Shown here: positions 1-64,000 of the stretch, in pieces
How positions within the stretch are numbered: position 1 is the first letter of the stretch
How the letters are laid out: every line of letters begins with the position of its first letter
Virus record (IMG/VR): IMGVR_UViG_3300047095_000292
Location: 1-64,000 of that record
DNA: 64,000 nucleotides
DNA from: a virus
Reading direction: 5' to 3' (one strand)
Position numbers and translations under genes: made by a program
Notes under the pieces: model-generated
The model's database searches: none
Told to the model about the DNA's origin: nothing
Seen by the model: only the letters and a program-made list of their open reading frames with translations

Positions 1-4
1 AAGG

Positions 5-80
<76 letters not shown>

Positions 81-82
<2 letters not shown>

Positions 83-287
83 AATCAAATGGCCTTTCAT
101 AAAACTTCTTCTGTTCAGGTGTCATTGTTTTCATAATCTTTTTTGCGCCTCTGTCTGCACTAAATGCTAGTGCAATTACTTTAAAGAGATTATCATACAA
201 TGCCGAGGACGTACCTGAACCTAAGTACTCTATAAATTTTACAAAAGGTATGTCACCGCCTCTACTACCTTTCTTCTCCTTACTCAT
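81..287 (-). CDS. Hypothetical protein
   Basis: 68-aa ORF; start overlaps upstream stop (ATGA). Confidence 0.6.
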
Positions 288-766
288 CTAAACCAATTTA
301 GGAAACTGTTATAAGCCATTACAGTCGCCTTGCTAAAAGATGGCCTTGCAATCTCCTCCTTTTCATCAGTAAATTTCTTAACAATTACTACTAGCTTAGT
401 TTGCGTATTTTTCAAGTCGCGCCCTAGCTTAACTACTTTCAGCTCTTTAGCAGTTACTGTAGCTTGCAACTCAGCATTTGCTGTTTGTAACGCTTTTAGA
501 TTAAATTGTAGCTGTTTGTTATCGAGTACGAGTGTATTAAGTTTGCCTTCAGTGAGTTCACGCTCGGCCAATTGTTTTGCATTTACAGCCTGCACCTGTT
601 GCTCTAGGCGCTTGATAGTCGTATCTGCCTTTTTCTCAGAAATACTGAGACTGACACCGGAAGCAAAGAGCATAATAAAGAAGCCCACAATAAGGCCAGT
701 TATTACTTTCAAGAGAAGTGAATTCTTCTCAAAGACAGTAAGATTATCATAATATTTAAGTTTCAT
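284..766 (-). CDS. Membrane-anchored coiled-coil hypothetical protein
   Basis: N-terminal hydrophobic helix, heptad-rich body, AAGGAG RBS. Confidence 0.7.
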   Translation of the reverse strand: MKLKYYDNLTVFEKNSLLLKVITGLIVGFFIMLFASGVSLSISEKKADTTIKRLEQQVQAVNAKQLAERELTEGKLNTLVLDNKQLQFNLKALQTANAELQATVTAKELKVVKLGRDLKNTQTKLVVIVKKFTDEKEEIARPSFSKATVMAYNSFLNWFR

Positions 767-943
767 TTATTTCTCCTTAATTTCAGTAGTCTGTGTATTG
801 ACAGGAACTTGTTGTGCTGCTGCTACATCCTTATTAACAACTATTGCAGAGGGTGGTGTGGCATGCTGCTTGTTTTCCCACATAGCGCCACCGACTGCGC
901 TAGCCAATACAATCATGGCAGTTACAAACATCGATTCAATCAT
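767..943 (-). CDS. Small membrane/secreted protein (58 aa, not in ORF track)
   Basis: MIESMFVTAMIVLASAVGGAMWENKQ...; AGGAG RBS; resembles 1508..1708. Confidence 0.65.
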   Translation of the reverse strand: MIESMFVTAMIVLASAVGGAMWENKQHATPPSAIVVNKDVAAAQQVPVNTQTTEIKEK

Positions 944-951
944 GACAGCTC

Positions 952-1392
952 CTATTTAAAGAGATTCTTATAAAAGTCAATAGTAATATCAAATACAGGT
1001 TGATAATATGCAATAACCTCTTTATGATATCTCTTAATTCCTTTTTCTTGGATAGCATCTGCAACTACATATGACGATGACATTACAGCAGCTCCAGATA
1101 TTGCTCCAACAAAGCCTGAAGCAAGGATTGGTCCAAAAGGTGCGTAATATAATGGAGCTCCAGCAGCAGTAGTAGCCTGTACACCATTCACTAAAACTGG
1201 CTGTATTGAGGCAACCGCTCCAATGTACGAGCCACCAAAAGAGCCGATCACATATCCATACATTGCTGTAGCCGCTACATTATCGTAATCTGGATTTTTT
1301 GTTTCAGCACGCGTGTCTGTGATGTGTAACACTACAAGAAAAGCTATAATAACTAATAACCATTCCTTTGCAATTACTAATGCATTTTTCAT
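952..1392 (-). CDS. Membrane protein with glycine-zipper-like helices
   Basis: Hydrophobic GxxxG segments; AAGGAG RBS; directly downstream of promoter-like motif A. Confidence 0.7.
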   Translation of the reverse strand: MKNALVIAKEWLLVIIAFLVVLHITDTRAETKNPDYDNVAATAMYGYVIGSFGGSYIGAVASIQPVLVNGVQATTAAGAPLYYAPFGPILASGFVGAISGAAVMSSSYVVADAIQEKGIKRYHKEVIAYYQPVFDITIDFYKNLFK

Positions 1393-1410
1393 TTGTATCT
1401 CCTTTGTGTT

Positions 1411-1440
1411 GTATTCATATAAGATATCCCGTTTTGCGCA
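1411..1440 (-). promoter_or_regulatory. Phage promoter-like motif A, copy 1
   Basis: TGCGCAAAACGGGATATCTTATATGAATAC; same-spaced motif recurs 5 times upstream of genes. Confidence 0.7.
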
Positions 1441-1507
1441 ATTTCCTTTCAGATTATCTTATATAAATACCTGTCTATTTTAACCCGACAGGCAGGGCTG
1501 CAGCTCA

Positions 1508-1708
1508 TTACTTATTAATAATTGCAAGCATCTTATCTTCTTCTCGCTTCTGGACTTCAGCAGTAACAGGTTGATTTGCATTTAGAGCCTGTGTAGCTAC
1601 AACTTGGCGTTCAGTGTGCTGGAGCACTTGCTTGTTGTAGTCAGCAGCATGTCCACCAAGCATTGCAGATACGTTCAGGACAACGAACGTGATGACAGCC
1701 TCAAGCAT
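1508..1708 (-). CDS. Small membrane/secreted protein
   Basis: 66 aa, hydrophobic N-terminus, AGGAGG RBS. Confidence 0.65.
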   Translation of the reverse strand: MLEAVITFVVLNVSAMLGGHAADYNKQVLQHTERQVVATQALNANQPVTAEVQKREEDKMLAIINK

Positions 1709-1717
1709 GATACCCTC

Positions 1718-1864
1718 CTAAGATTTAACAGGTTTGACGCAGATTAATTGCGGGATACCCCACTCTGTCACTGCAATGTTCCATGCATCGTACCAGCATG
1801 CAGCAATGCACTTATACTCGTGACGAACACCATCAACTACGATCTTGATCCAGTATGGTTTCAT
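1718..1864 (-). CDS. Hypothetical protein (48 aa, not in ORF track)
   Basis: MKPYWIKIVVDGVRHEYKCIAACWYDAW...; AAGGAG RBS; follows motif A copy 2. Confidence 0.65.
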   Translation of the reverse strand: MKPYWIKIVVDGVRHEYKCIAACWYDAWNIAVTEWGIPQLICVKPVKS

Positions 1865-1893
1865 TATGTAGCTCCTTTATTGGTTATTTGTTT

Positions 1894-1923
1894 CTACTCA
1901 TATAAGATACTTCATTTTGCGCA
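1894..1923 (-). promoter_or_regulatory. Phage promoter-like motif A, copy 2
   Basis: TGCGCAAAATGAAGTATCTTATATGAGTAG. Confidence 0.7.
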
Positions 1924-2042
1924 GTTTATTTAAGCGTAATAAGGCTGTGTCTTTCCTTGCGATCACGTGCACCACGTCGTGTCTCCAGATTACGCTTAAA
2001 TAAAAACACTGCCAGTCTACCTGGGCAGTATCAGGTGTAGTT

Positions 2043-2210
2043 CTATACGTACAGCGAAAGATTAATTGGATTGAGCCTGTGTATAGCCTTTTCAAATTCA
2101 TCCATACACCAATTTAGCTTTGCCTCACGGTACAGTGCTGAGTTACGATCAGCCTGCTCCATGATAATGCCTTCAACTAATGCCAGGTCAATCTCCTCCG
2201 AGAGTACCAT
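2043..2210 (-). CDS. Hypothetical protein (55 aa, not in ORF track)
   Basis: MVLSEEIDLALVEGIIMEQADRNSALYREAKLNW...; starts 2 nt after the hydrolase stop. Confidence 0.55.
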   Translation of the reverse strand: MVLSEEIDLALVEGIIMEQADRNSALYREAKLNWCMDEFEKAIHRLNPINLSLYV

Positions 2211-2212
2211 TT

Positions 2213-2725
2213 TTATTTCCCTTTATAGAAAATGTGGTTGTTGATAATAATCGCTTCTTCATAGCTCCGAGCCCATTTCGGTCTCTTTAATTGCACTGTA
2301 TGAAAGAACAAGGCCCCTCCAGTTATATCTTCGCCGGTTGTCAAGGCGTATTTAGCTATTTCGACAGATTGCGCATAGGCAACTTTTTCGTAAATGCCAA
2401 GTTGATCTCTCATCAAGGTCCAGCTGAATTGTGAGGGCTGATGTACAACTTCACAGAGCGTATCTGGAAATCCTTTTGTAGACAGCCTGTTGAGTGTTAC
2501 GTTTGCCACAGCAAGCATTCCATAGAAACCCTCGCCGCGAGCTTCATGATAGATATTCTCTGCTAAGCATTTCAAGTCTCTCGTGGAGACATTAGTGTTA
2601 GCAGATTGTGATACTGCGACTACTTCTAGCTGTACTTTAGGAGCACTCATTTTAGGACGTACACCTTCAATGAATACTACGAGAGATGCGACTGCTATTA
2701 AAGTTAGGCTAATTGTTAATCTCAA
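2213..2725 (-). CDS. Cell wall hydrolase, SleB/Hydrolase_2 family, with N-terminal signal/anchor
   Basis: CLAENIYHEARGE, VANVTLNR, QFSW, GALFFH and NHIFY motifs. Confidence 0.9.
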   Translation of the reverse strand: MRLTISLTLIAVASLVVFIEGVRPKMSAPKVQLEVVAVSQSANTNVSTRDLKCLAENIYHEARGEGFYGMLAVANVTLNRLSTKGFPDTLCEVVHQPSQFSWTLMRDQLGIYEKVAYAQSVEIAKYALTTGEDITGGALFFHTVQLKRPKWARSYEEAIIINNHIFYKGK

Positions 2726-2739
2726 TTAGGTTACTCCTT

Positions 2740-3192
2740 TTAATTATGAAAGAATTCCCCATGGAGCTCCTTCGCCTTCTTACAGTATGCCTCATAAGCA
2801 AGCTCCGGCGTAGTGAAGGAACCTATTTGCTTATAACTGCCATTAGTCTTAATTTGAGCACGCCATTTACCATCACGCTCATGCCATGTCACACCTTTAT
2901 AACCAGATGTGTTATTAGAGGGTTTTCCTCTATTTTGCATATTCTGTGCATGCGTACCTAGTCTAAGATTCTCAAGATTGTTATTAAGTTTATTTTCATC
3001 ACGATGCTCCACTATCATGCCAGGAGGTATCTCTGAATTAAACATTTCCCATATTATTCTGCTGGCAATATACAACCTACTATCAACCGTTACAGCAATA
3101 TAGCCGCTGCCGCTTCGATACCCAGCCAACTTGCCAGAATTTCTCCAGTATAGCTTGCCGTCTATATAATTAAATAAAGTATTCCAATTCAT
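2740..3192 (-). CDS. HNH endonuclease with C-terminal AP2 domain
   Basis: VEHRDENKLNNNLENLR; NNTSGYKGVTW...KWRAQI...ELHGEF. Confidence 0.9.
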   Translation of the reverse strand: MNWNTLFNYIDGKLYWRNSGKLAGYRSGSGYIAVTVDSRLYIASRIIWEMFNSEIPPGMIVEHRDENKLNNNLENLRLGTHAQNMQNRGKPSNNTSGYKGVTWHERDGKWRAQIKTNGSYKQIGSFTTPELAYEAYCKKAKELHGEFFHN

Positions 3193-3226
3193 GATATCCT
3201 CTTTTTATTATTATAATACCTGATTG

Positions 3227-3256
3227 GTATTCATATAAGATACCTGGAAATGCGCA
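3227..3256 (-). promoter_or_regulatory. Phage promoter-like motif A, copy 3
   Basis: TGCGCATTTCCAGGTATCTTATATGAATAC, immediately after the late-operon terminator. Confidence 0.7.
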
Positions 3257-3260
3257 GATT

Positions 3261-3298
3261 AAAAACCCCAGGTCGTCTATTATAGACAGCCCAGGGTG
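3261..3298 (-). terminator. Intrinsic terminator ending the late/lysis operon
   Basis: Minus strand CACCCTGGGCTGTCTATAATAGACGACCTGGGG-TTTTT. Confidence 0.75.
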
Positions 3299-3300
3299 TA

Positions 3301-3891
3301 TTACTTTTGTGTTGCCTTGTTACGAGTTCCAAAATACCAGAGAGTAACAGTTGTGAATAGATATATAATACTATGGACAATGTAGTCTGTCAGATCCATA
3401 GCCTGCTTTACATCTAGATCTTCTTTTGATAGTAGATCTCTTGCCTGAAAGTAAATCAGTGTAGTCAGAACACAAAGATATATTGTTAACCCTGGACGTA
3501 CAAAGCCTCTAACAAAATCTAGTACTACCATTGCCCATCTTTGATTACTACTTAGATTTCCTGTAGTAAATTGTTTAGGCTCCAAATCGTATGACTTAGA
3601 AAAGGCCGCAGCGTCAGCCGCAGCTTCTATACCCTTTGTTTGGGCATCTGCAAGATTAACCGCATTCTCTCCTTCAAGAGTTACAACTTGGACTTTAGCA
3701 GCAGCTTCTTGCGCCATGATCTTTGCATCAACCTCACGCAAAGCTACAGCATTAGTATGGCGCTGATTCTCAAGCTGCATGTCTAGTTGTTTGTTTTTGT
3801 AGTCAGCAAATCTTTGCGCTACAACACCAATAATGCCCGTAGCACCACCACTAAAGATTGCCCCGAAGATTGTTCCTAGAGTTTCAAGCAT
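3301..3891 (-). CDS. Putative holin (3-TM, GTA-holin-like)
   Basis: N-terminal hydrophobic helix, VRPGLT and WYFGTR motifs, two C-terminal TM helices. Confidence 0.7.
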   Translation of the reverse strand: MLETLGTIFGAIFSGGATGIIGVVAQRFADYKNKQLDMQLENQRHTNAVALREVDAKIMAQEAAAKVQVVTLEGENAVNLADAQTKGIEAAADAAAFSKSYDLEPKQFTTGNLSSNQRWAMVVLDFVRGFVRPGLTIYLCVLTTLIYFQARDLLSKEDLDVKQAMDLTDYIVHSIIYLFTTVTLWYFGTRNKATQK

Positions 3892-3977
3892 TATTAAACC
3901 CTCTATAGTCAGAGAAAGAACACCTCATAACACCCGACTGCACTAACATTTGTACACTAGAGTGTATCAACTGCTTG

Positions 3978-4412
3978 TTAAAGCTTACTGTCATTCGCAT
4001 CCGTTATCTCCAATATAAATGGTAATTTCTGCATTATCAGGACAAAGTTGTCCATTGCAGGGCGTGAGAGAAGTAGCGCCTTTTGGTTTCGAATATAGCC
4101 CAGACGTTCTCCGAAAGATATACACCCAAGTAGCTGAGCTTTGTATCCTAACGTAGCATCACCCATAAGGTTCGACGAGTGCAGTCTTATACCGCCACGC
4201 TTAGGAACTTTTTGGACTTCATATGTAAATACTTTAAGCCTTGGCGATAATGTCCAAAGAACAATATAGGTACCTTTAGGAATACAAGAGATATTACTCT
4301 GATTATTTCTATCAGGTAACTCTCCTGTAAACCTTACATGGTCTGGATAATATATCTTTCCAAAGGTGCCTTGATCACTATAATCGAAACGGACTATTTT
4401 GACTTTATTAAT
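3978..4412 (-). CDS. DUF5675-like protein, candidate endolysin; probable non-canonical ATT start
   Basis: Frame is open from 4439: ...KVKIVRFDYSDQGTFGKI...ELPDRNNQSNISCIPKGTY...VPKRGGIRLHSSN...LLGCISFG; ORF track captured only the last 62 aa. Confidence 0.7.
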   Translation of the reverse strand: MNKVKIVRFDYSDQGTFGKIYYPDHVRFTGELPDRNNQSNISCIPKGTYIVLWTLSPRLKVFTYEVQKVPKRGGIRLHSSNLMGDATLGYKAQLLGCISFGERLGYIRNQKALLLSRPAMDNFVLIMQKLPFILEITDANDSKL

Positions 4413-4657
4413 ATTAGCTCCCGTTGACCTTCGTCGTCTTCAATACAGTTTATACAGTGATTCCATCCCTGCCAACAAAATAGTACATTAATGAACCATG
4501 CTAATGGTGTAGCAGGGATACGAATCCACACACCATGATCCCCGCGCTGGCACTTGCCCACCCTGGACGAAAATGTCTCGTCGGGATCGCCGCCGATGAT
4601 CGTGTTGATCAGTTGATCGACGGCGAGGAACAGGTTGTGGAAGTAGTCGTACATCAT
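4394..4657 (-). CDS. Conserved phage hypothetical protein
   Basis: LAVDQLINTIIGGDPDETFSSRVG motif, typical of small genes next to tail fibres. Confidence 0.75.
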   Translation of the reverse strand: MMYDYFHNLFLAVDQLINTIIGGDPDETFSSRVGKCQRGDHGVWIRIPATPLAWFINVLFCWQGWNHCINCIEDDEGQRELILIKSK

Positions 4658-6096
4658 TTTCTCGCCACCAGCGTAACGAAACCAAACCGGGCATTCATTA
4701 CCTGAACTTCACGGAAACCGATTCTGTTCAGCACCGCCAGATACCATGTCAGTGGCCTGACCGTCAGCACACCTTTGATCGCATTTACCTTCTCTGCGAT
4801 CTCTGCATCAGACACACCGGCGTTGCGTTTGAAGTCGAGATACAGACTGTTAGCAAGATTTTCACAGTCCATTTTGTCAGTCAGCACCAACACGCCGTTG
4901 TCAATCAGATGGTCGTGTATGGCGGCAAGGTATGCTTCGCGCTCTGGAATGAAGTGCAGTGTCCAGTTCGCCAGTACAGCAGCCCACGACTGCGCAGGGA
5001 AGCTGTCGCTGAGAATGATTCGCTCCGTGTGCTGGCTTTTGTCCGCCATCGCCGCCGATGCTTCAACCCCGTAGGCATCATAGCCTGCGTCGATTAAGCG
5101 CCCTACTGTATAGCCGATGGCGCTGCCCACATCGAGCACCCGACCTGCGCCTTGCAGCGTGCAGTCGAGTATATCAATGCTCATGTCAATCACTCGCTCG
5201 TAGTCAGGGATGTGGGCCAGTGCCTCACGCTGAAACCTGTCTGCGACCGCCGCATCGAATGCCCATGTACCGGCAATGCGCGGCGGCGTTGCGTAAGTGA
5301 TCGGGGTATCTGTTGCCAAAGCTACAACCTGAGCTAGTTCGCGCAGATGTGATCCAGTACGAACAAAGCGCAGGGCGTAGCGGAACGGCACAGTTGATGT
5401 GGTGTCGCGTTCTAGCGGGTCGTGATAGGCGTCATGCACTCGCTTGTCGGTATTCGGTGCAGGCATCAAGGGTTCAGAATAGCCGAAGCCCAACCCCTTC
5501 ATAATCACCTTGAGGGCAGTTGGCGTTAGTCGCGTCCCGGTCGCCTTGAAATACTGGTCGCTGCGGTTGGCCGTCGCTACGTTAATAATCTGTGCATCCT
5601 CGCAGATTTCGATCAGTGCAATACCCTGATCTGCCGTACCCCACGGATACATGGCGTCGATCACCACTTCTTTACTTGATGCTTCCGCGATCAGCTTGAG
5701 AATAGCAAACGGGTCGATGAAGGCATTGATAATTCCGCACGCCAGAACGATGTCGTATTGCTTCGGATTAAGTTCGAGAAAAGCGCGAACATCCTGTCGG
5801 GCGACTTGAAAAGTGTTGGCATTGAGCTGCATGGCAAGAAGTTGCTCAGAGCGATCAGCGTATTCGGGTTGAACTTCAACACCTGTGTAGAAAGTTGCGC
5901 AGTGCGCCATTGCCCACATACCCATTGCGCCAAGGCCGCTACCGAGATCAAGCACAGACTTGCCTTGTACGTCAGGCATGAAAGCCATACAGCGATTGGT
6001 CAGAGATTCTTTCGTCACTGGTGCAAAGGCGCGAGTAGCCCTGTTGTCCTGTTCGACAAACTCAGGAAATCGGTCGAAGAATCTCATTGCAGCCAC
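4654..6096 (-). CDS. Two-domain SAM-dependent transferase: N-terminal class I MTase (CmoB-like) plus C-terminal CmoA-like domain
   Basis: GKSVLDLGSGLG; WAFDAAVADRF...IPDY, VLDVGSAIG, NWTLHFI, LVLTDK, LDFKRNAGVSDAEIAEK. Confidence 0.8.
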   Translation of the reverse strand: MAAMRFFDRFPEFVEQDNRATRAFAPVTKESLTNRCMAFMPDVQGKSVLDLGSGLGAMGMWAMAHCATFYTGVEVQPEYADRSEQLLAMQLNANTFQVARQDVRAFLELNPKQYDIVLACGIINAFIDPFAILKLIAEASSKEVVIDAMYPWGTADQGIALIEICEDAQIINVATANRSDQYFKATGTRLTPTALKVIMKGLGFGYSEPLMPAPNTDKRVHDAYHDPLERDTTSTVPFRYALRFVRTGSHLRELAQVVALATDTPITYATPPRIAGTWAFDAAVADRFQREALAHIPDYERVIDMSIDILDCTLQGAGRVLDVGSAIGYTVGRLIDAGYDAYGVEASAAMADKSQHTERIILSDSFPAQSWAAVLANWTLHFIPEREAYLAAIHDHLIDNGVLVLTDKMDCENLANSLYLDFKRNAGVSDAEIAEKVNAIKGVLTVRPLTWYLAVLNRIGFREVQVMNARFGFVTLVARK

Positions 6097-6584
6097 ATTT
6101 CCACAGCCACAAAGTCCGAACTAGCGATGATCTCGACGGGGCCAGATAGTGCATGAGCGACCAGCGGAGCAGATTTCACGACAGCATTCGCACTGAAGCC
6201 GCCTTTTGCCACGGCGAATGTTGCGCCCTGTCGAATGACGGCACTTTGACCCGCGCTCAACTCGATGCGCCGCGTGCCGTATGGTTTACCCTGCGATGAT
6301 AGACAGAGATAAATGCTGCCATCCTCAAGACTGATAATTGCTCGGTCGCCAATAGGACGCACCGCGTTCAGGTGTGATGAGTAGCCTTGCGACATTTCGA
6401 TGATGCTGGCATCGGGCATGGGGCCGTAAGAGAACCGCCCCGCCATAATCAAGTTGATTGCCGGCATTTTATTGGTTGGCGTCTCGGCTGAAAAGCTGAT
6501 GTCGTAGCGTTCGCCGACCTGACACACGGCTTCAGCAACGTCAAAATCGCCCACTTTCGTAACAACAAAGGCATTGAATTTCAC
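6084..6584 (-). CDS. Hypothetical beta-rich (cupin-like) protein
   Basis: Translationally coupled within the GC-rich cassette. Confidence 0.65.
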   Translation of the reverse strand: MKFNAFVVTKVGDFDVAEAVCQVGERYDISFSAETPTNKMPAINLIMAGRFSYGPMPDASIIEMSQGYSSHLNAVRPIGDRAIISLEDGSIYLCLSSQGKPYGTRRIELSAGQSAVIRQGATFAVAKGGFSANAVVKSAPLVAHALSGPVEIIASSDFVAVEMWLQ

Positions 6585-6961
6585 AATACTTCTACCGGAA
6601 CAACAGTCGGAGTTATTGTGTGATTACTCGGTGCGACCAATGGCGTAATTTGCCGAATCACTTCAAGACCCACCATTGGCAGAATTTCGGACATACTGGT
6701 ATCCTGATTTAGATCAGCCACGGCAGCTTTTATCTTAAAGAAATTAACAGGACAATTTTGCAGAATAATTGCCTCAAGTTCAGCACCCGAAGGTGTAGGA
6801 AGCGGAAGCGAAATAGCAACGTCTGTGCGACAGCGAAGCATGTTTCCATCACCATCAACTTGTGATGCCAGCGAAGCCTCTGGAACTTCATCTGAATAAA
6901 AGCGCACGACAATCTGCTGCTCGTCAGAATTTACTTCAATGATTTTATATTTGATTTGCAT
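6581..6961 (-). CDS. Tail-fibre-associated hypothetical protein
   Basis: Follows the adhesin gene; AGGAG RBS. Confidence 0.65.
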   Translation of the reverse strand: MQIKYKIIEVNSDEQQIVVRFYSDEVPEASLASQVDGDGNMLRCRTDVAISLPLPTPSGAELEAIILQNCPVNFFKIKAAVADLNQDTSMSEILPMVGLEVIRQITPLVAPSNHTITPTVVPVEVL

Positions 6962-6976
6962 GATAGCTCCTATTGA

Positions 6977-7921
6977 TTAAACAGCATTGCCAGTACGGGT
7001 TCCGTTGGATACCCACGTCACATAACTATTGCCGTTGATGTAATACCCAACAGACCCGGCAGAACCGGCAGCACCGCCCGATCCGTGGTAGTTGGCATTC
7101 ACGTTATTGCCAGCACTACCAGCAGCCCCTAGGTTGCCCCCATTACCACCTGTCGCATACGCGTGCGTGCCGCCAGCTCCGCCCGTAGTTGCTGCTCCAG
7201 AGCTACCGCCGCCGCCGCCGTTATAGCCTGTGCCGCCACCGCCATAAGCGGCACCGCCACCGCCACCAGCGCCAAAAATAGTACCCTTTGCGTCGTCGTA
7301 CATATCGCCGCCGCCGCCGCCGCCGCCGCCACTACCAGCTACGCCGCCAGCTAAAGTTCCGCCAGCATTTGTAACGGATATTGCAAATTGGGCCTTAAGC
7401 GCAATACCACCAGATCCGGCATTACTACCGCCGCCGCCCGTCTTATTGTAGCTGCCAGTTGTCCCGCTGTTTCCGCCAGTGCCTCCGGCACCGTTCGTTC
7501 CGGCTTGCCCCTGTACTACACCGCCACTAGTGTTGATCAGTGAGAGTGTGTCACCGGCAGACCAACCGCTGCCCGTATCGAGCGCAGGATTCCCGCCGCT
7601 GGCGCTGACCGTGTAAGCCCCTGTGATGGTCAGGATGATGTCGGTTATACCGGCGACGTAAGTGCCACCCTTGTTGGCCCAAATGCTGTAGTTGCTAGTG
7701 TTGGCGCTAATCGAGAGATTGACCACGATGCGATTTGTTGCACCATAGAAGCTACCCATGTTTATAGCACCAGACGTGGCAATATTATTATTGGCTGCAG
7801 GCCCGTTGGGAACACGAGCGCCACCACGATAGTACGCCGAGAGGCTGCGAGGGGCGTTTTGTCCGAACTCAGCCTCGATCTGAGTAAATAGTATTGGGGT
7901 TCCGCTGCCGTGAATAGCCAT
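6977..7921 (-). CDS. Glycine-rich receptor-binding adhesin (gp38-like tail fibre tip)
   Basis: Polyglycine GGGGG/GGxGG tracts; follows the fibre with an S74 chaperone. Confidence 0.75.
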   Translation of the reverse strand: MAIHGSGTPILFTQIEAEFGQNAPRSLSAYYRGGARVPNGPAANNNIATSGAINMGSFYGATNRIVVNLSISANTSNYSIWANKGGTYVAGITDIILTITGAYTVSASGGNPALDTGSGWSAGDTLSLINTSGGVVQGQAGTNGAGGTGGNSGTTGSYNKTGGGGSNAGSGGIALKAQFAISVTNAGGTLAGGVAGSGGGGGGGGDMYDDAKGTIFGAGGGGGAAYGGGGTGYNGGGGGSSGAATTGGAGGTHAYATGGNGGNLGAAGSAGNNVNANYHGSGGAAGSAGSVGYYINGNSYVTWVSNGTRTGNAV

Positions 7922-8680
7922 TTACTTACCCTCCAATGCATCCAATCTAGCACGCAGCGATATTACCTCTTTTGCAAGCTCAACACAAGCAGCAAGTGCG
8001 GCATTTCCGTAGGCTACTGAGAGTTTGCCCTTTTCATCAGCGATAATAGCTTCTGGCATTGTCTTTGCAAGGGATTGAGCAGACACGCCAATCATTCTGC
8101 GATTAGTCTTATCACTCTTTAGCTGGTAAGTACCATAACGAGTCTTAGCGAACTGCCCTAAAAAGTCCTCTCCAAATACCTTCCAACTCTTCTTATAACG
8201 ATTATCAGAGTAAGCAGTTACGTTACCCGCAGAAGTCAAATCACCAGTAGATGGATTATATGTTAAAGGTTTAGTGGTAGAACTTATAGATAGCGCTGCA
8301 TTGCCACTAGTTGTTGCACTTTGCATTACTAACTGGTAAGTAGCAGAAGCACTTTGCGCAGTCGTGTATGCATTAGTAGTATTTGTAGCATTTGTAGCAT
8401 TTGTAGCATTAGTAGCATTAGTAGCATTAGTAACAGCTGTAGCCCCAATTGCAGCCACAATCTCAGCAGCACTAGCTACCTTAATCTTACGACCAGTGGT
8501 TCCAGACATTGCCAAGATAGTGCCATCAGTGCTAGTAGTATGAGCACTCTCTGCTTTGCTATTATTTAATGTGATAAGGTTTGCATCAAGCTCAGCATTA
8601 GTTAGTGCTGCACCTTTGTTTGTAACTGTGCCTGACACCTCTGAAGTATTGGTTGTTGCACGTGTAGTTAAATTTGACAT
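7922..8680 (-). CDS. Tail fibre protein with C-terminal intramolecular chaperone (peptidase S74-like)
   Basis: GNVTAY-SDNRYKK cleavage motif, GVSAQ...PEA, C-terminal coiled coil, (ATN)n repeats. Confidence 0.85.
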   Translation of the reverse strand: MSNLTTRATTNTSEVSGTVTNKGAALTNAELDANLITLNNSKAESAHTTSTDGTILAMSGTTGRKIKVASAAEIVAAIGATAVTNATNATNATNATNATNTTNAYTTAQSASATYQLVMQSATTSGNAALSISSTTKPLTYNPSTGDLTSAGNVTAYSDNRYKKSWKVFGEDFLGQFAKTRYGTYQLKSDKTNRRMIGVSAQSLAKTMPEAIIADEKGKLSVAYGNAALAACVELAKEVISLRARLDALEGK

Positions 8681-8738
8681 ATTTATTTCCTATTAAAAGA
8701 GAATCACCTCGAGTACACACTCAAGGTGTGCTCTAATA

Positions 8739-9245
8739 TTAAGCTATTGTCACTTTCCATGCCACGGTTAATGTATCATTAACGCCCTTGTTAATCACAG
8801 CGTACACAATCCGATTTAGCATAAATACAGTATTTGCAGTCACAACGTTGAAGATACCCGCTTCTGTCAATGCACCGGTTCCGGTACCTGCAGGAAAGGT
8901 TGCGGCATATGAAACGCTATCGCTTACTACGTTACCGGATACAATAGTAGGCGTAGCTACAACACGTGAGGCACCCACTGGTGTAATCAAAAGTGTATCT
9001 GCTGCTGCTGCCGTTTGCGTAGACGTTCCAACTTCCATCCAACCCATTGTTACAGCATTAGATGTAGTATATAAGCCTGATAATTTAGCTGCAATATGCT
9101 GACGGCCAGAAGTAGTGATAAGATTAGAGCCTTCACGTTCTGCAATAACATTTCCATTTTTATCTGTAAGTACAAGTTCTACGTAGCCCTTCATACCTAC
9201 ACTGTCTTCTTTCCAACCGTTAGGTCGAATGATGATATTGCTCAT
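8739..9245 (-). CDS. Tail fibre/collar structural protein
   Basis: NLITTSGRQHIA...GTGALTEAGIFN...INKGVNDTLTVAWKVT pattern of fibre-attachment proteins. Confidence 0.7.
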   Translation of the reverse strand: MSNIIIRPNGWKEDSVGMKGYVELVLTDKNGNVIAEREGSNLITTSGRQHIAAKLSGLYTTSNAVTMGWMEVGTSTQTAAAADTLLITPVGASRVVATPTIVSGNVVSDSVSYAATFPAGTGTGALTEAGIFNVVTANTVFMLNRIVYAVINKGVNDTLTVAWKVTIA

Positions 9246-9255
9246 TTGTTATCCT

Positions 9256-10224
9256 TTAAAATGTTAAGTTTGTACCTGCGTAAACTTCAGAGAAGTATGT
9301 AAGGTCAACATAATCGAGATTCATAAAGACACCACTTTCACCGATACTTGTAGTATCTAATTCACTAAGATTTACAACGTATGCAGCAGCCTCAATTATT
9401 GCGGAGGTATCAATTAATGATCTATCAAACATAGCAGTATTATCCACTATCTCAGCAATTGATGTTGCATCTACGTATATCTTATCTAGCCCGCTTATAA
9501 GGGCTTCTGTAGCAGACGTCACATCTGTACCCAATACCTTGCTAGGTATGATACTTAATACTTCGGAAACAGAAGTGGCATCTGCAAACGGTTTAGTAAG
9601 ATCATTACTTATAGAATCGATGTTAGAAAGCGAATCATCATATATCCTATCAAAAACAGAAAGGGTATCAAGAATCTCAGCAATTGATGTATTATCATCT
9701 ATGGCCTTATTACTAACGAACAAAAGACTATCAATAACACTAAAGCCATCTGCAACTAAAAGAGGCTGTATCAGTGTAATCAATACCTGCTCACTTAGAT
9801 ATGCAAAGTCTGTTGATGAAAGCGGGTACCAGATTCCATTAATATAGTCGAAGGTTTCGCTAGTAATAGCTGTTTCATCGAAGTTCGCGAATACATATTT
9901 GATATACGAGAATATATCAGTGACGTCAATAGTAGAATCTTTCATGACATCTACATGCTGTACAAGACTCTCAGAAATACTCGCATATATCAGTTTCGAT
10001 AGATACAAGTCAGGTCCGGGATGTATACTATTGACACCAGGTATTACAATCTCAAAGACGGGCTGTACAACTTGCTCACTAATGGCTAGAGCTGACACAT
10101 TGGTAGTTAAAGCGACAACAGGCAAGACTACCGTGTTTGTACGCTCAACTGTTGAAGTAGATACTGTCGAGCTTTCGGGTAGATTTACAGTTATACGCTT
10201 AACAACTTCAGTTGGCGTATACAT
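9256..10224 (-). CDS. Acidic repeat-rich virion structural protein
   Basis: Roughly 18-19-aa D-x-T-S-I-x-E repeats; located in the tail module. Confidence 0.7.
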   Translation of the reverse strand: MYTPTEVVKRITVNLPESSTVSTSTVERTNTVVLPVVALTTNVSALAISEQVVQPVFEIVIPGVNSIHPGPDLYLSKLIYASISESLVQHVDVMKDSTIDVTDIFSYIKYVFANFDETAITSETFDYINGIWYPLSSTDFAYLSEQVLITLIQPLLVADGFSVIDSLLFVSNKAIDDNTSIAEILDTLSVFDRIYDDSLSNIDSISNDLTKPFADATSVSEVLSIIPSKVLGTDVTSATEALISGLDKIYVDATSIAEIVDNTAMFDRSLIDTSAIIEAAAYVVNLSELDTTSIGESGVFMNLDYVDLTYFSEVYAGTNLTF

Positions 10225-10234
10225 ACCACCCCCT

Positions 10235-11065
10235 TTAAACTAGCTTAGTCGGACTATATAAAACTTCTACAATGCCACGCATAGGCTTCCATGTTCTTTG
10301 AAAGATACCACCTGCAGGTTCTGTTACTCGTAACTCAAAGTAACCATAAACAGAAGATACAAATGTAGGCTGAACAACCCAACCGGCATTTACAACGCAT
10401 GTACCGGCGACTGTCTGAGGACCAGCTGTAGCGTTAGCGAAAGACACACTATTTATAGTAGCTGCAGTAATTGTATATGTTCCATTAAAACCTACTGGCG
10501 ATACACCTGAGATAGTTACAGTAGTACCGACAGCTGGAATTTGAGGCATGTTACTACCAAGCGTAATAGTAGCCACGCCACCTGCGCTAGATGCAGCTGT
10601 AGTCGAAATAGGAGAAGCTGCAACGACTTGTGAAAGTGACTCTGGGAATTGTATAAACACTTGATTAGGTACGTAAGATGCCCAGTACGCAGTATTAGTA
10701 GCAGGCGTATTTGCAAGGTTTGAGCCTACTTTTGATTTAAAGTATAGCCCAGAGCTTGCAGGATGCTCTACAACTTCTTCCCTTGCATAAGTAGTACCTG
10801 CAGAATATACACCCATTTCAACAGGAACTCTTGTCACTAACGTTGTATTAATACCATTAGTTCTTGCTTGAGTCGGAAGAGCATCTACACCGGAGACATT
10901 TAAAGCTTCCATGACAACGGCTTCAAATGTATAGCCGTAAGCATTCGTTAAAAAATTGAGAGAAATTGGGAATTCTAATTGCTCTCCCTGTACGACAGAC
11001 CATAACACACCACCAGTGTCAGATGTTGCATCAGTCGAGATCGTACTAAGTTGTGATCTAGCCAT
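10235..11065 (-). CDS. Tail/baseplate structural protein with CBM-like and beta-barrel inserts
   Basis: YSAGTTYAREEVV...YFKSK...TAYW; GTTVTISGVSPVGFNGTYTIT. Confidence 0.7.
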   Translation of the reverse strand: MARSQLSTISTDATSDTGGVLWSVVQGEQLEFPISLNFLTNAYGYTFEAVVMEALNVSGVDALPTQARTNGINTTLVTRVPVEMGVYSAGTTYAREEVVEHPASSGLYFKSKVGSNLANTPATNTAYWASYVPNQVFIQFPESLSQVVAASPISTTAASSAGGVATITLGSNMPQIPAVGTTVTISGVSPVGFNGTYTITAATINSVSFANATAGPQTVAGTCVVNAGWVVQPTFVSSVYGYFELRVTEPAGGIFQRTWKPMRGIVEVLYSPTKLV

Positions 11066-11127
11066 ATTATTTCCTTTTGTTGATACAACGACACATTGAT
11101 CCGATTAGTATATAGGGGGAGGGCACC

Positions 11128-11151
11128 CTTATCATTAATTTAGCGGGTTCG
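11128..11151 (-). promoter_or_regulatory. Late promoter-like motif B, copy 1
   Basis: CGAACCCGCTAAATTAATGATAAG, identical to 52153..52176; upstream of the fibre operon. Confidence 0.7.
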
Positions 11152-11325
11152 AGCTTTACAGAAAGTGCTTATTTGTTATGCGACTCTACTATTGAAATAT
11201 GCAAAGATTTTCGTTGCAAAAATTCGAAACTCTGCCACTCGAAAGCTGACACATAGGGCAGTCATGCTGACCACCCAATTGCTGCGTCTACGCCCGATTT
11301 GCTTGACTCTTGAAGATTTCTGAGG

Positions 11326-14300
11326 TTATATCACCCCTGTAATCTGATAGCTTGCATTACCACTAACCCTTGCTCCAGCAAGATCAAACAGAAGTATCTT
11401 AAATGAAGTAGGGTTAGGAACATCTGTAAAATCATATATCGCAATCACCGGTGTAGTTGCATTTGCATTTACAGTAATTGATGAGATATCAACAAATGCA
11501 TTCGCAAAGGTAACCATTGTACCGCCGCTATCTGTAGACACGCATGCAATATTACCTGCTTCTTTTATAGTAGTAGAGGATAGCTGCAACTTAAGTGCTT
11601 TCAGTTCTACAACACCTGTACCTGTCACCTCTATTCTTACCTTAACATACCTAAAATTATATAAACCAGCAGAGGTGCCATTGATTGCTGTACTCCATGA
11701 CGAGCCATCTAGTGAACCACTTATATACACTGTTACTATAGGCGTTGGTGTGATAACTGCTGTATTCAATGTTACTAGCGCAGTACTTAATGGAATGTCT
11801 AAAGATGAACCCTCTCCGAGATCAAAGATCTCCTGATGCCAGGATCCATTTACTAATGTGAAGTCAGTGTAGCAATAGACCTCATTATAGTATGAAAGAT
11901 CAACATAATAGTTAGAGGGTGTAACCCCGGAATCCGTAACATCTATATATGTCTCGTCTTGCAAAGAGCTATCAATTTCATTTCGTAATGAGTAATCACG
12001 AGGCGCTGCAACCACCGCAACAGTACTGGCAGGTTCACTACAGTTGCCACCGATGTCAATGGCAGTTACCCAGTACTTAAATATTCCGCCGTTAATTTCA
12101 AATACAGTTGTAAATAAGCCTGACTTTTCCCCGATGTACGTAGATGTAGCATACGTATCTCCTCTTCGTATTTCATGCGTTCGAATAGGTTGATTTGATA
12201 GGCTGGCAGTCCACATTAACAGTACATTATTATCAATAACTTGATTTGTCAGCTCTACAGCAGCTGGTGTATTTACTATTCTAGAAAATGTAGTCTCGTT
12301 TAAGGAATAACGTCCATTTATATCTATTGACTTTATACGATATACATGTGTTGAGGCAAGTAATGGCGGTTGCTGTACTTCTGTCGTTTTTACTGTACAA
12401 ATGTAATCAGATGTCTCCCAAGATGCTCCATTCTCTCTTAGCTCATACTGGGATATTCGAGGACTTGCAACAGCATTCCAATTAACACGTACGCCTGCTT
12501 CAGTAAAGGCTGCAGTTAAACCTGTTACTGCTGCAGGAAGACTGTATGGAATAAACTTTATAGGCCAATTTATTATAGATGGCTTTCTGTCGTCGTAAGT
12601 AACAGGCACTATCGTTACGTAGTAATCTGTGCTATATAAGTCAGGAAAATCATATCGGGTTGCAGTAACTGTACCACGACCAATCCATTCTGTACTAACA
12701 CCCGCATTTACAGCTGCTGTTAATATTTGGTAGCCAATTACTCTATTATCAGTAAGAGCTGGCCATGTAATGTATCCATTAAAGCCATCATCTACGAATA
12801 CAATATCACCTACAGCAACGCTTGTAACATCTGATATAAATATATTTCTAATAGGGGAAAGCTCGTTATCCGCCACATTCCAAGCAAGATCATTTGCATC
12901 ATACTTGTAAGCAGATACTCGTATAACGCCGGTAGCCTCTGGTTTTAGTTCAGTTATCTTTACTAGTTCACCGGGAATATTTAGAATATCTGAGTTAATC
13001 TGTAGAAAATCACCAGGCTCTAAGTGAATGAATTCATGGTTTAGGCTAAAACTATATGTCACGCCAGTTCTACTAGACCTTACCTTCTGCTCTGCCAATG
13101 CTCTGGCATGGTACGATGAAGTACAACCTTCTGCAAACATTTCAAGTTCTAGCGGTAAGCCACTGTCTTGCGCTAAATACGCAGCATATACACTTTCTGT
13201 CTTAGGAGGCCAGAAGACATTATCTTCTTTAAAATCTTTAGCCTCATTCAGATATCTTATCACGCAGTAATTAAAACGAGTACCCGCATTAGGCCAGCTT
13301 ATACTCGTCTGTCCTTCTCTGATTATGTCGTTATCAGAGATATCCGCACTTATAATGTCTTCCCAATAAGTTGTATTGGTCGGCAGGGCTACATTATTGC
13401 TAACCTTTGATCTAAAAAGTCTAGGTCCAGAATCTGTAGTAAATTGCACGACATCGCCGAAGTTATAGGGTATGTATGATGTGAGTGTACTCGCAGGAGT
13501 CGTCGATGTTATATAAGTAGGCGGTGTTTCTACAACCTGTGCTACTGCTGCAGTGAAAGCAACTCCAAAAACTGAGAGGATATCTATTCCAAAGAAAGTG
13601 CTAATTCCTCCAAAGATACCAGTAGGGTCTATAAAGACATCAGGCTGGTTAACAGGGGCGACAGTAGTAGTAGGTAAGATAGTTGTAACAGTTGTGGTTA
13701 CTGGAAACACCTGTGTAATAGATATACCATTAGTACCCCAAATTGTTGGGTAGTTTAGCTTTAGTGAGTATTGCCCAGCTGACCATACTAGCTGTGCATC
13801 TCCCATTGTATTTAATATTATTTCTATATTGTCTCTAAGTGGTTTTGAAGTATCTAAAGCTATATTACACTCGTATAACTTAACGTTTCGGGTACCACCT
13901 TTGTTTCGCCACAAGGCACCCTCAAGCGGTACTGTCATTACTACGCGCTCGCATACTTGAGCTGCTCTATAGAAGGATCCTAGATTAATTTCTGGGCAAT
14001 TATAGGAAGTTCCTGTATTTACGATAGCAAGACCGCGTCCATACGTTGTATCAATAAGATAGTCTAAAAGAACTAATGCAGGATTATTAGAATAATTTCT
14101 TGTAAATGAAATACCATAACCCGACGGATTCTCTCCAGTTGTTCCAATACCACGTATCTTCATACCTTCTACATAGAACTGGGCAGAGGGTACTCCTCCG
14201 AACTGAGGGTCATCACGGTTATAACGATAGATACCTGTCGCATATGCTGTCTTCGTAAATAGCGCAGTAGACCGTGTAGCATCATTTGCAGTAGCGAGTT

Positions 14301-14892
14301 CATCAGCAATATTACCATCAGGATAGATGTGCAGCCTTGCCCCATGCGTGTAAGGATCGATTAGTGTAACACCCGTCTTTAGTGCTCCACTTACTCCGTT
14401 TGCAAAGCGTTCAGATGCTTCATAAATTACGTCATTATACTCGTTAACGTAGTCACCATTTAAATTTCTGTCATCTAGTGAGATTGCGTATGCACCGTTA
14501 ATGCCACCCATACAGATTGCTTGTTGTGCCATTAGAAATTCATGTTTTGACCCAGATATATTGCTATCGAGGCTTGTGCCTGACTGAAACAACTGACCAC
14601 CAGTAGATATACCTTTAGTAGTGTAGCTGTTAAAAGTTGTATGGTACACTCGAACACCACCTACTAATGCTCTACCATATACTACTCTTAGTGAAACAGA
14701 TTCACTAGCTATTACAACCTTTGTACCCTTAGCAGCATCTGCAGCAGCATCCATCGCAGCTTGTTGAGCAGCTGCTCTTGCTTGTGCCTCTTGCTGTGCT
14801 CGTTGTGCTGCTTCTCGTGCATCATCCGCAGCCTGCTGTTGAATAACGTAGGAGACAACTGTTACAACTATCGATGCTACGAAGCTTGACAT
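11326..14892 (-). CDS. Central tail fibre / tail tip attachment protein (gpJ-like) with FN3-like domains
   Basis: VVYGRALVGG, YSNNPALVLLDYL, LEPGDFLQI; position after Dit/hub genes. Confidence 0.85.
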   Translation of the reverse strand: MSSFVASIVVTVVSYVIQQQAADDAREAAQRAQQEAQARAAAQQAAMDAAADAAKGTKVVIASESVSLRVVYGRALVGGVRVYHTTFNSYTTKGISTGGQLFQSGTSLDSNISGSKHEFLMAQQAICMGGINGAYAISLDDRNLNGDYVNEYNDVIYEASERFANGVSGALKTGVTLIDPYTHGARLHIYPDGNIADELATANDATRSTALFTKTAYATGIYRYNRDDPQFGGVPSAQFYVEGMKIRGIGTTGENPSGYGISFTRNYSNNPALVLLDYLIDTTYGRGLAIVNTGTSYNCPEINLGSFYRAAQVCERVVMTVPLEGALWRNKGGTRNVKLYECNIALDTSKPLRDNIEIILNTMGDAQLVWSAGQYSLKLNYPTIWGTNGISITQVFPVTTTVTTILPTTTVAPVNQPDVFIDPTGIFGGISTFFGIDILSVFGVAFTAAVAQVVETPPTYITSTTPASTLTSYIPYNFGDVVQFTTDSGPRLFRSKVSNNVALPTNTTYWEDIISADISDNDIIREGQTSISWPNAGTRFNYCVIRYLNEAKDFKEDNVFWPPKTESVYAAYLAQDSGLPLELEMFAEGCTSSYHARALAEQKVRSSRTGVTYSFSLNHEFIHLEPGDFLQINSDILNIPGELVKITELKPEATGVIRVSAYKYDANDLAWNVADNELSPIRNIFISDVTSVAVGDIVFVDDGFNGYITWPALTDNRVIGYQILTAAVNAGVSTEWIGRGTVTATRYDFPDLYSTDYYVTIVPVTYDDRKPSIINWPIKFIPYSLPAAVTGLTAAFTEAGVRVNWNAVASPRISQYELRENGASWETSDYICTVKTTEVQQPPLLASTHVYRIKSIDINGRYSLNETTFSRIVNTPAAVELTNQVIDNNVLLMWTASLSNQPIRTHEIRRGDTYATSTYIGEKSGLFTTVFEINGGIFKYWVTAIDIGGNCSEPASTVAVVAAPRDYSLRNEIDSSLQDETYIDVTDSGVTPSNYYVDLSYYNEVYCYTDFTLVNGSWHQEIFDLGEGSSLDIPLSTALVTLNTAVITPTPIVTVYISGSLDGSSWSTAINGTSAGLYNFRYVKVRIEVTGTGVVELKALKLQLSSTTIKEAGNIACVSTDSGGTMVTFANAFVDISSITVNANATTPVIAIYDFTDVPNPTSFKILLFDLAGARVSGNASYQITGVI

Positions 14893-15818
14893 AGTGCCTT
14901 CCTCCCATTAGTCTGTAAGGGTACTCTGTAATTTATGGTAATCTCTTCTCCATTTTTTCCGCCTGTGCAACCTCTAATATCTCTATTTGCTATCAGCAGC
15001 GAATCTCCGTTTTCAAGAAGTAGAATCTCTGCATTAGGTTTAATAGAGTGATTAGTATATCTACCTGCTATTGTTCGTTTACCGTTTATCTTAGCCGGTG
15101 CAATGATATCACCAGCTGCAATATTTGCGGTTGCGAATAACCCCTTACCGGATATAGGTGACTGATCTACTTTTATCTTATAGCTACTCTTAGGTAATCC
15201 TATCATGTCTTCAATTTGATGAGTCTCAGCAAGCGCCGTTTCTTCAGAGATACCAAACTCCTCTAGTACATGTCTATAGTCCTCTCTGTTGACACTCTCT
15301 AGAAGTCTTGCCTTCTCTAATTCAAGCTCCTCAAGTTCTCGCCACTCATCTGTCTTGACTAGAAAATATTCTTCTAGTTTTGAAATATCAGTTTCATCAG
15401 TTGCGTATACATTTAACCAAACCATATCTTCTACTACAAAGCCAATCTTCTTTCCAGGCTTTCCAGTAAACATTGCAGGAGCAATTATATCGCGAAGTGT
15501 GCCATCCTCTGTTATAACTTTTACATGCCCTTTAAGTACTATGTTAAGATGCTCGTAGCGTTGATGATGTCCGATTGCAAACGTATTCTTTGCAGCAGAA
15601 ACCTCTCGGATATATACACCTGGTCCGAAGCTATGTACAACAGGTGCATCAGCTTGTTCTTCAGCAAGTACCGCAGTTTCCAGTGCCGCTAAATACCCAG
15701 CCTTCGATGTATCATATATAACATTATTTAGCTTAAGTCTTACAACCTTATCACCAGCAATCGCAACATCTGTCTTTTTAGTTAATGAGGATAACTTCTT
15801 AGCATTAGATACAATCAT
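14877..15818 (-). CDS. Cupin-like domain fused to SET domain (putative lysine methyltransferase)
   Basis: HSFGPGVYIRE...GHHQRYEHLNIVLKG; SPISGKGLFA, RYTNHSIKPNA, GEEITINY. Confidence 0.85.
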   Translation of the reverse strand: MIVSNAKKLSSLTKKTDVAIAGDKVVRLKLNNVIYDTSKAGYLAALETAVLAEEQADAPVVHSFGPGVYIREVSAAKNTFAIGHHQRYEHLNIVLKGHVKVITEDGTLRDIIAPAMFTGKPGKKIGFVVEDMVWLNVYATDETDISKLEEYFLVKTDEWRELEELELEKARLLESVNREDYRHVLEEFGISEETALAETHQIEDMIGLPKSSYKIKVDQSPISGKGLFATANIAAGDIIAPAKINGKRTIAGRYTNHSIKPNAEILLLENGDSLLIANRDIRGCTGGKNGEEITINYRVPLQTNGRKALCQAS

Positions 15819-16468
15819 GCTTTTCCCCATAAATAAGTTGTCTTTGATTGATTAACTGAAACTTGATCAAAGGCTGTATCTGCAGGATTTATTTGCTTCA
15901 TTGCTTCGCGGGATGTATAGAATGATTTAACAAGACCGAGGCTAGCCATAGGACTTGAGCATTCTATTACTACTACTACCTCTCCACTTGCAGGATCTAT
16001 TGTATAACCATGCGTATCTATAACACCTGCATACGCTATTAGCATGTCAGCTACATTTAGGATGGGCATATCTGGTAATGTTCCACTAAGTATGCCAGAA
16101 CTTGTATTGTAAAAACCAACTATTACCTTAAGTTTTGAGCCTGTAACTCCAGCCTCAAATAATGCTCTCTTTTCAAAGGAAGGGTCAATATATGTCAAGA
16201 TATATGTTTCTCTATCGACAGACGATGATTGCCTCGGTCCCTGAACTATTTTAATGCCATTATTAGAATAGAATGTTCCTAATGTTGGCACTACTAAATC
16301 TATAGGTGTAGTTGTTTCTCTTACCACAGTGTAACTACCCTCTACTACACTATTCGCAACAAATATTCCTGTAAGGTTTGCTGAGGGAATTTGTGTCTCT
16401 ATTAAGAAAAAAGGACTTACATCACCTGACAGAATTAGAGTCCTAACAGTTTCGCTAAAGACTCTCAT
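15815..16468 (-). CDS. Tail tip/hub protein
   Basis: Position between Dit-like gene and tip; coupled overlaps. Confidence 0.6.
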   Translation of the reverse strand: MRVFSETVRTLILSGDVSPFFLIETQIPSANLTGIFVANSVVEGSYTVVRETTTPIDLVVPTLGTFYSNNGIKIVQGPRQSSSVDRETYILTYIDPSFEKRALFEAGVTGSKLKVIVGFYNTSSGILSGTLPDMPILNVADMLIAYAGVIDTHGYTIDPASGEVVVVIECSSPMASLGLVKSFYTSREAMKQINPADTAFDQVSVNQSKTTYLWGKA

Positions 16469-17076
16469 GATAGTGCCTCAATTAGGGTAACACTACCTGG
16501 ATCACTCAGCACACCATCAATGTATGTGATTCCTAATCTTACTGTAGCATCATAGTACGCGCGTAATGTAACGTTTGCACCTTTTATGAGTAATGTAGTA
16601 TCTGGCACAGTTTGCCGAAGTTGTGGCAGAACTCTTATTGTGTCTACACTACTTTCAATAGTAAGATATACCTTTGTATCTCCTGTGAACTGTATAAACT
16701 CACCTACAATAGGTAGTCCGCCAGCTAACACGAGAGTATCTGAACCTTGGTTTACTGTGCCTACTACTTGCGAGGGCAAATGTGCTGTACTTGAGATACC
16801 ATATACCTGTGGCATTCTTACAGATATTGGTGTATTATGACCATTTACTACACTATGAACTAAATGATTCGCACTATCATTCGTTGGCTCTAAGTTAGCC
16901 TCAATCTCCCATCTTTGCACATTCTGTGAGTTTGTCTTACGCTTTAGACTCATCATATCCTGTACATAGGAGGGCTGATTACTAATGACTGAAAGTGGTG
17001 TACTAAAAGCACATTGTAACTCTGAATCTAGTCCTGTATTAACTGCACTCTTTAAAATACCATATTTATAACTCAT
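16465..17076 (-). CDS. Distal tail (Dit-like) protein
   Basis: Immediately after tape measure; QRWEIEANLEP, GEFIQF...KVY, TLIEAL. Confidence 0.7.
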   Translation of the reverse strand: MSYKYGILKSAVNTGLDSELQCAFSTPLSVISNQPSYVQDMMSLKRKTNSQNVQRWEIEANLEPTNDSANHLVHSVVNGHNTPISVRMPQVYGISSTAHLPSQVVGTVNQGSDTLVLAGGLPIVGEFIQFTGDTKVYLTIESSVDTIRVLPQLRQTVPDTTLLIKGANVTLRAYYDATVRLGITYIDGVLSDPGSVTLIEALS

Positions 17077-17130
17077 TAATCATCCTTCCTAAATAGGAGA
17101 CGGGGTGAGCCATTGCCCACCCCTTTTATA

Positions 17131-20100
17131 CTATCTCTTCGAGCCTCTCTCTCTGTTAACCTGTCCTACACCAACTGCAATCTCAGGTAACATCTTCTGA
17201 ATTTCTGATCGAGTTTGACGGGAGATATCTCCAGTTATATTTATATTAAACACAGATGTTTGTGTTATTGGTTCCTTATTACTTTCCTTAACATTACCTA
17301 AGCTGCCAAGAGCGGGGGCTAATACATCTGCCCCAACAAGGCCACCATCTGCAAATCTAGCAATACTGTTATTATTTATATTCTCTAATAAATTTCTATA
17401 TTTGCTAGCTGCGACAGCATTTACTACGTACTCGCCATTGGAAAGCATTGCAGGAATTGAGTCTGAAGTACCTGAACCTGGTCCATAGATGGAACCACCT
17501 GCTGCGTGTAGTCTAACTGGAGCACCACTAGAGAATATAGGATTTGTATAAGTATCTAAAGTATTTGCTGTAAATCCACCTTGCGGTGTTCCAATAGATG
17601 ATAGCTGTGAACCTCCACCAAACATTCCGCCTTTAAAAGCAATACCTGCTAGGGATACTCCCAAGCCAAGCAAGCTTCCAAAACTCCAACCTCCTTCAGG
17701 TATTTGCATATTATCAGCTTCATACTTAGCATTATCAATCTGCTGTTGCTGAATGCTCATGCTCAGATGTTCGATAGTCTTATCGACAGTTTGGAAGCCC
17801 TTAATTGTTCCCTCAATGGTGGTATTAATACCATTAGCTAACATTTGTGTTTTCTCTTCTAAGCTCTGGTTTACTGTATTTATATTATCAGATAGAAGAG
17901 ATATTGGTTTATTAATATCAGCTATACCAACATTAGAGCTCAGGTTAGCAACAGCAGGACTTGCGGCTATTGAAGGTATTGCAGCTAATGCTTCACCACC
18001 TTCTGCAAAATGAGCGACATTGCCATTATTGATAGCATGCAGTAATGCCTTATTTCTAGCAGTTGCATTCGCATTAACAACGAACTCACCATTGGAGAGC
18101 ATTGCAGGAATTGAGTCTGAGGTACCTGAACCTGGACCTGAGATAGGACCACCTGATGCAAATCCAAAGCTGTTCTTGAACCATCCTCCAACATTATCAA
18201 GCATCTTACCGAGACCACTTGACTCACCCTCACCGAGTCCAATTCCAAAGAATCCACCAACACCTTTTAGTGCATCAAATAGTGCATTCTTCACAGAGAT
18301 TCCGAGTCTTGATAGTGTAGCTAGAAGACCGCCATTACCACTCTCAATATCTTTACCAGCAGCACTCAATGCCATACTCGTATCACCTGCAGCATTATCT
18401 ATTGCGGTTACAACAGAGTCACTTGATGTCTCTACCAATTTAACAGCACTTCCTGCATCAGTTTTTCGAATAGGCTCTCCACCACCAACGCGTACTCCTA
18501 GATCTCTTACACTTCCAAATACAAAGTCTAGCATATTATTTGCAGTAGATCCAAATATTTGCTTAGTAAGTCCATCTACTGCACTCTCTAGTATCTTGGC
18601 GGTAAAGCTATCAATCTGCTGTGTCATGAATGTTTTAAAGGTTATCTTTCCCTTTACTAGCTCTTTCAGACCGGCAGAGAGACCCTCAGTAAAGCTTCTA
18701 GTAACAGCACCTGCTGCAGCTTTTGACTCAGCTGATATTCTTGGAAGATTTGCCATCCAGCCTTTTTCACCATCAATAAGGCCTTCTTTAGTTTTCTCAA
18801 GAAGCTCATTAATATCCTTGACTGCATTAGTATAAAGTGTTCGTTCCCATGCTGGAAGTTTAGGATTTTCAATACGCTTATTATAATCCTCCTTCATGGA
18901 CATCAAATTAAGCGTAGCTTTATATTCCTTCTCACCGAGCTTCTGATACAGACTATCAAATGTCAGACCAGGGACACCAAACTGTGATAAGTTAGGTCCA
19001 TTATTAATAGTCGGTTTAGAACCCTTTACCTCAATTAAGTCCTTATACGACGCAGCAGCAGACGCCAGACCCTCAGCAGCTAGCCTAAATTTTGCTTCCT
19101 TATTGAGAGCTTCTGTTATCTGTTCAGTGGGGACACTCTGAGCTTTCAGCTTTACGGTTAGTTCGTCTACAGTCTTATTGTATAACGCAAGCGAACCTTT
19201 TAACTCATTATATTGATTATTTATCTGATCAAGTGACTTATTACTAATCATTGTATTGATCATTTCTGCAGTAATGTTCTCAGGCAACTTGATATCTATT
19301 GAGGCAAGACCTAAATTACCTTCTCCCCGATTAATAGACTTAGACTGCTTTGACAATTCTTCTGCCATTTTGTCAGTAGTCTCAAATGCAAAAAGGCCTG
19401 GATCACCCTTCATCATATTGCCAAGACCTTCAGTCATTTTACCAAATACTGTAACAGCGGCAGTTTTAAAGAGACTAGCAGCCTTCTCTAAATCACCTGA
19501 CATTAATGCATCACCAATACCGTCAAATAATGCTGTCGCTTTCGCTATCTTAGATTTGACCTTTTCAGCAATTGTAGCAGGTTCATCAGATTTAGATTCA
19601 TTACCTTTAAGCAATGCATACTTTTTAAGTACACTGTCAGCATAGTCAGTTGTCTTGGTACCGCCACCATTTTCCAGATGCTCTTTGTATCCGGGTTTTA
19701 TATTACCTACTGCGTCCAGCGCGTTTGGGCCTCCATGATATACTGCTGCAATCTTAGTAACATTTCCATTATACTTACTGCTCAGGTCTTCCACATGCCT
19801 TAGGGCAGCTTTTACTCTATCTGCCTCTATTTCAAAAGATAATGAACCTCTAAAAAACTCTTTATTAACTCCGTCAAAAGTTTTCTTTATAATTTGGGCA
19901 GTCCCAACAGCGCCTTTCTCACTTATAGCCTCAGGGCCACTTCGCTCTGTTCCTAGGATTGCTTTAAATAATAACTTGATATCCTCGGGTGTGGATGCAG
20001 TAGGACTACCTGTGCTGAACTTGCTAAAAGATATTCCACTATTAATGCTATCTAACAATGCACGGTTTTTCTTAGCTGATTTTGCATTAACAACGAATTC

Positions 20101-23100
20101 ACCATTAGACAACATAGCAGGAATATCATCCGATGTACCTGATCCTGGACCCTGTATAAAACCACCTGTGGCATAGCCAGCGGGAACAATTCCTGATGAA
20201 GATGCGCCTGAAGCAAAGAATGTACCTAGTAATTCAGATGATAAATCCTGTAATACTAATTTCTTTGTAACATCATATGAATCATTTAGATAACCGTCAT
20301 CTACGAAATCTTTAAATATATCTATATAGTTTCCTGTACGTGGATATGGTGGCATTCCTGTCTGCTTATCTAGATAGGAGCGTTGAGCAACAGCTAATCC
20401 CTTTCTAGAGAAATCGGTTATCCATTTAGCATTCTGCAAGGCATAATCAGTAGCTACCCACTCTTCATCCACAGGATTTAGTATATAAGGTACAGTTTTC
20501 ATTAGTCCTTTATACTTTTCTATATCAACATCTGATATCTTGCTAGCTAGAAAGTCTAGAGTAGTTCTCAGAGGAACACCATCAACTTCAGATACACCTT
20601 GTTTTTGTAATTCTAAATTTCTATTATATTCTTGTATAATAACATCACGTTTGATTGTATTCTTATCGATTAAATCTAATATATCAGATGGCATCCGTTT
20701 TTCAAAATCTCTTAGGTGACCTATCTCATGCATACCAATTAAATAGGCTAAATCTAGACCGTTTCCTTCAAACTGCATAGGATCCGGTATATTCAAGATG
20801 CGACTCCACCAGAAATACTTAGAGTCGGCCATATTGCCTAAATAATTTATTTGTCTAGCACCCGTTGCTCTTCCAGTCAAATCGGCTAATGCAGCATTCC
20901 TAGCATCACCTAACGGCATATCTACAAGACCGCCTTCGGCGAATTTAGCTACGCGTCCGCTATTGATAGACTCTAATAGGCTTCTATTCTTTTTAGTAGA
21001 CTTGGCATTTACAACAAATTCACCATTAGATAACAATGCTGGTATAGAATCAGAGGTCTCAGTTCCTGGACCAGTAATATGCCCACCTGATGCCTTCTTA
21101 ATAACACCCTCTGTCTGCGAATCCTTTTGCAGTACTGAGACTTGATTATTAGTAAAGAGAGCACTAAACATCTGATACTTAGAATCTATCCAATTTCCCA
21201 TTGTTGAGAATGTATCCGATATGCTTTTAGTAGTCTTTGTTAATACATTATCAGTCATTAGTACCCATAGTTCATACTGTTTGCTTGACTTACCGTCCTG
21301 TGAAACTACTTTATACTGCTCATTCAAACTCTTAAGTAGTTCAATATAAGTTTCTATGTTTGCATTTGCAGCAGGGATATTGAAACTAATATCACCGTTA
21401 GACTTCGCTGCGGATACTTGATTCTGTAAGACTTTAATTACCCGCATTGTCTCTATCATCTGAGAGTCGTATGCATCAGGTGTAAGATACGCTGTACCGC
21501 CACCACCACCGATCTTACCTACTGAAGTTCTAGATATATCCTTTGGAGGTTCTCCGGTAAGGGCAGCTAGACGTTCCTTCTTACTAGAGCCTGAGCTGTC
21601 CTTATTAGTCCACCAATCTCGCAATGCCTGTACAATAATATTAGCGCCCTGCGTCATTCCATCTACAATTGCATCTAAAAGGAAACCACCAATCATCATA
21701 GCTTCTTTTGGATTAAATATAATAGCAGCTAATAATCCGGCCATTAGAAGCATTGGAGAAGTTAGTGCAGCTATTAACATAGTAGATAATACTGCTGCAC
21801 CTGTGGCACCTACTAACTGGCCAAGGATACCACCTCCTATAATGTAGCCAATCTTACTATACTCAGGCAAGTCTAATCTATCTTTAACATGAGCTTGCCC
21901 TGCTGCAAATCCGGCATAACCTCCAACGAAACCACCTACTGCCGACAATGCTGAGATTGTACCTTGTTTAGCGGTAGACATAGATTCTGCCATCCCTGCG
22001 CGTATCTTGTCAGCATTAGATCTAACAGCGTTAAGCTCAGGTGTTAGCCTTGCTACTTCAGCCTTCGCAGAAGCTACAACAGCAGCAGATATTGCTGGAT
22101 TATTAAGTCTAGCAGTAGCGGCAGTCATAGCCTCACGATGTTGTGCTATTATAGGATTACTCAATGATACCGCAGTAGCATTAGCCTGTGTAGCCCTTGT
22201 AAGAGATTGCAATGACTGTGTATAGACTTTAGCAGCAGCAGCACGTTCAGCAGGATCTGCTGCAGCGCGTTCAGCTTGCTTTAATCTTGTTTCAATACCT
22301 GCTATTCCTGCAAAAGAGGTATTTCCAGGTATCCGATTTAATAATGGCGTACCTTTTTCTATTGCGCTAAGCTCCATCTTCTTTGCAAGGAAACCACCTA
22401 CAGTAGTAGGTGCTGATATAAACTTCATCAAGGCTGGTCCGATTGCTTCTCTATTACTTGAAGAGAATATTACAGCAATGGCACCAACTTTAAGAATCAT
22501 TTCCATTAGGCCTTGCCCAATAGCTAGAGCCTTCTCTCCTGCAGAGTTTGCGCCATCCATCAATCTAGATATAGGTCCAAATATTCCCTCGCCAAAGATG
22601 CCTATCTTAATACTATTTAGTACACTTAACATTGATTTAACAGTAGCTACAAGTGCACTAATAAGAGTATTACTATCAACATTATCAGCCAGCATTTTTG
22701 CAGTAAATGCTGCGCCGCCCACTGCTGCTAGCTTCAGCGGCATCATGGAACCTGTATAATGTGAAACCAATGCACCTACTGCGGTTGCCAAGACAGTAAT
22801 AGCTGCTCCTAGTGATACTGTAGCCTTAACCTGATCTTCAGGCTTAAAGAGACTAATTATATCATGCGCAAAAGGTCGATTCACTTCTGTTCTGTGAATA
22901 CCGAAAGGAACCTTATTTACACCATCACTGTCCTGTATTCCAACTACCTGTCTTATCTTTTTACCTGTATCAGATGTTTGTAACTTCTCTAGCTGATTTG
23001 CAACAAACGGAATATTAGAAATTTTATCAAGAAGCGCTTCATACTTTTCTTTGGTCCAAATAGCTGCAGATCTTACGAAAGCAGCAGTAGCCTCCCCAAG

Positions 23101-25251
23101 ATTAATAATACCATCATAGAGGACAGATCCTGTTGCCTTTAGTGCACTCCATGTCTTAGACAAGATACCTTCACTACTGCTAAATATCTCAGCAAGTGTA
23201 ATAATGTACTTTCCAAAAGCATCAGTTGTGGCTTTAGCATTAGCAATATTAGCAACAGAGGTCTGTTCTGTAGCAAGATTAGAGGCCAGCTGCGGTGTCT
23301 CTATTCTATCAAGTACTACAAGTTTCTTAGCCTTTCTTCGCTTTACTCTTAGTTCCTCATCTTTTGCTAATGTCTGCGCAGCTAGAGTGTCACTAAAATT
23401 ATAGGGCTTAGCCTCTTCTACCTGATCACCTGCTCCACCAACACGTGCCCTTATCATGATTCTGTTTGGATCAGGCGGCAATGCAGCTAGCGCAGCCCTT
23501 ACCTGAGCAGCTGTCATCTTGCTCCAGTCATTATTAGTACGTGTATCTTTTATTTCTTTTATCTTTGTATTAGTCTCAAGTACAGCTGGTGTTATTGTGT
23601 CATTTACCAGAGTAACTTGTTGCACAGTGGGTGTGCTATTCTCGAGCTTCTTGTCAATACTAGTTAACAATGCAGTGGCTTTTGGTGATTCAGTCACAGT
23701 AGCTGTTGCTGTATCTTCAAAGCTAGCAGCAACCGCAGAAGTTATACTATTAACAGTATTTGCATTATTTGCTGCGGTGATTTCTGCAACCTCTTTTAGC
23801 TGAGTTGCCACTATTGTTGCTGTATCCTGCACAGGTACATTTCTTATAGTAGATGTAGAAACATCTGCCATTTGTACCACTTCAGCTAATCGATCAGCTA
23901 TAATTAATGCAGCATCACGGCCTACTCCACTATTTTGTGAAGGTGCGCTAGTTGAAGTAACACCTGTCACTTTAATGTTAGCATCTCGTACTATATCTTT
24001 GAATGTGTCTTTCTTAAACAGACCTATAATACTAGTAAATTTATTAGAGAGTTTATCGAAGATAGTACCAACGTACCCGCTGAAGTCCTCAAAGGCTGAT
24101 ATAACACTACTTATAAAAGAGTTTATAAGTGCTAGCGGTGCATCTGAAAGTTTACCAAACCACTCCACAATCCCATTTACAATATCAGGGATATATGAGT
24201 GTCCAATTAACTTGTCATACAGCCAAGCAAATAGACCTTCTACCTTAGTTGTAAAATTAGTAATTAAAGCTAGTGTATCTGTTATGCCAAAATCAAATTT
24301 AAAGGTCTTTCCAGCAAAGCCGGTAAGTATATCAAAAAAGTCTAGAAACTTCTGCTGCAGACCTCCTATAAGATCCAATACAGGCATCATGGAGTGCAGC
24401 ATTTCTAGCTTAAATGTCTTAGTATCTCTTAAGATTCGCAGTCCGAAGTCTGCAACACCTTTGGCAATATTATTCAAGAATACAGCTATCGGATTATTAG
24501 TGCCAAGAACTTGAAACAGCACTTGACTCCATACAGTCATAGCATTACCCATGTTGTTAAACATAGATGCAAAAGTTACCATCTCTTGCATGTTAGACCG
24601 TATTGCACCGGATTGCTTTAGAATGGCATCAAAGATCTGAGAAGAAGTTAACTTACCTTCTTGACCAAGTGCTCTTAACTTAGCAAATGGGACGTCCATC
24701 CCTCTTGAGATAACACGCGCGAGTTCTGGAATGTTTTCTAAAATTGACCTAAGTTCATCACCTTGCAGTACGCCAGAGCTAAGTGCCTGACCTAGCTGCA
24801 TCACACCTGCAGATGCCTGCTGCGCACCAACACCCGATTGCTTAATAACTAATGCAACGTTTTGAGTAACTTTTAAGGCCTCACTTTGTGTTGCTCCTAG
24901 TGCTTCGGATGCTCTGTTCAACTTAATAAACAGATCACCAATATCCTCAATAGCTGCCCCTGCTTCTACTGCAGTCCTCGCAACGTCCTTAAATGAGCCC
25001 ATTGCACCTGCGGCACTTTTATTAACGCTAAGTAACCTGGCGTTTAGAACAGTTAACTTGTCTGACATATTTACAATAGCAGTTGTGCCTATTGCGAACA
25101 TTGCAATATTCTTAACAGTATTCATCAAGTTGCTGAAACTCATAGACGTTTTGTCTACAGTTCCTGCAATACTTGATACAGCCATTTCTAATTTCTTTAA
25201 GTCAGATTCAGCTTTTTGCGTATTTGCTTGTACATCAATCTGTAGTGCCAT
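17131..25251 (-). CDS. Tape measure protein (2706 aa) with HEXXH-type and lytic transglycosylase-like inserts
   Basis: QLGQALSSGVLQGDELRSILEN tape-measure domain; 4 GPGS/TxTSDxIPAxLSNGE repeats; MHEIGH; TERSG...GAVGTAQI...AAVYHGG. Confidence 0.92.
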   Translation of the reverse strand: MALQIDVQANTQKAESDLKKLEMAVSSIAGTVDKTSMSFSNLMNTVKNIAMFAIGTTAIVNMSDKLTVLNARLLSVNKSAAGAMGSFKDVARTAVEAGAAIEDIGDLFIKLNRASEALGATQSEALKVTQNVALVIKQSGVGAQQASAGVMQLGQALSSGVLQGDELRSILENIPELARVISRGMDVPFAKLRALGQEGKLTSSQIFDAILKQSGAIRSNMQEMVTFASMFNNMGNAMTVWSQVLFQVLGTNNPIAVFLNNIAKGVADFGLRILRDTKTFKLEMLHSMMPVLDLIGGLQQKFLDFFDILTGFAGKTFKFDFGITDTLALITNFTTKVEGLFAWLYDKLIGHSYIPDIVNGIVEWFGKLSDAPLALINSFISSVISAFEDFSGYVGTIFDKLSNKFTSIIGLFKKDTFKDIVRDANIKVTGVTSTSAPSQNSGVGRDAALIIADRLAEVVQMADVSTSTIRNVPVQDTATIVATQLKEVAEITAANNANTVNSITSAVAASFEDTATATVTESPKATALLTSIDKKLENSTPTVQQVTLVNDTITPAVLETNTKIKEIKDTRTNNDWSKMTAAQVRAALAALPPDPNRIMIRARVGGAGDQVEEAKPYNFSDTLAAQTLAKDEELRVKRRKAKKLVVLDRIETPQLASNLATEQTSVANIANAKATTDAFGKYIITLAEIFSSSEGILSKTWSALKATGSVLYDGIINLGEATAAFVRSAAIWTKEKYEALLDKISNIPFVANQLEKLQTSDTGKKIRQVVGIQDSDGVNKVPFGIHRTEVNRPFAHDIISLFKPEDQVKATVSLGAAITVLATAVGALVSHYTGSMMPLKLAAVGGAAFTAKMLADNVDSNTLISALVATVKSMLSVLNSIKIGIFGEGIFGPISRLMDGANSAGEKALAIGQGLMEMILKVGAIAVIFSSSNREAIGPALMKFISAPTTVGGFLAKKMELSAIEKGTPLLNRIPGNTSFAGIAGIETRLKQAERAAADPAERAAAAKVYTQSLQSLTRATQANATAVSLSNPIIAQHREAMTAATARLNNPAISAAVVASAKAEVARLTPELNAVRSNADKIRAGMAESMSTAKQGTISALSAVGGFVGGYAGFAAGQAHVKDRLDLPEYSKIGYIIGGGILGQLVGATGAAVLSTMLIAALTSPMLLMAGLLAAIIFNPKEAMMIGGFLLDAIVDGMTQGANIIVQALRDWWTNKDSSGSSKKERLAALTGEPPKDISRTSVGKIGGGGGTAYLTPDAYDSQMIETMRVIKVLQNQVSAAKSNGDISFNIPAANANIETYIELLKSLNEQYKVVSQDGKSSKQYELWVLMTDNVLTKTTKSISDTFSTMGNWIDSKYQMFSALFTNNQVSVLQKDSQTEGVIKKASGGHITGPGTETSDSIPALLSNGEFVVNAKSTKKNRSLLESINSGRVAKFAEGGLVDMPLGDARNAALADLTGRATGARQINYLGNMADSKYFWWSRILNIPDPMQFEGNGLDLAYLIGMHEIGHLRDFEKRMPSDILDLIDKNTIKRDVIIQEYNRNLELQKQGVSEVDGVPLRTTLDFLASKISDVDIEKYKGLMKTVPYILNPVDEEWVATDYALQNAKWITDFSRKGLAVAQRSYLDKQTGMPPYPRTGNYIDIFKDFVDDGYLNDSYDVTKKLVLQDLSSELLGTFFASGASSSGIVPAGYATGGFIQGPGSGTSDDIPAMLSNGEFVVNAKSAKKNRALLDSINSGISFSKFSTGSPTASTPEDIKLLFKAILGTERSGPEAISEKGAVGTAQIIKKTFDGVNKEFFRGSLSFEIEADRVKAALRHVEDLSSKYNGNVTKIAAVYHGGPNALDAVGNIKPGYKEHLENGGGTKTTDYADSVLKKYALLKGNESKSDEPATIAEKVKSKIAKATALFDGIGDALMSGDLEKAASLFKTAAVTVFGKMTEGLGNMMKGDPGLFAFETTDKMAEELSKQSKSINRGEGNLGLASIDIKLPENITAEMINTMISNKSLDQINNQYNELKGSLALYNKTVDELTVKLKAQSVPTEQITEALNKEAKFRLAAEGLASAAASYKDLIEVKGSKPTINNGPNLSQFGVPGLTFDSLYQKLGEKEYKATLNLMSMKEDYNKRIENPKLPAWERTLYTNAVKDINELLEKTKEGLIDGEKGWMANLPRISAESKAAAGAVTRSFTEGLSAGLKELVKGKITFKTFMTQQIDSFTAKILESAVDGLTKQIFGSTANNMLDFVFGSVRDLGVRVGGGEPIRKTDAGSAVKLVETSSDSVVTAIDNAAGDTSMALSAAGKDIESGNGGLLATLSRLGISVKNALFDALKGVGGFFGIGLGEGESSGLGKMLDNVGGWFKNSFGFASGGPISGPGSGTSDSIPAMLSNGEFVVNANATARNKALLHAINNGNVAHFAEGGEALAAIPSIAASPAVANLSSNVGIADINKPISLLSDNINTVNQSLEEKTQMLANGINTTIEGTIKGFQTVDKTIEHLSMSIQQQQIDNAKYEADNMQIPEGGWSFGSLLGLGVSLAGIAFKGGMFGGGSQLSSIGTPQGGFTANTLDTYTNPIFSSGAPVRLHAAGGSIYGPGSGTSDSIPAMLSNGEYVVNAVAASKYRNLLENINNNSIARFADGGLVGADVLAPALGSLGNVKESNKEPITQTSVFNINITGDISRQTRSEIQKMLPEIAVGVGQVNRERGSKR

Positions 25252-25280
25252 TATCTTTCCTCTCGGACGTAATTATCAAC

Positions 25281-25607
25281 TCACGTAGTTTCTTTAACAA
25301 TTACGCCAGCAGGTTTTCCATATGCTAACGCTGTTTTTTCAATGAAGTAAGCCGGTGCCTGCTTTGAGGAACCTCTATTCAGATATGGCAGATATTCTGC
25401 GTCATTCTTTACTTCATACTTCATAGAACCAATCTTACGGTAGATCCATCTAGACTTAGCATACCCTGTATCTATAGGTGTATTCTCAATAAGTTTAGTA
25501 TTCAACAGCTTTACTTTTGTTTCTACCTTAGAGTCTATATCAGATAAGTAATCCCTCTTAAGGTCAGCTAGTACTTTTGCAACATTATTCACAGATATTG
25601 AAAACAT
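25281..25607 (-). CDS. HK97 gp10-like tail completion protein
   Basis: TPIDTGYAKSRW...NDAEYLPYLNRGSSKQAPAYFIE; GGAGG RBS before ATG 25607. Confidence 0.8.
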   Translation of the reverse strand: MFSISVNNVAKVLADLKRDYLSDIDSKVETKVKLLNTKLIENTPIDTGYAKSRWIYRKIGSMKYEVKNDAEYLPYLNRGSSKQAPAYFIEKTALAYGKPAGVIVKETT

Positions 25608-25661
25608 ATAGCCTCCTTTTAAAATTAAACCCAAATGTCATTAAAGACACTTGGGTATGGT

Positions 25662-26018
25662 TTACTTATCAATTATATCTATTTTATCACCACCTACTGC
25701 GCCTACTATCTTTGAAAAGAATGCAGACTTTCTTAGGCTTACAGCTAAGTCACTTTCTTTGTTATTCGCGCGAAGTGCAGCTAAACTAGGAAAGACTTCA
25801 TCAGCCTTTATCTTAGCACCGCTGGCCAGTAATAGCATGGAGGTTCTATTATCTTCCCTCCAGCCTATCGGCCTTTTCTTAAAGTAATCAAACCAGCCTA
25901 GGATTTCCTCGTATGACATACTCGCATACACATCTGATACTGGAATCCGTAAATTATAAGCTAGCTCGAATAACTCTATATCTTCCCTAGAAAGATTTAC
26001 TTCGCTTCTTTGTTTCCC
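25662..26018 (-). CDS. Tail assembly chaperone GT extension (-1 frameshift product)
   Basis: -1 frame is open from slippery GGGAAAC to the stop at 25662. Confidence 0.8.
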   Translation of the reverse strand, partial: GKQRSEVNLSREDIELFELAYNLRIPVSDVYASMSYEEILGWFDYFKKRPIGWREDNRTSMLLLASGAKIKADEVFPSLAALRANNKESDLAVSLRKSAFFSKIVGAVGGDKIDIIDK

Positions 26019-26347
26019 AAGCCAGAATATTTCATAATCTCATTAGATAGAGTAGTTAGCTCATCCATTGGGAATTCATACAACTGCTCTGCGGTAAGCT
26101 CTGAAAGTTCTTTAGCACCTTCCTGCACAACAATAGATAGTAACTTAAGATTCTCAGTCTCTGATGCATTCTCTTCAAGCACCTTAGCCTGAGCCTGAAT
26201 ACGCATAACCTGCGTAATGGTAAGCTTACAGATGTCAAGATCTTGACCCATAAACTTTGTCTTCTTAGTTACTTTAGTACCAACGAAACGATTTTCAGCC
26301 ATTTTCTTTTCCTGTTCACCTGGGAGATTGAATTTAGGAGCAGTCAT
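25997..26347 (-). CDS. Tail assembly chaperone G (alternative start 26302)
   Basis: Between tail tube and tape measure; ends with slippery site. Confidence 0.85.
   Translation of the reverse strand: MTAPKFNLPGEQEKKMAENRFVGTKVTKKTKFMGQDLDICKLTITQVMRIQAQAKVLEENASETENLKLLSIVVQEGAKELSELTAEQLYEFPMDELTTLSNEIMKYSGLGNKEAK
26012..26018 (-). other. Programmed -1 ribosomal frameshift site G GGA AAC
   Basis: XXXYYYZ heptamer 4 codons before the chaperone stop, in the canonical lambda G/GT position. Confidence 0.85.
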
Positions 26348-26348
26348 G

Positions 26349-26585
26349 TTACACTCCTGAGAATTCCTCTTTATTGTTTAATTGAAAGTCATCAATTTGT
26401 TTACGCATAGCATGTAGCTGTGATAGCGTTGAAAAGACTTCCTTAGATTTTTCTTGATTACCATCAAACTCGGCAATACGTTCAAATGTCTTACGAATAC
26501 TAATTTCAATGCTCTTACGCATATGTTTAGCAGTAGTACGTAGAACGTAGCCTTGACTGAATGGCTTAGCTTCTTTATCAGCCAT
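26349..26585 (-). CDS. Hypothetical protein in tail module
   Basis: 78-aa ORF with AAGGA RBS. Confidence 0.7.
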   Translation of the reverse strand: MADKEAKPFSQGYVLRTTAKHMRKSIEISIRKTFERIAEFDGNQEKSKEVFSTLSQLHAMRKQIDDFQLNNKEEFSGV

Positions 26586-26688
26586 GATTTCCTTTTAATA
26601 TAGCAATGTAGAACGATGATTAAGGGCACAGTTTATTGTCGTTTGAGAATAGGCGATACTACTGGCCACTCCCCTTAAAATTTATAGA

Positions 26689-27264
26689 TTAGGCGTAAGT
26701 GAATGCACCGTAGAAGTCAGAGCTAATTGACAGCGTCAGGGTTGCAGTAATTGCATCTGTCAGTGTTGGCTTAACTAAGATAGCTTCCATCTTACCTACC
26801 CAATAGTACACGGTGTGCTCTTTACTACCGTAGCCTACAGCAGAGCTTGCCCAGGTAGCGCCAGCGCCAGGGTCAGCGCCTAGCAATGAGAAACGGAATG
26901 CACGAGTTACACCGTCGCCTACCATTGCACCATAACCTGTAGTCCTATCCCAATCACTTGCGACAAAGTTTAGGTTAATCTGAAGCTGCGGAGCATCAGC
27001 TTGGCCTTGAATGGTCTTTGACTGCTTCTGACCATATACAGGAACCTTGACGATGTTCGGAGGAGTGCCCATTTCAGGGAAATCACGAACGTTAGTAATA
27101 CGGACAAAGCCACCAGCTACCGGAGTAGACAGAGGTGATGCGTCAAGTGAAGTGAAAAGTGCAGCAAAGCCAGTACTGTCATAAGTTACAGGAACAGTAG
27201 CAGTACCAACTGCTACGGAAAGGTCAGAGAACAGACCAGCGCCGATTGAAGAAATATGTGCCAT
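26689..27264 (-). CDS. Major tail tube protein
   Basis: VRDFPEMGTPPNIVKVPVYGQ...IQGQADAP; position; codon bias of a highly expressed gene. Confidence 0.85.
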   Translation of the reverse strand: MAHISSIGAGLFSDLSVAVGTATVPVTYDSTGFAALFTSLDASPLSTPVAGGFVRITNVRDFPEMGTPPNIVKVPVYGQKQSKTIQGQADAPQLQINLNFVASDWDRTTGYGAMVGDGVTRAFRFSLLGADPGAGATWASSAVGYGSKEHTVYYWVGKMEAILVKPTLTDAITATLTLSISSDFYGAFTYA

Positions 27265-27269
27265 TTGTG

Positions 27270-27683
27270 TTAAACTCCAAAATAATTAAAAGGTATAGAA
27301 TAATGAAAACGATAAAGTGAAGCATTATCTCTATCATTTCCAAGAGGGGACATTGCACTTATCCCGAACTGTGTATTTCCATTCGAAGTAAGTTTCTTGC
27401 TTTGTCCCGCTAGATATTTGTCTAGCTTATCTGCAATTGTAGCAGCCCTTCTAGGGCCAGCTCCAGCAGGTATAAATATATCTATAATCAACAATCCTGA
27501 AACAGATCCGATTCTCTTATCGCCAGTGTTACCGCTGGCAACAATATTTACTCTTACATATTCATCACCAACAACACTTCCTACAAAGTTCTCAGGAAAT
27601 GTCTTAATGTTTTCTGCCTTCCATCCCGCGAGATCAAAGATTGCATAAATGTCACCATACAGTGAACTGTACTTATCAGCCAT
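27270..27683 (-). CDS. Tail terminator protein
   Basis: GLLIIDIFIPAGAGPRRAATIADKL; position. Confidence 0.75.
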   Translation of the reverse strand: MADKYSSLYGDIYAIFDLAGWKAENIKTFPENFVGSVVGDEYVRVNIVASGNTGDKRIGSVSGLLIIDIFIPAGAGPRRAATIADKLDKYLAGQSKKLTSNGNTQFGISAMSPLGNDRDNASLYRFHYSIPFNYFGV

Positions 27684-28066
27684 TATGCCTCCTTTGCTAC
27701 ATTAACAGTTATAATATACCCGTCATCTTTATAAGGCGGTACCATCCTCCAGACATCTCCATTGGCCATCGTAATAGTATCGTAGATATCAGGGTTTTGC
27801 AGATCCACTGACTGAAACTGAAACGACATACCCATAGAAGAGCCTAAATTAGATCCGCTCTGTTGACTGTTATCATTTCTCTGTCGCTTTTGCTCCACTA
27901 GAAGACCTTTTATTGTCTTCGTTACTGTACTAGTAGCTGTGACTGCATCAGTGCCAAAATTATATGCGGTATTATTCTTTTGTGTCAATGTAACATTAGA
28001 AGCAAGATCTTTAACAGCATTAAATGCTTTCTTAATCTGCGTCTTGATCATGCTATTGTAACCCAT
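27683..28066 (-). CDS. Head closure/stopper protein
   Basis: Position after adaptor; beta-rich, 127 aa. Confidence 0.65.
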   Translation of the reverse strand: MGYNSMIKTQIKKAFNAVKDLASNVTLTQKNNTAYNFGTDAVTATSTVTKTIKGLLVEQKRQRNDNSQQSGSNLGSSMGMSFQFQSVDLQNPDIYDTITMANGDVWRMVPPYKDDGYIITVNVAKEA

Positions 28067-28545
28067 TAGTTAGCCCTCCACCAGCTATTAGCGCCAGCGT
28101 TAACTAGTAATGGTTTGATCAATCGGCGAACGTTTGCCGGAATCAGACTAGGTGGAATGATTGTTGTAAGAGCAACTGAGCCTACCTTAAGATCATTTAC
28201 AACACCGGTATCATCAAGCAAACCATCATTTAAAAGCATATGATGTGCAAGCTCAATATTAGCAGTTATAATACGACTTGGTACCTCAGTCTCTGACAGA
28301 GTAATATTAGTACCAAGACGTGGATCGAAGTAATAGGCAGAACGCGGAAAAGCTAAAGGTTGTGATTCACCTATGGCTGTGCCTGCCCAAGATTGATCAT
28401 TCAATACACTTGCAGCAGTGACCAATGCTTGAGCTTTGGTGGCAGCGTCTGCTGATGTCCATGCTGCTACATCAAGACGATCCGCAAAGTAAGTATCAGC
28501 TTCAGCCACAGTAGCGTATGAATTTGTTCCTTTGGATAGAGCCAT
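28066..28545 (-). CDS. Head-tail adaptor (DnaT-like family)
   Basis: NSYATVAEADTYF...QPLAFPR. Confidence 0.85.
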   Translation of the reverse strand: MALSKGTNSYATVAEADTYFADRLDVAAWTSADAATKAQALVTAASVLNDQSWAGTAIGESQPLAFPRSAYYFDPRLGTNITLSETEVPSRIITANIELAHHMLLNDGLLDDTGVVNDLKVGSVALTTIIPPSLIPANVRRLIKPLLVNAGANSWWRAN

Positions 28546-28562
28546 AGGTGTTTCCTTTAATC

Positions 28563-29819
28563 TTAGGAGTGGAACACTGGCAGAATGCCAAGACTTAGAG
28601 CAGAACTGGCCTTACGCTTCCAAGTACCGGAAGTAGTGGTAGTCATTGCAGTCAGGTCAGTCAGCAGCTGAGGCATAGAAGCAGCGATAGCACCGGCAGT
28701 GTGCACATCGGTAGTTGCAGGAGTACCACCAGTACAGCCTGCGGTATCAACCACGTAACCATAATGTGCATCTGACGGGAACTGAGTCGTTAGACCGTTC
28801 CAATCGTAACCGCCTGGATGTGCAACATAACCCCAACGATACCAGATGTCGGTAGTACCACCACCACCATATGCGCGAGCATCACGATAGATTTCAACTG
28901 GAGTAGGAACAGCCAGTGATTCCATAGCAATAGAGCCAGGCAGTACGATGAAGGAGGTCTTAGTACCAACGATATCAACACCAGCACCAGCATTAAGCTT
29001 AGCTAGTTGTGCAGTGCTAAAACTCTGAGCAGCACGAGTCTGGATCAGACGGAACTTACCACCGAAGATAGTGTCAAAAGTGACATTGGCTTCAGTTACT
29101 TTGGTCTCATCTACTAGATTAGCTGAACGCAATGATGCGAGCGTCTCTGGACTAACAACTAGATAAGCAAAGTCTGGCTCGTAGTCTTTCCATGCCATAC
29201 CGACAGCATTCAGGAAGCCTTCTGCACGAGCAGCACCTTGGATAGCAGTAGTAGCGGCAATAACAGGTTGAGCAGCACCGAGGTCCACGTAAAAGCCATA
29301 CTTCATATCAGTAGGATCATTGGTGAAGCTTTGACCACCTAGACCAGTTGCGGTAGAACCAGTAGCAGTACCATATAGAGCTTCGGAGGTTGCTACACCT
29401 TTCAGAACAGCAAGAATAGCATTGTGCTCATCCTGTGAACGAGTCTCACCGAAGTCACGACCAATCTTGGCCAGACCATCAACCTGAGTAATAACTTGCT
29501 GCATATTTACTTGGTTAGCGCCATGCGTACGGACAGTCTTGACATAGGTCGAGAAATCTGACGTGTAGTTAGTAGCAACACCAGCAGTAGAGGCGGTCAG
29601 TGAAGCAACGTTAATGGTAGGGTTAATTGGCTTGAACCAACGAACTTGTCCAATGAAGGTCTCAGTGGAAGTGTCAATGTTAGGGTTCGGGCCAACAATA
29701 CCTGTGCCTGAAAGCTTCTTTGCATTGGTATAAGCCTCGTCACTATAAGCACCAATAGCTGCTTGTAGAGCATAGGTGTTATTACTAGGGGATGCTGCTT
29801 GGGTGTAAATTTGAGCCAT
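28563..29819 (-). CDS. Major capsid protein
   Basis: 418 aa after scaffold; strong codon bias; VEIYRDA...GGGTTDIWYRWGYVAHP. Confidence 0.85.
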   Translation of the reverse strand: MAQIYTQAASPSNNTYALQAAIGAYSDEAYTNAKKLSGTGIVGPNPNIDTSTETFIGQVRWFKPINPTINVASLTASTAGVATNYTSDFSTYVKTVRTHGANQVNMQQVITQVDGLAKIGRDFGETRSQDEHNAILAVLKGVATSEALYGTATGSTATGLGGQSFTNDPTDMKYGFYVDLGAAQPVIAATTAIQGAARAEGFLNAVGMAWKDYEPDFAYLVVSPETLASLRSANLVDETKVTEANVTFDTIFGGKFRLIQTRAAQSFSTAQLAKLNAGAGVDIVGTKTSFIVLPGSIAMESLAVPTPVEIYRDARAYGGGGTTDIWYRWGYVAHPGGYDWNGLTTQFPSDAHYGYVVDTAGCTGGTPATTDVHTAGAIAASMPQLLTDLTAMTTTTSGTWKRKASSALSLGILPVFHS

Positions 29820-29831
29820 TTTAATTCCTTG

Positions 29832-30554
29832 TTAGAGTTTGCCCTCCGCTGCGAGTTTTAGAACTTCAGCTTGGGACATATTAAATAGAGATTTCTTACC
29901 AGTAGGTGCTTCGCCAGTTCCAGCACCGGAACCTTGACTACCACCACCAGTATTTACCTTTGCTTTGAATAGAAATGACTGTTCATCGTCTCTTGAAAAG
30001 GCTTCACAATAGTCCTTGATAGAGATGCCAGTACGATGTACCCACTGGCCTTGCTCATTCTGAACCAGGTTACTAACAATCTCCTTATATGCCATATCAG
30101 AAGCTTTATCGTTTCTGAAGGTGTAACTCTTAAGTGCATCGCGCACAGCAACATCACGGCTTAGTTCCGTGTTTTGCTTTCTAAGAGCTTCATTTGTGGC
30201 TTTTTCTTCAGCAAGACGCATTTCAAAAGCTTCTTTGTGTTTGCCATCTTCCTCAAGTTTCTTTAGAGTTTGTTCCCTTTCCTTTGCTTCGAACTCTGCA
30301 TTCTTTTTAAGTGCAGCATCTCGTGCAGCGTAAGCTTTATCGAGATTTGCCTTAATAGGTGCTAGTTCTTTCTCAAGTCGATCTTTGACCAGTTTAGAGA
30401 TCATATCCTGATCACGCTCTTCCTGAGATAGACGCGACAAACGTGCTGTCTCTGCCTCTTGCTCTGCAGCAACTCGTGCGGCTTCCGCTTCTGCGTCCTT
30501 TACGGCTTGTGCAGCAGCTTCAGCTTCGGCAGCAATCTTTTCTTCTTCAGTCAT
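29832..30554 (-). CDS. Capsid scaffolding protein
   Basis: Charged coiled coil with G/S-rich C-terminal tail, directly upstream of capsid. Confidence 0.85.
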   Translation of the reverse strand: MTEEEKIAAEAEAAAQAVKDAEAEAARVAAEQEAETARLSRLSQEERDQDMISKLVKDRLEKELAPIKANLDKAYAARDAALKKNAEFEAKEREQTLKKLEEDGKHKEAFEMRLAEEKATNEALRKQNTELSRDVAVRDALKSYTFRNDKASDMAYKEIVSNLVQNEQGQWVHRTGISIKDYCEAFSRDDEQSFLFKAKVNTGGGSQGSGAGTGEAPTGKKSLFNMSQAEVLKLAAEGKL

Positions 30555-30612
30555 TTTATTTTCCTTTACGAGTACAACTCGCTTTAATTATAAGAGTTAC
30601 AAACTCTAAGAT

Positions 30613-33600
30613 TTAACCGATTCCATACCAGTACCTGTTATCTTTAAACTGTCCAGGGACAGCTGCAAGGATATCTTCTCTGGTTAGAATATCTGCCTGC
30701 GTTAATAGCTTACCATCGATCCTTGACCTTCCAGCCACAGGTATCAGACCAATATCGATAGCTTCATTCATGTACTTTAGATATAACTCACGCGGCATTC
30801 CGCGAGCGTACATTTCATCTAGAGTAGCTTTTATTGATTCACTTTGTACTGCTCTTGCATAGATTTCTTTTAAGGCCTGACGAGATTCTAACATATCTGC
30901 TGCATTTGTAAAGAAGGCGTCGTGTCTTTGTGTTCAAAAATGTTCGTTAAACATTCTCAGTATTGTCGAGTTAGTTATTTAATAATTCTTCCAAGTGTTA
31001 CCAATTCTTATTTGCCTAATAGTGCTAGGATGCGCATTGTAGCTAACTGCAATTTCAGCATCAGATATTCCATTCTTAATTTTAGATCTTATATCAGGAA
31101 TGTTCTCTGCTGTTATCTTGCGGGTCCGCAACTTACCACCATAACGACCAATCACTTCAAGACCTAAATGTGTCCAGCTCTCGCCAAGGCGTATTGCGTT
31201 AATAGATTGACGTGTGACACCATACATAGCAGCAATCGCGGTATCTTTATACCCTACTGACATATAGTATATAATATCAGGAATATCGTCCTCTACTAAA
31301 ACAGATTCCGGTCTACCAGAACCATTTAGCATAAGACCTGTATCATACGCATGTTGGACGTTTTCACGAGGTGTTGCCCACGCTAGATTACCAACTACGT
31401 TATTATCTCTAATTCCGTCTAAATGATTTACTTGTGTTTTGTTTTCTGGATTAGGTATAAAAGCTTCTGCTACAAGTCTATGTACTTTCGCCCTGAATGG
31501 TTTACCATCTACTTCTATTTTAAAATGTCTATAACCATTTTGCAATGAACCATACGTAAGCAAACCAGTGCTTTCGCGCCTTAATCGCCCCAAACTGCTT
31601 ACAGCATATCTCTTATCTTTATTGCATATACACCAAAATTCTTCCATTACATTTACTCCTTGTGTCTCGACAACACATCTGCATATTACTGTGCAGAACA
31701 GACTATATCTTCAACAGCCTTATTGCTAGCTGTTGCCCCGCGTTTCGAGCAGACTTCTGCCCTACTCTACTTGGTAGTTACACCGTTCGATAGTCGTTGC
31801 ACCTTGCTCTTGCGAGCCTTGGCTCAGGATTGCCCTTATGAGGGTGTCCCCTGAATTAGCGGAGTTTTACTACGGCAAGTTATTCACCGTACCTGTTTGA
31901 ATATTATTCTTTTGTCCCCATAGATGAAATTGCTTTACGATAACCGCATCGTTCAGTTTGTTCAATAGTGTTCGTTAAACGCTATCGGTATTGCGCCAAT
32001 TAGCATTTTACTTCCTTTAATGTTGCTTGGCGCGCAACACCTGCATGTCACCATGCAGCTCAGACTATCTCTTATACTATTACTAGTATCTCTACGTTTC
32101 GAGCAGACTACTGCCCTATGGACTTCATCTTCTGTTCTAGAAGGTATGTCCTAGTCGTTGCACCTTCAAAACCATTCCTGGTTAAGCTTGGCTCAGGATT
32201 GACTCATGGAGTGTTTCCCTGAATTAGTAGAGTTTATTCACAGCATTTTGTTTACTGTGATTACCGTTTACGGCGTAAGCCGTTCTAGCCTTGCCAGTAT
32301 CTACAATATCGTTAATAGTACCTTTCTTATTTAGGAAGTACTGTTCCCATGTTGTAGGCTCTGTCTTTTGCTGTACCTGAATAATATTATTTATCCATTT
32401 ACCTTCAGCATTTTTGTATGCAAGCTTCTCTTCAAAGGTCTGCGTAAATACCTGTTCCAGAGTTTTACCATCAAAGTTTACCCATGGAATATTAGTCCAA
32501 GACTTTGGTAGCTTATTATCGTAACCAACCTCAATACCTTTGGTAACATCGATACCGGCTATATCAAACTTACCGATTGTAAAGCCAGTCTTTCGATCAA
32601 CAGGAGATTTATAACCCATGATAATATTAGAGACAGTACTGTCTGGCACATATCCGGGAATACGATTAAGTATCTTTTCTTTAATACTTTCATCCTTAAT
32701 CCCAAGTGTACGGCTTAACCATTTAGGTAGTCTCTTACCTGCTTTATAATCACCGTATATTGCAGTCTTTAGAGTAGACACAGGGGCAATACTAGCTGCC
32801 TTTGGTTTAGCATGTAAGGCATAATCCTCAGCAAGTCTACCGAAGAACTTAGTAAAGTCCTTTAAGATAGGTACTTGTGATCTTAAATTCTCGGACATGA
32901 TCATTGCAATCTGTTGAAAATCGTCAGGTGTCACGACCTTGCCATATTCCCTGCTAAGTTTCTCAACAAAGTCTCTTGTACGGGGTTCAAGGAAATATAG
33001 TTGTTCAAGCATATCATCACCAGGAGCTAAGCCCTTATTGAACATATCCTTCACATCTTGTCGCAATGCCTTCAGTTCTCGATACATATCTGGATCGAAT
33101 TTTTCATATCGAGCCATCCTTGCACTGATCTCCGACATGACAGCATCACGCTCACTGGCCTTTACAACAAGAAAATTTTCCTGCTTCTCTAATACCTTAG
33201 CAAGTTTGTTTTCTACGTTCATAATGCCTGTACGCTCGCCTGCTCCGTAAAATGTTACCATATTTTGCATTTATGTTTAGTATGATTCGTTAAGTCATAC
33301 TGGTGTTATTGTCAAGTTTGTTAATTAGTAATTAGTCCAAGTTTTCTTTGCTATTCTTAATACTACCCATATTACTTACGAAGTATGGTAAGTTGTCTAT
33401 CTGTTTCCAAATCTCGTCCATTTTATACTTTCACATGTGTCTTGACAACACCCTGCATGTTACCATACAGATCAGACTATATCTTCAAAGTAGCATAGCT
33501 ACGATGTCCCCCGTTTCGAACTCACTTGAGTCCTACGTCTTTCGACTAGTCGTTGAACCTTCAAAAGTGTTTCCACTTAAGCTTGGCTGCTGATTGTCCT

Positions 33601-36600
33601 GCAACAGGAGTTTCCAGCAATTAAAGGGATTTTACAAGACCAAAAATTAGCCTTGGAAGCCTTACGCAAATCTTTCTCTGTCAGACCTAGCTTCTTGTTA
33701 AGTTCTCTGAACCTTGGATCATTAAAGGTACTTGCTGCTATCTCGTCGTATAACCTCTGCTTCTGATTAGTAGGTACCACATTACTAAGTTGAGCTAATT
33801 GTTTATTCTTTGTGGCAAGTGCAATAATCTGTGCTCCAGAAGAGCTAGCATCTTGCTCTAGTGCGATGGCTATCTTATAGCTGTTAAGCCTCTTCAAGCT
33901 AGCCGCAGAATAATCACCTCCTAAGTATTCGTTTATCTTAGACATCTCTAAAGCAAACCGTAGGACTTTTCCCTGTTCCTCTCCGTCGATCTCCTGTAAA
34001 AATTTTGATTCTAATATTTTGCGTATATCATTAGGCTTACCACGACGCATCTGATCACCAAGTTGTATCATGTCTTTGCGCCACAGTGTAGCAATCTGTT
34101 GTCTACCAAGTACTGATAGCGAGTTATACCTGTCTTCTAGATGATCAGATGCTCCACCTAGAAAGGCTCCTATCTGGTCCTGGAAGTTAGCAAACTCAAT
34201 ATCGCTAAAGTTCTTAGCCTGCGCCGTGTTTAAAAACGGTCTACGTTTATGTTCAACAGTATTCGTTAGATACTGCCAGTACTTACCAAGCATTGTTATT
34301 GTTTAATAGTTTTTCCAGGTCTTACCAGATATAATGCCAGAGATAGTGCCGCTATGCACATTATAATCTCTGCCAATAGAAGCTAAACTTTCTCCAAGTT
34401 CGTGTCTAGTTCGTATATCTGGAATATCCTTACCTGATAGTTTTTTCTCACATATGCTACTTTTAGGACTCTTAGCTGGAAACACTAAGTCTGGTCTAAC
34501 TTGTTTCCATGTATCCAAGGTTCGTATCTTAGATATTGTTCCTTTATTAACACCAAACAGCAATCCTATTTCGGTATTATTTAACTCATATTCTACAAAT
34601 AGCTTTTTAATATTTTCGACATTCTCTTCATTTAGAACAGCTATGTATGTATCCGAACCAGAAACGCACATATCATTTGACCAAGCGTGTTTCATATTAT
34701 CTACATGCGAAAGCCATTCTAAGTTTTCTACTCGATTATCCGTTTTCACTCCATTGATATGATTAACTTCAAGTGATAGATCTTTATTTTCTATAAACGT
34801 TATTGCAACCAGACGATGCACTGCAATCGTAATATCATCTATATTTACAGCTAGATAACCTTTGCAGTTATCTTTAACTTTTAGCAGTTTCTCACTTTTA
34901 TTCGACCATACATTTCCTAGAGTGCTAATTAAATACTGCGTATTCTTATACTGTTTCCAAATTTCTGTCATGTTAATCTTCCATGTCGTGCTTGGCAGCA
35001 CTTCTGCAATTTCGTTTCCTTATATGCAGACCAGACTATATCATCACCGCTGTCATAACAGTACGGTGTTGCGCGCTTCCATCGGACTTCCGATGTACTC
35101 CCGTAGGATAGTCGTTGAACCTTCAAATTCATTTCTGAATAAGCTTGGCTGCTGATTGTCCATTAACGTATGGAGTTTCCAGCAATTCACGCAATTTTCG
35201 ATGTATATTACTATACAAAGCTTCTGATAACAAAAGTTTCTCCGCTTTGAGGCCCAATAAAGCCTCGTTCATATATACGTGCGCGATGATCTAGGAAGGG
35301 ATGATTGCTGAATGCAACATCCTTTGTCCTAAGCCATTTCATTGACTTAAGCCTCTCATATGCATCACCACGTTCAATCATATACTCACGATACTTGTTC
35401 AAATCATTGTAATACTTAGCTGCACCCTTATCATCTTGAAAGTTTATAAGCTTCTCAATGAAATCATGAAAGTCTGGATCTACCTTGTATTTTGCTGACG
35501 CTGCCCAATTAAGAGCCCTTGTCATATCTTTATCAATTAACTTGGCAGGGAAATCGCTAAAGGAACTTGTAGATGTAATAGGAATTCGAGTATCCATTAG
35601 TCCATACATACCCCTATCAACAAAGTATGTTTTATAGCCCTCACGTATCAAGAGTCTATTACTATCTACAGTAACACCAACACGAAGACCCACATCTACC
35701 TTTCGAGTAAGTCTAGCATACTCTTGAATCCTGGGATCTACAATTCGTAGATTCACTGAGAATGTATCATAGTATGGACCAAAATATGCTCCAAAGTTTC
35801 TACTCTTCATTCTACGTTTCTGTACGCCAAAGGTCTCTAATTCATAGAAGCCCTTACCATGCGCGTCATCTAACAGCTTTACTCCAAGATTATACCATTC
35901 GTTACGGCTACCACGATAGTTAGCCATATTATATAAGTCACGGCCTAGTGCAACTGCTAATTGGTCTCTATCAGGTGAGTCTGCTAGACTAAGACGCCTT
36001 GCAAACTTTAAATAGAAATTATCCAACTGTTCATCATCTAGCCTTATCTTTAATTTAGCGGGTAGCCTGAAGTCTAGTATGTTACGTAACTCTTTAGCGA
36101 TCTTCGGAGCAGTGCGATCTTCCCATTTATTCTTAGCAATTATATTAGAAATAAAGTTATCATGTAGCTCTTGTAACTGAGTTGGACCAAGAACTGGATC
36201 AATATAATTAGCTTGCTTTAATTTGAAAAGAAGATTAGCATCTTTTCTAATTTGAGTCTCGATATAATCAGATACGTTCATAATATCAAACTTAATCTGA
36301 CCTTGTAAGACAGCCTTCATGTTAGTCCATGGCTCTTTGTTATCACGAAAACGCCCAAAAGTTATCCGGAGATTTTCAGTAATTACTGCCCTCTCGTTAA
36401 CACCCATGTGATCTTCAAGGCCATCTACAAAGTTCTTAATGAACTCTTTATCTCTAGGTAGAAGAGACTCACTCTCATCTACAAGTTTATACGTATTACG
36501 CAATGTATCAGGACTTGGTTGGTACATACGGGAATCATCGTACCTGCCAGTGATCGGATTATATTTTAAATTCTCTTCTCTAGGTGGTGATCCAAGTACT

Positions 36601-37862
36601 CTTGCCTTAGTATTCTTTTTATTATGTAGTAAAGTGCCTCGATAATTCGTAAGAGAAAGCGTACCATCTAGCTCTCCTGATTGCAATATGTAATATTCTT
36701 TAAGAGCTTTCTGGAGTTCCTTATTGTCATAAAATTCATCAGGTCTTGCTGCACCTAACTTAATTACATCCAGTCTCTCCTTCGCCAACGCGAATCTTCG
36801 AGTGTCACCTGGAATTCCATACCCAGAGTCAGTAAGACCTCTAAGCTCTCTAATCCCGACGCTATTGCCGCCTGCATTAGAGAACTTGTCCAAGGTAAGC
36901 TGTCCTGATCTAAATAGCTCAAGCTTTGTTGTATCGCCAATGTGCTTGAATTGCACCTCAACGGGTTGTCGTTGTAGCCACGCATTATATGATTCCTTAA
37001 GAGGAGTTTGTCCATCGTATAAGGCAATCTGTTTAGCTGACAATCCTTCAAAATTCCTTTTGCGAATTTGTGCAATACCCTCTAACGAACCGAGTTGGTC
37101 ATAGCTCTTAACTATTGGTATTGTCGTCGATCTGCAGTACCAGTGTGCTGGTGGCAGATGCTCATGGTCACTTATCGGGTAGATAGTTCCATCCCTTGAC
37201 GCACATAAAGGGGTAGTCCTAGAATCTAATACGGCAACATATTGCCATCCTTGTAATGCCTTTTCATTAGCTTTGTAAACTTCATGGTCAGCCTGAGCAT
37301 ATACACTTGTCGTAGCTGTAACTGTAAGGCCTTTAGCCTGATTCTTTGTTATATTAAAGGTAGACTTAGATATAGACTTAGCAATTTCATTTTCATTAAG
37401 ACCTTCTGCTATACCTTTTCTAATCAGCCCTTCAATACGTATCTTCTCATTCTTTCCAATCCCTGCCCAGCCCTGATCTAGTGTTTTATCAAGGTATATC
37501 GGCCTGTGCAATACAATATCCTCTGCAACACGCCTAGGCGGTTGTGATACTCGCCAGATACGTCCAATTGCATCATCCATATTTTGAACAGCATAGGAAG
37601 TCTGATCCTTGAACAAGTCTAAGAGAGAACGGCTAGACACATTGTGTGCATCTGCCATTGTCTTTATAATTTCTTTATCGAGACTTGCTTGAAAGCCTTT
37701 AAAGCCTGTTCCACGTAACTTTGATTCTTTGATAAGACTATCAACGCGCACTGCATGTCCATCAATAATTAACTCTACTTTATTAGAAGTACGTTGCTCA
37801 TATAAGCGTATCATTGCTGCACGATTGATACTCTTATCATAAATCTGTGTATTAACATTCAT
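30613..37862 (-). CDS. MuF (SPP1 gp7-like) minor head protein fused to T7-family single-subunit RNA polymerase; 5 exons (37862-35233, 34243-33649, 33267-32254, 31953-31886, 30925-30613), 1539 aa spliced
   Basis: MuF: WQYVAVLDSRTTPLC...PPAHWYCRS. RNAP: LDHRARIY...PQSGETF/RPFL, motif A EQDASSSGAQI, motif B RKASKA/QNMVTFYG, NHS/NDA, motif C TV/HDAF. Exon lengths sum to 4620 nt in frame. Confidence 0.92.
30926..31885 (-). mobile_element. Group I intron 4 (960 nt) with homing endonuclease
   Basis: P1 UACGGU/GCCGUA with U-G; core AAUUCAGGGGA, AAUCCUGAGC, GUGCAACGACUA, AAGAUAUAGUCU; terminal G; splicing restores V-H-D-A-F. Confidence 0.92.
30979..31647 (-). CDS. Intron-encoded NUMOD4/HNH homing endonuclease (I-HmuI-like) with two C-terminal HTH repeats
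   Basis: YAVSSLGR, HRLVAEAFIPNP, VNHLDGIRDNNVVGNLAW, GNTWKNY. Confidence 0.9.
   Translation of the reverse strand: MEEFWCICNKDKRYAVSSLGRLRRESTGLLTYGSLQNGYRHFKIEVDGKPFRAKVHRLVAEAFIPNPENKTQVNHLDGIRDNNVVGNLAWATPRENVQHAYDTGLMLNGSGRPESVLVEDDIPDIIYYMSVGYKDTAIAAMYGVTRQSINAIRLGESWTHLGLEVIGRYGGKLRTRKITAENIPDIRSKIKNGISDAEIAVSYNAHPSTIRQIRIGNTWKNY
31954..32253 (-). mobile_element. Group I intron 3 (300 nt), no ORF
   Basis: P1 UCACAGU/GCUGUGA; AAUUCAGGGAA, AAUCCUGAGC, GUGCAACGACUA, AAGAGAUAGUCU; terminal G; restores H-S-N-D. Confidence 0.92.
33268..33648 (-). mobile_element. Group I intron 2 (381 nt) with deleted endonuclease remnant
   Basis: P1 CAAGGCU/GGUCUUG; AAUUGCUGGAAA, AAUCAGCAGC, GUUCAACGACUA, AAGAUAUAGUCU; terminal G; restores motif B R-x3-K-x7-YG. 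Confidence 0.92.
33325..33421 (-). pseudogene. Internally deleted homing endonuclease remnant
   Basis: MDEIWKQIDNLPYFVSNG* followed by KKTWTNY*, matching the N- and C-termini of the intron 1 and 4 endonucleases. Confidence 0.85.
34244..35232 (-). mobile_element. Group I intron 1 (989 nt) with homing endonuclease
   Basis: P1 CUUU/UG-UUAU-CAGAAG with U-G; AAUUGCUGGAAA, AAUCAGCAGC, GUUCAACGACUA, GAUAUAGUCU; terminal G; restores ETF-RPFL. Confidence 0.92.
34303..34971 (-). CDS. Intron-encoded NUMOD4/HNH homing endonuclease
   Basis: MTEIWKQY...YLISTLGNV, HRLVAITFI, VNHINGVKTDNRVENLEW, GKTWKNY. Confidence 0.9.
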   Translation of the reverse strand: MTEIWKQYKNTQYLISTLGNVWSNKSEKLLKVKDNCKGYLAVNIDDITIAVHRLVAITFIENKDLSLEVNHINGVKTDNRVENLEWLSHVDNMKHAWSNDMCVSGSDTYIAVLNEENVENIKKLFVEYELNNTEIGLLFGVNKGTISKIRTLDTWKQVRPDLVFPAKSPKSSICEKKLSGKDIPDIRTRHELGESLASIGRDYNVHSGTISGIISGKTWKNY

Positions 37863-37870
37863 GATAATCC

Positions 37871-38347
37871 TTAGGACGGCTTATGAAATTCCCCATGATG
37901 TTCAGCCGTAACAGCATCACGAGCCTTGCTTGCTTCCTCTGCAGTATCGTATAGACCGATAGTATGGCGGTTTCCATCAACCACCACCCTCGCCCTCCAC
38001 TTACCACTAAATTTATCTATCCCTTTAAATCCTGACGTGTTAGTACTAGGTGCATTTCTATTCTGCATATTTTGTTCGGCAGTAGCAGGTCGCAAATTTT
38101 TTATACGGTTATTGAGACGATTAGTATCTCTATGATCAACTTTCTCAGGTATGTCGTCATGATGCAACATATAGATCAATCGATGGACCTTATATGTTTT
38201 ACCACCATATTTCACCTGCAGATAGCCTTCGCTATTCTTAGTGCCCACAGGAGAACCCTTAACTATTGAAGGGCCTCCATTAATATTCCAGAACAATTGA
38301 CCGTCTTTATAGTAGAATGTTTCTTTAATCTGCTTCTGGGTCAGCAT
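37871..38347 (-). CDS. Free-standing HNH-AP2 endonuclease
   Basis: HRLIY, VDHRDTNRLNNRIKNLR, NTSGFKGI; likely start MLTQKQIKE. Confidence 0.88.
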   Translation of the reverse strand: MLTQKQIKETFYYKDGQLFWNINGGPSIVKGSPVGTKNSEGYLQVKYGGKTYKVHRLIYMLHHDDIPEKVDHRDTNRLNNRIKNLRPATAEQNMQNRNAPSTNTSGFKGIDKFSGKWRARVVVDGNRHTIGLYDTAEEASKARDAVTAEHHGEFHKPS

Positions 38348-39983
38348 TAGGCTTAGCCTTCTTAAGTGGTGTCTTAGCTTTAGGTGTTGATATACCAGCC
38401 ATGTCTGCAACCTTGCTAGCATAGCTGTCGGCATCAACTTGGCCCATCACCATATCATCTTCAGTAATCTCGATCTGACCCTCTTCGTCATTATAATCAG
38501 GACTAATCATATCATTAACTTTGAGAATCTGTAGCCAAATAGAACGAGGAATGAGTCCACTCTGATACCATTCAGTAGCAAGACGTAGCCAATCAGCACC
38601 AAGTGGGGTTGGATTAAAGTCAGCAGACAACTCAAACTCAATATCAGTATTTTTAAGCTGTAAATCATAGCGCCAGTTAAGCATAAATGCAATAATAGAC
38701 GCCATCTGATTACTTACTTTAATATTAAGAGTTCCTAATTGAGCAGTCTGAGCAGCATTACGAATGTCCAGTGCAACACCTGACTGTTGAGTTTCTGGTG
38801 TCAGCATACGAATACCCAGCTTAGCCATATCCTCAATAGCAGATGCAATAGCTCTATCCATGTCTGTAAGTGCAGCAGTAGGTGTATCAAGGACAGTAGC
38901 TGTAGCACCTTCTGGGAGCTTAAGCCAGGTGCCTAAACCGGCATCTACAATTGCATCAAAAGCATCATCAGTTATATTTCCCGTCAATACAGGTGTATAC
39001 GTAGACGCGCCATACAACAGATGATTACGTCGGCTCATTTTATTATATAGTGCAACTTCCTTATCAATAAAAGGAGATAGCATAGGTTCAATAACACGAA
39101 TTGAACCATTTAATGGCCATGCAGGAATCTGTGTAAGACGCTCGCCATTCATTAGAATAGTTTCAAGTGTCTCGACTAGCTCATAAGCTGACAATTTAGG
39201 ATCAGCCCCAGCTGCATTCTGCGTATACTTCTGTTGTAGTTTGCCGTTAACAACAATCACCTGCGCATCTTCTACCTTCTTCTCATATCTACGGATACGA
39301 TAGAAACCTTCTACGATTTCATGTACGATAACAGTATCTATATAAGACGGATGAAATTCGTTTTCTTCAACGCGCTCTACGTAGTTTCTAACGATAATCT
39401 GTTCTAGAGACTGTACACCAGTATCCTCTCGAGTCGATACTCGCCAATTAATTATAGATTCAGCGTTCCATATTACAGGATAGGGTTTCAGTTCAGCATA
39501 CTGTTCCCTAGTAAGATCTTCTGGGTTTAATATCTTAGGATAGTCTACATACACCCATGCTCTGCTTGTCTGAACTTCTTCCCATAGAATTTCATCAAGA
39601 AAAGAGACCAGCGGTGAGCTATTATGGCTAAAGTGATTCATTATCCATTCATATGCTCCAGCTGGCACCTTACCTTCTGGAAGCTTAAGCTGAGGTTGTT
39701 TCCTTAACAGACCACCAATAATAATGCGAGCATATTGAGAGACAATACCTGGGAGTTCTGCTTCTGCCTTGTAGAATTCATATTGCTTTGCATCCATTGA
39801 GGGCGAGAAAGGGATCAGCAAATTGCTAAATGTCAGTACATCAAGGTAGCCATCAAAGTCCTTAGCAAAACGCTCACCACCTATAATTGCTCTCGATTTT
39901 TCCCATAAACCTCTCATTGACTCGTATGAAGATGTTGGATCTGCTACTGAACGCTTGTGTTGAACTGCATTGACTACTGACAT
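38325..39983 (-). CDS. Portal protein (DUF4055-type)
   Basis: 552 aa; AWVYVDYP, PYPVIWNAESIINW; position upstream of MuF gene. Confidence 0.85.
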   Translation of the reverse strand: MSVVNAVQHKRSVADPTSSYESMRGLWEKSRAIIGGERFAKDFDGYLDVLTFSNLLIPFSPSMDAKQYEFYKAEAELPGIVSQYARIIIGGLLRKQPQLKLPEGKVPAGAYEWIMNHFSHNSSPLVSFLDEILWEEVQTSRAWVYVDYPKILNPEDLTREQYAELKPYPVIWNAESIINWRVSTREDTGVQSLEQIIVRNYVERVEENEFHPSYIDTVIVHEIVEGFYRIRRYEKKVEDAQVIVVNGKLQQKYTQNAAGADPKLSAYELVETLETILMNGERLTQIPAWPLNGSIRVIEPMLSPFIDKEVALYNKMSRRNHLLYGASTYTPVLTGNITDDAFDAIVDAGLGTWLKLPEGATATVLDTPTAALTDMDRAIASAIEDMAKLGIRMLTPETQQSGVALDIRNAAQTAQLGTLNIKVSNQMASIIAFMLNWRYDLQLKNTDIEFELSADFNPTPLGADWLRLATEWYQSGLIPRSIWLQILKVNDMISPDYNDEEGQIEITEDDMVMGQVDADSYASKVADMAGISTPKAKTPLKKAKPNADPEAD

Positions 39984-40495
39984 AATGTGGAGTCCCCTGT
40001 CTGCAAACCTGGATTAAAAAACTCACCGTAATTAGAGATAGCCGCAAGGCAGTACGCTTTATAAGCTTCTTCAGGTGTTTCAAAAAATCCTATAAATTTT
40101 CGTTTACCTTCTATCCCAATCTTAGCAACCCATTTGCTAAATTGAGAGTTCCACGATACTCCTTTATAACCTGAAGTATTATTAGATCTTAGACTCTGAT
40201 TATGGTTATTATCAGAAAAAGAAGCAGCTCTTAGGTTACAAATTCTATTATCGGTTCGTATGGTATTTACATGATCTATGTTTTCTGCAGGAAATTCGCC
40301 ATACACATATAGCCACGCTAATCTGTGAGCCTTATATGTAACATTTTGTACTCTTATACGTAAGTATCCTGTGTCTGTTAAGCTCCCAGCAATATCACCT
40401 GCCTTTACACGATTACTTGAAGAAATTCTACGTGTAAACACACCTGTATTACTATCATATATTAGATATTCTTTTAACACAGCTTGTGTTAGCAT
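39974..40495 (-). CDS. Free-standing HNH-AP2 endonuclease
   Basis: HRLAWLYVYG, IDHVNTIRTDNRICNLR, NNTSGYKGVSW. Confidence 0.92.
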   Translation of the reverse strand: MLTQAVLKEYLIYDSNTGVFTRRISSSNRVKAGDIAGSLTDTGYLRIRVQNVTYKAHRLAWLYVYGEFPAENIDHVNTIRTDNRICNLRAASFSDNNHNQSLRSNNTSGYKGVSWNSQFSKWVAKIGIEGKRKFIGFFETPEEAYKAYCLAAISNYGEFFNPGLQTGDSTLCQ

Positions 40496-40510
40496 TGTAA
40501 TTATTCTCCG

Positions 40511-40786
40511 TTATTCACCACGTAGCATAGCACTGAATTCTTTATGTGTACCCTTAAAGACATTGCCTGTTATGTTATTAACAGCCTGTACCTTATCACC
40601 GTCCGGTGTAATGTTCCAGTTTGAGGGGATATTATCAGCACCACCAAGAGGTGTACTAGCTTGTCCTCGTACTTGTTGTAGCTTAGAAGTATCTACAGAT
40701 ACCGCAGCACCTGGAATATTAGGTGCTCGTGCTTGTGGTTCTTCCTGAAGTGTCTTCTTAGAGCCTGGAATATTTAATGCAGCCAT
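40511..40786 (-). CDS. Small head-accessory protein carrying the shared W..NxxTGxxF module
   Basis: PSNWNITPDGDKVQAVNNITGNVFKG. Confidence 0.7.
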   Translation of the reverse strand: MAALNIPGSKKTLQEEPQARAPNIPGAAVSVDTSKLQQVRGQASTPLGGADNIPSNWNITPDGDKVQAVNNITGNVFKGTHKEFSAMLRGE

Positions 40787-40788
40787 CT

Positions 40789-40950
40789 TTATCTCCTAAA
40801 TCGATTTCTCATAATATACATTGAAGGCATTGCACCTGCAATACGTTTACCAATATTTATAGCAACAGCAACTACACCTGCCACCATTCCTCGCCAGCTA
40901 CCTACACGCCAGCAACCTGTGCGCCAACAGCCCTGTCTCCAAGTACTCAT
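40789..40950 (-). CDS. Small Trp/Arg pentapeptide-repeat protein (53 aa, not in ORF track)
   Basis: MSTWRQGCWRTGCWRVGSWRGM...; ATGA overlap with upstream gene; ends 2 nt before next start. Confidence 0.65.
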   Translation of the reverse strand: MSTWRQGCWRTGCWRVGSWRGMVAGVVAVAINIGKRIAGAMPSMYIMRNRFRR

Positions 40951-41666
40951 GGCACTTCCCTAAATGGATCTAAATCGGTACCTGTGCCATAGATAGTAGT
41001 GCCATTCACTTGCTGAACATTAGCATTTACAATACCAGATGCTAGGCGTGAACTAATTGCTGCATCTAGGCGAGCTAATTCAGTAGCAAGCTCAGAGCGT
41101 ACTGCTAGAGCGTTATCAATAGCAGAGGGTGCGTTAGACGATGCTATACTACTAATAGCAGCATCAATCCTTGCTAGTTCTACAGCTAGCTCTACTCTAA
41201 CCTGAGCAGCAATAGCTGAGGCACTCGGTGCGGCACCAGAGGTTAGCGCACGTGTACTGTAACCCCATACCTCTGCAGCACTTGCGCCACTACCACCGCC
41301 TGTTGCAACTGTAATAGCTTGCACAGGTTGTGAGTAGTTGATACGTACTATGTAGCTTCCAAGTGTATCTACAAATGGATCACCACCACCATCCACAAGA
41401 AGGATGCCATCACTAACATTAAGTGTATGACTGCTCTCCTGTGGTCTAACACGCCAGTCATTTATTAAGTAAATATACGGTGGAATAGATGTGCCAGCTG
41501 ATAAGTCAATAGTATTACCACCTACTTGACTCATCGCCGGTAGCCATTTACTGTTAGTAGAAATAGCCATCCAATCACACCACCTGCTCCAAAGATCTTT
41601 CACTGACAACGAACTAGTCGCTGACAATGAAATGATCTTTGTTGAACCGTCAAATGTGATTGTCAC
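40947..41666 (-). CDS. Virion structural protein with duplicated AVRxELAxELARxDAAISS repeat
   Basis: Located in head-accessory cluster; internal repeat. Confidence 0.7.
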   Translation of the reverse strand: MTITFDGSTKIISLSATSSLSVKDLWSRWCDWMAISTNSKWLPAMSQVGGNTIDLSAGTSIPPYIYLINDWRVRPQESSHTLNVSDGILLVDGGGDPFVDTLGSYIVRINYSQPVQAITVATGGGSGASAAEVWGYSTRALTSGAAPSASAIAAQVRVELAVELARIDAAISSIASSNAPSAIDNALAVRSELATELARLDAAISSRLASGIVNANVQQVNGTTIYGTGTDLDPFREVP

Positions 41667-41675
41667 ATTAACTCC

Positions 41676-43337
41676 TTAGACGTAGGCACGATCCGTTTCT
41701 GCCGTAGCTGTAATCTTGATTGCCTTAGAAGCAGTTAGACCACTTGCTGCAACAACTGAGACTACAACTGGCTTAGCAGAGCCAGATTTACCTGCTACTA
41801 GCGTTACAGCAGTATCAGTGCCACCTGTACGTTTACCACCTTCGGTCTGATTGGTGTAATCGTAGGTAAATGCAATAGATGCTGAGCCAACAGTACCAGA
41901 GATATTCACATTATCTTTATCACGAACAACTACAGCTGTAGCAGTACCCCAGTCATTGGTAGTTGTAAGGTCTGTGTAATACAATACATACCAGCCACCT
42001 ACTAAGTTAGCGGAGAACTCTAGTGTACCCGCACTTGCGTAGGGATATTCACGAAGAACAGCTGTATTGTCATAGAACTGGATAGTATTAATATCAGCAG
42101 CACTTACACCTTCTACAGCAACACCAGTACCACCACCTGCAGGGTTAGTTGGAGCATATACACCACAGACTAGTTTAGCAGTCCAATTCATTAACAGTGA
42201 AGCTGTCTTACCAATTACGCTAGTGGCTTGACTGTTAATAGAGGTAGCTTGCAATAGCTTTGCCTGCACATATGAGTAGATCTGGCGCAGAGTAGCAGTA
42301 GATGCAACAGTTGGATACAGCGTGAATGATGCACCTGATGCAGCAGGAATCGTAGCAGTCGTAGTAACAGTACCGGCGGCAGGGCTACCAGAGATAGTGT
42401 AAGTGCCAGCACCTGCGCCACTATGAACAACTAGGGTACCGCCTGTAAAGTTAGCACCAGTAATGCCAGCAGCAGCAGTGGTGAAGGAGGTAGTACCATT
42501 AGATACGCCATCTACACCTGAGTGTGTGCCTACGTCGACTACAATACCGTAATGATTAACTGAACCCGCCACACCTGCACCATCTACGTTCTTGATAAAT
42601 GCAGAGGCAAAGTAGTTAATACGCATCTTGTCATATGGAGCAACAGGAGTCGTAATAATATCAGCATATACACCAGTAGCATCAAGGTCGTCTGAGTTAG
42701 ACAATAGCAAGTTGATCAAGTACGAGCCAGTTGCACTCTTACCTGTATCTGCCAAGACTGACTCAGTGTACTTCTTGCCATATACGCGACAGAAGCCTTT
42801 TAGATAATTTGCATTACTAAGGCTACCATGTGTTGCATCACCATACACCTGTACGCCTAAGTTAGCAGCGTCAGTGTAGGTAAAGTCAATAGCAGTACCA
42901 GCAGAGATCTTCTGATAGTATAGCTGAGCTGAAGCTGATACAGTGCCTAGTGACACAACACCTGCATAGGTTGAATTAACGGTACCCGCAGTGGCAGTAC
43001 CATCTGCTCCAGGCGTAGTAGCGGTATACTCATTCCAGCCACCATCACGCAAGTACAGCCGCGAACTACCCGCAAATGTCCATGTATTGTATCGGGTGCC
43101 ATCGAAGCCAATATTAAACTGACCTGACAGGGCGTCGATTGTATAGAACGGAAAGGGATATGCGTTGTATGTTGCAGATTCCCATAGCTGAATCAGCTTA
43201 GAGTATAATGCTTGCCATTGAACGCCATCTTTAGCTACTAAATTGCCTGCTACGTTTAGTGTAATCTCGCGTGTCGTTGTATTGACTGTCAGCTCAGTAC
43301 CTATATTTAATGACGACTTATTTGTAATTTTTGCCAT
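41676..43337 (-). CDS. Virion structural protein (head fibre/decoration-like)
   Basis: 553 aa, T/A/G-rich beta protein; ends DRAYV. Confidence 0.7.
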   Translation of the reverse strand: MAKITNKSSLNIGTELTVNTTTREITLNVAGNLVAKDGVQWQALYSKLIQLWESATYNAYPFPFYTIDALSGQFNIGFDGTRYNTWTFAGSSRLYLRDGGWNEYTATTPGADGTATAGTVNSTYAGVVSLGTVSASAQLYYQKISAGTAIDFTYTDAANLGVQVYGDATHGSLSNANYLKGFCRVYGKKYTESVLADTGKSATGSYLINLLLSNSDDLDATGVYADIITTPVAPYDKMRINYFASAFIKNVDGAGVAGSVNHYGIVVDVGTHSGVDGVSNGTTSFTTAAAGITGANFTGGTLVVHSGAGAGTYTISGSPAAGTVTTTATIPAASGASFTLYPTVASTATLRQIYSYVQAKLLQATSINSQATSVIGKTASLLMNWTAKLVCGVYAPTNPAGGGTGVAVEGVSAADINTIQFYDNTAVLREYPYASAGTLEFSANLVGGWYVLYYTDLTTTNDWGTATAVVVRDKDNVNISGTVGSASIAFTYDYTNQTEGGKRTGGTDTAVTLVAGKSGSAKPVVVSVVAASGLTASKAIKITATAETDRAYV

Positions 43338-43511
43338 TTAAATCTCCTGTGCGTCTATGATATAAGAGCTGCTGATAAACCGAAGTCCATCGCTCATTGT
43401 GAGTACACGCTCAACGTTTACATTTACATCGTTATCTAGCACGATAGGATTGTCGTCTGAGTCAAATATATGACCGAGATATTGGCGATCGGTCGTCGCT
43501 GTTATTTGCAT
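43338..43511 (-). CDS. Hypothetical protein (57 aa, not in ORF track)
   Basis: MQITATTDRQYLGHIFDSDDNPIVLD...; fills the gap between two structural genes. Confidence 0.6.
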   Translation of the reverse strand: MQITATTDRQYLGHIFDSDDNPIVLDNDVNVNVERVLTMSDGLRFISSSYIIDAQEI

Positions 43512-43513
43512 TT

Positions 43514-46141
43514 TCATACGTAAGCCCTATCTATCCGTTGCGCAATTGGTAAGCTTGAGTCTGTTGTAGTTAATGCAAGGTCATAAACTGTATAAACCTC
43601 GTAACCAGCCTTGATAATTTTAATATCGACTGTTTGCGCACCTGAATAGACGTAAGCCCAGCTTGTTGGTGTCGTCTGAGCAATACTACCTACTACAGTA
43701 TTAGTATCACTGGTTGTTATTGTTACATCTGAACCCGTTACTAACCCAGTAAGCGTCAGCGTATTAACATCAAGGGGATACTGTAAGCCCTGCGCTGTAC
43801 TATTACTGTCTGTCAGGCAGGAGATACGTGTGAGTAAGTTTGCAGCATTAGTTGCATTGGCTGAACATTTGATCTTAAAGTAGAATCCAGCAACTTCATC
43901 TACGGTTTCAGTATTCAGATTAGCTCCTGTAAATGCTGTCCATGCCCCATACCCTGACCCAGTGTTGATTGCGTATTCAATGGTCATATTGGTGCTTGTT
44001 GTGATGGTCACGGCACCAGAATTGAACGTATCAATACCAATGATCTTCCAAGGGAACTCACAAATTATATAATCGCCGGAATTAATCAGTGCAACACCAC
44101 CGCCTGAGTTAAAGCCAGAAGTACCAGTAGCAGATGTGGTAAAGTTCTTTGTAATGTAGGCTGCGTTAGCTGCACTGTCCTCATTGAAGAGTAATTGCAA
44201 ACGTCCAGCAGTAGCTGATGTAAAAATATGTGCAAACATACTACCGTAGATGGATAGTAAAGATGCTGGTACTACACCGAAGCCTGTTCCTAGTATGCCG
44301 CAGTTCTTTACTTCCATGTCAAGCGCGCCAGCAACTAGAGCCTTATATGCTGTCACGTTACCTTCACAATTGGCAATCTCAACCTTCTTTGTAGAGTTCA
44401 CGCAGTTAAAGAAAGTTGTTGCAATCAAGTCCATATAGATGCGCTTGAACTGTAAGTTATACGAGTTACCTGCGTCGTTACAGAAGTAAAGCATTGCATT
44501 AGAAGAACCGGCAGTAAGTTTACTAGCATTAGTACCGATATTACGCATCTTACAGTTCTGTGTAAATGATGTATACACAATGCAGGTATCAGGATGCTGG
44601 TTTGCAGTAGATGTGTACCACGAGAAACCATCTATCAAGATGCCATTCGAGTTAGTCAGAATGAGTGCGCCTACAGGAGCATTAGTTACACTAGAGATAC
44701 CTGCATAGTTATCAGCGTATTGAGTATCGTTCAAGATCGTATTCGTACAGTTCTGGATAATAATACCTGAACCTACAATTACACAATCGTTAAATGTCAA
44801 GCCGTCACAGTATTGGAAGTTAGCAGGGTATGCAGCCGCATTAGTGCGCAATGTACGATTTTGAAAATGGCATCCGCTAAATGTGATGTTATTACAGTAA
44901 GTTACACTTGTACCGTAGTCATTGGCGGCAATAGTACCTGTTCTGCCTAGCTTGCAATTAGCAATCGTGCCACCTGCGTAATTGTTAGCTAACACAAATG
45001 TGGCAGCGTCTTGGGCAATAATATAATTACCTACATGGACATTATCAAAGTCAAGTGCAGTAGCAGTCTCAGATATGTTGTAGATATCAAATAAAGCGAG
45101 ATTCTTTAACGTCAATGCGTACGCCTGACTTGACACAATATTCCAATGGCCTATAGCTCCATTAATTCTAATGGAACCTGCATTAGTCATTGCAAAGTCT
45201 GGGCGTGATGTAGTTGTTGCATGCGGTACAGAATCAGATGCGCGTGACGCTGTTGCTGCAGATTTGAGAAATACGTTAGGTACTCTAAACTTAGCACCTG
45301 ATGTAGGTATCTTTCCCCAAGCAGTAGTACCATTCCCACCGAACCTGATAATGCCACCTGCTAGACACTCGCAAAATTTATTCTTAGTCTCCGTAAGCAT
45401 ATTGGCTGCTGACCAGAAAGTACCTGTGCCTGTAATACAGGCAGGCCAGAACTCCCATGTGCCATTAGCTGCCTCATCTACCCAACATCCAGGAAGAAAG
45501 AAACCTGCGCCACCGTAGTTAGGAAATTGTACTTGCTGATGTGCAGCACCACTGCCAGTAGTCTCTGATTCGAACCAATATGTTGTGTTATCATTATTGA
45601 TTACAAACTCTTGCGCACGACCTATAGTGAATGCAGCGGCATCATCCACTACTATCTCAAGCCAACCAGTTTGTATTGTACCATTTGCTAGGCATAAGTC
45701 AAGGCCACCTGATTGAACTTCAATCGTCTCATTATCCTGCCACGTGCCTGTTATCGACTTAAACTTGATAATACCAGTAGCTGGCATAGCCGCACCAGCA
45801 GCTGTAGGCACTGCACTAATAGCTGAGGATATACTCATCAGTTCACCAGTAGCGCCAGATGTGACGCCTTGCAGAATAGCGCCTATAGTAGGAACGTTAG
45901 GGGTTCCTGTTAGAGTATCATACTTTATATATTTAACCTTACTACTATCTACAACTACCTTACCGCCAGTAGCAGCAGTCATTGTAAATGAACTCATTGA
46001 GCCAGCCCTAGCTGCTGCTGAGTTCTTACCGTCACGAGTATCAGAATCTATGGTAAATACCGCACCGGAGTTAATAGTAAATGCTTCACCCGCAGTTCTT
46101 GCAGCTGAATCAAATGTCTGACTTGTACTAATAGTCGCCAT
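43514..46141 (-). CDS. Large virion protein with parallel beta-helix-like region (spike/depolymerase-like)
   Basis: Repeats such as NNITFSGCHF, DGLTFNDCVI, NTILND; ends DRAYV. Confidence 0.7.
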   Translation of the reverse strand: MATISTSQTFDSAARTAGEAFTINSGAVFTIDSDTRDGKNSAAARAGSMSSFTMTAATGGKVVVDSSKVKYIKYDTLTGTPNVPTIGAILQGVTSGATGELMSISSAISAVPTAAGAAMPATGIIKFKSITGTWQDNETIEVQSGGLDLCLANGTIQTGWLEIVVDDAAAFTIGRAQEFVINNDNTTYWFESETTGSGAAHQQVQFPNYGGAGFFLPGCWVDEAANGTWEFWPACITGTGTFWSAANMLTETKNKFCECLAGGIIRFGGNGTTAWGKIPTSGAKFRVPNVFLKSAATASRASDSVPHATTTSRPDFAMTNAGSIRINGAIGHWNIVSSQAYALTLKNLALFDIYNISETATALDFDNVHVGNYIIAQDAATFVLANNYAGGTIANCKLGRTGTIAANDYGTSVTYCNNITFSGCHFQNRTLRTNAAAYPANFQYCDGLTFNDCVIVGSGIIIQNCTNTILNDTQYADNYAGISSVTNAPVGALILTNSNGILIDGFSWYTSTANQHPDTCIVYTSFTQNCKMRNIGTNASKLTAGSSNAMLYFCNDAGNSYNLQFKRIYMDLIATTFFNCVNSTKKVEIANCEGNVTAYKALVAGALDMEVKNCGILGTGFGVVPASLLSIYGSMFAHIFTSATAGRLQLLFNEDSAANAAYITKNFTTSATGTSGFNSGGGVALINSGDYIICEFPWKIIGIDTFNSGAVTITTSTNMTIEYAINTGSGYGAWTAFTGANLNTETVDEVAGFYFKIKCSANATNAANLLTRISCLTDSNSTAQGLQYPLDVNTLTLTGLVTGSDVTITTSDTNTVVGSIAQTTPTSWAYVYSGAQTVDIKIIKAGYEVYTVYDLALTTTDSSLPIAQRIDRAYV

Positions 46142-46239
46142 ACTTGTTCTCCTTTAGAGGAATCTATGTTCCTCCGTAGAGGTTTGTTTAAATACACTTT
46201 CAACAAAAGTCTCGAAAGAGACCTTTGCAGGGAGCATAT

Positions 46240-46515
46240 TTAGCCGCCGAATTTTTCTCTTACAGTTGTCTTATCTGCAACATTCAGTGAAAGACTGTTA
46301 CCACGAGACAATGTTACTGTCTCTATACTTACCACAGCCTCAGGCTTAATTACAGGAGCAGGTTCCGTAGGACTAACTACTACTGGAACTGCAGCAGGTG
46401 TAGCCTGTTTAGCCACCATAGCCTTGTAATCATAACCTCTACCACGAAACTTTTCACCAGTTTCAGTATTCTCAGCAAGGATCTCTTCTTGAACCTGTCC
46501 TGTAATCTTCCACAT
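46240..46515 (-). CDS. Small protein with shared W..NxxTGxxF module and Pro-rich linker
   Basis: MWKITGQVQEEILAENTETGEKFRG. Confidence 0.65.
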   Translation of the reverse strand: MWKITGQVQEEILAENTETGEKFRGRGYDYKAMVAKQATPAAVPVVVSPTEPAPVIKPEAVVSIETVTLSRGNSLSLNVADKTTVREKFGG

Positions 46516-46517
46516 GA

Positions 46518-47360
46518 TTAGCTCAATGCAATCTTAACACGGTCAAGAACACAATGTGCAGTAGTTGCACCTGAGGCTAGTTCTACAGTAACAGCTACAT
46601 CAGCATTAGTGTCAATGGCCATGTAGACATTAGCAGGTACTAGGCTTTGTGCAACCTGACGACCAGTGGAACCACGGTTGGATACAGCAGCACCAGTCTT
46701 TGACAGGGTAGTAGTAGTCTGCGAAGAGCTACATACAGAAGTACCGCCAAACTTAGTAGTAGTAGTCTTGGTAGCGCCAGTACCGTCATTGCTTGAACAT
46801 ACTAAGATATCGGCATTACCAAAGGCACCCATTGCAGAACCTGGGATAGTTGCACGGAATGCTGCAATAGCAGTAGTAACAGCGGTGTACTGTGAGCCAG
46901 TACCGATAGTAGTTACCAGAGCACCTGTAGGCTTAGCACCAGTGAACTCAGCAGAGGTAGCTGGATCGAAATAATTAGTGTATACAGTACCAACAGTGGT
47001 AGTTGACATTACACAATAATAGAATCCAGCAGCAGTTGACGGATTGAACGCCGCTGCAGGAAAGTACATCCAACAGCCACCATCATAAATCTGCGGAAGA
47101 GCTACAGTAAGAGTCAATGCACCACCAGCAGTAATAGTACCTGCATTAGGCATAATGATTGGCAGTGATGTATCTACTAACGTACCTTCACTAAGACCGG
47201 CTGCATTCTGTTTCACTGCAAAGATCGCGTTGAAGTTAGCGATAGTATCGTTGAATGACTCACCGGTAACATTGTTCTTTGCTACCACAGTGCCATTGTT
47301 TGAGACTACGTTCCAGTTACCTGGGGAGGTACGTGCTGCTTTACGTTGACTAATATCCAT
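46518..47360 (-). CDS. Virion structural protein with N-terminal shared module
   Basis: PGNWNVVSNNGTVVAKNNVTGESF; T-rich beta body. Confidence 0.7.
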   Translation of the reverse strand: MDISQRKAARTSPGNWNVVSNNGTVVAKNNVTGESFNDTIANFNAIFAVKQNAAGLSEGTLVDTSLPIIMPNAGTITAGGALTLTVALPQIYDGGCWMYFPAAAFNPSTAAGFYYCVMSTTTVGTVYTNYFDPATSAEFTGAKPTGALVTTIGTGSQYTAVTTAIAAFRATIPGSAMGAFGNADILVCSSNDGTGATKTTTTKFGGTSVCSSSQTTTTLSKTGAAVSNRGSTGRQVAQSLVPANVYMAIDTNADVAVTVELASGATTAHCVLDRVKIALS

Positions 47361-47573
47361 GCTAGTTGTTCCTTTAATTATTAGTTTACTTCAAAAATGC
47401 TGTAATGAGCGTTGTACTAGATCATATCTAGCGATATCATTTACCCTGTTCTCTGGCTAATTGTTGGATCTGCCGAAGGATATTGTCATATTCTGTTTTT
47501 AAAGCTGTTGTAGGATTCTTGCGTAGTTTTACCTCTATCTCTAGCTTAGCTTTAAGTAAGTCTTTCAGTGTCT

Positions 47574-47780
47574 TCATGATTTACGATCATACAAATGTTT
47601 ATACTTAGACATAAACGCAGGATTATCTACTACACCCATTACAGGAGTAAGTATCCTGTCCATCTCCACATCAACGCATTTTTGTTTATTGCATAAAGGT
47701 GTGTTGTCACGTTCTGCAATACGTGCAGAGTATTCTTCAATACTACCACATACGGAACATTTGGCTGTGTATAGAGGCAT
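47574..47780 (-). CDS. FmdB-like zinc-ribbon protein
   Basis: MPLYTAKCSVCG...PLC...C...MDRIL. Confidence 0.8.
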   Translation of the reverse strand: MPLYTAKCSVCGSIEEYSARIAERDNTPLCNKQKCVDVEMDRILTPVMGVVDNPAFMSKYKHLYDRKS

Positions 47781-48071
47781 TTACTTAGCCTTCGGTTTCT
47801 TCTTAGGAAATCCCTTTGTTACAAAATCACCTATAATTGGAAGATCTGCCTTTAGACATCTTTTTATAAGCTTACGTGTAAGGTATCCTGGACGACCGAT
47901 AGTCAATACAATATCCTCATGCCTGTCAGTAGTCTTAGGATACTTCCAAGACTTAAATCTACGAGTAGCCTTGACTGTGAACTTAGCATCCCTGATGTAT
48001 TCAATAGTCTTAATTGTAGGATCATTTTGTATAGCAAATAACAATTCGCCAAGTTTCATTGCTGTAATCAA
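47781..48071 (-). CDS. Basic hypothetical protein
   Basis: 96-aa ORF with AAGGAG RBS. Confidence 0.65.
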   Translation of the reverse strand: MITAMKLGELLFAIQNDPTIKTIEYIRDAKFTVKATRRFKSWKYPKTTDRHEDIVLTIGRPGYLTRKLIKRCLKADLPIIGDFVTKGFPKKKPKAK

Positions 48072-48126
48072 GTCATACTCCTTTAATTAGGGGCTTCTGT
48101 AAATGTCATATAATACTTCTTACCTG

Positions 48127-49491
48127 TTAAAACGCAAATCCTCTCTTAGTTACTTTCGTCCCAGTCCTGATAGGAAACATATACTCAGTAAAATAGCGTA
48201 CGCCGTCAGTATAGTGTTCAATACCTTCTTTTTTATCAATAACAGCTGTATCTGCATTATTATCCACCCATGATGTACGCTCAAGGCTCGTTATTACACC
48301 TTGGCATTTACTTGATATATACATATTAGTCTCACCCGCAGCAGTCTTAAACATACGATTAACGCATGCTACACTGTCTACTATGGAAGGAGCCTTAGAA
48401 TGAGCGCAAAGTTCAAAACCATTATTACGAAGAATAGAAAAGTCAGTAGTTCCAACGACAGCAGAAGTCTTTCTACTGTTTCCAGACGGATCCGGGTAGA
48501 CAAATATCTTACAATTCTTTTGACCATTTGGCCAGTACCTTCCCTTAATCGCATCACATAATTGCTGTGTGTCTGCTGCACCTTTAAATTCATCTAGACA
48601 ATGTGCTTGTCCTCCACGTATAGCCCATGCGCTAGAAGCTTGGATCATAACGTTAAAGTCAATTGCTATATGTATATTCTCAGTGATCTGTCCATTACTA
48701 TTCCGCTCCCACTCAGGCAAATCATTCTTTACATGTTCTTTGCGTTTGAAGCAATAGAAGACTGTATTGCCTGATTCTTCAAATGAGGCCAGATATTCCC
48801 TTGCCCACCTGAGGGGGTCAATTGTGTGTCTAATCGCTTCTGTCTCTTCAATGTCAAGGAGAGGGGATCGTGTGTAATCGAAGTGGTATGACTTCCAGGC
48901 AGGATCTTGTTCTTGCTTATTATACATATCATATAAGTAATCATAGCCTTTCGGTGTGGATATTGTCAAGGATCTACCTTGAGAAGGAGCACCTAGCTGT
49001 TTAGCTCTCTTTGCACCCCATCGTGTAGTAATACAAGGTTGAATAATACCTTCCCAAGCCTCCTTAAATCCGATTCCTTTAGTCCAGTCGCGTACTTCAT
49101 CATTAACAACGAAATAAGCTCCTTTGCCGCGTAACCTTGCGACAGCCTCATAAGAAACCAGTCTAAGATTGACATCCTTTGGGAACCACAAAGCTCCACC
49201 GTCTCTGCTATGTTTGACGACATAGTGTTCCATCCCTAATTGATACATTAACAGTGGATAATAAATATCTGTTACTTGATCATAAGTAGGTGCTATGATA
49301 TAGACATTCTTATTAGGAACTTCTTCCCTTAGCTGGATAAGTTCAAAGACTGCCTGTATCGCAGCAACTGCCCCTAAGTGACTCTTACCAAAGCCTCGAC
49401 TGCATACAGCTACACTATTAACAACTGATTTGTTTACAAACAAGTCTGAGAATATTTGGCTCTGACCATGGTGTAGCTTGATTGTTGTCAT
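48127..49491 (-). CDS. terL: Terminase large subunit
   Basis: Walker A CSRGFGKS, Walker B VVNDE, ISTPKG, REYLASF, nuclease AIDFN, PDPSG, HYTDGVRY. Confidence 0.95.
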   Translation of the reverse strand: MTTIKLHHGQSQIFSDLFVNKSVVNSVAVCSRGFGKSHLGAVAAIQAVFELIQLREEVPNKNVYIIAPTYDQVTDIYYPLLMYQLGMEHYVVKHSRDGGALWFPKDVNLRLVSYEAVARLRGKGAYFVVNDEVRDWTKGIGFKEAWEGIIQPCITTRWGAKRAKQLGAPSQGRSLTISTPKGYDYLYDMYNKQEQDPAWKSYHFDYTRSPLLDIEETEAIRHTIDPLRWAREYLASFEESGNTVFYCFKRKEHVKNDLPEWERNSNGQITENIHIAIDFNVMIQASSAWAIRGGQAHCLDEFKGAADTQQLCDAIKGRYWPNGQKNCKIFVYPDPSGNSRKTSAVVGTTDFSILRNNGFELCAHSKAPSIVDSVACVNRMFKTAAGETNMYISSKCQGVITSLERTSWVDNNADTAVIDKKEGIEHYTDGVRYFTEYMFPIRTGTKVTKRGFAF

Positions 49492-49634
49492 CTAGTATTA
49501 TCCCACACTGCTCTTACAGCAATGCGAGCCTCCTGTAGTGTTTTAAATTTACCAAGATCAGTCCGTACTGATTTCAAATAGAAATGTACACTATATTCAT
49601 TACTGCGGACCATAAGGTATATAATTGGTTTCAT
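49488..49634 (-). CDS. Stand-alone AP2-like DNA-binding mini-protein or HNH-AP2 remnant (48 aa)
   Basis: YSVHFYLKSVRTDLGKFKTLQEARIA; ATGA overlaps on both sides. Confidence 0.55.
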   Translation of the reverse strand: MKPIIYLMVRSNEYSVHFYLKSVRTDLGKFKTLQEARIAVRAVWDNTR

Positions 49635-49822
49635 GCACTTAATCCTTCCGGTACACTAAATTTATACTTTTCTTTTCTAGGAACAATGACAAGAGCACGT
49701 GTTGCACCAAGGACTTCTTTCTTAACAAGTGCAATGATCTTATCATACCCTTCAGAAGGATGAAGATCAATATCATACTTTCTAAAGGAGCCATCCTGCA
49801 TACGTACGCCTACTGTTAACAT
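49631..49822 (-). CDS. Hypothetical protein
   Basis: 63-aa ORF with GGAGG RBS. Confidence 0.6.
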   Translation of the reverse strand: MLTVGVRMQDGSFRKYDIDLHPSEGYDKIIALVKKEVLGATRALVIVPRKEKYKFSVPEGLSA

Positions 49823-49824
49823 GG

Positions 49825-50280
49825 CTATTCCTCCGGTCCCTTGAAGGACATATTATCTTCCTCATTACGGTCTACACCTAGAACACTTGTGTCAAAATCT
49901 ACGGGTGATCCAGCTAATTGAATTGTTACAGGAGCTAGTGCTTGTGTGGTAACTTCAACACCTTCAGTTACGCGTGCATAGCCATAACGCATTAGTTCTG
50001 TAATACAGCGTTGCTGTGTGGCAGTTAATTGTGCATGTGCCATTGTCGAGTATTTTGTTCTAGGTAGGTCAAACTCGTCATGTGTCATGTTATATAGTTG
50101 CCTAGTAACTTCCTTATATAACTTTACCATTTCTGCAATAGGGTCAAAGCCTAGTTCCTCTAGCTTTTTAGCTGCTCTACGTGATGCAATATTAACACTA
50201 CCGACTGGCCTACCAATGCCTGTCTTAGAATTCTCACCGCCTGGGAGGTTGAATCTGGGCTTATCAGTCTTTTCTTCCAT
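49825..50280 (-). CDS. Terminase small subunit (putative)
   Basis: GRPVGSVN motif, GFDPIAEMV; upstream of terL; GGAGG RBS. Confidence 0.75.
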   Translation of the reverse strand: MEEKTDKPRFNLPGGENSKTGIGRPVGSVNIASRRAAKKLEELGFDPIAEMVKLYKEVTRQLYNMTHDEFDLPRTKYSTMAHAQLTATQQRCITELMRYGYARVTEGVEVTTQALAPVTIQLAGSPVDFDTSVLGVDRNEEDNMSFKGPEE

Positions 50281-50373
50281 TATTTACCTCCTTCTTTATA
50301 TAAGTTAGATATTTCGTTATAGACTTCTAAACTGCACGTTGTCTCGTGAGTATAGGTTTGTAGAAGTTTCACC

Positions 50374-50568
50374 CTACGGGCATCCGCTCGTCCTTCTGCT
50401 ACAATCTCTTACTGCCATTCTCAAGGCCTCTATCTCTTTAACCAACTCAGCTTCTCGCTCAAGTAACTCCTCAAGAGTCCTATCATGTGCAGTTGGTGGC
50501 TTCACTCTCATTGAAAATAGAAAGGCTAATGCGGTCAGTATAGCTCCTAGAGCAAGATCGTAACTCAT
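50374..50568 (-). CDS. Small membrane-anchored coiled-coil protein
   Basis: MSYDLALGAILTALAFLF plus coiled coil; ATGA coupling. Confidence 0.6.
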   Translation of the reverse strand: MSYDLALGAILTALAFLFSMRVKPPTAHDRTLEELLEREAELVKEIEALRMAVRDCSRRTSGCP

Positions 50569-51020
50569 TTCTTGCCCCCTACAGAGTATCGCATCAGAAC
50601 AGCAAAGCATCCTAATGTAAGTGTAAGCTCACCGGACATTGCAGCAGGCGGTGGGTATGCCGCTAATGCCTCCAGAAAGGTCTCCTTCTGTGGCCAGTGT
50701 GCTGCAAAACAGGCAATCGTAGAGGTGCTCCATAGGAGGCTACCTAGTATGCTTTCGAAGACTAGCGTAATATAGTTTCTGATATTCATAACGACACTAT
50801 ACATACCTACGGATCCACTTATAAGAAAAGCAATAGCCCATAGATTCTCGTTTGCAATAGCTGCCATCAATGTGTATGTAGTACGACTCGGTGTAAACAA
50901 TACAACTGGCAGTAATAGTTGAAATGCCCAGAAAAGTGAACTAAGAGCGATAAGATATCGCACTGCAATAAAGTCAGCTTTCCAGAAGATACATGCATTT
51001 TTTCTAAGTAATGCTCTCAT
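50565..51020 (-). CDS. Multi-pass membrane protein
   Basis: 3-4 hydrophobic helices. Confidence 0.65.
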   Translation of the reverse strand: MRALLRKNACIFWKADFIAVRYLIALSSLFWAFQLLLPVVLFTPSRTTYTLMAAIANENLWAIAFLISGSVGMYSVVMNIRNYITLVFESILGSLLWSTSTIACFAAHWPQKETFLEALAAYPPPAAMSGELTLTLGCFAVLMRYSVGGKK

Positions 51021-51418
51021 AGATCTACACACCTTTCCTTGAGACGTACATTATGCTCTCTCAGACTGAATCTATATTTGTAACTTACAGTAGCTACCAC
51101 ACACCACTTTCCTGATAGACCTGGAGGAATTGGATGTACCTTTGTGTAATTAGTAGATCTGAGCGTTATTTCGGATAGGCTTATAACTCTACCATTTCCA
51201 TTAATAAGATCAGTTGTTATCTTGACAGTGTTATTATTAATATGCGTAAACTGCCTGGTAATAACAAGATGACCAGATGCTGTTGCTATTGTAACATTAG
51301 TTTCCTGCTCAACCAAAGGTGCCTCTAGATAGACAGTATCAACACCAGTCAGGAGAATACAAAATGTTAATACAAATACAATTATACCTATTCCTTTGGC
51401 GATTAGATTAGTGCTCAT
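51017..51418 (-). CDS. Membrane-anchored periplasmic-type protein
   Basis: N-terminal TM plus Ig-like beta domain with two Cys. Confidence 0.65.
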   Translation of the reverse strand: MSTNLIAKGIGIIVFVLTFCILLTGVDTVYLEAPLVEQETNVTIATASGHLVITRQFTHINNNTVKITTDLINGNGRVISLSEITLRSTNYTKVHPIPPGLSGKWCVVATVSYKYRFSLREHNVRLKERCVDL

Positions 51419-51864
51419 AATGCCACCTGTATCTTAAAGTATGACCATATAGCTAGCCCAGTAACTACTATGGCAGCCCATACAATACTCTTTACAACAA
51501 ATGTTGTAACTTCTATAATTAATTTCTTTCTATCAGCCTTAGAGTCTATGATGTCGACATGATAGTCATGATGACGAATAGGATCTTTCTGAGGAAATCC
51601 TGAGAGTACCTTCTCCTCTACATTATTCACGGCAGATAATAAAGTATCCTTAATAATCTTTATCTCCTTGTCTTCTTCATACATATGTCTATCTAATGTA
51701 TCCACTACTGACCTTAATTGGTGAGACATATCATCGAACTTTGCATCCATCGTTTCAAATTTCTGAAGCATTACCTGATGGTGTCCCTTAATTTCAGTGA
51801 CAAATAATTGTAATTCGTTAGTCTCATGATCATTGTCATGATTACCTTTATCTCGGATAACCAT
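51415..51864 (-). CDS. Coiled-coil protein with C-terminal TM (holin/antiholin-like)
   Basis: GFPQKDPIRHHDYH plus C-terminal TM; first gene after motif B. Confidence 0.65.
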   Translation of the reverse strand: MVIRDKGNHDNDHETNELQLFVTEIKGHHQVMLQKFETMDAKFDDMSHQLRSVVDTLDRHMYEEDKEIKIIKDTLLSAVNNVEEKVLSGFPQKDPIRHHDYHVDIIDSKADRKKLIIEVTTFVVKSIVWAAIVVTGLAIWSYFKIQVAL

Positions 51865-51941
51865 GGTATTTCCCTTGAATGTTAATGTAATTGTCTATTG
51901 AAAAATAATTATAATTACTATAATGATTATTTGTTATAATG

Positions 51942-52018
51942 ATTATATTTGTAATGATTATAATAATTAGTTATTATTAGTATTATATTTGTAATGATTA
52001 TAATAATTAGTTATTATT
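51942..52018. repeat. Two identical 37-bp direct repeats (40-bp period) in an extremely AT-rich tract
   Basis: ATTATATTTGTAATGATTATAATAATTAGTTATTATT at 51942 and 51982. Confidence 0.9.
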
Positions 52019-52152
52019 GTTCTTATTTGTAATAATGATTATTTAGATAACTTAGGTTGGTATAGCTATTGACAGTAATATTGATAGTATTACTGATAGT
52101 ATAATTATACCCTTTACTCTTATATAGCTGCTGGTAATAAAGGGGGGACAGG

Positions 52153-52176
52153 CTTATCATTAATTTAGCGGGTTCG
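52153..52176 (-). promoter_or_regulatory. Late promoter-like motif B, copy 2
   Basis: CGAACCCGCTAAATTAATGATAAG, upstream of the packaging/structural operon. Confidence 0.7.
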
Positions 52177-52231
52177 TGTAAGGAAATCTTTGACTATTTG
52201 TTACTAAAATCCCCCGTAGGAACTTGAAAAC

Positions 52232-52333
52232 AAAAAAAAAAAAAAAATAAAGGAGACCCTCTAACTAACACTATACCTACCCAATTAAGGGCAAGTATAG
52301 TGTTAGTTAGAGGGTCTCCAATTTTTATTTTTT
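52232..52333. terminator. Long perfect hairpin (25-bp stem) flanked by A- and T-tracts; likely bidirectional terminator
   Basis: GGAGACCCTCTAACTAACACTATAC (52252-52276) and its reverse complement (52295-52319). Confidence 0.85.
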
Positions 52334-52367
52334 TAATAGCTTCAAGACAGACCGAGTTGCGCCTCCA

Positions 52368-52781
52368 TCACCTTTCCCGTTCCTGTGCCAGTCGCGCATC
52401 AAGCGCAGAAGTGTCTTGTGGGAGGGCGAGGGCGTCAACTGCCGCGTCAAGTATGTGATCCAGTGCATCATACGCAGCAAGATCATTCCTATTTCCGCAC
52501 CAATGTTCGCTAATATGCAGCAACGCCGCCCGCAGCCTCGCATTGTCGGCCTGTGCTTCTGTACGCAGCCTATACTCGTTCTCCCATAGTTTCGTCATGG
52601 CGGCGAGTTGTTCTTGCAACGTATCGTTCCAGTTGTCCAGCTTCACGCCATACTGCGTCAGGTCATCCACCTGTCGGCGCAGGGTTTCGTATTCCTCGAC
52701 CGGGATCATCACTGTGTTGCAGACTCGGTTACTCATGTCCTGCTCGTACTGGGTCTGGCCTTGATCTGTGTCCTTGAACAT
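52368..52781 (-). CDS. Coiled-coil hypothetical protein (lambdoid-type accessory)
   Basis: Starts MFKDTDQG at a TGATG overlap; GC-richer islet. Confidence 0.6.
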   Translation of the reverse strand: MFKDTDQGQTQYEQDMSNRVCNTVMIPVEEYETLRRQVDDLTQYGVKLDNWNDTLQEQLAAMTKLWENEYRLRTEAQADNARLRAALLHISEHWCGNRNDLAAYDALDHILDAAVDALALPQDTSALDARLAQERER

Positions 52782-53017
52782 CACACTTCTCCTTCTGGTA
52801 GGCGGTAGAGGGGTTCTGCTTCGTACCACATCAACGGGCCATTCCTCTTAATCTCCGCAATCAGCGCGGCGCGGGAGGCTTGCCATGCTTCCCAATCGGT
52901 TTGCAGTGCTGAGAATTCGGTGTAGCGTTGCTCATCCTCATGCCATTTGCCATACATCTCAAGCGGTAACTTTGCCCGAGATACGAACCACTTCTCAAAC
53001 GCTTCTCGGCTAGTCAT
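52781..53017 (-). CDS. Hypothetical protein (SREAFEKW...WEAWQASRA family)
   Basis: Motif common in small lambdoid early genes. Confidence 0.7.
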   Translation of the reverse strand: MTSREAFEKWFVSRAKLPLEMYGKWHEDEQRYTEFSALQTDWEAWQASRAALIAEIKRNGPLMWYEAEPLYRLPEGEV

Positions 53018-53270
53018 CGTTCAACTCCTTTCTTGCCTTGTTCCAATGCTCGTAGGCGGCACCACTTGCGCCGCTAGGAAATGCGGCCTTGAGTGCCGCT
53101 TCGTAGTGTTCTATTGCTGCGATCAGCTTAAGGATGGTGGCGGGGTTGGCTAACCGACGGAACCTAGCTCCACACATAAGATCATTAGCAATAGCTTCAT
53201 CGTCATCGCCATTGGTCTTTGCATCTATCGCCGCCTCCGCAGCGGCCTTCAGTTCAGCGAGCTTGTTCAT
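53010..53270 (-). CDS. Ead/Ea22-like protein
   Basis: MNKLAELKAAAEAA...LANPATILKLIAAIE. Confidence 0.7.
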   Translation of the reverse strand: MNKLAELKAAAEAAIDAKTNGDDDEAIANDLMCGARFRRLANPATILKLIAAIEHYEAALKAAFPSGASGAAYEHWNKARKELNDD

Positions 53271-53985
53271 CGTGTTCTCCCATTGCTGCGTCGATGGCGT
53301 CACGCAGTTTGACCAACTCCGCGCAACTGATTCCGTAAAACACGCAGTCGGTGGCTCTACTTTCAATCAGAATCTGAGCGTGGCGTGGATTTGATTCAAG
53401 CCAATCCAACCGTGCAGCATCCTTCCGCAGTTCGGCGTTCTCAGCTCTCATATTTCCAATCTGTGTTAGCAGTAATTCCTCTCGCCTGATGGAGGCCATT
53501 AGATCGGCTTCCAGTTTAGCAATGCGCTCCTCGTAGAACGCTGTACTTCTACTGTGTAAGGTGTTCATCACTTCCCCTCCTTGCGCGGCGTCGATCATAT
53601 AGCGCCACGCTTTCTTAGCGTCGTGTCTCATGCCTTTAACTTGAACAGGCTCCCACGAATCGGGCCAGACACTGTTCTCTTGAAATGAAGCCATACCCAT
53701 AGCGCCTTGCTCAATCATCGCCTCAGTCGGCTCCCTCGGCACAAGCACCATGCCTTCAGGTATCGCGGCTGCGAGCGGGAAGGTGTACAAGTACATATCC
53801 TCCTCGTCATCCTTCGGTTCTTTTGAGGCAATCCAATACAACTCGCGCCCTTCTGCTATTGCCACCGGCTCCTGCGCTTCCTGTACTGCTGCGATCAGGC
53901 GGTGTGCGAAGTCGAGCATCTGTAGTTCAGGGGCTATGTTCAATTCCCTAACCACGCGCAGCGCAATCTCGTCAATGTTCATCAT
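53254..53985 (-). CDS. Mosaic hypothetical protein
   Basis: QEPVA, IPEGMVLVPREPTEAMI and LRKDAARLDWL modules typical of lambdoid accessory genes. Confidence 0.7.
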   Translation of the reverse strand: MMNIDEIALRVVRELNIAPELQMLDFAHRLIAAVQEAQEPVAIAEGRELYWIASKEPKDDEEDMYLYTFPLAAAIPEGMVLVPREPTEAMIEQGAMGMASFQENSVWPDSWEPVQVKGMRHDAKKAWRYMIDAAQGGEVMNTLHSRSTAFYEERIAKLEADLMASIRREELLLTQIGNMRAENAELRKDAARLDWLESNPRHAQILIESRATDCVFYGISCAELVKLRDAIDAAMGEHDEQAR

Positions 53986-54043
53986 TTCTCCTTGGTGTAT
54001 AACTCAGTGGACGCACCATCTAGGGTACACATCGCGTTAGCCG

Positions 54044-54262
54044 TCATCTGTATGTTGCGGGCGGTATCACCCAAAAGTGTTTCACGTCACCGTCCAGCCG
54101 GACCGCCAAGCCGTCACAAATGTGCTTTTGGCCCGTCGCTTCACTTTCATCCTCGACATAGAGGAAATAGTTAAGGGATCGGTCTGCGAGTTTCTTTATC
54201 TCGCCGCCTGTAAGTGCGGTTTGGTCAGTTTCGTAAGCAACCGCATCAACGGTATTCCACAC
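54044..54262 (-). CDS. Multiubiquitin-domain (prokaryotic Ubl)-like protein ending ...PPATYR
   Basis: VDAVAYETDQTALTGGEIKKLA...YFLYVE...VRLDGDVKHFWVIPPAT, a beta-grasp pattern. Confidence 0.7.
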   Translation of the reverse strand: MWNTVDAVAYETDQTALTGGEIKKLADRSLNYFLYVEDESEATGQKHICDGLAVRLDGDVKHFWVIPPATYR

Positions 54263-54272
54263 AGAGTTATCC

Positions 54273-54431
54273 TTAAAAGTTCATTTCAAGAAAGTCCAGC
54301 AGATCTTCCATCTTTTCAAATGTCTTGCTCTGAGGACGATCTTCTGCTTGGAACCATTTAATCATAATCTTACCGGATGCTGTAGGAACAACTGTGAAAT
54401 TCGTCCAATCAAATACTGGAAGGTCAGACAT
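54273..54431 (-). CDS. Hypothetical protein (52 aa, not in ORF track)
   Basis: MSDLPVFDWTNFTVVPTASGKIMIKW...; AAGGA RBS. Confidence 0.55.
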   Translation of the reverse strand: MSDLPVFDWTNFTVVPTASGKIMIKWFQAEDRPQSKTFEKMEDLLDFLEMNF

Positions 54432-54594
54432 TTTTAATTTCCTTTTGTTTGCTCTTCAATAGTGCTTTAGAAAAAGCGATAAGTTCATCATTATTGCTCA
54501 TGAATGTATGCAGCCTTAAAACATTATTGCGTCTATCTACAATGTGCTTGTCAGCTATCTTTAATATTGCCTTGCGAAGTTTACTTTCATCCAT
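54424..54594 (-). CDS. Hypothetical protein (56 aa, not in ORF track)
   Basis: MDESKLRKAILKIADKHIV...; AGGAG RBS. Confidence 0.55.
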   Translation of the reverse strand: MDESKLRKAILKIADKHIVDRRNNVLRLHTFMSNNDELIAFSKALLKSKQKEIKNV

Positions 54595-54686
54595 CTTTTC
54601 TTCTCCTGTTTACTACGTAAAATCCTTATAGATAACTACGGTATTCTATAGTTATACTAAAGACTCTCCTAGTCTGCTAAGCTCTA

Positions 54687-55697
54687 CTAGTATCGCCCAG
54701 CGATCACTGTCTTAATATCCTTCAGGTGACGATAGAATCCGCCTCCAGTTATCTTAAACTTATTCTGGATACGACCACTAATCCATTTAGCAAGTTCGTC
54801 TGCATCATTGTTTGACATATCTTTTGGATACTCAATACGAATACTTGCGCCTTGTTGAATTTTACTAAGCAGCTCTTCAACTTCTAACTGATAAGGTGTC
54901 CATGTACTTGGTCCCCTAGATTTCTTATAAGGAGCATCTGTTGTTTCCATCTTAGGTTCCTTACGTAGCTCTGCCAAGATTTCCTTCAACAACTGTGTTT
55001 GTTCTTCTACCATAGCCTTCCATATAGGATGCACTTCTGCATTTGAAGCAATATCTTTTAATAGCCTGTCAGTAGCTTTCTTAAGATCCTCTTTATCAGC
55101 CGTAACATTCATTGTTTTCATTCCTTTGTTTTGATTAGGGATATGTGGTATTTTTAATTCACTAGGCAATTTATATAGTAAATTCGGAAATGTACCAGAC
55201 TCTACAATATCACCTGTCTTAATTAAATACTGTACCCATTCTTTAACAGTTGCATCTGGCATATGCAATGCTTGGATACTTGAGTCTCTTGCTAATTTCT
55301 TTACGCTTTTAGGACCTACTGCAAGCGCAGCTTTAAATGTCTTCGCTACAATATCAGCTCTAAATTTCTCAGACTCTGGTAGAGCTTCGTAAAATTTCAT
55401 ACAAGCGAAGCAAAAGCTGCTTCCATCCTCATATTCTTGTCTTGAGTCTTTATTACCACACTTACAGGGTAAATTGCGTTTTACTATTAATCCCATTTGG
55501 GATTCCCATTTTGTAATGCGGCGAATATCTCGTCTGACACTTAGCAGGAATTGTTTATCGCTAGAGGTACCTGCGATAGATATGACCTGTCCTTTGGGTG
55601 ATTTTAGCTTGTAATGCTTGCCTCCATTTGTAAGTTCCCAACCTGTTTTAAGTAGTGGCGCGAGTAGCTCATCTAGCTCTTTAGACTGTGTCTGCAT
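54687..55697 (-). CDS. Multidomain protein: HicA-like N-terminus, T7-primase-type Zn finger, winged-helix-like region
   Basis: GWELTNGGKHYKLKSPKGQVISIAGTSSD; LPCKCGNKDSRQEYEDGSSFCFAC. Confidence 0.65.
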   Translation of the reverse strand: MQTQSKELDELLAPLLKTGWELTNGGKHYKLKSPKGQVISIAGTSSDKQFLLSVRRDIRRITKWESQMGLIVKRNLPCKCGNKDSRQEYEDGSSFCFACMKFYEALPESEKFRADIVAKTFKAALAVGPKSVKKLARDSSIQALHMPDATVKEWVQYLIKTGDIVESGTFPNLLYKLPSELKIPHIPNQNKGMKTMNVTADKEDLKKATDRLLKDIASNAEVHPIWKAMVEEQTQLLKEILAELRKEPKMETTDAPYKKSRGPSTWTPYQLEVEELLSKIQQGASIRIEYPKDMSNNDADELAKWISGRIQNKFKITGGGFYRHLKDIKTVIAGRY

Positions 55698-55751
55698 GAT
55701 ATTCCTTTAAATAAGAGAAGGTTTATAGTATAAAGCATATCACTATTTTCC

Positions 55752-56633
55752 TTAATCACTCGGTCGTAGTCTGTAAGTCTTTTCTACTTTATATCCAACA
55801 CCTGCATTAACTATCGTATCCTGTATCCAGTATGTGACATACCCATCTTTGGTTTTAAAGCGATGGTCATGTCCCATGCGAATATGTTCTCCTGGTCGAT
55901 ATCTTTCAACTATATCAGTCTCATCTGGAGCTTCAGCGTTGCTGCTGCTAATCTTGTTCTTAACCTCTATGACTAGCTCCTTATAATGTGTACCAATCCG
56001 TTCCTTCAGCTTACAACCCTTCTTAAGTCTAGGGGTAGAATCCCTCACTGTCACATTCTTACAAGCAAGCAGCATCATCATTTGTAGCACACTGGTAAAT
56101 ACCCAGTTCATTCTGCCGACATAAACTTCACTACCTTTAAATTGGTACAGGCCTACCTTTTGTCCACCTAAGTTTTTAGGGCGATAGTAACCAACTATGC
56201 GGCCATCTTCCATTGGAACTGTAGGATTTCCTTCTACAACAATTTCAACCTCATCTTCTTTTAGAACAAAAGTCGCAAGAATTGGAGCAAATAGCCAGCT
56301 AGCACCTATGGTACGGGTAATATAGAGCATCTGTATTGCTTCACCAGGTCCGGTTTGCGAGAGCATAAGAATATCACACAGATCACCTTTTTCAAAGCCC
56401 TCTTGAAACTCAAGTACCATATGTCTATACGGAAGACAGAAGCGTCTCACTGTAAACTTCTTTGAACTAATCAATACACCGTTATTAGGCAACTTAAATA
56501 CTGGAGCCTTTTTATATACACGCAGTGCATTTTCAAGTATATCACTAGCTTGCATAAAGGCAGTATCAGCCCCTGCAGGCTCTTTAGGAAGGTAGACATC
56601 ATCCTTCTTGATCTGACTAATAAACGTCTTCAT
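55752..56633 (-). CDS. Conserved phage protein with C-terminal HxRxGH motif
   Basis: PGEHIRMGHDHRF...YWIQDTIVN. Confidence 0.7.
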   Translation of the reverse strand: MKTFISQIKKDDVYLPKEPAGADTAFMQASDILENALRVYKKAPVFKLPNNGVLISSKKFTVRRFCLPYRHMVLEFQEGFEKGDLCDILMLSQTGPGEAIQMLYITRTIGASWLFAPILATFVLKEDEVEIVVEGNPTVPMEDGRIVGYYRPKNLGGQKVGLYQFKGSEVYVGRMNWVFTSVLQMMMLLACKNVTVRDSTPRLKKGCKLKERIGTHYKELVIEVKNKISSSNAEAPDETDIVERYRPGEHIRMGHDHRFKTKDGYVTYWIQDTIVNAGVGYKVEKTYRLRPSD

Positions 56634-57064
56634 TTCTCTTTTCTCCTTTTATTGTACTCGAGAAGAACTCTAGAAAGGTGCACTCCCAAACGATCTGAAA
56701 TGCTAACGTAGAGTCTTCCGACCCCGATCATATCTCACGTAACAGGGCATTCTAAAGTTCAACCGGCTACAAGCTAGAGAGCGACTCTAACATGACGCTA
56801 GGGTTACTTGCTTCCCTTTGTCCCTTCTATGACTCCCCAAATTTCCCATCTCTAGGTCTTTGAAAAGGCGGACAGGTTAGACTCTAGGAATCTCTTATAT
56901 AACCCGATCCATGCCTAGAACATGGACTTTTTTGCGCGTTCTCTCGCTAAAGAGAACATCTCAATTAAACTTCCTTTTCAGGTTAGTCAGGGTATCTTTA
57001 AGCGTAGCAAACACTGTTAAGTGTCTGACCCTGACTTTCACAGGGTTGTACCTAGCAGATCTTG

Positions 57065-57313
57065 TTACCTTGCTACACAGAGTACATGCATTAAATCTGA
57101 GTGATCATTATCAGCATTGAATAGCAATTTGAAACGTTGACCAGTCTTGCTATTAACCATGATAATATAAGCAGGGTCTACATCACCTATATGCTTATCA
57201 TACATTGCAGTCCAGGCACCACTAACTTGTACACCCATGTTATATGCATCATGATTGAATGGGTTAGCACCTACTGGAATTGGGTCCATTTGAACTATTT
57301 GCGGTAGTTTCAT
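57065..57313 (-). CDS. Hypothetical protein (82 aa; true start MKLPQIV)
   Basis: AAGGAG RBS downstream of the T tract. Confidence 0.65.
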   Translation of the reverse strand: MKLPQIVQMDPIPVGANPFNHDAYNMGVQVSGAWTAMYDKHIGDVDPAYIIMVNSKTGQRFKLLFNADNDHSDLMHVLCVAR

Positions 57314-57333
57314 TTTGTTTCTCCTTTGTAAAC

Positions 57334-57392
57334 AAAAAAAAAAAAAAAAAAAAAAAAAATAATGGACAGGTACTGTTTCCAATCCCTGTCTA
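57334..57392 (-). terminator. Intrinsic terminator with 26-nt T tract
   Basis: GACAGG...CCTGTC hairpin directly followed by poly-T on the minus strand. Confidence 0.75.
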
Positions 57393-57401
57393 TATTCCCT
57401 T

Positions 57402-57533
57402 TTAAAGAATCGTCCACTCAGCATCTTCGCGTTTAAAGCCAAGGTCATCTACAAGACCTTCAATCAGTTCATTTCGGTTCATATAGGAATGTTCCTTGAT
57501 GTACTGTACAACTTGCCAGTCGCGTTCACTCAT
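57402..57533 (-). CDS. Hypothetical protein (43 aa)
   Basis: MSERDWQVVQYIKEH...; AAGGAG RBS. Confidence 0.6.
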   Translation of the reverse strand: MSERDWQVVQYIKEHSYMNRNELIEGLVDDLGFKREDAEWTIL

Positions 57534-57619
57534 GGTGCTCTCCTTTGGTTATGAAACAAAGTATTCATGGTAAGCCCTAGCTCCCAGTATTGCGCTAGGA
57601 TTTACACTAAAGCTTTTCT

Positions 57620-57727
57620 TTACAGGTCAAACAGCTTCATGGCTTCTTCGCGTGATGCGAAGATTCCCATTACAACGTGGTCTGCGGACATGACCAGGAA
57701 ACCGTGATGTGTTTTGCGGATTGCCAT
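57620..57727 (-). CDS. Hypothetical peptide (35 aa)
   Basis: MAIRKTHHGFLVMS...GIFASREEA; AAGGAG RBS; directly after motif A copy 4. Confidence 0.65.
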   Translation of the reverse strand: MAIRKTHHGFLVMSADHVVMGIFASREEAMKLFDL

Positions 57728-57754
57728 TTTAAAGCTCCTTTTGTGGTGGTGGTT

Positions 57755-57784
57755 GTATTCATATAAGATACCACAAAAGCCGCA
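57755..57784 (-). promoter_or_regulatory. Phage promoter-like motif A, copy 4
   Basis: TGCGGCTTTTGTGGTATCTTATATGAATAC. Confidence 0.7.
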
Positions 57785-57786
57785 GT

Positions 57787-58515
57787 TTAAAGAGGCCGAC
57801 AAATGATATTAAATGACACTATATTTTCTTTCCAGATACTCTTCTCATTCTTGAAGAAATTATTTGGTCTGAATAAAGGAGGTTGATGCAGCTTTGTACG
57901 GTATCCCAGATCCCAAATATACTTTCGAAGCATTGGGCTATTTTCCTTTCGGTCATCCTCAAGGTAAATAATAGGACGACAACGTTTAATTGTCTCAGTT
58001 GCTCCTTTTAGGACTTCTAACTCAAATCCCTCAACGTCAATTTTCATAAAGCCAACATCAGGGTATTCAAGTGCATCAATTGCGACTACAGGTACCTTGA
58101 TACTTCCAAGTTCTCCCATCTTTCCTACAGATACGCCACCATGATTTACCTTTGTATCCGTAGCAAGTAGAGGCATAATTGTTTCACCAAGGCAACTACC
58201 CACTGCTGCATTATGAATTACGCCTTTGACATTCATTGCAGTAACTTTTACAATATTAGGTTGTGGCTCAAATGCCTCACAGGTAAAGCCAGCTACTTCT
58301 AGAGCCTGACTAATGCATCCGAAGTTAGAGCCAATGTCCAGACACAGACGATTCTTACCAGCCTCTGTAGCAAGACTAATAATCATCTCTGTTTCTTCTG
58401 GACTGAACTCTCCGTAATTTTCAAGGCTAGGCGCAATGTAAATATCATTCTCTAGATAGTAGGTTGTTCCCCAACGGCCCTCAATACTCTTCATGTACCA
58501 TTTCTCCTCTTGCAT
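57787..58515 (-). CDS. FkbM-family methyltransferase
   Basis: LDIGSNFG, AFEPQP, FMKIDVEGFELEVLKGA...RPIIYLE. Confidence 0.9.
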   Translation of the reverse strand: MQEEKWYMKSIEGRWGTTYYLENDIYIAPSLENYGEFSPEETEMIISLATEAGKNRLCLDIGSNFGCISQALEVAGFTCEAFEPQPNIVKVTAMNVKGVIHNAAVGSCLGETIMPLLATDTKVNHGGVSVGKMGELGSIKVPVVAIDALEYPDVGFMKIDVEGFELEVLKGATETIKRCRPIIYLEDDRKENSPMLRKYIWDLGYRTKLHQPPLFRPNNFFKNEKSIWKENIVSFNIICRPL

Positions 58516-58825
58516 TACTATAAATTACATTCCTAATTCCAAATGCCTTGATAGCAGCCATACAGATAGGGCATGGCTTAGCATTACGAAGATACTGATC
58601 TTTATTATAACGAGTAACCCAGATAGTATGTATCTGCTTAGTCTTACATTTAAGAATGGCTGCGATCTCTGCATGCAGGTTGATCTTATTAGGCAACCCT
58701 ACTTTACGTGCAAAGTGAGCTTGCAAGGGATGCGACTTACTATAATTGTTTACAGCTGTTGCTATCATTTGATTGCCACGATTAAAGCATGCTGCATGTA
58801 TTTTGTACAGTGTTTTCTTTCGCAT
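58481..58825 (-). CDS. Zn-dependent nucleoside/nucleotide deaminase-fold protein
   Basis: HAEIAAI...KPCPIC. Confidence 0.85.
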   Translation of the reverse strand: MRKKTLYKIHAACFNRGNQMIATAVNNYSKSHPLQAHFARKVGLPNKINLHAEIAAILKCKTKQIHTIWVTRYNKDQYLRNAKPCPICMAAIKAFGIRNVIYSNARGEMVHEEY

Positions 58826-58956
58826 TATATAATCTTAAGCCCATTTAAGACAGCACCTAGTAAAAATAGAATACCTAAAGTAAGAGCTACGGGTGGTCTA
58901 AGATGCGGTGCAATGTAGATAACTCCAATTATTACTAAGAACTGTCCGTTTGTCAT
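58825..58956 (-). CDS. Small 2-TM membrane protein (43 aa)
   Basis: MTNGQFLVIIGVIYIAPHLRPPVALTLGILFLLGAVL; abuts both neighbours. Confidence 0.6.
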   Translation of the reverse strand: MTNGQFLVIIGVIYIAPHLRPPVALTLGILFLLGAVLNGLKII

Positions 58957-59508
58957 TTATCGCTTTCGTAGTATAAATTCAATAGCACATTCAGGGCCGT
59001 CTATTGGCATCGTTTGGTCATTGAAGTTATTATGATCATAGCCAGCTTCCAAACGTAGAACACTAATAACATCTACAAGTTCACCTACGTTCTTTAACAT
59101 AGATAAGACGGCTATGGTGTGCTTAGTTGGGGTACGCTCCATCCTGAATGACCATTTGTGATCTGAGTTGAATCTACTAGGCCATGCATTGTGCTCATAC
59201 ATCTCTTCATCAGGAATAGTGACAACAATATAGCCACCAGGTTTACATATACGGATCCAGTTCCTAAGTGCAATATGTGGATCCTTCATATGTTCCAGGC
59301 AATGACTGCTATGCACGAATGAATATTGATTATCCTTTGCAGCCTTCATATATTGCGCATCACCATCCTTTAGATCCCAATTGTATGCGTCATAACCATG
59401 CTGAGATATACAGTCAGGACCAGCGCCAATATCAACGCCCTCCCCTGTAAAATACCTATCATTGTCAGCCTTGTATCTGCGTCTGATTGCCTTGGAAGCC
59501 TCATACAT
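58957..59508 (-). CDS. Class I SAM-dependent methyltransferase (type 11-like)
   Basis: GVDIGAG, FVHSSHCLEH, WIRICKPGGYIVVTIPD. Confidence 0.88.
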   Translation of the reverse strand: MYEASKAIRRRYKADNDRYFTGEGVDIGAGPDCISQHGYDAYNWDLKDGDAQYMKAAKDNQYSFVHSSHCLEHMKDPHIALRNWIRICKPGGYIVVTIPDEEMYEHNAWPSRFNSDHKWSFRMERTPTKHTIAVLSMLKNVGELVDVISVLRLEAGYDHNNFNDQTMPIDGPECAIEFILRKR

Positions 59509-59680
59509 CTCTTTTATCCTTTATAAATCCGATAGCCCTTAAATAGTTTTGACGAAGCTTTTCAAATTCCTCTAAGTCCTTTTTACTAGCAAGACATATT
59601 TCTTCATCACAGAAAGGGCCATCATCTCCTAGCTGAGATGCATGATAGATACAGCGATCATAATAACATTCAGTTGTCAT
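59501..59680 (-). CDS. Cys-rich hypothetical protein (59 aa)
   Basis: ECYYDRCIYH...GPFCDEEIC; overlaps both neighbours. Confidence 0.55.
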   Translation of the reverse strand: MTTECYYDRCIYHASQLGDDGPFCDEEICLASKKDLEEFEKLRQNYLRAIGFIKDKRDV

Positions 59681-59843
59681 TTCGCATACTTTCTATTGCA
59701 TCAGAAAGTCTGATAAGAAATTCAGAATGTGACATTTGATTTAATTGATTATCAATTTCAGTATCATACCATACAGGGCGTTCCTCATATCCTTGCCCTT
59801 GCCATTCTTCAAACTGATAGCGTACGGTTGCCTCTAGACTCAT
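59670..59843 (-). CDS. Hypothetical protein (57 aa)
   Basis: MSLEATVRYQFEEW...; ATGA overlap. Confidence 0.55.
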   Translation of the reverse strand: MSLEATVRYQFEEWQGQGYEERPVWYDTEIDNQLNQMSHSEFLIRLSDAIESMRNDN

Positions 59844-60118
59844 TTTATCACCTTAAGGTTTGCACTGCTAACAGGGCGTACTATTTCAGTACCTTCAATA
59901 AAGTAACAAGTACCCTCATTAAGATTCAGGATAAGTGGCTTAGCTTTATTTACATTCTCTTGTACTGTCTTAGAGTTCAATAAGTAGCTAGTAGGACTGA
60001 TCCTCATAAAGTAACCTGGTCTACGATTTCGAGTAAAGATCTGTCTTACAGATAAATCAGATGCTAGAATTTCTGTCTTGCCTTTTGGTTCGTTCTTTTT
60101 GATTGTCAGTACGCTCAT
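59840..60118 (-). CDS. Hypothetical protein (start MSVLTIKK)
   Basis: AAGGGA RBS before ATG 60118. Confidence 0.6.
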   Translation of the reverse strand: MSVLTIKKNEPKGKTEILASDLSVRQIFTRNRRPGYFMRISPTSYLLNSKTVQENVNKAKPLILNLNEGTCYFIEGTEIVRPVSSANLKVIK

Positions 60119-60230
60119 TTTGCTGTATCCCTTTGGTTGCTTGCTTACGTTTAACAGAGCACAGGCTATGATTAGCTGCGCTGCGATGCTTTCCACAGTA
60201 CTCACAGAGTGTTGTTGTATTGAACTTCAT
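60057..60230 (-). CDS. Small C2HC Zn-finger-like protein (57 aa)
   Basis: LCEYCGKHRSAANHSLCSVKR; AAGGAGGT RBS. Confidence 0.6.
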   Translation of the reverse strand: MKFNTTTLCEYCGKHRSAANHSLCSVKRKQATKGIQQNERTDNQKERTKRQDRNSSI

Positions 60231-60555
60231 TGCTACCTCCTTTAAGTGACATCACTAGATTCACGACGTCTAATGATGTCAATTAAAGGCCCTACAACAC
60301 TCTTTAGAATGTGTAGGGCAATTAATCCATAATCTTTTAAACTTATTCCCTTGCGGGTGTAAAGTCTAATAGTCATTATGATAACTATGTGCTAACGTTG
60401 CGTTAGCGAAAGGTGAGTGTTTTCTATAAAGCTTCAGAAGGGAGGAGACTTCAGCAATATATGGATTACACACAACCAATAAGGAAAGCCTATATCATGC
60501 TTGTTTATCAAAGATAGCTTAAGCATGACACAGGACTTATATCCTTAGTGGTTTC

Positions 60556-61167
60556 TTAAGCAGCCTTCTTAGCAGCAGCTTTCGCATCGGCCTTAGCTTT
60601 TGCACGCTTAGCTTGGTAAGCCTCAAATACAGCACCGCCAGCCTTCTTAGCAGCTTGATACTCTTCCAGACCACCACCGGCAGGAGCTTGACGCTTCTCA
60701 ACGCCAGCCTCGTAAGCCTCTTCAATCTTTTCACGATTGGCAATGATCCACTTAGCTGCATTAGCATCAGCCAGAGCAGTTAGTGCAGCCATCGTAGCAG
60801 CAGCCTTTTCTTCATCCTTCATACGCTTGACAGAAGGCCAACGGAAGGAATCAAGAACTGCAGCAGCATTGTCTTGAATGAAACGCAGCTTGTTATCAGT
60901 GATAGTAGCAAGATGTGCAAGTGCCTTCTCTAGCTTGTTCTTTTCAGCCTTAGTTACACGAGCAACAGTACCAACTTCGAAACTCTTCATGATCTCATCT
61001 TCGTTCTCATACAGGAACGTAGCAAGATTAGCATCACCACCAGCAACCTTCTTCAGAGCGGCCTCGACCATTGGCTTACGCAGATAGTCACGAGCTTCCG
61101 TAACAGTGCTGAACCATTTGCCATCAGGAGTCATAACGCCTTTTTGAAGTTGAAGATTGTTTGACAT
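60556..61167 (-). CDS. Highly expressed hypothetical protein with Ala/Lys-rich histone-like tail
   Basis: KRAKAKADAKAAAKKAA C-terminus; strong codon bias; after motif A copy 5. Confidence 0.75.
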   Translation of the reverse strand: MSNNLQLQKGVMTPDGKWFSTVTEARDYLRKPMVEAALKKVAGGDANLATFLYENEDEIMKSFEVGTVARVTKAEKNKLEKALAHLATITDNKLRFIQDNAAAVLDSFRWPSVKRMKDEEKAAATMAALTALADANAAKWIIANREKIEEAYEAGVEKRQAPAGGGLEEYQAAKKAGGAVFEAYQAKRAKAKADAKAAAKKAA

Positions 61168-61213
61168 AGCTTTTATTTCCTTTTAATATAATTAAATACG
61201 GTACACGATGTTG

Positions 61214-61243
61214 TGTACCATATAAGATACCCCGTATTGCACA
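61214..61243 (-). promoter_or_regulatory. Phage promoter-like motif A, copy 5
   Basis: TGTGCAATACGGGGTATCTTATATGGTACA. Confidence 0.65.
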
Positions 61244-61341
61244 ATTGCAGTACTAGGGTTAAAACGCCAACCGTCCTCCAGTTGGATTACAAACGGCCTT
61301 TTCAGACCAATTTTTATATCATTAATTTTGCTAGGTGTATT

Positions 61342-61845
61342 TTAATTACAACGCAGAAACTCACCCTGCACCTTTTCAGCAGCGGATACCCAGGCTTTAT
61401 ATGCCTCAACCTCATCAGTAAATACTCCTAAATATTTAGTAGTACCTCCTATCGAAATAGATGCCTGCCATTTCTTAATATCCTTTCTCCAATATATTCC
61501 TTTCAGCTTGCTAGAACAGTCTTTAAACTTTCCGCGATTTCGCAAGTTCTCAGAGCGTGTAGCCAACCTCAGATTTTCTATTCGGTTGTCGGATAAGTCA
61601 TTATTTATATGATCTATATCACCTTCATACTGCCCATTATGATATAGCCAGATAAATCTATGTAGGGCTGCTTTAACACCTTTAAAGTTCATTGCTTTAT
61701 ATCCGTTGCCCATGACATACGTACCGCCACAGACTTCGCCTATCTTGCAAGTTGCCTTATCTTTTATCCAAAAAAGAACACCGTTATCATATCTGGTGTA
61801 TTCTCTTAACTCTTCCTTGGTGATATCTTTAAATTTTTTCTTCAA
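61342..61845 (-). CDS. HNH-AP2 endonuclease (TTG start)
   Basis: HRFIW, IDHINNDLSDNRIENLR, KGIYWRKDIKKWQASI; AAGGAG RBS. Confidence 0.88.
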   Translation of the reverse strand: MKKKFKDITKEELREYTRYDNGVLFWIKDKATCKIGEVCGGTYVMGNGYKAMNFKGVKAALHRFIWLYHNGQYEGDIDHINNDLSDNRIENLRLATRSENLRNRGKFKDCSSKLKGIYWRKDIKKWQASISIGGTTKYLGVFTDEVEAYKAWVSAAEKVQGEFLRCN

Positions 61846-61911
61846 AGTATCTCCTTTAATTGTGCGCCACGGTTCCAGCTTTTGCGTTTCTGGGCTTCCA
61901 CTTTTGTAGGA

Positions 61912-62002
61912 CACTTGCCCCTGCCTGACCGCCAGTTGCCTCACCTTGCCCCAACCTGCTACCCTGCCGGTGCACGCCTGTCGCACCCGCCAGACCTCCG
62001 GA
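61912..62002 (-). repeat. Degenerate pentameric NNNGG repeat tract
   Basis: GGCAGGGTAGCAGGTTGGGGCAAGGTGAGGCAACTGGCGGTCAGGCAGGGGCAAG. Confidence 0.65.
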
Positions 62003-62401
62003 CTAACCAAATACGATATTCATTTGATTATCTTTTGCAGCCTTAAGCATCATTATCAATGTATCAAGCCTTCGTAAAACATATTGCGAATCCCTACCAC
62101 AATCAATAAAGTTTCCAACACGAGTTGTTGCCTTTTCGAAATGATCCTTCTCTCGTGTATTGCGTATTTTAGTTACTTTACGCAGAACCTTACTGATCTT
62201 ATCCTGCTCCCACTTACCATATAGCTCATTTGCTTCCTTATACTGCCCTAGAAGGATGAGTAAATCTGCTGCATTTACATTTGAAAGATTCATTTCATAG
62301 AATCCCTCGCATGGTCTTGTATCCCACCACTCAGGCTCATTATTTGGATCAGGTTGATAACGTTCCGTTGGTGCACCTTCAATGTGAAACGTTATGCTCA
62401 T
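62003..62401 (-). CDS. Hypothetical protein
   Basis: 132 aa; EMNLSNVNAADLLILLG; GGAGG RBS. Confidence 0.7.
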   Translation of the reverse strand: MSITFHIEGAPTERYQPDPNNEPEWWDTRPCEGFYEMNLSNVNAADLLILLGQYKEANELYGKWEQDKISKVLRKVTKIRNTREKDHFEKATTRVGNFIDCGRDSQYVLRRLDTLIMMLKAAKDNQMNIVFG

Positions 62402-62745
62402 CGTACCTCCGTTGCGTTACGGGAATCTAGCTGACCCTCTGGTAGTACATTATGTGCACCCCAAATAGTTTCAGCATCCATAAATACAGACTGTGGATGG
62501 TCATCGATCCAGATGCTAGGGTGAATACCTAAATTAGCCATGAAAGGCTTCTTAGCCATGCGACCTGTAAAGAACACATTTTCTTCACCAATGAAACTGA
62601 GAAACTTAGGATCAATTCCTTCTGATTGGTAACGCATTGTAACTGCTACAATACGATGATCCCGCATCTCAGCTGTAAAGATGAAGCGTTCCCATAGAGC
62701 CGGATCTTCTGTAAATGTACCATCATAATCAAGTGCTATGATCAT
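62398..62745 (-). CDS. HAD-superfamily hydrolase (minimal)
   Basis: IALDYDGT, VTMR, IWIDD. Confidence 0.85.
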   Translation of the reverse strand: MIIALDYDGTFTEDPALWERFIFTAEMRDHRIVAVTMRYQSEGIDPKFLSFIGEENVFFTGRMAKKPFMANLGIHPSIWIDDHPQSVFMDAETIWGAHNVLPEGQLDSRNATEVR

Positions 62746-63326
62746 GCAGCTTCTCCAAATGATAAAATTGTTGCATGCATTGTAGGTACTCTTTCTTGCC
62801 TTTGTTTAGCCCGAATAGAGGCCTGTGCGGGTGATTGCAAGCGTATAATCTGTTCAAGCAATGTTGCTACCTCTTGCGGTTCAACGATTAATTCCTTTGC
62901 TGGAGGCTTTTCAAGGGCAGTGAATAGTGGCAATTCAGATAGCCTCATTTCATGCATACTAAATTCCATCATAGTCGGTCTAGTGTCTGCCCACGCATTG
63001 AAGGTGGGCATTAACCCTGGATCGCTAACTCTGAACATGATATCACTAGCTGCTTGTATTACAGTGAAGTCAGGACCATTCCAACGTTGCTCGTACTTGT
63101 CTCGAAAGTCATTGAAACGATCTCGTTCCATGTACCTATAGTACTCTTTACTAATAGCAAGCATCTTCAGATTTGATGCGGGATGATACAGGAGCAGACG
63201 CTTCTCTTCCCTGTAAATATCATCTTCCAAGGATATTTTCCAACCACTGCGCCCTAAGGCAACAGTGGTGGTCTCCCATCCTGCAAAGTAGACAGGGCAG
63301 GGCGGATTAACCTGTAGGAGCGCCAT
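62742..63326 (-). CDS. Hypothetical protein
   Basis: 194-aa ORF coupled to neighbours. Confidence 0.7.
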   Translation of the reverse strand: MALLQVNPPCPVYFAGWETTTVALGRSGWKISLEDDIYREEKRLLLYHPASNLKMLAISKEYYRYMERDRFNDFRDKYEQRWNGPDFTVIQAASDIMFRVSDPGLMPTFNAWADTRPTMMEFSMHEMRLSELPLFTALEKPPAKELIVEPQEVATLLEQIIRLQSPAQASIRAKQRQERVPTMHATILSFGEAA

Positions 63327-63860
63327 TTATTGCGGCCATTCTATATGTTGCCATGTCCGTCCTTTCTGTATTTGGTAAATAGCACCCCGATGTACTCCAA
63401 ACTCTCTTGCAATATCGGGAATATGCTCTCCGGCCGCAATTAGACCTTTTATGATCCTTACGCTTGCATCAGTTAGTTTCGCTGTTGCGTTTTGCTCACC
63501 GACTCCATGTAGACCGCTTTCAATAGCATGTGTCCTGTTCTCCTCGCCTGTCATCCAGACTAATGAGCAAGCCCGATTATCAGACTTGTCTATTCGTCCT
63601 TCAGAGTCAACACCAATATGACCTACCTCAGGTTTGTTACCAGGGTTAGGAATAAATGCAATCGCTACTAATCTGTTCACACGGTGCGTTGCATGATTCT
63701 CGCCTAAGCCAATACCTACATTTAAGTAGCCTTCATTATTTGCGATTAGCTTAAGTATGCGACTCTTTTTAAACTTTGTATCAGGACTCTTGACTCTACC
63801 GAGGGTTGAGACGAAATAACCGTCTATTATATGGCGCCACTCTTCTGTTAGCTCTGCCAT
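63327..63860 (-). CDS. Free-standing NUMOD4/HNH-like endonuclease with C-terminal HTH
   Basis: EEWRHI...YFVSTLGRVKS, NRLVAIAFIPNP, GRTWQHI; atypical HNH loop. Confidence 0.8.
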   Translation of the reverse strand: MAELTEEWRHIIDGYFVSTLGRVKSPDTKFKKSRILKLIANNEGYLNVGIGLGENHATHRVNRLVAIAFIPNPGNKPEVGHIGVDSEGRIDKSDNRACSLVWMTGEENRTHAIESGLHGVGEQNATAKLTDASVRIIKGLIAAGEHIPDIAREFGVHRGAIYQIQKGRTWQHIEWPQ

Positions 63861-63864
63861 AATA

Positions 63865-64000
63865 TTAACCTGCGAATGAACCGTCGGAGATACTCTGCTG
63901 TAGGTCCTCGATTTCACGCTCAATGTTACGTACGATACTCTTCGCAGCATCAAGTTCGCGAAGTTTCTTTACAAGTGCAGTTGTAGCCTTCTTTGCCTTT
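63865..64000 (-). CDS. Partial coiled-coil protein (truncated by window edge)
   Basis: ...KAKKATTALVKKLRELDAAKSIVRNIEREIEDLQQSISDGSFAG*. Confidence 0.55.
   Translation of the reverse strand, partial: KAKKATTALVKKLRELDAAKSIVRNIEREIEDLQQSISDGSFAG

Follow-up and report, generated by a model that had tools for sequence, protein, structure and literature searches.

A split gene joining a MuF head domain to a T7-type RNA polymerase in a siphovirus: a candidate virion-packaged polymerase

Overview

In the window, a stretch of 64,000 nt from the 91.9-kb genome of a siphovirus (IMG/VR record IMGVR_UViG_3300047095_000292), five exons and four group I introns form one gene, 37862..30613 (-), which encodes a MuF domain, a linker and a T7-type RNA polymerase (RNAP) with all catalytic motifs. 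The phage probably carries this polymerase inside its capsid to start infection; MuF-domain homology and the position of the gene point to packaging, and virion packaging with early transcription by the fused enzyme (MuF-RNAP) is given a probability of about 0.6. This functional reading is strengthened by a second, canonical RNAP, by the fusion being the sole MuF protein and by two conserved promoter classes. The structural part of the original prediction, made from the sequence alone, is fully supported and its interpretation overall partly supported; the second canonical RNAP and the two promoter classes in two-RNAP relatives are new here. The group of phages with MuF-RNAP is widespread and undescribed.

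Exons, Introns and Splicing

As shown in Table 1, the gene is interrupted by four matches to the group I intron family RF00028 of Rfam (71.9–89.4 bits; gathering score 50 bits). Exon borders were set by the U.G pair in P1, the intron-terminal G and the conserved 3' tail. For instance, intron A shows both the 5' splice-site U.G pair and the final G, P1 of intron C (CACAGU/GCUGUG) places U.G at the splice site, and intron D has the P1 UACGGU/GCCGUA and a terminal G. Two of the introns carry HNH homing endonucleases, which in intron A follows the catalytic core; a third retains a remnant and the fourth has none. The resulting five-exon model totals 4620 nt with a single terminal stop and reproduces the predicted length of 1539 aa. 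It had also been claimed that automatic ORF calling would miss the gene, which is the case; the four fragments then described become five exons by Rfam, including a 68-nt mini-exon that is missing from the ORF lists and matches intron-less homologues residue for residue. The spliced protein aligns without gaps at 4/4 junctions with eight intron-less homologues of about 1540 aa. The quoted DHRARIY and QDASSSGAQI are present in the sequence, and R-x3-K-x7-YG, NHSND and VHDAF, which introns B, C and D interrupt, exist only in the spliced form.

Table 1. Positions of the MuF-RNAP gene parts, neighbouring genes and promoter-like sites in the window.
Feature	Position	Strand	Details
Major head protein gene	28563..29819	(-)	phrog_247 E 6e-18
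Scaffolding protein gene, directly downstream	29832..30554	(-)	phrog_206 E 1e-6; synteny
Exon 5	30613..30925	(-)	313 nt incl. stop; motif C (V-HDAFF), C-terminal tail finishing WYGIG; junction supported by homologues
Intron D, group I	30926..31885	(-)	960 nt; homing-endonuclease ORF; 78.7 bits, E 3e-18; one codon ahead of motif C
Intron D homing endonuclease, HNH_3 + HTH	30979..31647	(-)	Pfam HNH_3 E 5e-10
Exon 4, mini-exon	31886..31953	(-)	68 nt; NDAVIVKQFHLWGQKNNIQTGT + two bases of V
Intron C, group I	31954..32253	(-)	300 nt; no ORF; 71.9 bits, E 3e-16; between NHS and ND
Exon 3	32254..33267	(-)	1014 nt; motif B second half (QNMVTFYGAG), fingers, NGNHS; junctions supported by homologues
Intron B, group I	33268..33648	(-)	381 nt; 89.4 bits, E 2e-21; interrupts motif B; NUMOD4-type endonuclease gene remnant, 29 codons, 33421-33332
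Exon 2	33649..34243	(-)	595 nt; palm motif A (LEQDASSSGAQI), motif B first half (RKASKA); junctions supported by homologues
Intron A, group I	34244..35232	(-)	989 nt; 81.8 bits, E 3e-19
Intron A homing endonuclease, HNH_3 + NUMOD4 + HTH	34303..35001	(-)	Pfam HNH_3 E 2e-8, NUMOD4 E 6e-6
Exon 1	35233..37862	(-)	2630 nt, aa 1-877 (first two bases); MuF domain, small helical linker domain, RNAP N-terminal domain, DHRARIY; junction GETF/RPF supported by homologue alignment
MuF core (PF04233)	37119..37436	(-)	Profile search of own genome, E 6e-19, 65 bits
HNH endonuclease, free-standing ORF between portal and MuF-RNAP genes	37871..38437	(-)	HNH_3 E 2e-13
Portal gene, directly upstream	38325..39983	(-)	phrog_145 E 4e-51; Pfam DUF4055
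Class 1 promoter-like site	1411..1440	(-)	One of five
Class 1 promoter-like sites	1894-1923, 3227-3256, 57755-57784, 61214-61243		Four of five
Class 2 promoter-like site	52153..52176	(-)	Heads packaging/head/tail operon
Class 2, second perfect copy	11128-11151
Class 2 promoter-like site	36045..36063	(-)	One mismatch; within exon 1

Domains and Fold of the Fusion Protein

Residues 1–344 form the MuF/SPP1-gp7 head-morphogenesis domain, matched in exon 1 by Pfam Phage_Mu_F (aa 143–248, E 2e-16, 61 bits, cut-off 29.6) and by phrog_241, head morphogenesis (aa 1–343, E 5e-56). The string quoted for the predicted MuF domain, WQYVAVLDSRTTPLC...PPAHWYCRS, is present, and a search of the whole 91.9-kb genome with PF04233 gave this one match only. 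[quoted passage not shown]

A complete single-subunit RNAP extends from residue ~560 to the C-terminus. On individual exons Pfam RNA_pol stays below threshold, with a weak match at aa 134–191 of exon 2, and intron-less homologues of 60–74% identity reach 45 bits against PF00940 (cut-off 22). In a phmmer alignment, a homologue is collinear with T7 RNAP at DxxGR, D537 and D812; here the motif A stretch of exon 2 pairs with D537 and motif C of exon 5 with IHDSFGT (D812). The AF2 model of homologue P0069 (pLDDT 82, pTM 0.80) superposes on residues 38–882 of T7 RNAP with Z 30.2 and an rmsd of 3.7 Å over 524 residues, and on N4 mini-vRNAP with Z 20.7, the two enzymes with which the original prediction had proposed comparison. 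In 58–60 family members, little or no variation is seen in the D of motif A, R/K/Y-G of motif B, NHS-ND or the H-D of motif C. A T7-family RNAP fused to MuF, as originally proposed, thus stands on profiles, fold and hundreds of intron-less homologues.

Distribution and Genomic Neighbourhood

The gene lies, as predicted, between portal and scaffold, and the portal protein is the expected docking partner of the MuF domain. All IMG/VR loci with sufficient flank, and DSS3_VP1, have the genes in the order portal, MuF-RNAP, scaffold, capsid, and intron-less homologues occupy the same slot. A search with exon 3 gave 282 homologues (best 74% identity), almost all of them 1.5 kb-long MuF+RNA_pol proteins and most with PF04233+PF00940, and the metagenomic members of the family number more than 280. 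Among 1.84 billion representatives, all full-length relatives of the polymerase part are 1400–2070 aa long and match in their C-terminal ~1100 aa; a stand-alone form of this part was not found in that set, and as judged from these sequences the fusion is obligate. Canonical T7-like RNAPs are not reached by phmmer from this family.

Whether relatives had already been described was left open in the original prediction. They have been deposited, namely the dU-DNA roseophages DSS3_VP1 and DSS3_PM1 (Naomviridae; 31% identity over 83% of exon 1) and EBPR siphovirus 1 (54% identity), each with an orthologous gene. The labels in use are 'head morphogenesis' and 'minor head protein-like', and the polymerase goes unmentioned in the papers searched. 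The gene of DSS3_VP1 has no introns and this phage encodes a canonical RNAP too, while in EBPR siphovirus 1 a single HNH intron divides the gene into entries named 'head protein', HNH and 'hypothetical'. The DSS3 phage paper mentions no RNA polymerase of any sort, and in the literature search the MuF-RNAP family was undescribed, its deposited relatives carrying 'head protein' names only.

Second RNA Polymerase and Two Promoter Classes

A second, canonical T7-like RNAP of 754 aa is encoded at 89315–91579 of the genome (phrog_414 E 1e-115), and both RNAPs co-occur in G002–G005 and DSS3_VP1. Five genomes, with GC contents of 34–52%, share two classes of phage-type promoter-like motifs, conserved solely on the coding strand. 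Class 1 is a 27-nt motif (..AACGCGGaaAAtaagGTATCTTATATGA..) ahead of protein-coding early units, whose 11-mer ATCTTATATGA recurs without a mismatch at 15 sites in the five genomes and occurs 0 times on the opposite strand; sigma-70 or Bacteroidota-type hexamers were looked for in it and none seen. Its sites precede small genes as well as the canonical RNAP gene, the distance to the latter being 0.8–4.6 kb across genomes and 1.6–3.4 kb for three of the five in the studied phage (circular map). A strong hairpin with a T-run separates the class 1 units from the canonical RNAP gene in 4/5 genomes; in G005 the hairpin+T11 abuts the RBS of that gene, so it must be read from upstream. Class 2 (consensus CCAACCCGTTAAATTAACCC; ACCCGCTAAATTAATGATA in the studied phage), with the core CCCG(C/T)TAAATTAA conserved in the five genomes, has its first site immediately past the canonical RNAP gene and stands at the head of the structural operons. 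The class 2 site within exon 1 has its equivalent in relatives just past the MuF-RNAP stop codon, before the scaffold and capsid genes.

With this layout, promoters of one class have to be active when there is no canonical RNAP yet, which fits a cascade of a virion RNAP followed by a second RNAP. The arrangement suggests that class 1 belongs to MuF-RNAP and class 2 to the canonical RNAP; the two enzymes are equally conserved among relatives (57–64%), so co-variation did not tell the classes apart.

Proposed Mechanism and Alternatives

It has been reported that the portal targets a few copies of SPP1 gp7 to the procapsid interior and that gp7 binds DNA and helps infection to begin (PMC6316719). 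A cargo-carrying role for MuF, with the cargo at the C-terminus, has been proposed (PMC5576092, PMC5512222), its delivery being so far only hypothetical (PMC5576092), and a MuF homologue was found by MS in virions of siphophage ZC01 (PMC11619397). P23-45 offers a precedent: its virion RNAP is joined to a structural protein and transcribes a second RNAP's gene (PMC10770324). By analogy, the MuF domain would bind the portal as SPP1 gp7 does, so that each head takes up one or a few molecules of polymerase; at infection these would exit together with the DNA and read the first genes from class 1 promoters, so that first transcription would need no host RNAP. Small takeover genes would be among these early units, as would the canonical RNAP gene, reached by reading through the hairpin/T-run. 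The product of that gene would then act at the class 2 promoters, at the head of the operons for replication and structure. Such a two-polymerase cascade would resemble that of N4 or P23-45, and would be made up of two T7-type enzymes plus a MuF domain for delivery. Against it, the 175-kDa protein would have to cross a siphovirus tail and then refold, and the hairpin/T-run lies between the class 1 units and the canonical RNAP gene in 4/5 genomes. The polymerase, made late, is presumably active before packaging, and could also have a late intracellular role.

The strongest competitor, though unlikely, is that the fusion is a head-assembly factor whose polymerase works in the producing cell only, as a second promoter-class-specific RNAP for middle/late genes or after being clipped off before or during assembly, and is not delivered to the next host, where host RNAP reads the early genes. 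The canonical RNAP gene is early-positioned as in T7, so a T7 scheme with host RNAP acting first could apply, and near-consensus sigma-70 sites occur in the early region (87302 and 87032), a consensus that may not be the host's. The class 2 site in or beside the MuF-RNAP gene likewise implies synthesis along with the late proteins. In addition, G001 (98% complete) has MuF-RNAP, with neither a canonical RNAP detected nor either promoter motif found, and there the fused enzyme, seemingly alone, may serve the whole cycle from within the cell. However, an obligate fusion over a deep family, always in the portal-scaffold slot, is hard to explain if the halves act separately; moreover, class 1 promoters without host-type hexamers precede the canonical RNAP gene, and a late-made enzyme can fire them first only by arriving with the virion.

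Rather less probable still is that the polymerase is packaged and ejected mainly to pull the genome in or to prime replication, not to express the early gene set. Transcription drives internalisation in T7 and N4, and T7 and mitochondrial RNAPs prime replication; the fold of MuF-RNAP is nearest to these two. The evidence for packaging is the same under this alternative, including the action of SPP1 gp7 at the start of infection and its DNA binding (PMC6316719), but a 27-nt promoter class before protein-coding early units in five genomes argues for gene expression, with which internalisation can coexist. Homing introns normally sit at conserved motifs of essential genes, and that four introns and their endonucleases have left a decaying gene with an inactive polymerase is highly improbable: ORF callers detect fragments only and single exons score under the Pfam RNA_pol threshold, but 4/4 introns are well over the gathering threshold with correct splice-site features, splicing gives an open frame collinear with intron-less homologues, and the catalytic residues are all retained.

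Comparison with Known Systems

T7 RNAP (Autographiviridae gene 1) shares with MuF-RNAP the whole fold including the N-terminal domain, DxxGR, motifs A/B/C and the 2'-OH-discriminating His/Tyr positions; identity is ~17%, the G of DxxGR is A and the fingers are larger here. T7 RNAP is synthesized post-infection and absent from the virion. The N4 vRNAP (gp50, Schitoviridae) is carried in the capsid, ejected and transcribes early genes, after which a second phage RNAP (RNAPII) follows; it is likewise a single-subunit enzyme of the T7 superfamily, and the two-polymerase logic proposed here is shared. The route nevertheless differs from that of N4, as the original prediction held: N4 is a podovirus, and its vRNAP of ~3500 aa (1539 aa here) lacks MuF, relies for encapsidation and ejection on N- and C-terminal domains of its own, to which the MuF delivery domain is unrelated, and uses DNA hairpins as promoters; in structure, MuF-RNAP resembles T7 RNAP (Z 30) more than the N4 enzyme (Z 20), with no match found to the N4-like PHROG family.

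SPP1 gp7, Mu gpF and the MuF toxins have the N-terminal domain, the slot just after the portal and a C-terminal 'cargo' in common with MuF-RNAP (PMC5576092, PMC5512222). Known cargoes are toxins/effectors (ADP-ribosyltransferases, RNases, RelA-like enzymes) of temperate Firmicutes phages with immunity genes, and a polymerase is absent from both surveys (PMC5576092, PMC5512222); here, in contrast, the cargo is a 1100-aa polymerase of virulent-looking aquatic phages. Gp96 of Thermus phage P23-45 embodies the same idea, a siphovirus virion RNAP fused to a structural protein, and transcribes pre-early genes including that of the non-virion RNAP gp64 (PMC10770324). The RNAPs of P23-45 are two-barrel (cellular-type) enzymes and the carrier is the tape measure, whereas here both polymerases are T7-type and the carrier is MuF.

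Structure of the MuF-RNAP Gene

Nearly every gene in the window is encoded on the minus strand. The slot flanked by the portal gene and by the genes for the scaffold and the major head protein is filled in the ORF list by disconnected frames. An 883-aa ORF opens with a Phage_Mu_F domain (PF04233, aa 143–248, 61 bits against a cut-off of 29.6, Pfam E 2e-16), further frames of 238, 348 and 93 aa carry polymerase-like motifs, and two HNH_3/NUMOD4 endonuclease ORFs are interspersed among these; only one HNH ORF separates the portal gene from the start of the MuF-RNAP gene at 37862. Four complete group I introns were found in the minus strand (Rfam RF00028, 72–89 bits, gathering score 50). As read from the sequence, the U preceding the 5' splice site pairs with G in P1 in all introns (CACAGU/GCUGUG in intron C, UACGGU/GCCGUA in intron D), and the 3' ends are formed by a terminal G after a common tail, which consists of a hairpin around TAACGA followed by TGAACAnAAnG. 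The five exons, the fourth of which is a 68-nt mini-exon, sum to 4620 nt, that is, 1539 aa plus a single terminal stop, and all four junctions of the spliced protein are gap-free against eight intron-less homologues. Score, U·G pair, terminal G and restored frame together identify the four RF00028 matches as predicted group I introns. The original prediction had arrived at the same spliced length and had described the ORF track as disconnected fragments; the exons do lie in separate frames, which are rejoined by excising the four introns.

The introns interrupt or adjoin the best-conserved motifs of the polymerase: intron A is immediately 3' of DxxGR, intron B within motif B, intron C at the NHS-ND site and intron D one codon 5' of motif C. 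Endonuclease genes are present in introns A and D, intron C carries no ORF, and intron B holds a 29-codon ORF which resembles the NUMOD4 stretch at the N-terminus of the intron A and intron D endonucleases and therefore looks like a decayed homing-endonuclease gene. Introns of this gene are sporadic in relatives; the Rfam search of ten loci gave two in L011 and one in L021, and the MuF-RNAP gene of EBPR siphovirus 1 has one intron with an HNH gene inside. Megablast of the locus against deposited phages returned short endonuclease fragments and nothing else.

Coordinates of the features discussed (window positions; "genome" marks positions in the whole record)
Feature	Position	Strand	Remarks
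Portal gene	38325-39983	-	phrog_145, E 4e-51
Free-standing HNH_3 endonuclease ORF	37871-38437	-	5' end overlaps portal ORF end
MuF-RNAP exons 1-5	37862-35233, 34243-33649, 33267-32254, 31953-31886, 30925-30613	-	
Spliced junctions			GETF/RPFLNT (A), RKASKA/QNMVTFYGAG (B), NGNHS/NDAVIVK (C), TGT-V-HDAFF (D)
Rfam group I intron cores	35243-35012, 33659-33453, 32287-32041, 31933-31679	-	
29-codon ORF in intron B	33332-33421	-	MDEIWKQIDNLPYFVSNMGS..., NUMOD4-like
Scaffold gene	29832-30554		
Major head gene	28563-29819		
Tape measure protein, 2706 aa	17131-25251	-	internal repeated stretches
Canonical RNAP, 754 aa	genome 89315-91579 (L005:11315-13579), outside the window	-	phrog_414, E 1e-115
Class 1 sites	1411-1440, 1894-1923, 3227-3256, 57755-57784, 61214-61243	-	..CTGCGCA..GGTATCTTATATGAATAC
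Class 2 sites	52153-52176, 11128-11151, 36045-36063, 61320-61337; genome ~86805-86824	-	ACCCGCTAAATTAATGATA; copy 36045-36063 within exon 1 coding sequence (in relatives, directly after the MuF-RNAP gene)
Terminator-like elements, very strong	~22-77, ~52232-52300, ~57334-57400	-	GC hairpin, 16-26 T, then GTTT

MuF Domain and Polymerase Half

PF04233 is matched only once in the whole genome, in the MuF-RNAP gene, and residues 1–343 match phrog_241 'head morphogenesis' (E 5e-56); the MuF/SPP1-gp7 domain proposed at the outset is thus borne out by both profiles. For the window's exon 1, the AF2 model (pLDDT 81.7) breaks at 345–353 and 436–440, so that the exon 1 product is predicted to comprise three units: MuF (1–344), a small helical unit (354–435) and the start of the polymerase. 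In Foldseek, this model matched only RNAP N-terminal domains and no solved structure was retrieved for the MuF part; since the MuF assignment rests on profiles, this blank counts nothing against it.

Single exons remain below the PF00940 threshold because the introns cut the domain: exon 2 alone scores 17.4 bits against a cut-off of 22. Intron-less homologues of 60–74% identity reach 45–46 bits against the same cut-off, and the spliced product is collinear with homologues that pass. Phmmer of single exons against solved structures in the PDB gave nothing relevant, and an intron-less homologue was aligned by phmmer collinearly with T7 RNAP at DxxGR, D537 and D812, where T7 D537 pairs with the D of LEQDASSSG and T7 D812 with that of HDAFF. 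Motif B (R-x3-K-x7-YG) is rebuilt across intron B by splicing, and DxxGR reads DHRAR, with A instead of G family-wide. Among 58–60 family members, the residues for catalysis and nucleotide selection show little or no variation, and the polymerase half is under strong purifying selection.

The polymerase fold was computed on the homologue P0069, which is 59% identical to exon 3, and exon 1 of the window was modelled from its own sequence. For the C-terminal 1128 aa of P0069, the AF2 model (pLDDT 82, pTM 0.80) matches mitochondrial and T7 RNAPs in Foldseek with E 5e-17. In VIA-align it superposes on T7 RNAP (8dh5_M) with Z 30.2 and an rmsd of 3.7 Å over 524 residues, the superposed span covering model residues 154–1127 and T7 residues 38–882, and on N4 mini-vRNAP with Z 20.7. 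Motifs and models together indicate that the polymerase half is a full T7-type RNA polymerase, including its N-terminal domain. The original reading of the motifs as those of a T7-type RNAP agrees with the PF00940 scores of the homologues and with the two aligned aspartates, and the structural comparison it had proposed, with T7 RNAP and N4 mini-vRNAP, gave the two Z values of the P0069 model.

Distribution and Gene Order of the Family

A search with exon 3 among longer proteins gave 282 matches, nearly all of 1520–1560 aa with PF04233 and PF00940, on contigs of up to 108 kb and labelled in the source as 'SPP1 gp7 family putative phage head morphogenesis protein'. HMMER was also run exhaustively with the polymerase part over 1.84 billion representatives and matched 163 of them; all full-length matches have 1400–2070 aa, with the matching region in the C-terminal ~1100 aa, a stand-alone form was not found, and canonical T7-like RNAPs were not reached. 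Since all full-length matches are fused and none stands alone, the fusion is ancient and obligate. The order portal, MuF-RNAP, scaffold, capsid is kept in all 45 IMG/VR loci wherever flanks are present, with the position between portal and scaffold preserved. Intron-less homologues, a search for which had been proposed, were found.

Only three deposited phages carry the gene, namely EBPR siphovirus 1 and the Naomviridae DSS3_VP1 and DSS3_PM1. The DSS3_VP1 gene is intron-less, encodes 1463 aa, is annotated 'head morphogenesis' and lies between the portal and major head genes; in EBPR siphovirus 1 (JF412302), gp47–gp49 are annotated 'head protein', 'HNH endonuclease' and 'hypothetical protein', respectively, and look like the same polymerase split by one endonuclease-bearing intron. 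In the literature outside subscription journals, including both MuF cargo surveys and the Naomviridae paper, no description of a MuF–polymerase fusion and no virion proteome of a family member was found, and the DSS3_VP1 publication mentions neither of its RNAPs. The MuF plus RNAP architecture is visible in precomputed Pfam hits; the fusion is known to databases and not to the literature searchable here.

Genome and Canonical RNAP

The parent record of 91,907 bp, whose positions 1–64000 form the window, is rated complete by CheckV. Its ends overlap by ~127 nt (window 13–139 equals genome 91781–91907, beginning inside a homopolymer run), and the record, labelled linear in IMG/VR, thus represents a map of ~91,768 bp that is closed, circular or permuted; the record ends were set aside as physical termini because an overlap that begins inside a homopolymer makes an assembly break more likely. 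A 127-nt end repeat is found at the equivalent place in the related genome G004. The phage is a siphovirus whose 2706-aa tape measure protein matches endolysin family phrog_971 at aa 2326–2464, and its replication set is T7-like, with primase-helicase, family A DNA polymerase, exonuclease, ligase and ribonucleotide reductase. A GC-rich island at 4654–8000 on the minus strand (0.49–0.58 vs 0.41 overall) encodes a 480-aa protein with matches to tRNA methyltransferase families (phrog_4752) and contains a gene with long GGC repeats at ~7216–7440.

Beside the MuF-RNAP gene the phage has a canonical RNAP gene, for a second and separate T7-like enzyme, and is thus a two-RNAP phage; the canonical gene is the first large gene beyond a strong terminator. 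Both RNAPs occur together in four related genomes (G002, G003, G004 and G005) and in DSS3_VP1, whose canonical RNAP has 735 aa; in another relative, G001 (98% complete), the fused enzyme was found and the canonical RNAP was not. The idea that the two are recent duplicates was rejected, as BLASTP and hhalign matched them only around motifs A and C. In G005, the canonical RNAP match (G005:C1:46656-48425; L062, L065) is in two parts with an in-frame TGA, which may reflect an intron, stop-codon recoding or a broken gene.

Two Classes of Promoter-like Motifs

Two repeated motifs, both on the coding strand, were found by k-mer counts, and both classes are kept in four other two-RNAP genomes with a GC content of 34–52%. 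The 27-nt class 1 has the consensus aaAAC(G/T)GCGGaaAAtaagGTATCTTATATGA(A/G)AG and 17 sites, and no exact copy of its 11-mer core is found on the opposite strand. In relatives, class 2 has the sequence CCAACCCGTTAAATTAACCC(T/A), and in this phage ACCCGCTAAATTAATGATAAG; it contains AATTAACCC, probably shared with the start of the T3 promoter. Their length, their invariance across presumably different hosts and the lack of host-type hexamers mark both classes as putative promoters of phage-encoded polymerases.

The arrangement of the sites is also conserved. Two or three class 1 sites stand 0.8–4.6 kb upstream of the canonical RNAP gene, before small ORFs, and the first class 2 site is directly downstream of that gene; structural operons are headed by class 2 sites, and one locus has recurring tandem pairs of class 2 then class 1. 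Three terminator-like elements delimit early, middle and late blocks. A hairpin/T-run/GTTTTACT arrangement is also seen 5' of the canonical RNAP region in G004. In G005, a hairpin with T11 adjoins the ribosome-binding site of the canonical RNAP gene, so that transcription of this gene has to start further upstream; the closest promoter there is a class 1 site. Because class 1 precedes the canonical RNAP gene, it is independent of the canonical enzyme when infection starts and thus requires either host RNAP or a polymerase arriving with the DNA. As class 1 cannot use the canonical RNAP at the start, we infer from this layout that the MuF-fused enzyme uses class 1 and the canonical one class 2. 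Both enzymes are 57–64% conserved between genomes, and with such equal conservation enzyme–promoter co-variation does not discriminate.

G001 has neither a class 1 nor a class 2 motif. In DSS3_VP1, both classes are absent as such and the phage has its own repeated motifs: AATAGGGTGCGTTAAAGAGGGG occurs seven times in NC_055826 (L090–L093), with three copies just past the canonical RNAP gene, and ATAGGTTACGTTAAAGAGG occurs three times; these are putative promoter-like motifs.

Proposed Mechanism and Significance

It has been reported that a strong portal interaction carries a few copies of SPP1 gp7 into the procapsid interior and that virions without gp7 are only ~25% infectious (PMC6316719). 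MuF domains have been proposed as carriers of C-terminal effectors (PMC5576092, PMC5512222), virions of siphophage ZC01 contain a MuF homologue (PMC11619397), and in N4 and P23-45 the virion RNAP transcribes the gene for another phage RNAP and so sets off the cascade (PMC10770324). By analogy, the MuF domain would bind the portal and load the T7-type RNA polymerase into siphovirus heads, from which it would be ejected with the DNA; the delivered enzyme would fire the dedicated, highly conserved 27-nt class 1, this firing would switch on the canonical T7-type RNAP with its own class 2, and infection would not need host RNAP at any stage, the first minute included. We give this packaged early polymerase a probability of about 0.6.

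Against this model, host RNAP might instead transcribe the canonical RNAP gene, as happens in T7, and the early region has two good sigma-70-like sites. The strong terminators that stand 5' of the canonical RNAP gene also count against a packaged early polymerase, as does the genome G001, in which the fused enzyme seems to be the sole phage RNAP. Sigma-70 sites with at most one mismatch number only four, none of them upstream of the canonical RNAP gene, and Bacteroidota −33/−7 promoters are not enriched, with 1 coding-strand site against 0.9 expected.

On the packaged-polymerase reading, the phage would have a virion-delivered RNAP whose carrier and enzyme lineage are both new; the chances are even that the MuF-loaded RNAP and its two-class cascade represent, in aquatic phages including Naomviridae, a third independent way of bringing phage transcription into the cell. 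If true, this would be the first T7-type enzyme delivered by the MuF–portal route and the first non-toxin enzymatic cargo of a MuF domain, it would directly support the hypothesis that MuF domains deliver cargo to the next host, and the system would be common among aquatic phages, including the dU-DNA Naomviridae; two new orthogonal polymerase–promoter pairs would also be offered for biotechnology. The family is large, spans 34–52% GC and includes the cultivable roseophages DSS3_VP1 and DSS3_PM1 of Ruegeria pomeroyi DSS-3, so that the hypothesis is open to experiment now. There is also a systematic annotation gap, as hundreds of MuF-RNAP genes bear no label other than 'head morphogenesis protein', and in genomes with introns the gene is broken up into ORFs that look unrelated.

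Comparison with Known Systems

To our knowledge, virion-delivered RNAPs are known only from N4-like, crAss-like and phiKZ/AR9-like jumbo phages and from P23-45. Each of these lineages altered the view of how phages escape host transcription and the defences tied to it. N4 gp50 (Schitoviridae) has ~3500 aa, with a central mini-vRNAP between ejection and encapsidation flanks, whereas the fusion has 1539 aa and a MuF N-terminal part, which places it outside the N4-like vRNAPs and accords with the original suggestion of a route different from that of N4; the N4-like family phrog_2166 is matched by the canonical RNAP and is not among the matches of the fusion at E <= 0.001. MuF polymorphic toxins of temperate phages combine a C-terminal toxin with an adjacent immunity gene, while the fusion carries a polymerase and is followed by the scaffold gene. 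With MuF/SPP1 gp7 proteins, the fusion shares the profile match and the position directly after the portal gene. [quoted passage not shown]

Follow-up and report, generated by a model that had tools for sequence, protein, structure and literature searches.

Organization of the interrupted gene

The window analyzed here comprises positions 1 to 64,000 of the record IMGVR_UViG_3300047095_000292, an uncultured phage genome of 91,907 bp. It contains a minus-strand gene (37862-30613) that is composed of five exons and four group I introns (Table 1). In silico removal of the four introns joined the exons to 4620 nt with a single terminal stop, corresponding to a protein of 1539 aa. The splice junctions were GAAACTTT/TAGACCG, AAGGCT/CAAAAT, CACAGT/AACGAT and ACGGT/ACACGAC on the nucleotide level and ETF/RPFL, SKA/QNMVTFYG, NHS/NDA and GT(V)/HDAFF in the protein. 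Two of the junctions lie within a codon (phase 2). Omission of exon 3 by itself or of exons 2-4 as a block would preserve the reading frame, omission of exon 4 by itself would break it.

An initial annotation had proposed four group I introns in or beside conserved motifs of one RNA polymerase gene. Its intron boundaries are identical to those given in Table 1, and the motif placement agrees with the protein contexts listed above. Exon 4 was described there as invisible to ORF callers, and it carries no start codon. The size of the read-through product was calculated correctly as well: the unspliced ORF (35211-37862) would encode 883 aa and terminates at a stop 7 codons into intron 1.

Table 1. 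Features of the MuF-RNA polymerase (MuF-RNAP) locus and further genes of the phage referred to in the text.
Feature	Coordinates	Strand	Length (nt)	Content
Exon 1	35233..37862	-	2630	codon phase 2 at the end; MuF head domain at aa 143-248 and N-terminal polymerase part to PQSGET(F); colinear with relatives
Intron 1	34244..35232	-	989	core ~35232-35004; HNH ORF 34971-34303; hairpin TAACGAA 34268-34262; terminal G 34244
Exon 2	33649..34243	-	595	RPFL, motif A (ALEQDASSSGAQ), first half of motif B (RKASKA); aligned to DSS3_VP1 and EBPR siphovirus 1
Intron 2	33268..33648	-	381	core 33648-33453; endonuclease remnant 33421-33335; 3' hairpin; terminal G 33268
Exon 3	32254..33267	-	1014	QNMVTFYGAG (second half of motif B) to AVNGNHS; 51% identity with EBPR siphovirus 1 gp49
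Intron 3	31954..32253	-	300	ribozyme without endonuclease ORF; 3' hairpin; terminal G 31954
Exon 4	31886..31953	-	68	micro-exon, NDAVIVKQFHLWGQKNNIQTGT(V); no start codon; matches continuous sequence in relatives
Intron 4	30926..31885	-	960	core ~31885-31679; HNH ORF 31647-30979; 3' hairpin; terminal G 30926
Exon 5	30613..30925	-	313	including stop; (V)HDAFFTNAAD, motif C, C-terminus YWYGIG; aligned to T7 IHDSFGT
Free-standing HNH_3 (+AP2-like) endonuclease gene	37871..38437	-		between portal and MuF-RNAP genes; HNH_3 50 bits
Portal-like DUF4055 gene	38328..39983			near the MuF-RNAP gene
Canonical T7-like RNAP gene	89390..90724			uninterrupted; 212.7 bits

The gene product and its relatives

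The N-terminal part of the protein carries the sole MuF match of the genome (Pfam PF04233, 61.1 bits), and a portal-like gene is located nearby. The domain and the portal adjacency are both traits of MuF minor-head proteins.

For the polymerase part, single exons of the gene remained below the Pfam cut-off, with exon 2 scanned alone reaching 17.6 bits for PF00940 (cut-off 22), whereas intronless orthologues exceeded it (VP1, 27.1 bits; EBPR gp49, 23.8 bits). T7 RNAP was matched in the PDB at E 0.004, and HSQD/HSND as well as IHDSF/VHDAF were aligned. When a profile built from 13 close relatives was searched against the PDB, N4 RNAPII was matched with an E value of only 0.14. The sequences DASSSGAQ, RKASKAQNMVTFYG and VHDAFF do not vary among 13 relatives and aligned to the T7 residues, and the Asp of motif A, R..K......YG of motif B and HD of motif C are all present. 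In a fold search the top four matches were all single-subunit RNAPs with 308-358 residues aligned, namely N4 RNAPII (Z 12.5), yeast mitochondrial RNAP (11.5), T7 RNAP (10.9) and human mitochondrial RNAP (10.0), and the next matches had Z ≤6.8. The underlying AlphaFold model was of low confidence (mean pLDDT 54.8) and served for the fold search only. When the 13-relative profile was compared by hhalign with the canonical RNAP of the same genome, motif A alone was aligned (probability 1.4%, E 0.037).

We read the gene product as a single-subunit RNA polymerase of the T7 family that is fused to a MuF (SPP1 gp7-like) minor-head domain. Its MuF domain and gene position suggest that it is packaged, and it is probably a virion-delivered RNA polymerase. 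A T7-like domain within a large virion-delivered protein is known from gp50 of coliphage N4, which carries neither a MuF fusion nor introns; the phage analyzed here also possesses a second, non-fused T7-like RNAP.

Orthologous MuF-RNAP fusions, colinear and located in a portal-adjacent head module, were found in roseophage DSS3_VP1 (gp108, Naomviridae) and EBPR siphovirus 1 (gp47/gp49) with 33-56% identity. They are annotated as 'head morphogenesis' or 'head protein', and an RNA polymerase is nowhere mentioned in Rihtman et al. 2021 (PMC8323127). Unlike the gene analyzed here, the one of DSS3_VP1 has no intron. That of EBPR siphovirus 1 is interrupted once, 11 nt downstream of the intron 2 site, by an intron with a different HNH gene; a group I core was detected at this break (40.5 bits, E 1.3e-8).

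More than 100 relatives have an uninterrupted gene, and the spliced product is colinear with theirs, gap-free at every junction. No gaps were present across all four junctions in the comparison with DSS3_VP1 gp108 and across junctions 1, 3 and 4 in that with EBPR siphovirus 1. One uninterrupted locus (L009) shares 80% identity over residues 1-1539. Across the four junctions, 34 of 45 IMG/VR loci were uninterrupted, as were 69-72 of 72 further loci; this second scan is biased to uninterrupted genes and not usable for intron frequencies, because one of its search patterns lies in motif B.

Relatives carried 0-2 introns each, with seven further sites in the gene family, and five of nine sites lie within 33 nt of motif B. 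Two insertion sites of the family are 9 nt apart, both behind the guide-pairing hexamer AAGGCT. One relative (L218) carried an endonuclease-bearing intron of a different core subtype exactly at the intron 2 site. No other sampled locus carried an intron at site 1 or site 4, so these two insertions have no independent occurrence. Insertions in L012 (5074-5426), L029 and L044 had first been taken as introns; these are in-frame protein insertions.

When 11-residue windows of the protein were ranked by conservation, insertion sites 1-3 fell into the top 1-3%. Site 4 reaches the 73rd percentile of conservation and is located immediately before the invariant HDAFF.

Group I ribozymes and endonuclease genes

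The Rfam covariance model RF00028 matched the minus strand at 35243-35004, 33659-33453, 32287-32041 and 31933-31679 with 81.8, 89.4, 71.9 and 78.7 bits, respectively (E 1e-16 to 1e-21; curated gathering threshold 50 bits), and no further match was found in the 91,907-bp genome. The four elements are group I introns with exact junctions whose removal restores the frame, and splicing in vivo is predicted on this basis.

In all four cases the 5' exon ends in T and the intron in G. The P1 helices with U·G could be read directly (CUUU/AGAAG, CAAGGCU/GGUCUUG, CACAGU/GCUGUG and UACGGU/GCCGUA for introns 1-4), and every intron carries a 3' hairpin with TAACGAA 17-18 nt ahead of the terminal G. These traits had been put forward in the initial annotation and were recovered in each intron. 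The P10 pairing of intron 1 appeared weak by eye.

Alignment of the four introns with nine homologous introns from relatives revealed compensatory changes in 42 of 51 predicted pairs (P1, P3, P4, P5, P6/6a, P7.x, P8, P9). Eight of the 13 aligned introns showed U·G at the P1 column pair, and the P7 strands GACUA/UAGUC were invariant. Subgroup IA was reportedly defined by Michel and Westhof in 1990 through additional P7.1/P7.2 hairpins that follow P7 and precede the 3' strand of P3. All four introns contain an insertion of 31-53 nt after GACUA, and a hairpin at columns 246-262 of the alignment covaries.

A separation into the subtypes 1+2 and 3+4 had also been suggested. It holds for shared helix sequences (GCUGG/CAGC and GGUUC in introns 1 and 2; CAGGG/CCUG and GGUGC in introns 3 and 4) but not for core identity, which at 69% (1-2) and 64% (3-4) is no better than for the pairs 2-3 (64%) or 2-4 (63%). 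The closest core to that of intron 3, with 80% identity, belongs to an intron located 9 nt upstream in another phage (L038b). Intron 1 and the L022 intron carry CGUUA in their P5 loops, complementary to the conserved UAACGA of the 3' hairpin loop. Since CGUUA is absent from the P5 loops of introns 2-4, no consistent tertiary contact can be proposed for this loop.

Introns 1 and 4 encode I-HmuI-like HNH homing endonucleases, whose activity is predicted. Both ORFs comprise 222 aa, that of intron 1 starting from ATG, and contain HNH_3 (PF13392, 34 and 39.6 bits), in intron 1 together with NUMOD4; I-HmuI (PDB 1U3E) was matched at E 3.8e-9 and 5.2e-10, respectively. They are located between the ribozyme core and the conserved 3' terminal hairpin. 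In the T4 nrdD/sunY intron the endonuclease ORF is found downstream of P9 and before the 3' terminal hairpin.

The remnant in intron 2 consists of 29 codons of a NUMOD4/HNH gene, and its tail shares homology with the terminal part of the intron 4 ORF. The remnant was undetected by tblastn and detected by the Pfam NUMOD4 model (25.1 bits, covering positions 1-25 of the 49 in the profile). Traces in intron 3 are limited to a ribosome-binding site, an ATG and 14 codons. The free-standing HNH_3 gene and the intron endonucleases share approximately 31% identity in their HNH part. Megablast against GenBank phages resulted in short endonuclease matches only.

Intron invasion and alternative readings

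We propose that the MuF-RNAP gene was invaded by four selfish mobile introns of subgroup IA type, all of which must be spliced (estimated probability about 0.88). The four introns would originate from one widespread phage intron clade. Within the pre-mRNA, four guanosine-initiated self-splicing events would restore the frame together with the HS/ND segment and the two motifs B and C, and any one intron left in would lead to a truncated, catalytically dead product. The endonucleases of introns 1 and 4 presumably drive homing into intronless alleles of co-infecting relatives. Intron 2 has lost its endonuclease by internal deletion and intron 3 almost completely. These two could spread only via co-conversion or help in trans, intron 3 being located 68 nt from intron 4. 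That splicing takes place in vivo, as well as its efficiency and order, is a prediction from sequence, as are homing and the activity of the endonucleases. In more than 100 relatives the gene for this protein has no interruption, which marks the introns as dispensable add-ons.

These relatives, including the one with 80% identity, lack all four introns and are able to make the full-length protein alone. This speaks against a regulatory role, in which the introns, above all intron 1, would set the ratio or timing of the 883-aa MuF-only protein versus the full MuF-RNAP via incomplete or delayed splicing. The 883-aa product would keep the only MuF domain of the genome, and four serial splicing events must reduce the yield somewhat. 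However, an intron at site 1 was present in no sampled relative and introns 2-4 would be superfluous to such a switch. Intron 1 is inserted within the polymerase, at a position aligned to T7 residues ~437-444 and away from the border between the MuF and RNAP domains; this location speaks against a short isoform by design. We regard a regulatory role as unlikely.

Four interruptions, two introns without endonuclease genes and a second canonical T7-like RNAP in the genome might also be expected if the polymerase part were a decaying pseudogene riddled with insertions and the MuF part alone were functional. Yet all exons are open and in register, 52-86% identical to intact homologues without frameshift or stop, the catalytic motifs (DASSSG, R..K......YG, HD) are intact, the C-terminus is conserved and the four ribozyme cores reach 72-89 bits, and we consider decay very improbable. 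That the pieces are translated apart and then assemble, as in some endonuclease-split phage genes and as the separate annotation of the EBPR siphovirus 1 halves (gp47, gp49) might suggest, can practically be dismissed in view of two junctions within codons, an exon 4 without start codon, breaks that cut the O-helix and directly precede the catalytic HD, and a ribozyme core at each break including that of EBPR siphovirus 1.

The invasion by mobile introns proposed here resembles the group I introns with I-HmuI-type HNH endonucleases of the DNA polymerase genes in the Bacillus phages SPO1/SP82 and the multi-intron genes of Twort-like phages and Bastillevirinae (PMC11878797). These systems share self-splicing subgroup-IA-like ribozymes, HNH_3/NUMOD endonucleases and ORF-less derivatives, and in each an essential enzyme of nucleic-acid metabolism is hit several times per gene at its most conserved codons. 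In contrast, the host is here a T7-family RNAP fused to MuF, the endonuclease ORF is located downstream of P9 ahead of the conserved 3' terminal hairpin, and four introns exceed the published maximum of three that we found; phage genes with up to three introns are described in PMC11878797, which cites Landthaler & Shub 1999.

A group I intron in a phage virion RNAP gene has been published for the beta-subunit gene gp210 of PhiPA3 (Birkholz et al. 2024, PMC11620839), and endonuclease warfare between co-infecting relatives has been shown for PhiPA3 against PhiKZ. Common to both cases are the intron with an HNH endonuclease, a product that is probably packaged into the virion and a likely use, or usability, against co-infecting relatives. 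The PhiPA3 enzyme is a multisubunit, cell-like polymerase of a jumbo phage with one intron, whereas the single-subunit T7-type enzyme analyzed here has four introns.

By analogy, the MuF-RNAP gene family might be an arena of such warfare among co-infecting relatives, with the present allele both armed and immunised and with the nine sites, five of them close to motif B, and the core swapping at one site as footprints; we put this forward tentatively, as a possibility on the less likely side. If it were true, the four introns would destroy four endonuclease targets in the most conserved DNA of the polymerase. Two live HNH enzymes and the free-standing one would then cut the injected-polymerase gene of intronless competitors.

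For annotation, the case has practical consequences. Gene callers see an 883-aa 'head protein' and fragments, and when the introns are not removed a probable virion-delivered RNA polymerase stays invisible; the same applies to EBPR siphovirus 1 (gp47, gp49). With endonuclease genes that are intact, truncated or lost next to each other in one gene, the nine-site gene family is good material for studying intron jumps to new sites and homing endonuclease decay. T7-type RNAP joins the list of phage intron hosts, for which we found no report in the literature.

Group I introns are well-known selfish elements and the mechanism itself is not new; here they are unusually many and in an unusual host gene. 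The initial annotation had called four introns in such a gene unusual, which has to be tempered in view of the published phage RNAP introns (PhiPA3) and three-intron phage genes. By chance we also encountered a phage capsid gene with approximately four introns in the same database as well as four-intron clusters in other viral genes.

Detection of the introns and test of their junctions

The gene under study lies on the minus strand of the window and encodes a MuF head domain fused to a T7-type RNA polymerase. The Rfam group I intron model RF00028 (gathering score 50) gave four minus-strand matches of 71.9-89.4 bits (E 1e-16 to 1e-21), so that all four introns proposed by the initial annotation scored above the gathering score. 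No fifth copy was found when the whole 91,907-bp genome was scanned, an IMG/VR record rated complete by CheckV of which the window covers the first 64 kb. The proposed intron and exon coordinates were exactly reproduced by sequence reading and scripted exon joining. All four introns end with a G, and the last base of each 5' exon is a U able to pair with an internal guide-sequence G located a few nucleotides inside the intron. The joined exons comprise 4620 nt with one stop at the end and encode 1539 aa. The four are mobile group I introns of an ordinary kind; as judged from the sequence, an active polymerase would have to await splicing of all of them.

Features of the MuF-RNA polymerase gene, insertion sites in its family (residue numbering of the window protein) and the second polymerase
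Feature	Coordinates	Strand	Size or phase	3'-terminal hairpin or occurrence
Exon 1	37862-35233	minus	2630 nt	
Intron 1	35232-34244	minus	989 nt	34255-34277
Exon 2	34243-33649	minus	595 nt	
Intron 2	33648-33268	minus	381 nt	33279-33301
Exon 3	33267-32254	minus	1014 nt	
Intron 3	32253-31954	minus	300 nt	31963-31987
Exon 4	31953-31886	minus	68 nt	
Intron 4	31885-30926	minus	960 nt	30935-30958
Exon 5	30925-30613	minus	313 nt	
Site F877			phase 2	window intron 1 only
Site A1072			phase 0	L042
Site A1075			phase 0	window intron 2, L218
Site V1079			phase 2	EBPR siphovirus 1, L023, L038
Site F1081			phase 2	L012, L042
Site G1083			phase 0	L022
Site G1410			phase 0	L012, L038
Site S1413			phase 0	window intron 3
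Site V1436			phase 2	window intron 4 only
Second T7-like RNAP	L052 1426-3690	minus	754-aa ORF	

Comparison with relatives was the strongest test of the junctions. The orthologue gp108 of the Naomviridae roseophage DSS3_VP1 is an uninterrupted protein of 1463 aa, annotated as 'head morphogenesis', and aligned without gaps to the predicted window product across all four junctions (for example GEMVRPFLND with GETFRPFLNT, and NGNHSNDAVIVRRFHLWGRKEGISTGTIHDAFFTN with the joined exons 3/4/5). EBPR siphovirus 1 was continuous at junctions 1, 3 and 4. Exon 3 identified 45 IMG/VR relatives, of which 34 were uninterrupted over the part of the gene present; among these, locus L009 carried one open frame with 80% identity across residues 1-1539. 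Within a second set of 72 relatives, single alignments spanned junctions 1, 2, 3 and 4 in 69, 72, 71 and 71 loci, respectively. The predicted spliced mRNA is therefore the form directly encoded by most relatives.

Ribozyme structure and endonuclease genes

The four window cores were aligned with nine homologous cores from relatives and folded with RNAalifold. The consensus recovered P1, P3, P4, P5, P6/P6a, a P7.1/7.2-type hairpin, P8 and P9, with compensatory double changes in 42 of the 51 predicted pairs of this 13-core alignment. P4 variants among the introns were GCUGG/CAGC, CAGGG/CCUG and CGGUG/ACCG. The classical P, Q, R and S elements were present as initially described (AAUUGCUGGAAA, AAUCAGCAGCC, GUUCAACGACUA, GAUAUAGUCU). 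Each intron also carried a 3' hairpin of varying stem sequence, with UAACGA(A) in the loop region 17-18 nt before the terminal G. Several relatives shared this hairpin with its UAACGA loop, for which a consistent pairing partner was sought and not found.

The proposed division into two subtypes (introns 1 and 2, introns 3 and 4) was borne out by the helix signatures but only weakly by overall core identity, which was 69% for introns 1-2, 64% for introns 3-4 and 58-64% between the groups. Intron 3 was closest in its core (80% identity) to an intron lying 9 nt upstream in a different phage.

Both intron 1 and intron 4 contain the gene for a 222-aa HNH_3 protein, that of intron 1 with an additional NUMOD4. 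The two share 31% identity and match I-HmuI (PDB 1U3E) at E 1e-9 to 1e-10. Intron 2 holds a 29-codon ORF above the NUMOD4 cut-off, its match being confined to the first half of this profile. The sequence that follows is homologous to the end of the intron 4 ORF (last codons and tail), which indicates an internal deletion. The remnant in intron 3 is limited to an ATG with a ribosome-binding site and 14 codons. Exactly at the intron 2 site, another phage (L218) carries an intron of 965 nt that encodes an intact endonuclease of 221 aa; its ribozyme core, however, belongs to the intron 3 type. The portal gene is separated from the MuF-RNAP gene by a free-standing HNH_3/AP2-like endonuclease gene (37871-38437, minus strand), distantly related to both intron endonucleases.

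Insertion sites in the gene family

Conservation was scored in 11-residue windows against 13 full-length relatives. Sites 1, 2 and 3 fell into the 98.6th, 97.4th and 99.2nd percentile, a level reached by only 2.9% of positions. Site 4 lies directly before the invariant HDAFF but has a variable upstream half, and therefore fell into the 73rd percentile.

The MuF-RNAP gene family forms a hot spot for introns. Each relative carried 0-2 Rfam-confirmed introns, and the junctions were mapped by the criteria used for the window: U as the final exon base, G as the last intron base and a conserved motif restored on joining. Five of the nine insertion sites lie within 33 nt of the catalytic motif B, and the guide-pairing hexamer AAGGCT precedes both A1072 and A1075. 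In L042 (4524-5760, IMGVR_UViG_3300031657_000084) two motif B introns surround a 26-nt exon; L232 looks alike. In EBPR siphovirus 1 (L005 9189-10038, JF412302), a group I intron of 850 nt interrupts the Val codon of KAQNMV|TFYG, with an Rfam score of 40.5 bits, below the cut-off. In GenBank the orthologue is annotated instead as three genes, gp47 ('head protein'), gp48 ('HNH endonuclease') and gp49 ('hypothetical').

Three intron candidates (L012 5074-5426, L044 5283-5737 and L029 6084-6433) were rejected as in-frame protein insertions of ~115-150 aa in the orthologous polymerase; two of these, located immediately upstream of motif A, contain a ParB-like DG(L/Y)HR motif. The intron clade also occurs outside this gene: among the 114 viral contigs sharing its 16-nt R element, only 2 are MuF-RNAP genes.

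The fused polymerase and published parallels

Exon 1 contains the only MuF domain of the genome (61 bits), and the remainder of the protein is a T7-family single-subunit RNA polymerase. PF00940 scored above its cut-off on uninterrupted orthologues (27.1 and 23.8 bits), and a PDB match to T7 RNAP at E 0.004 aligned HSQD with HSND and IHDSFGT with IHDAFFT. Motifs A (DASSSGAQ), B (R..K......YG) and C (HD) were invariant in relatives. A structure model from 13 relatives was poor (mean pLDDT 54.8); its top four matches in a fold search against 48,161 chains were nevertheless all single-subunit RNAPs, namely N4 RNAPII (Z 12.5), yeast mitochondrial RNAP (11.5), T7 RNAP (10.9) and human mitochondrial RNAP (10.0), followed by matches of Z 6.8 or less.

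The gene is located between a portal-like gene and other head genes. From this position and the MuF domain we infer that the polymerase may be packaged and injected, as is N4 gp50. A second T7-like RNAP outside the window (G000:C1:89390-90724) is canonical and uninterrupted, with 212.7 bits for PF00940. Besides the MuF-fused polymerase of the head module, the phage thus possesses a free one, both of them single-subunit enzymes.

Neither an intron in a T7-type RNAP nor a MuF-RNAP fusion was found described in the literature, and the DSS3_VP1 paper never mentions RNA polymerase (PMC8323127). In PhiPA3, a group I intron with an HNH endonuclease interrupts a gene of the virion RNAP (PMC11620839), which is however multisubunit, in contrast to the single-subunit T7 type of the window. 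The initial annotation, correct in detail as to the introns, had suggested that splicing limits or times polymerase production. This is possible but unlikely, since the many intronless relatives argue against it, and a possible role in competition like that in PhiPA3 is the more attractive idea.

Published counts reach three introns per phage gene (PMC11878797, citing Landthaler & Shub 1999). Follow-up of the R-element hits incidentally revealed two loci with more. On a phage contig (L143 148-1763, IMGVR_UViG_3300035070_001968), a 1.6-kb stretch held four group I introns at Rfam level (78.6-91.9 bits). They lie in and next to a gene for an SU10-type major capsid protein, the exons of which correspond to profile positions 53-116 and 117-222; three of the introns at least, and probably all four, interrupt this one gene. 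A giant-virus (NCLDV) major capsid protein gene (L186 308-3503, IMGVR_UViG_3300036770_003355) was interrupted four times by group I introns belonging to the R-element clade of the window introns. Given these two loci, four introns per gene is high but not unique in public data.
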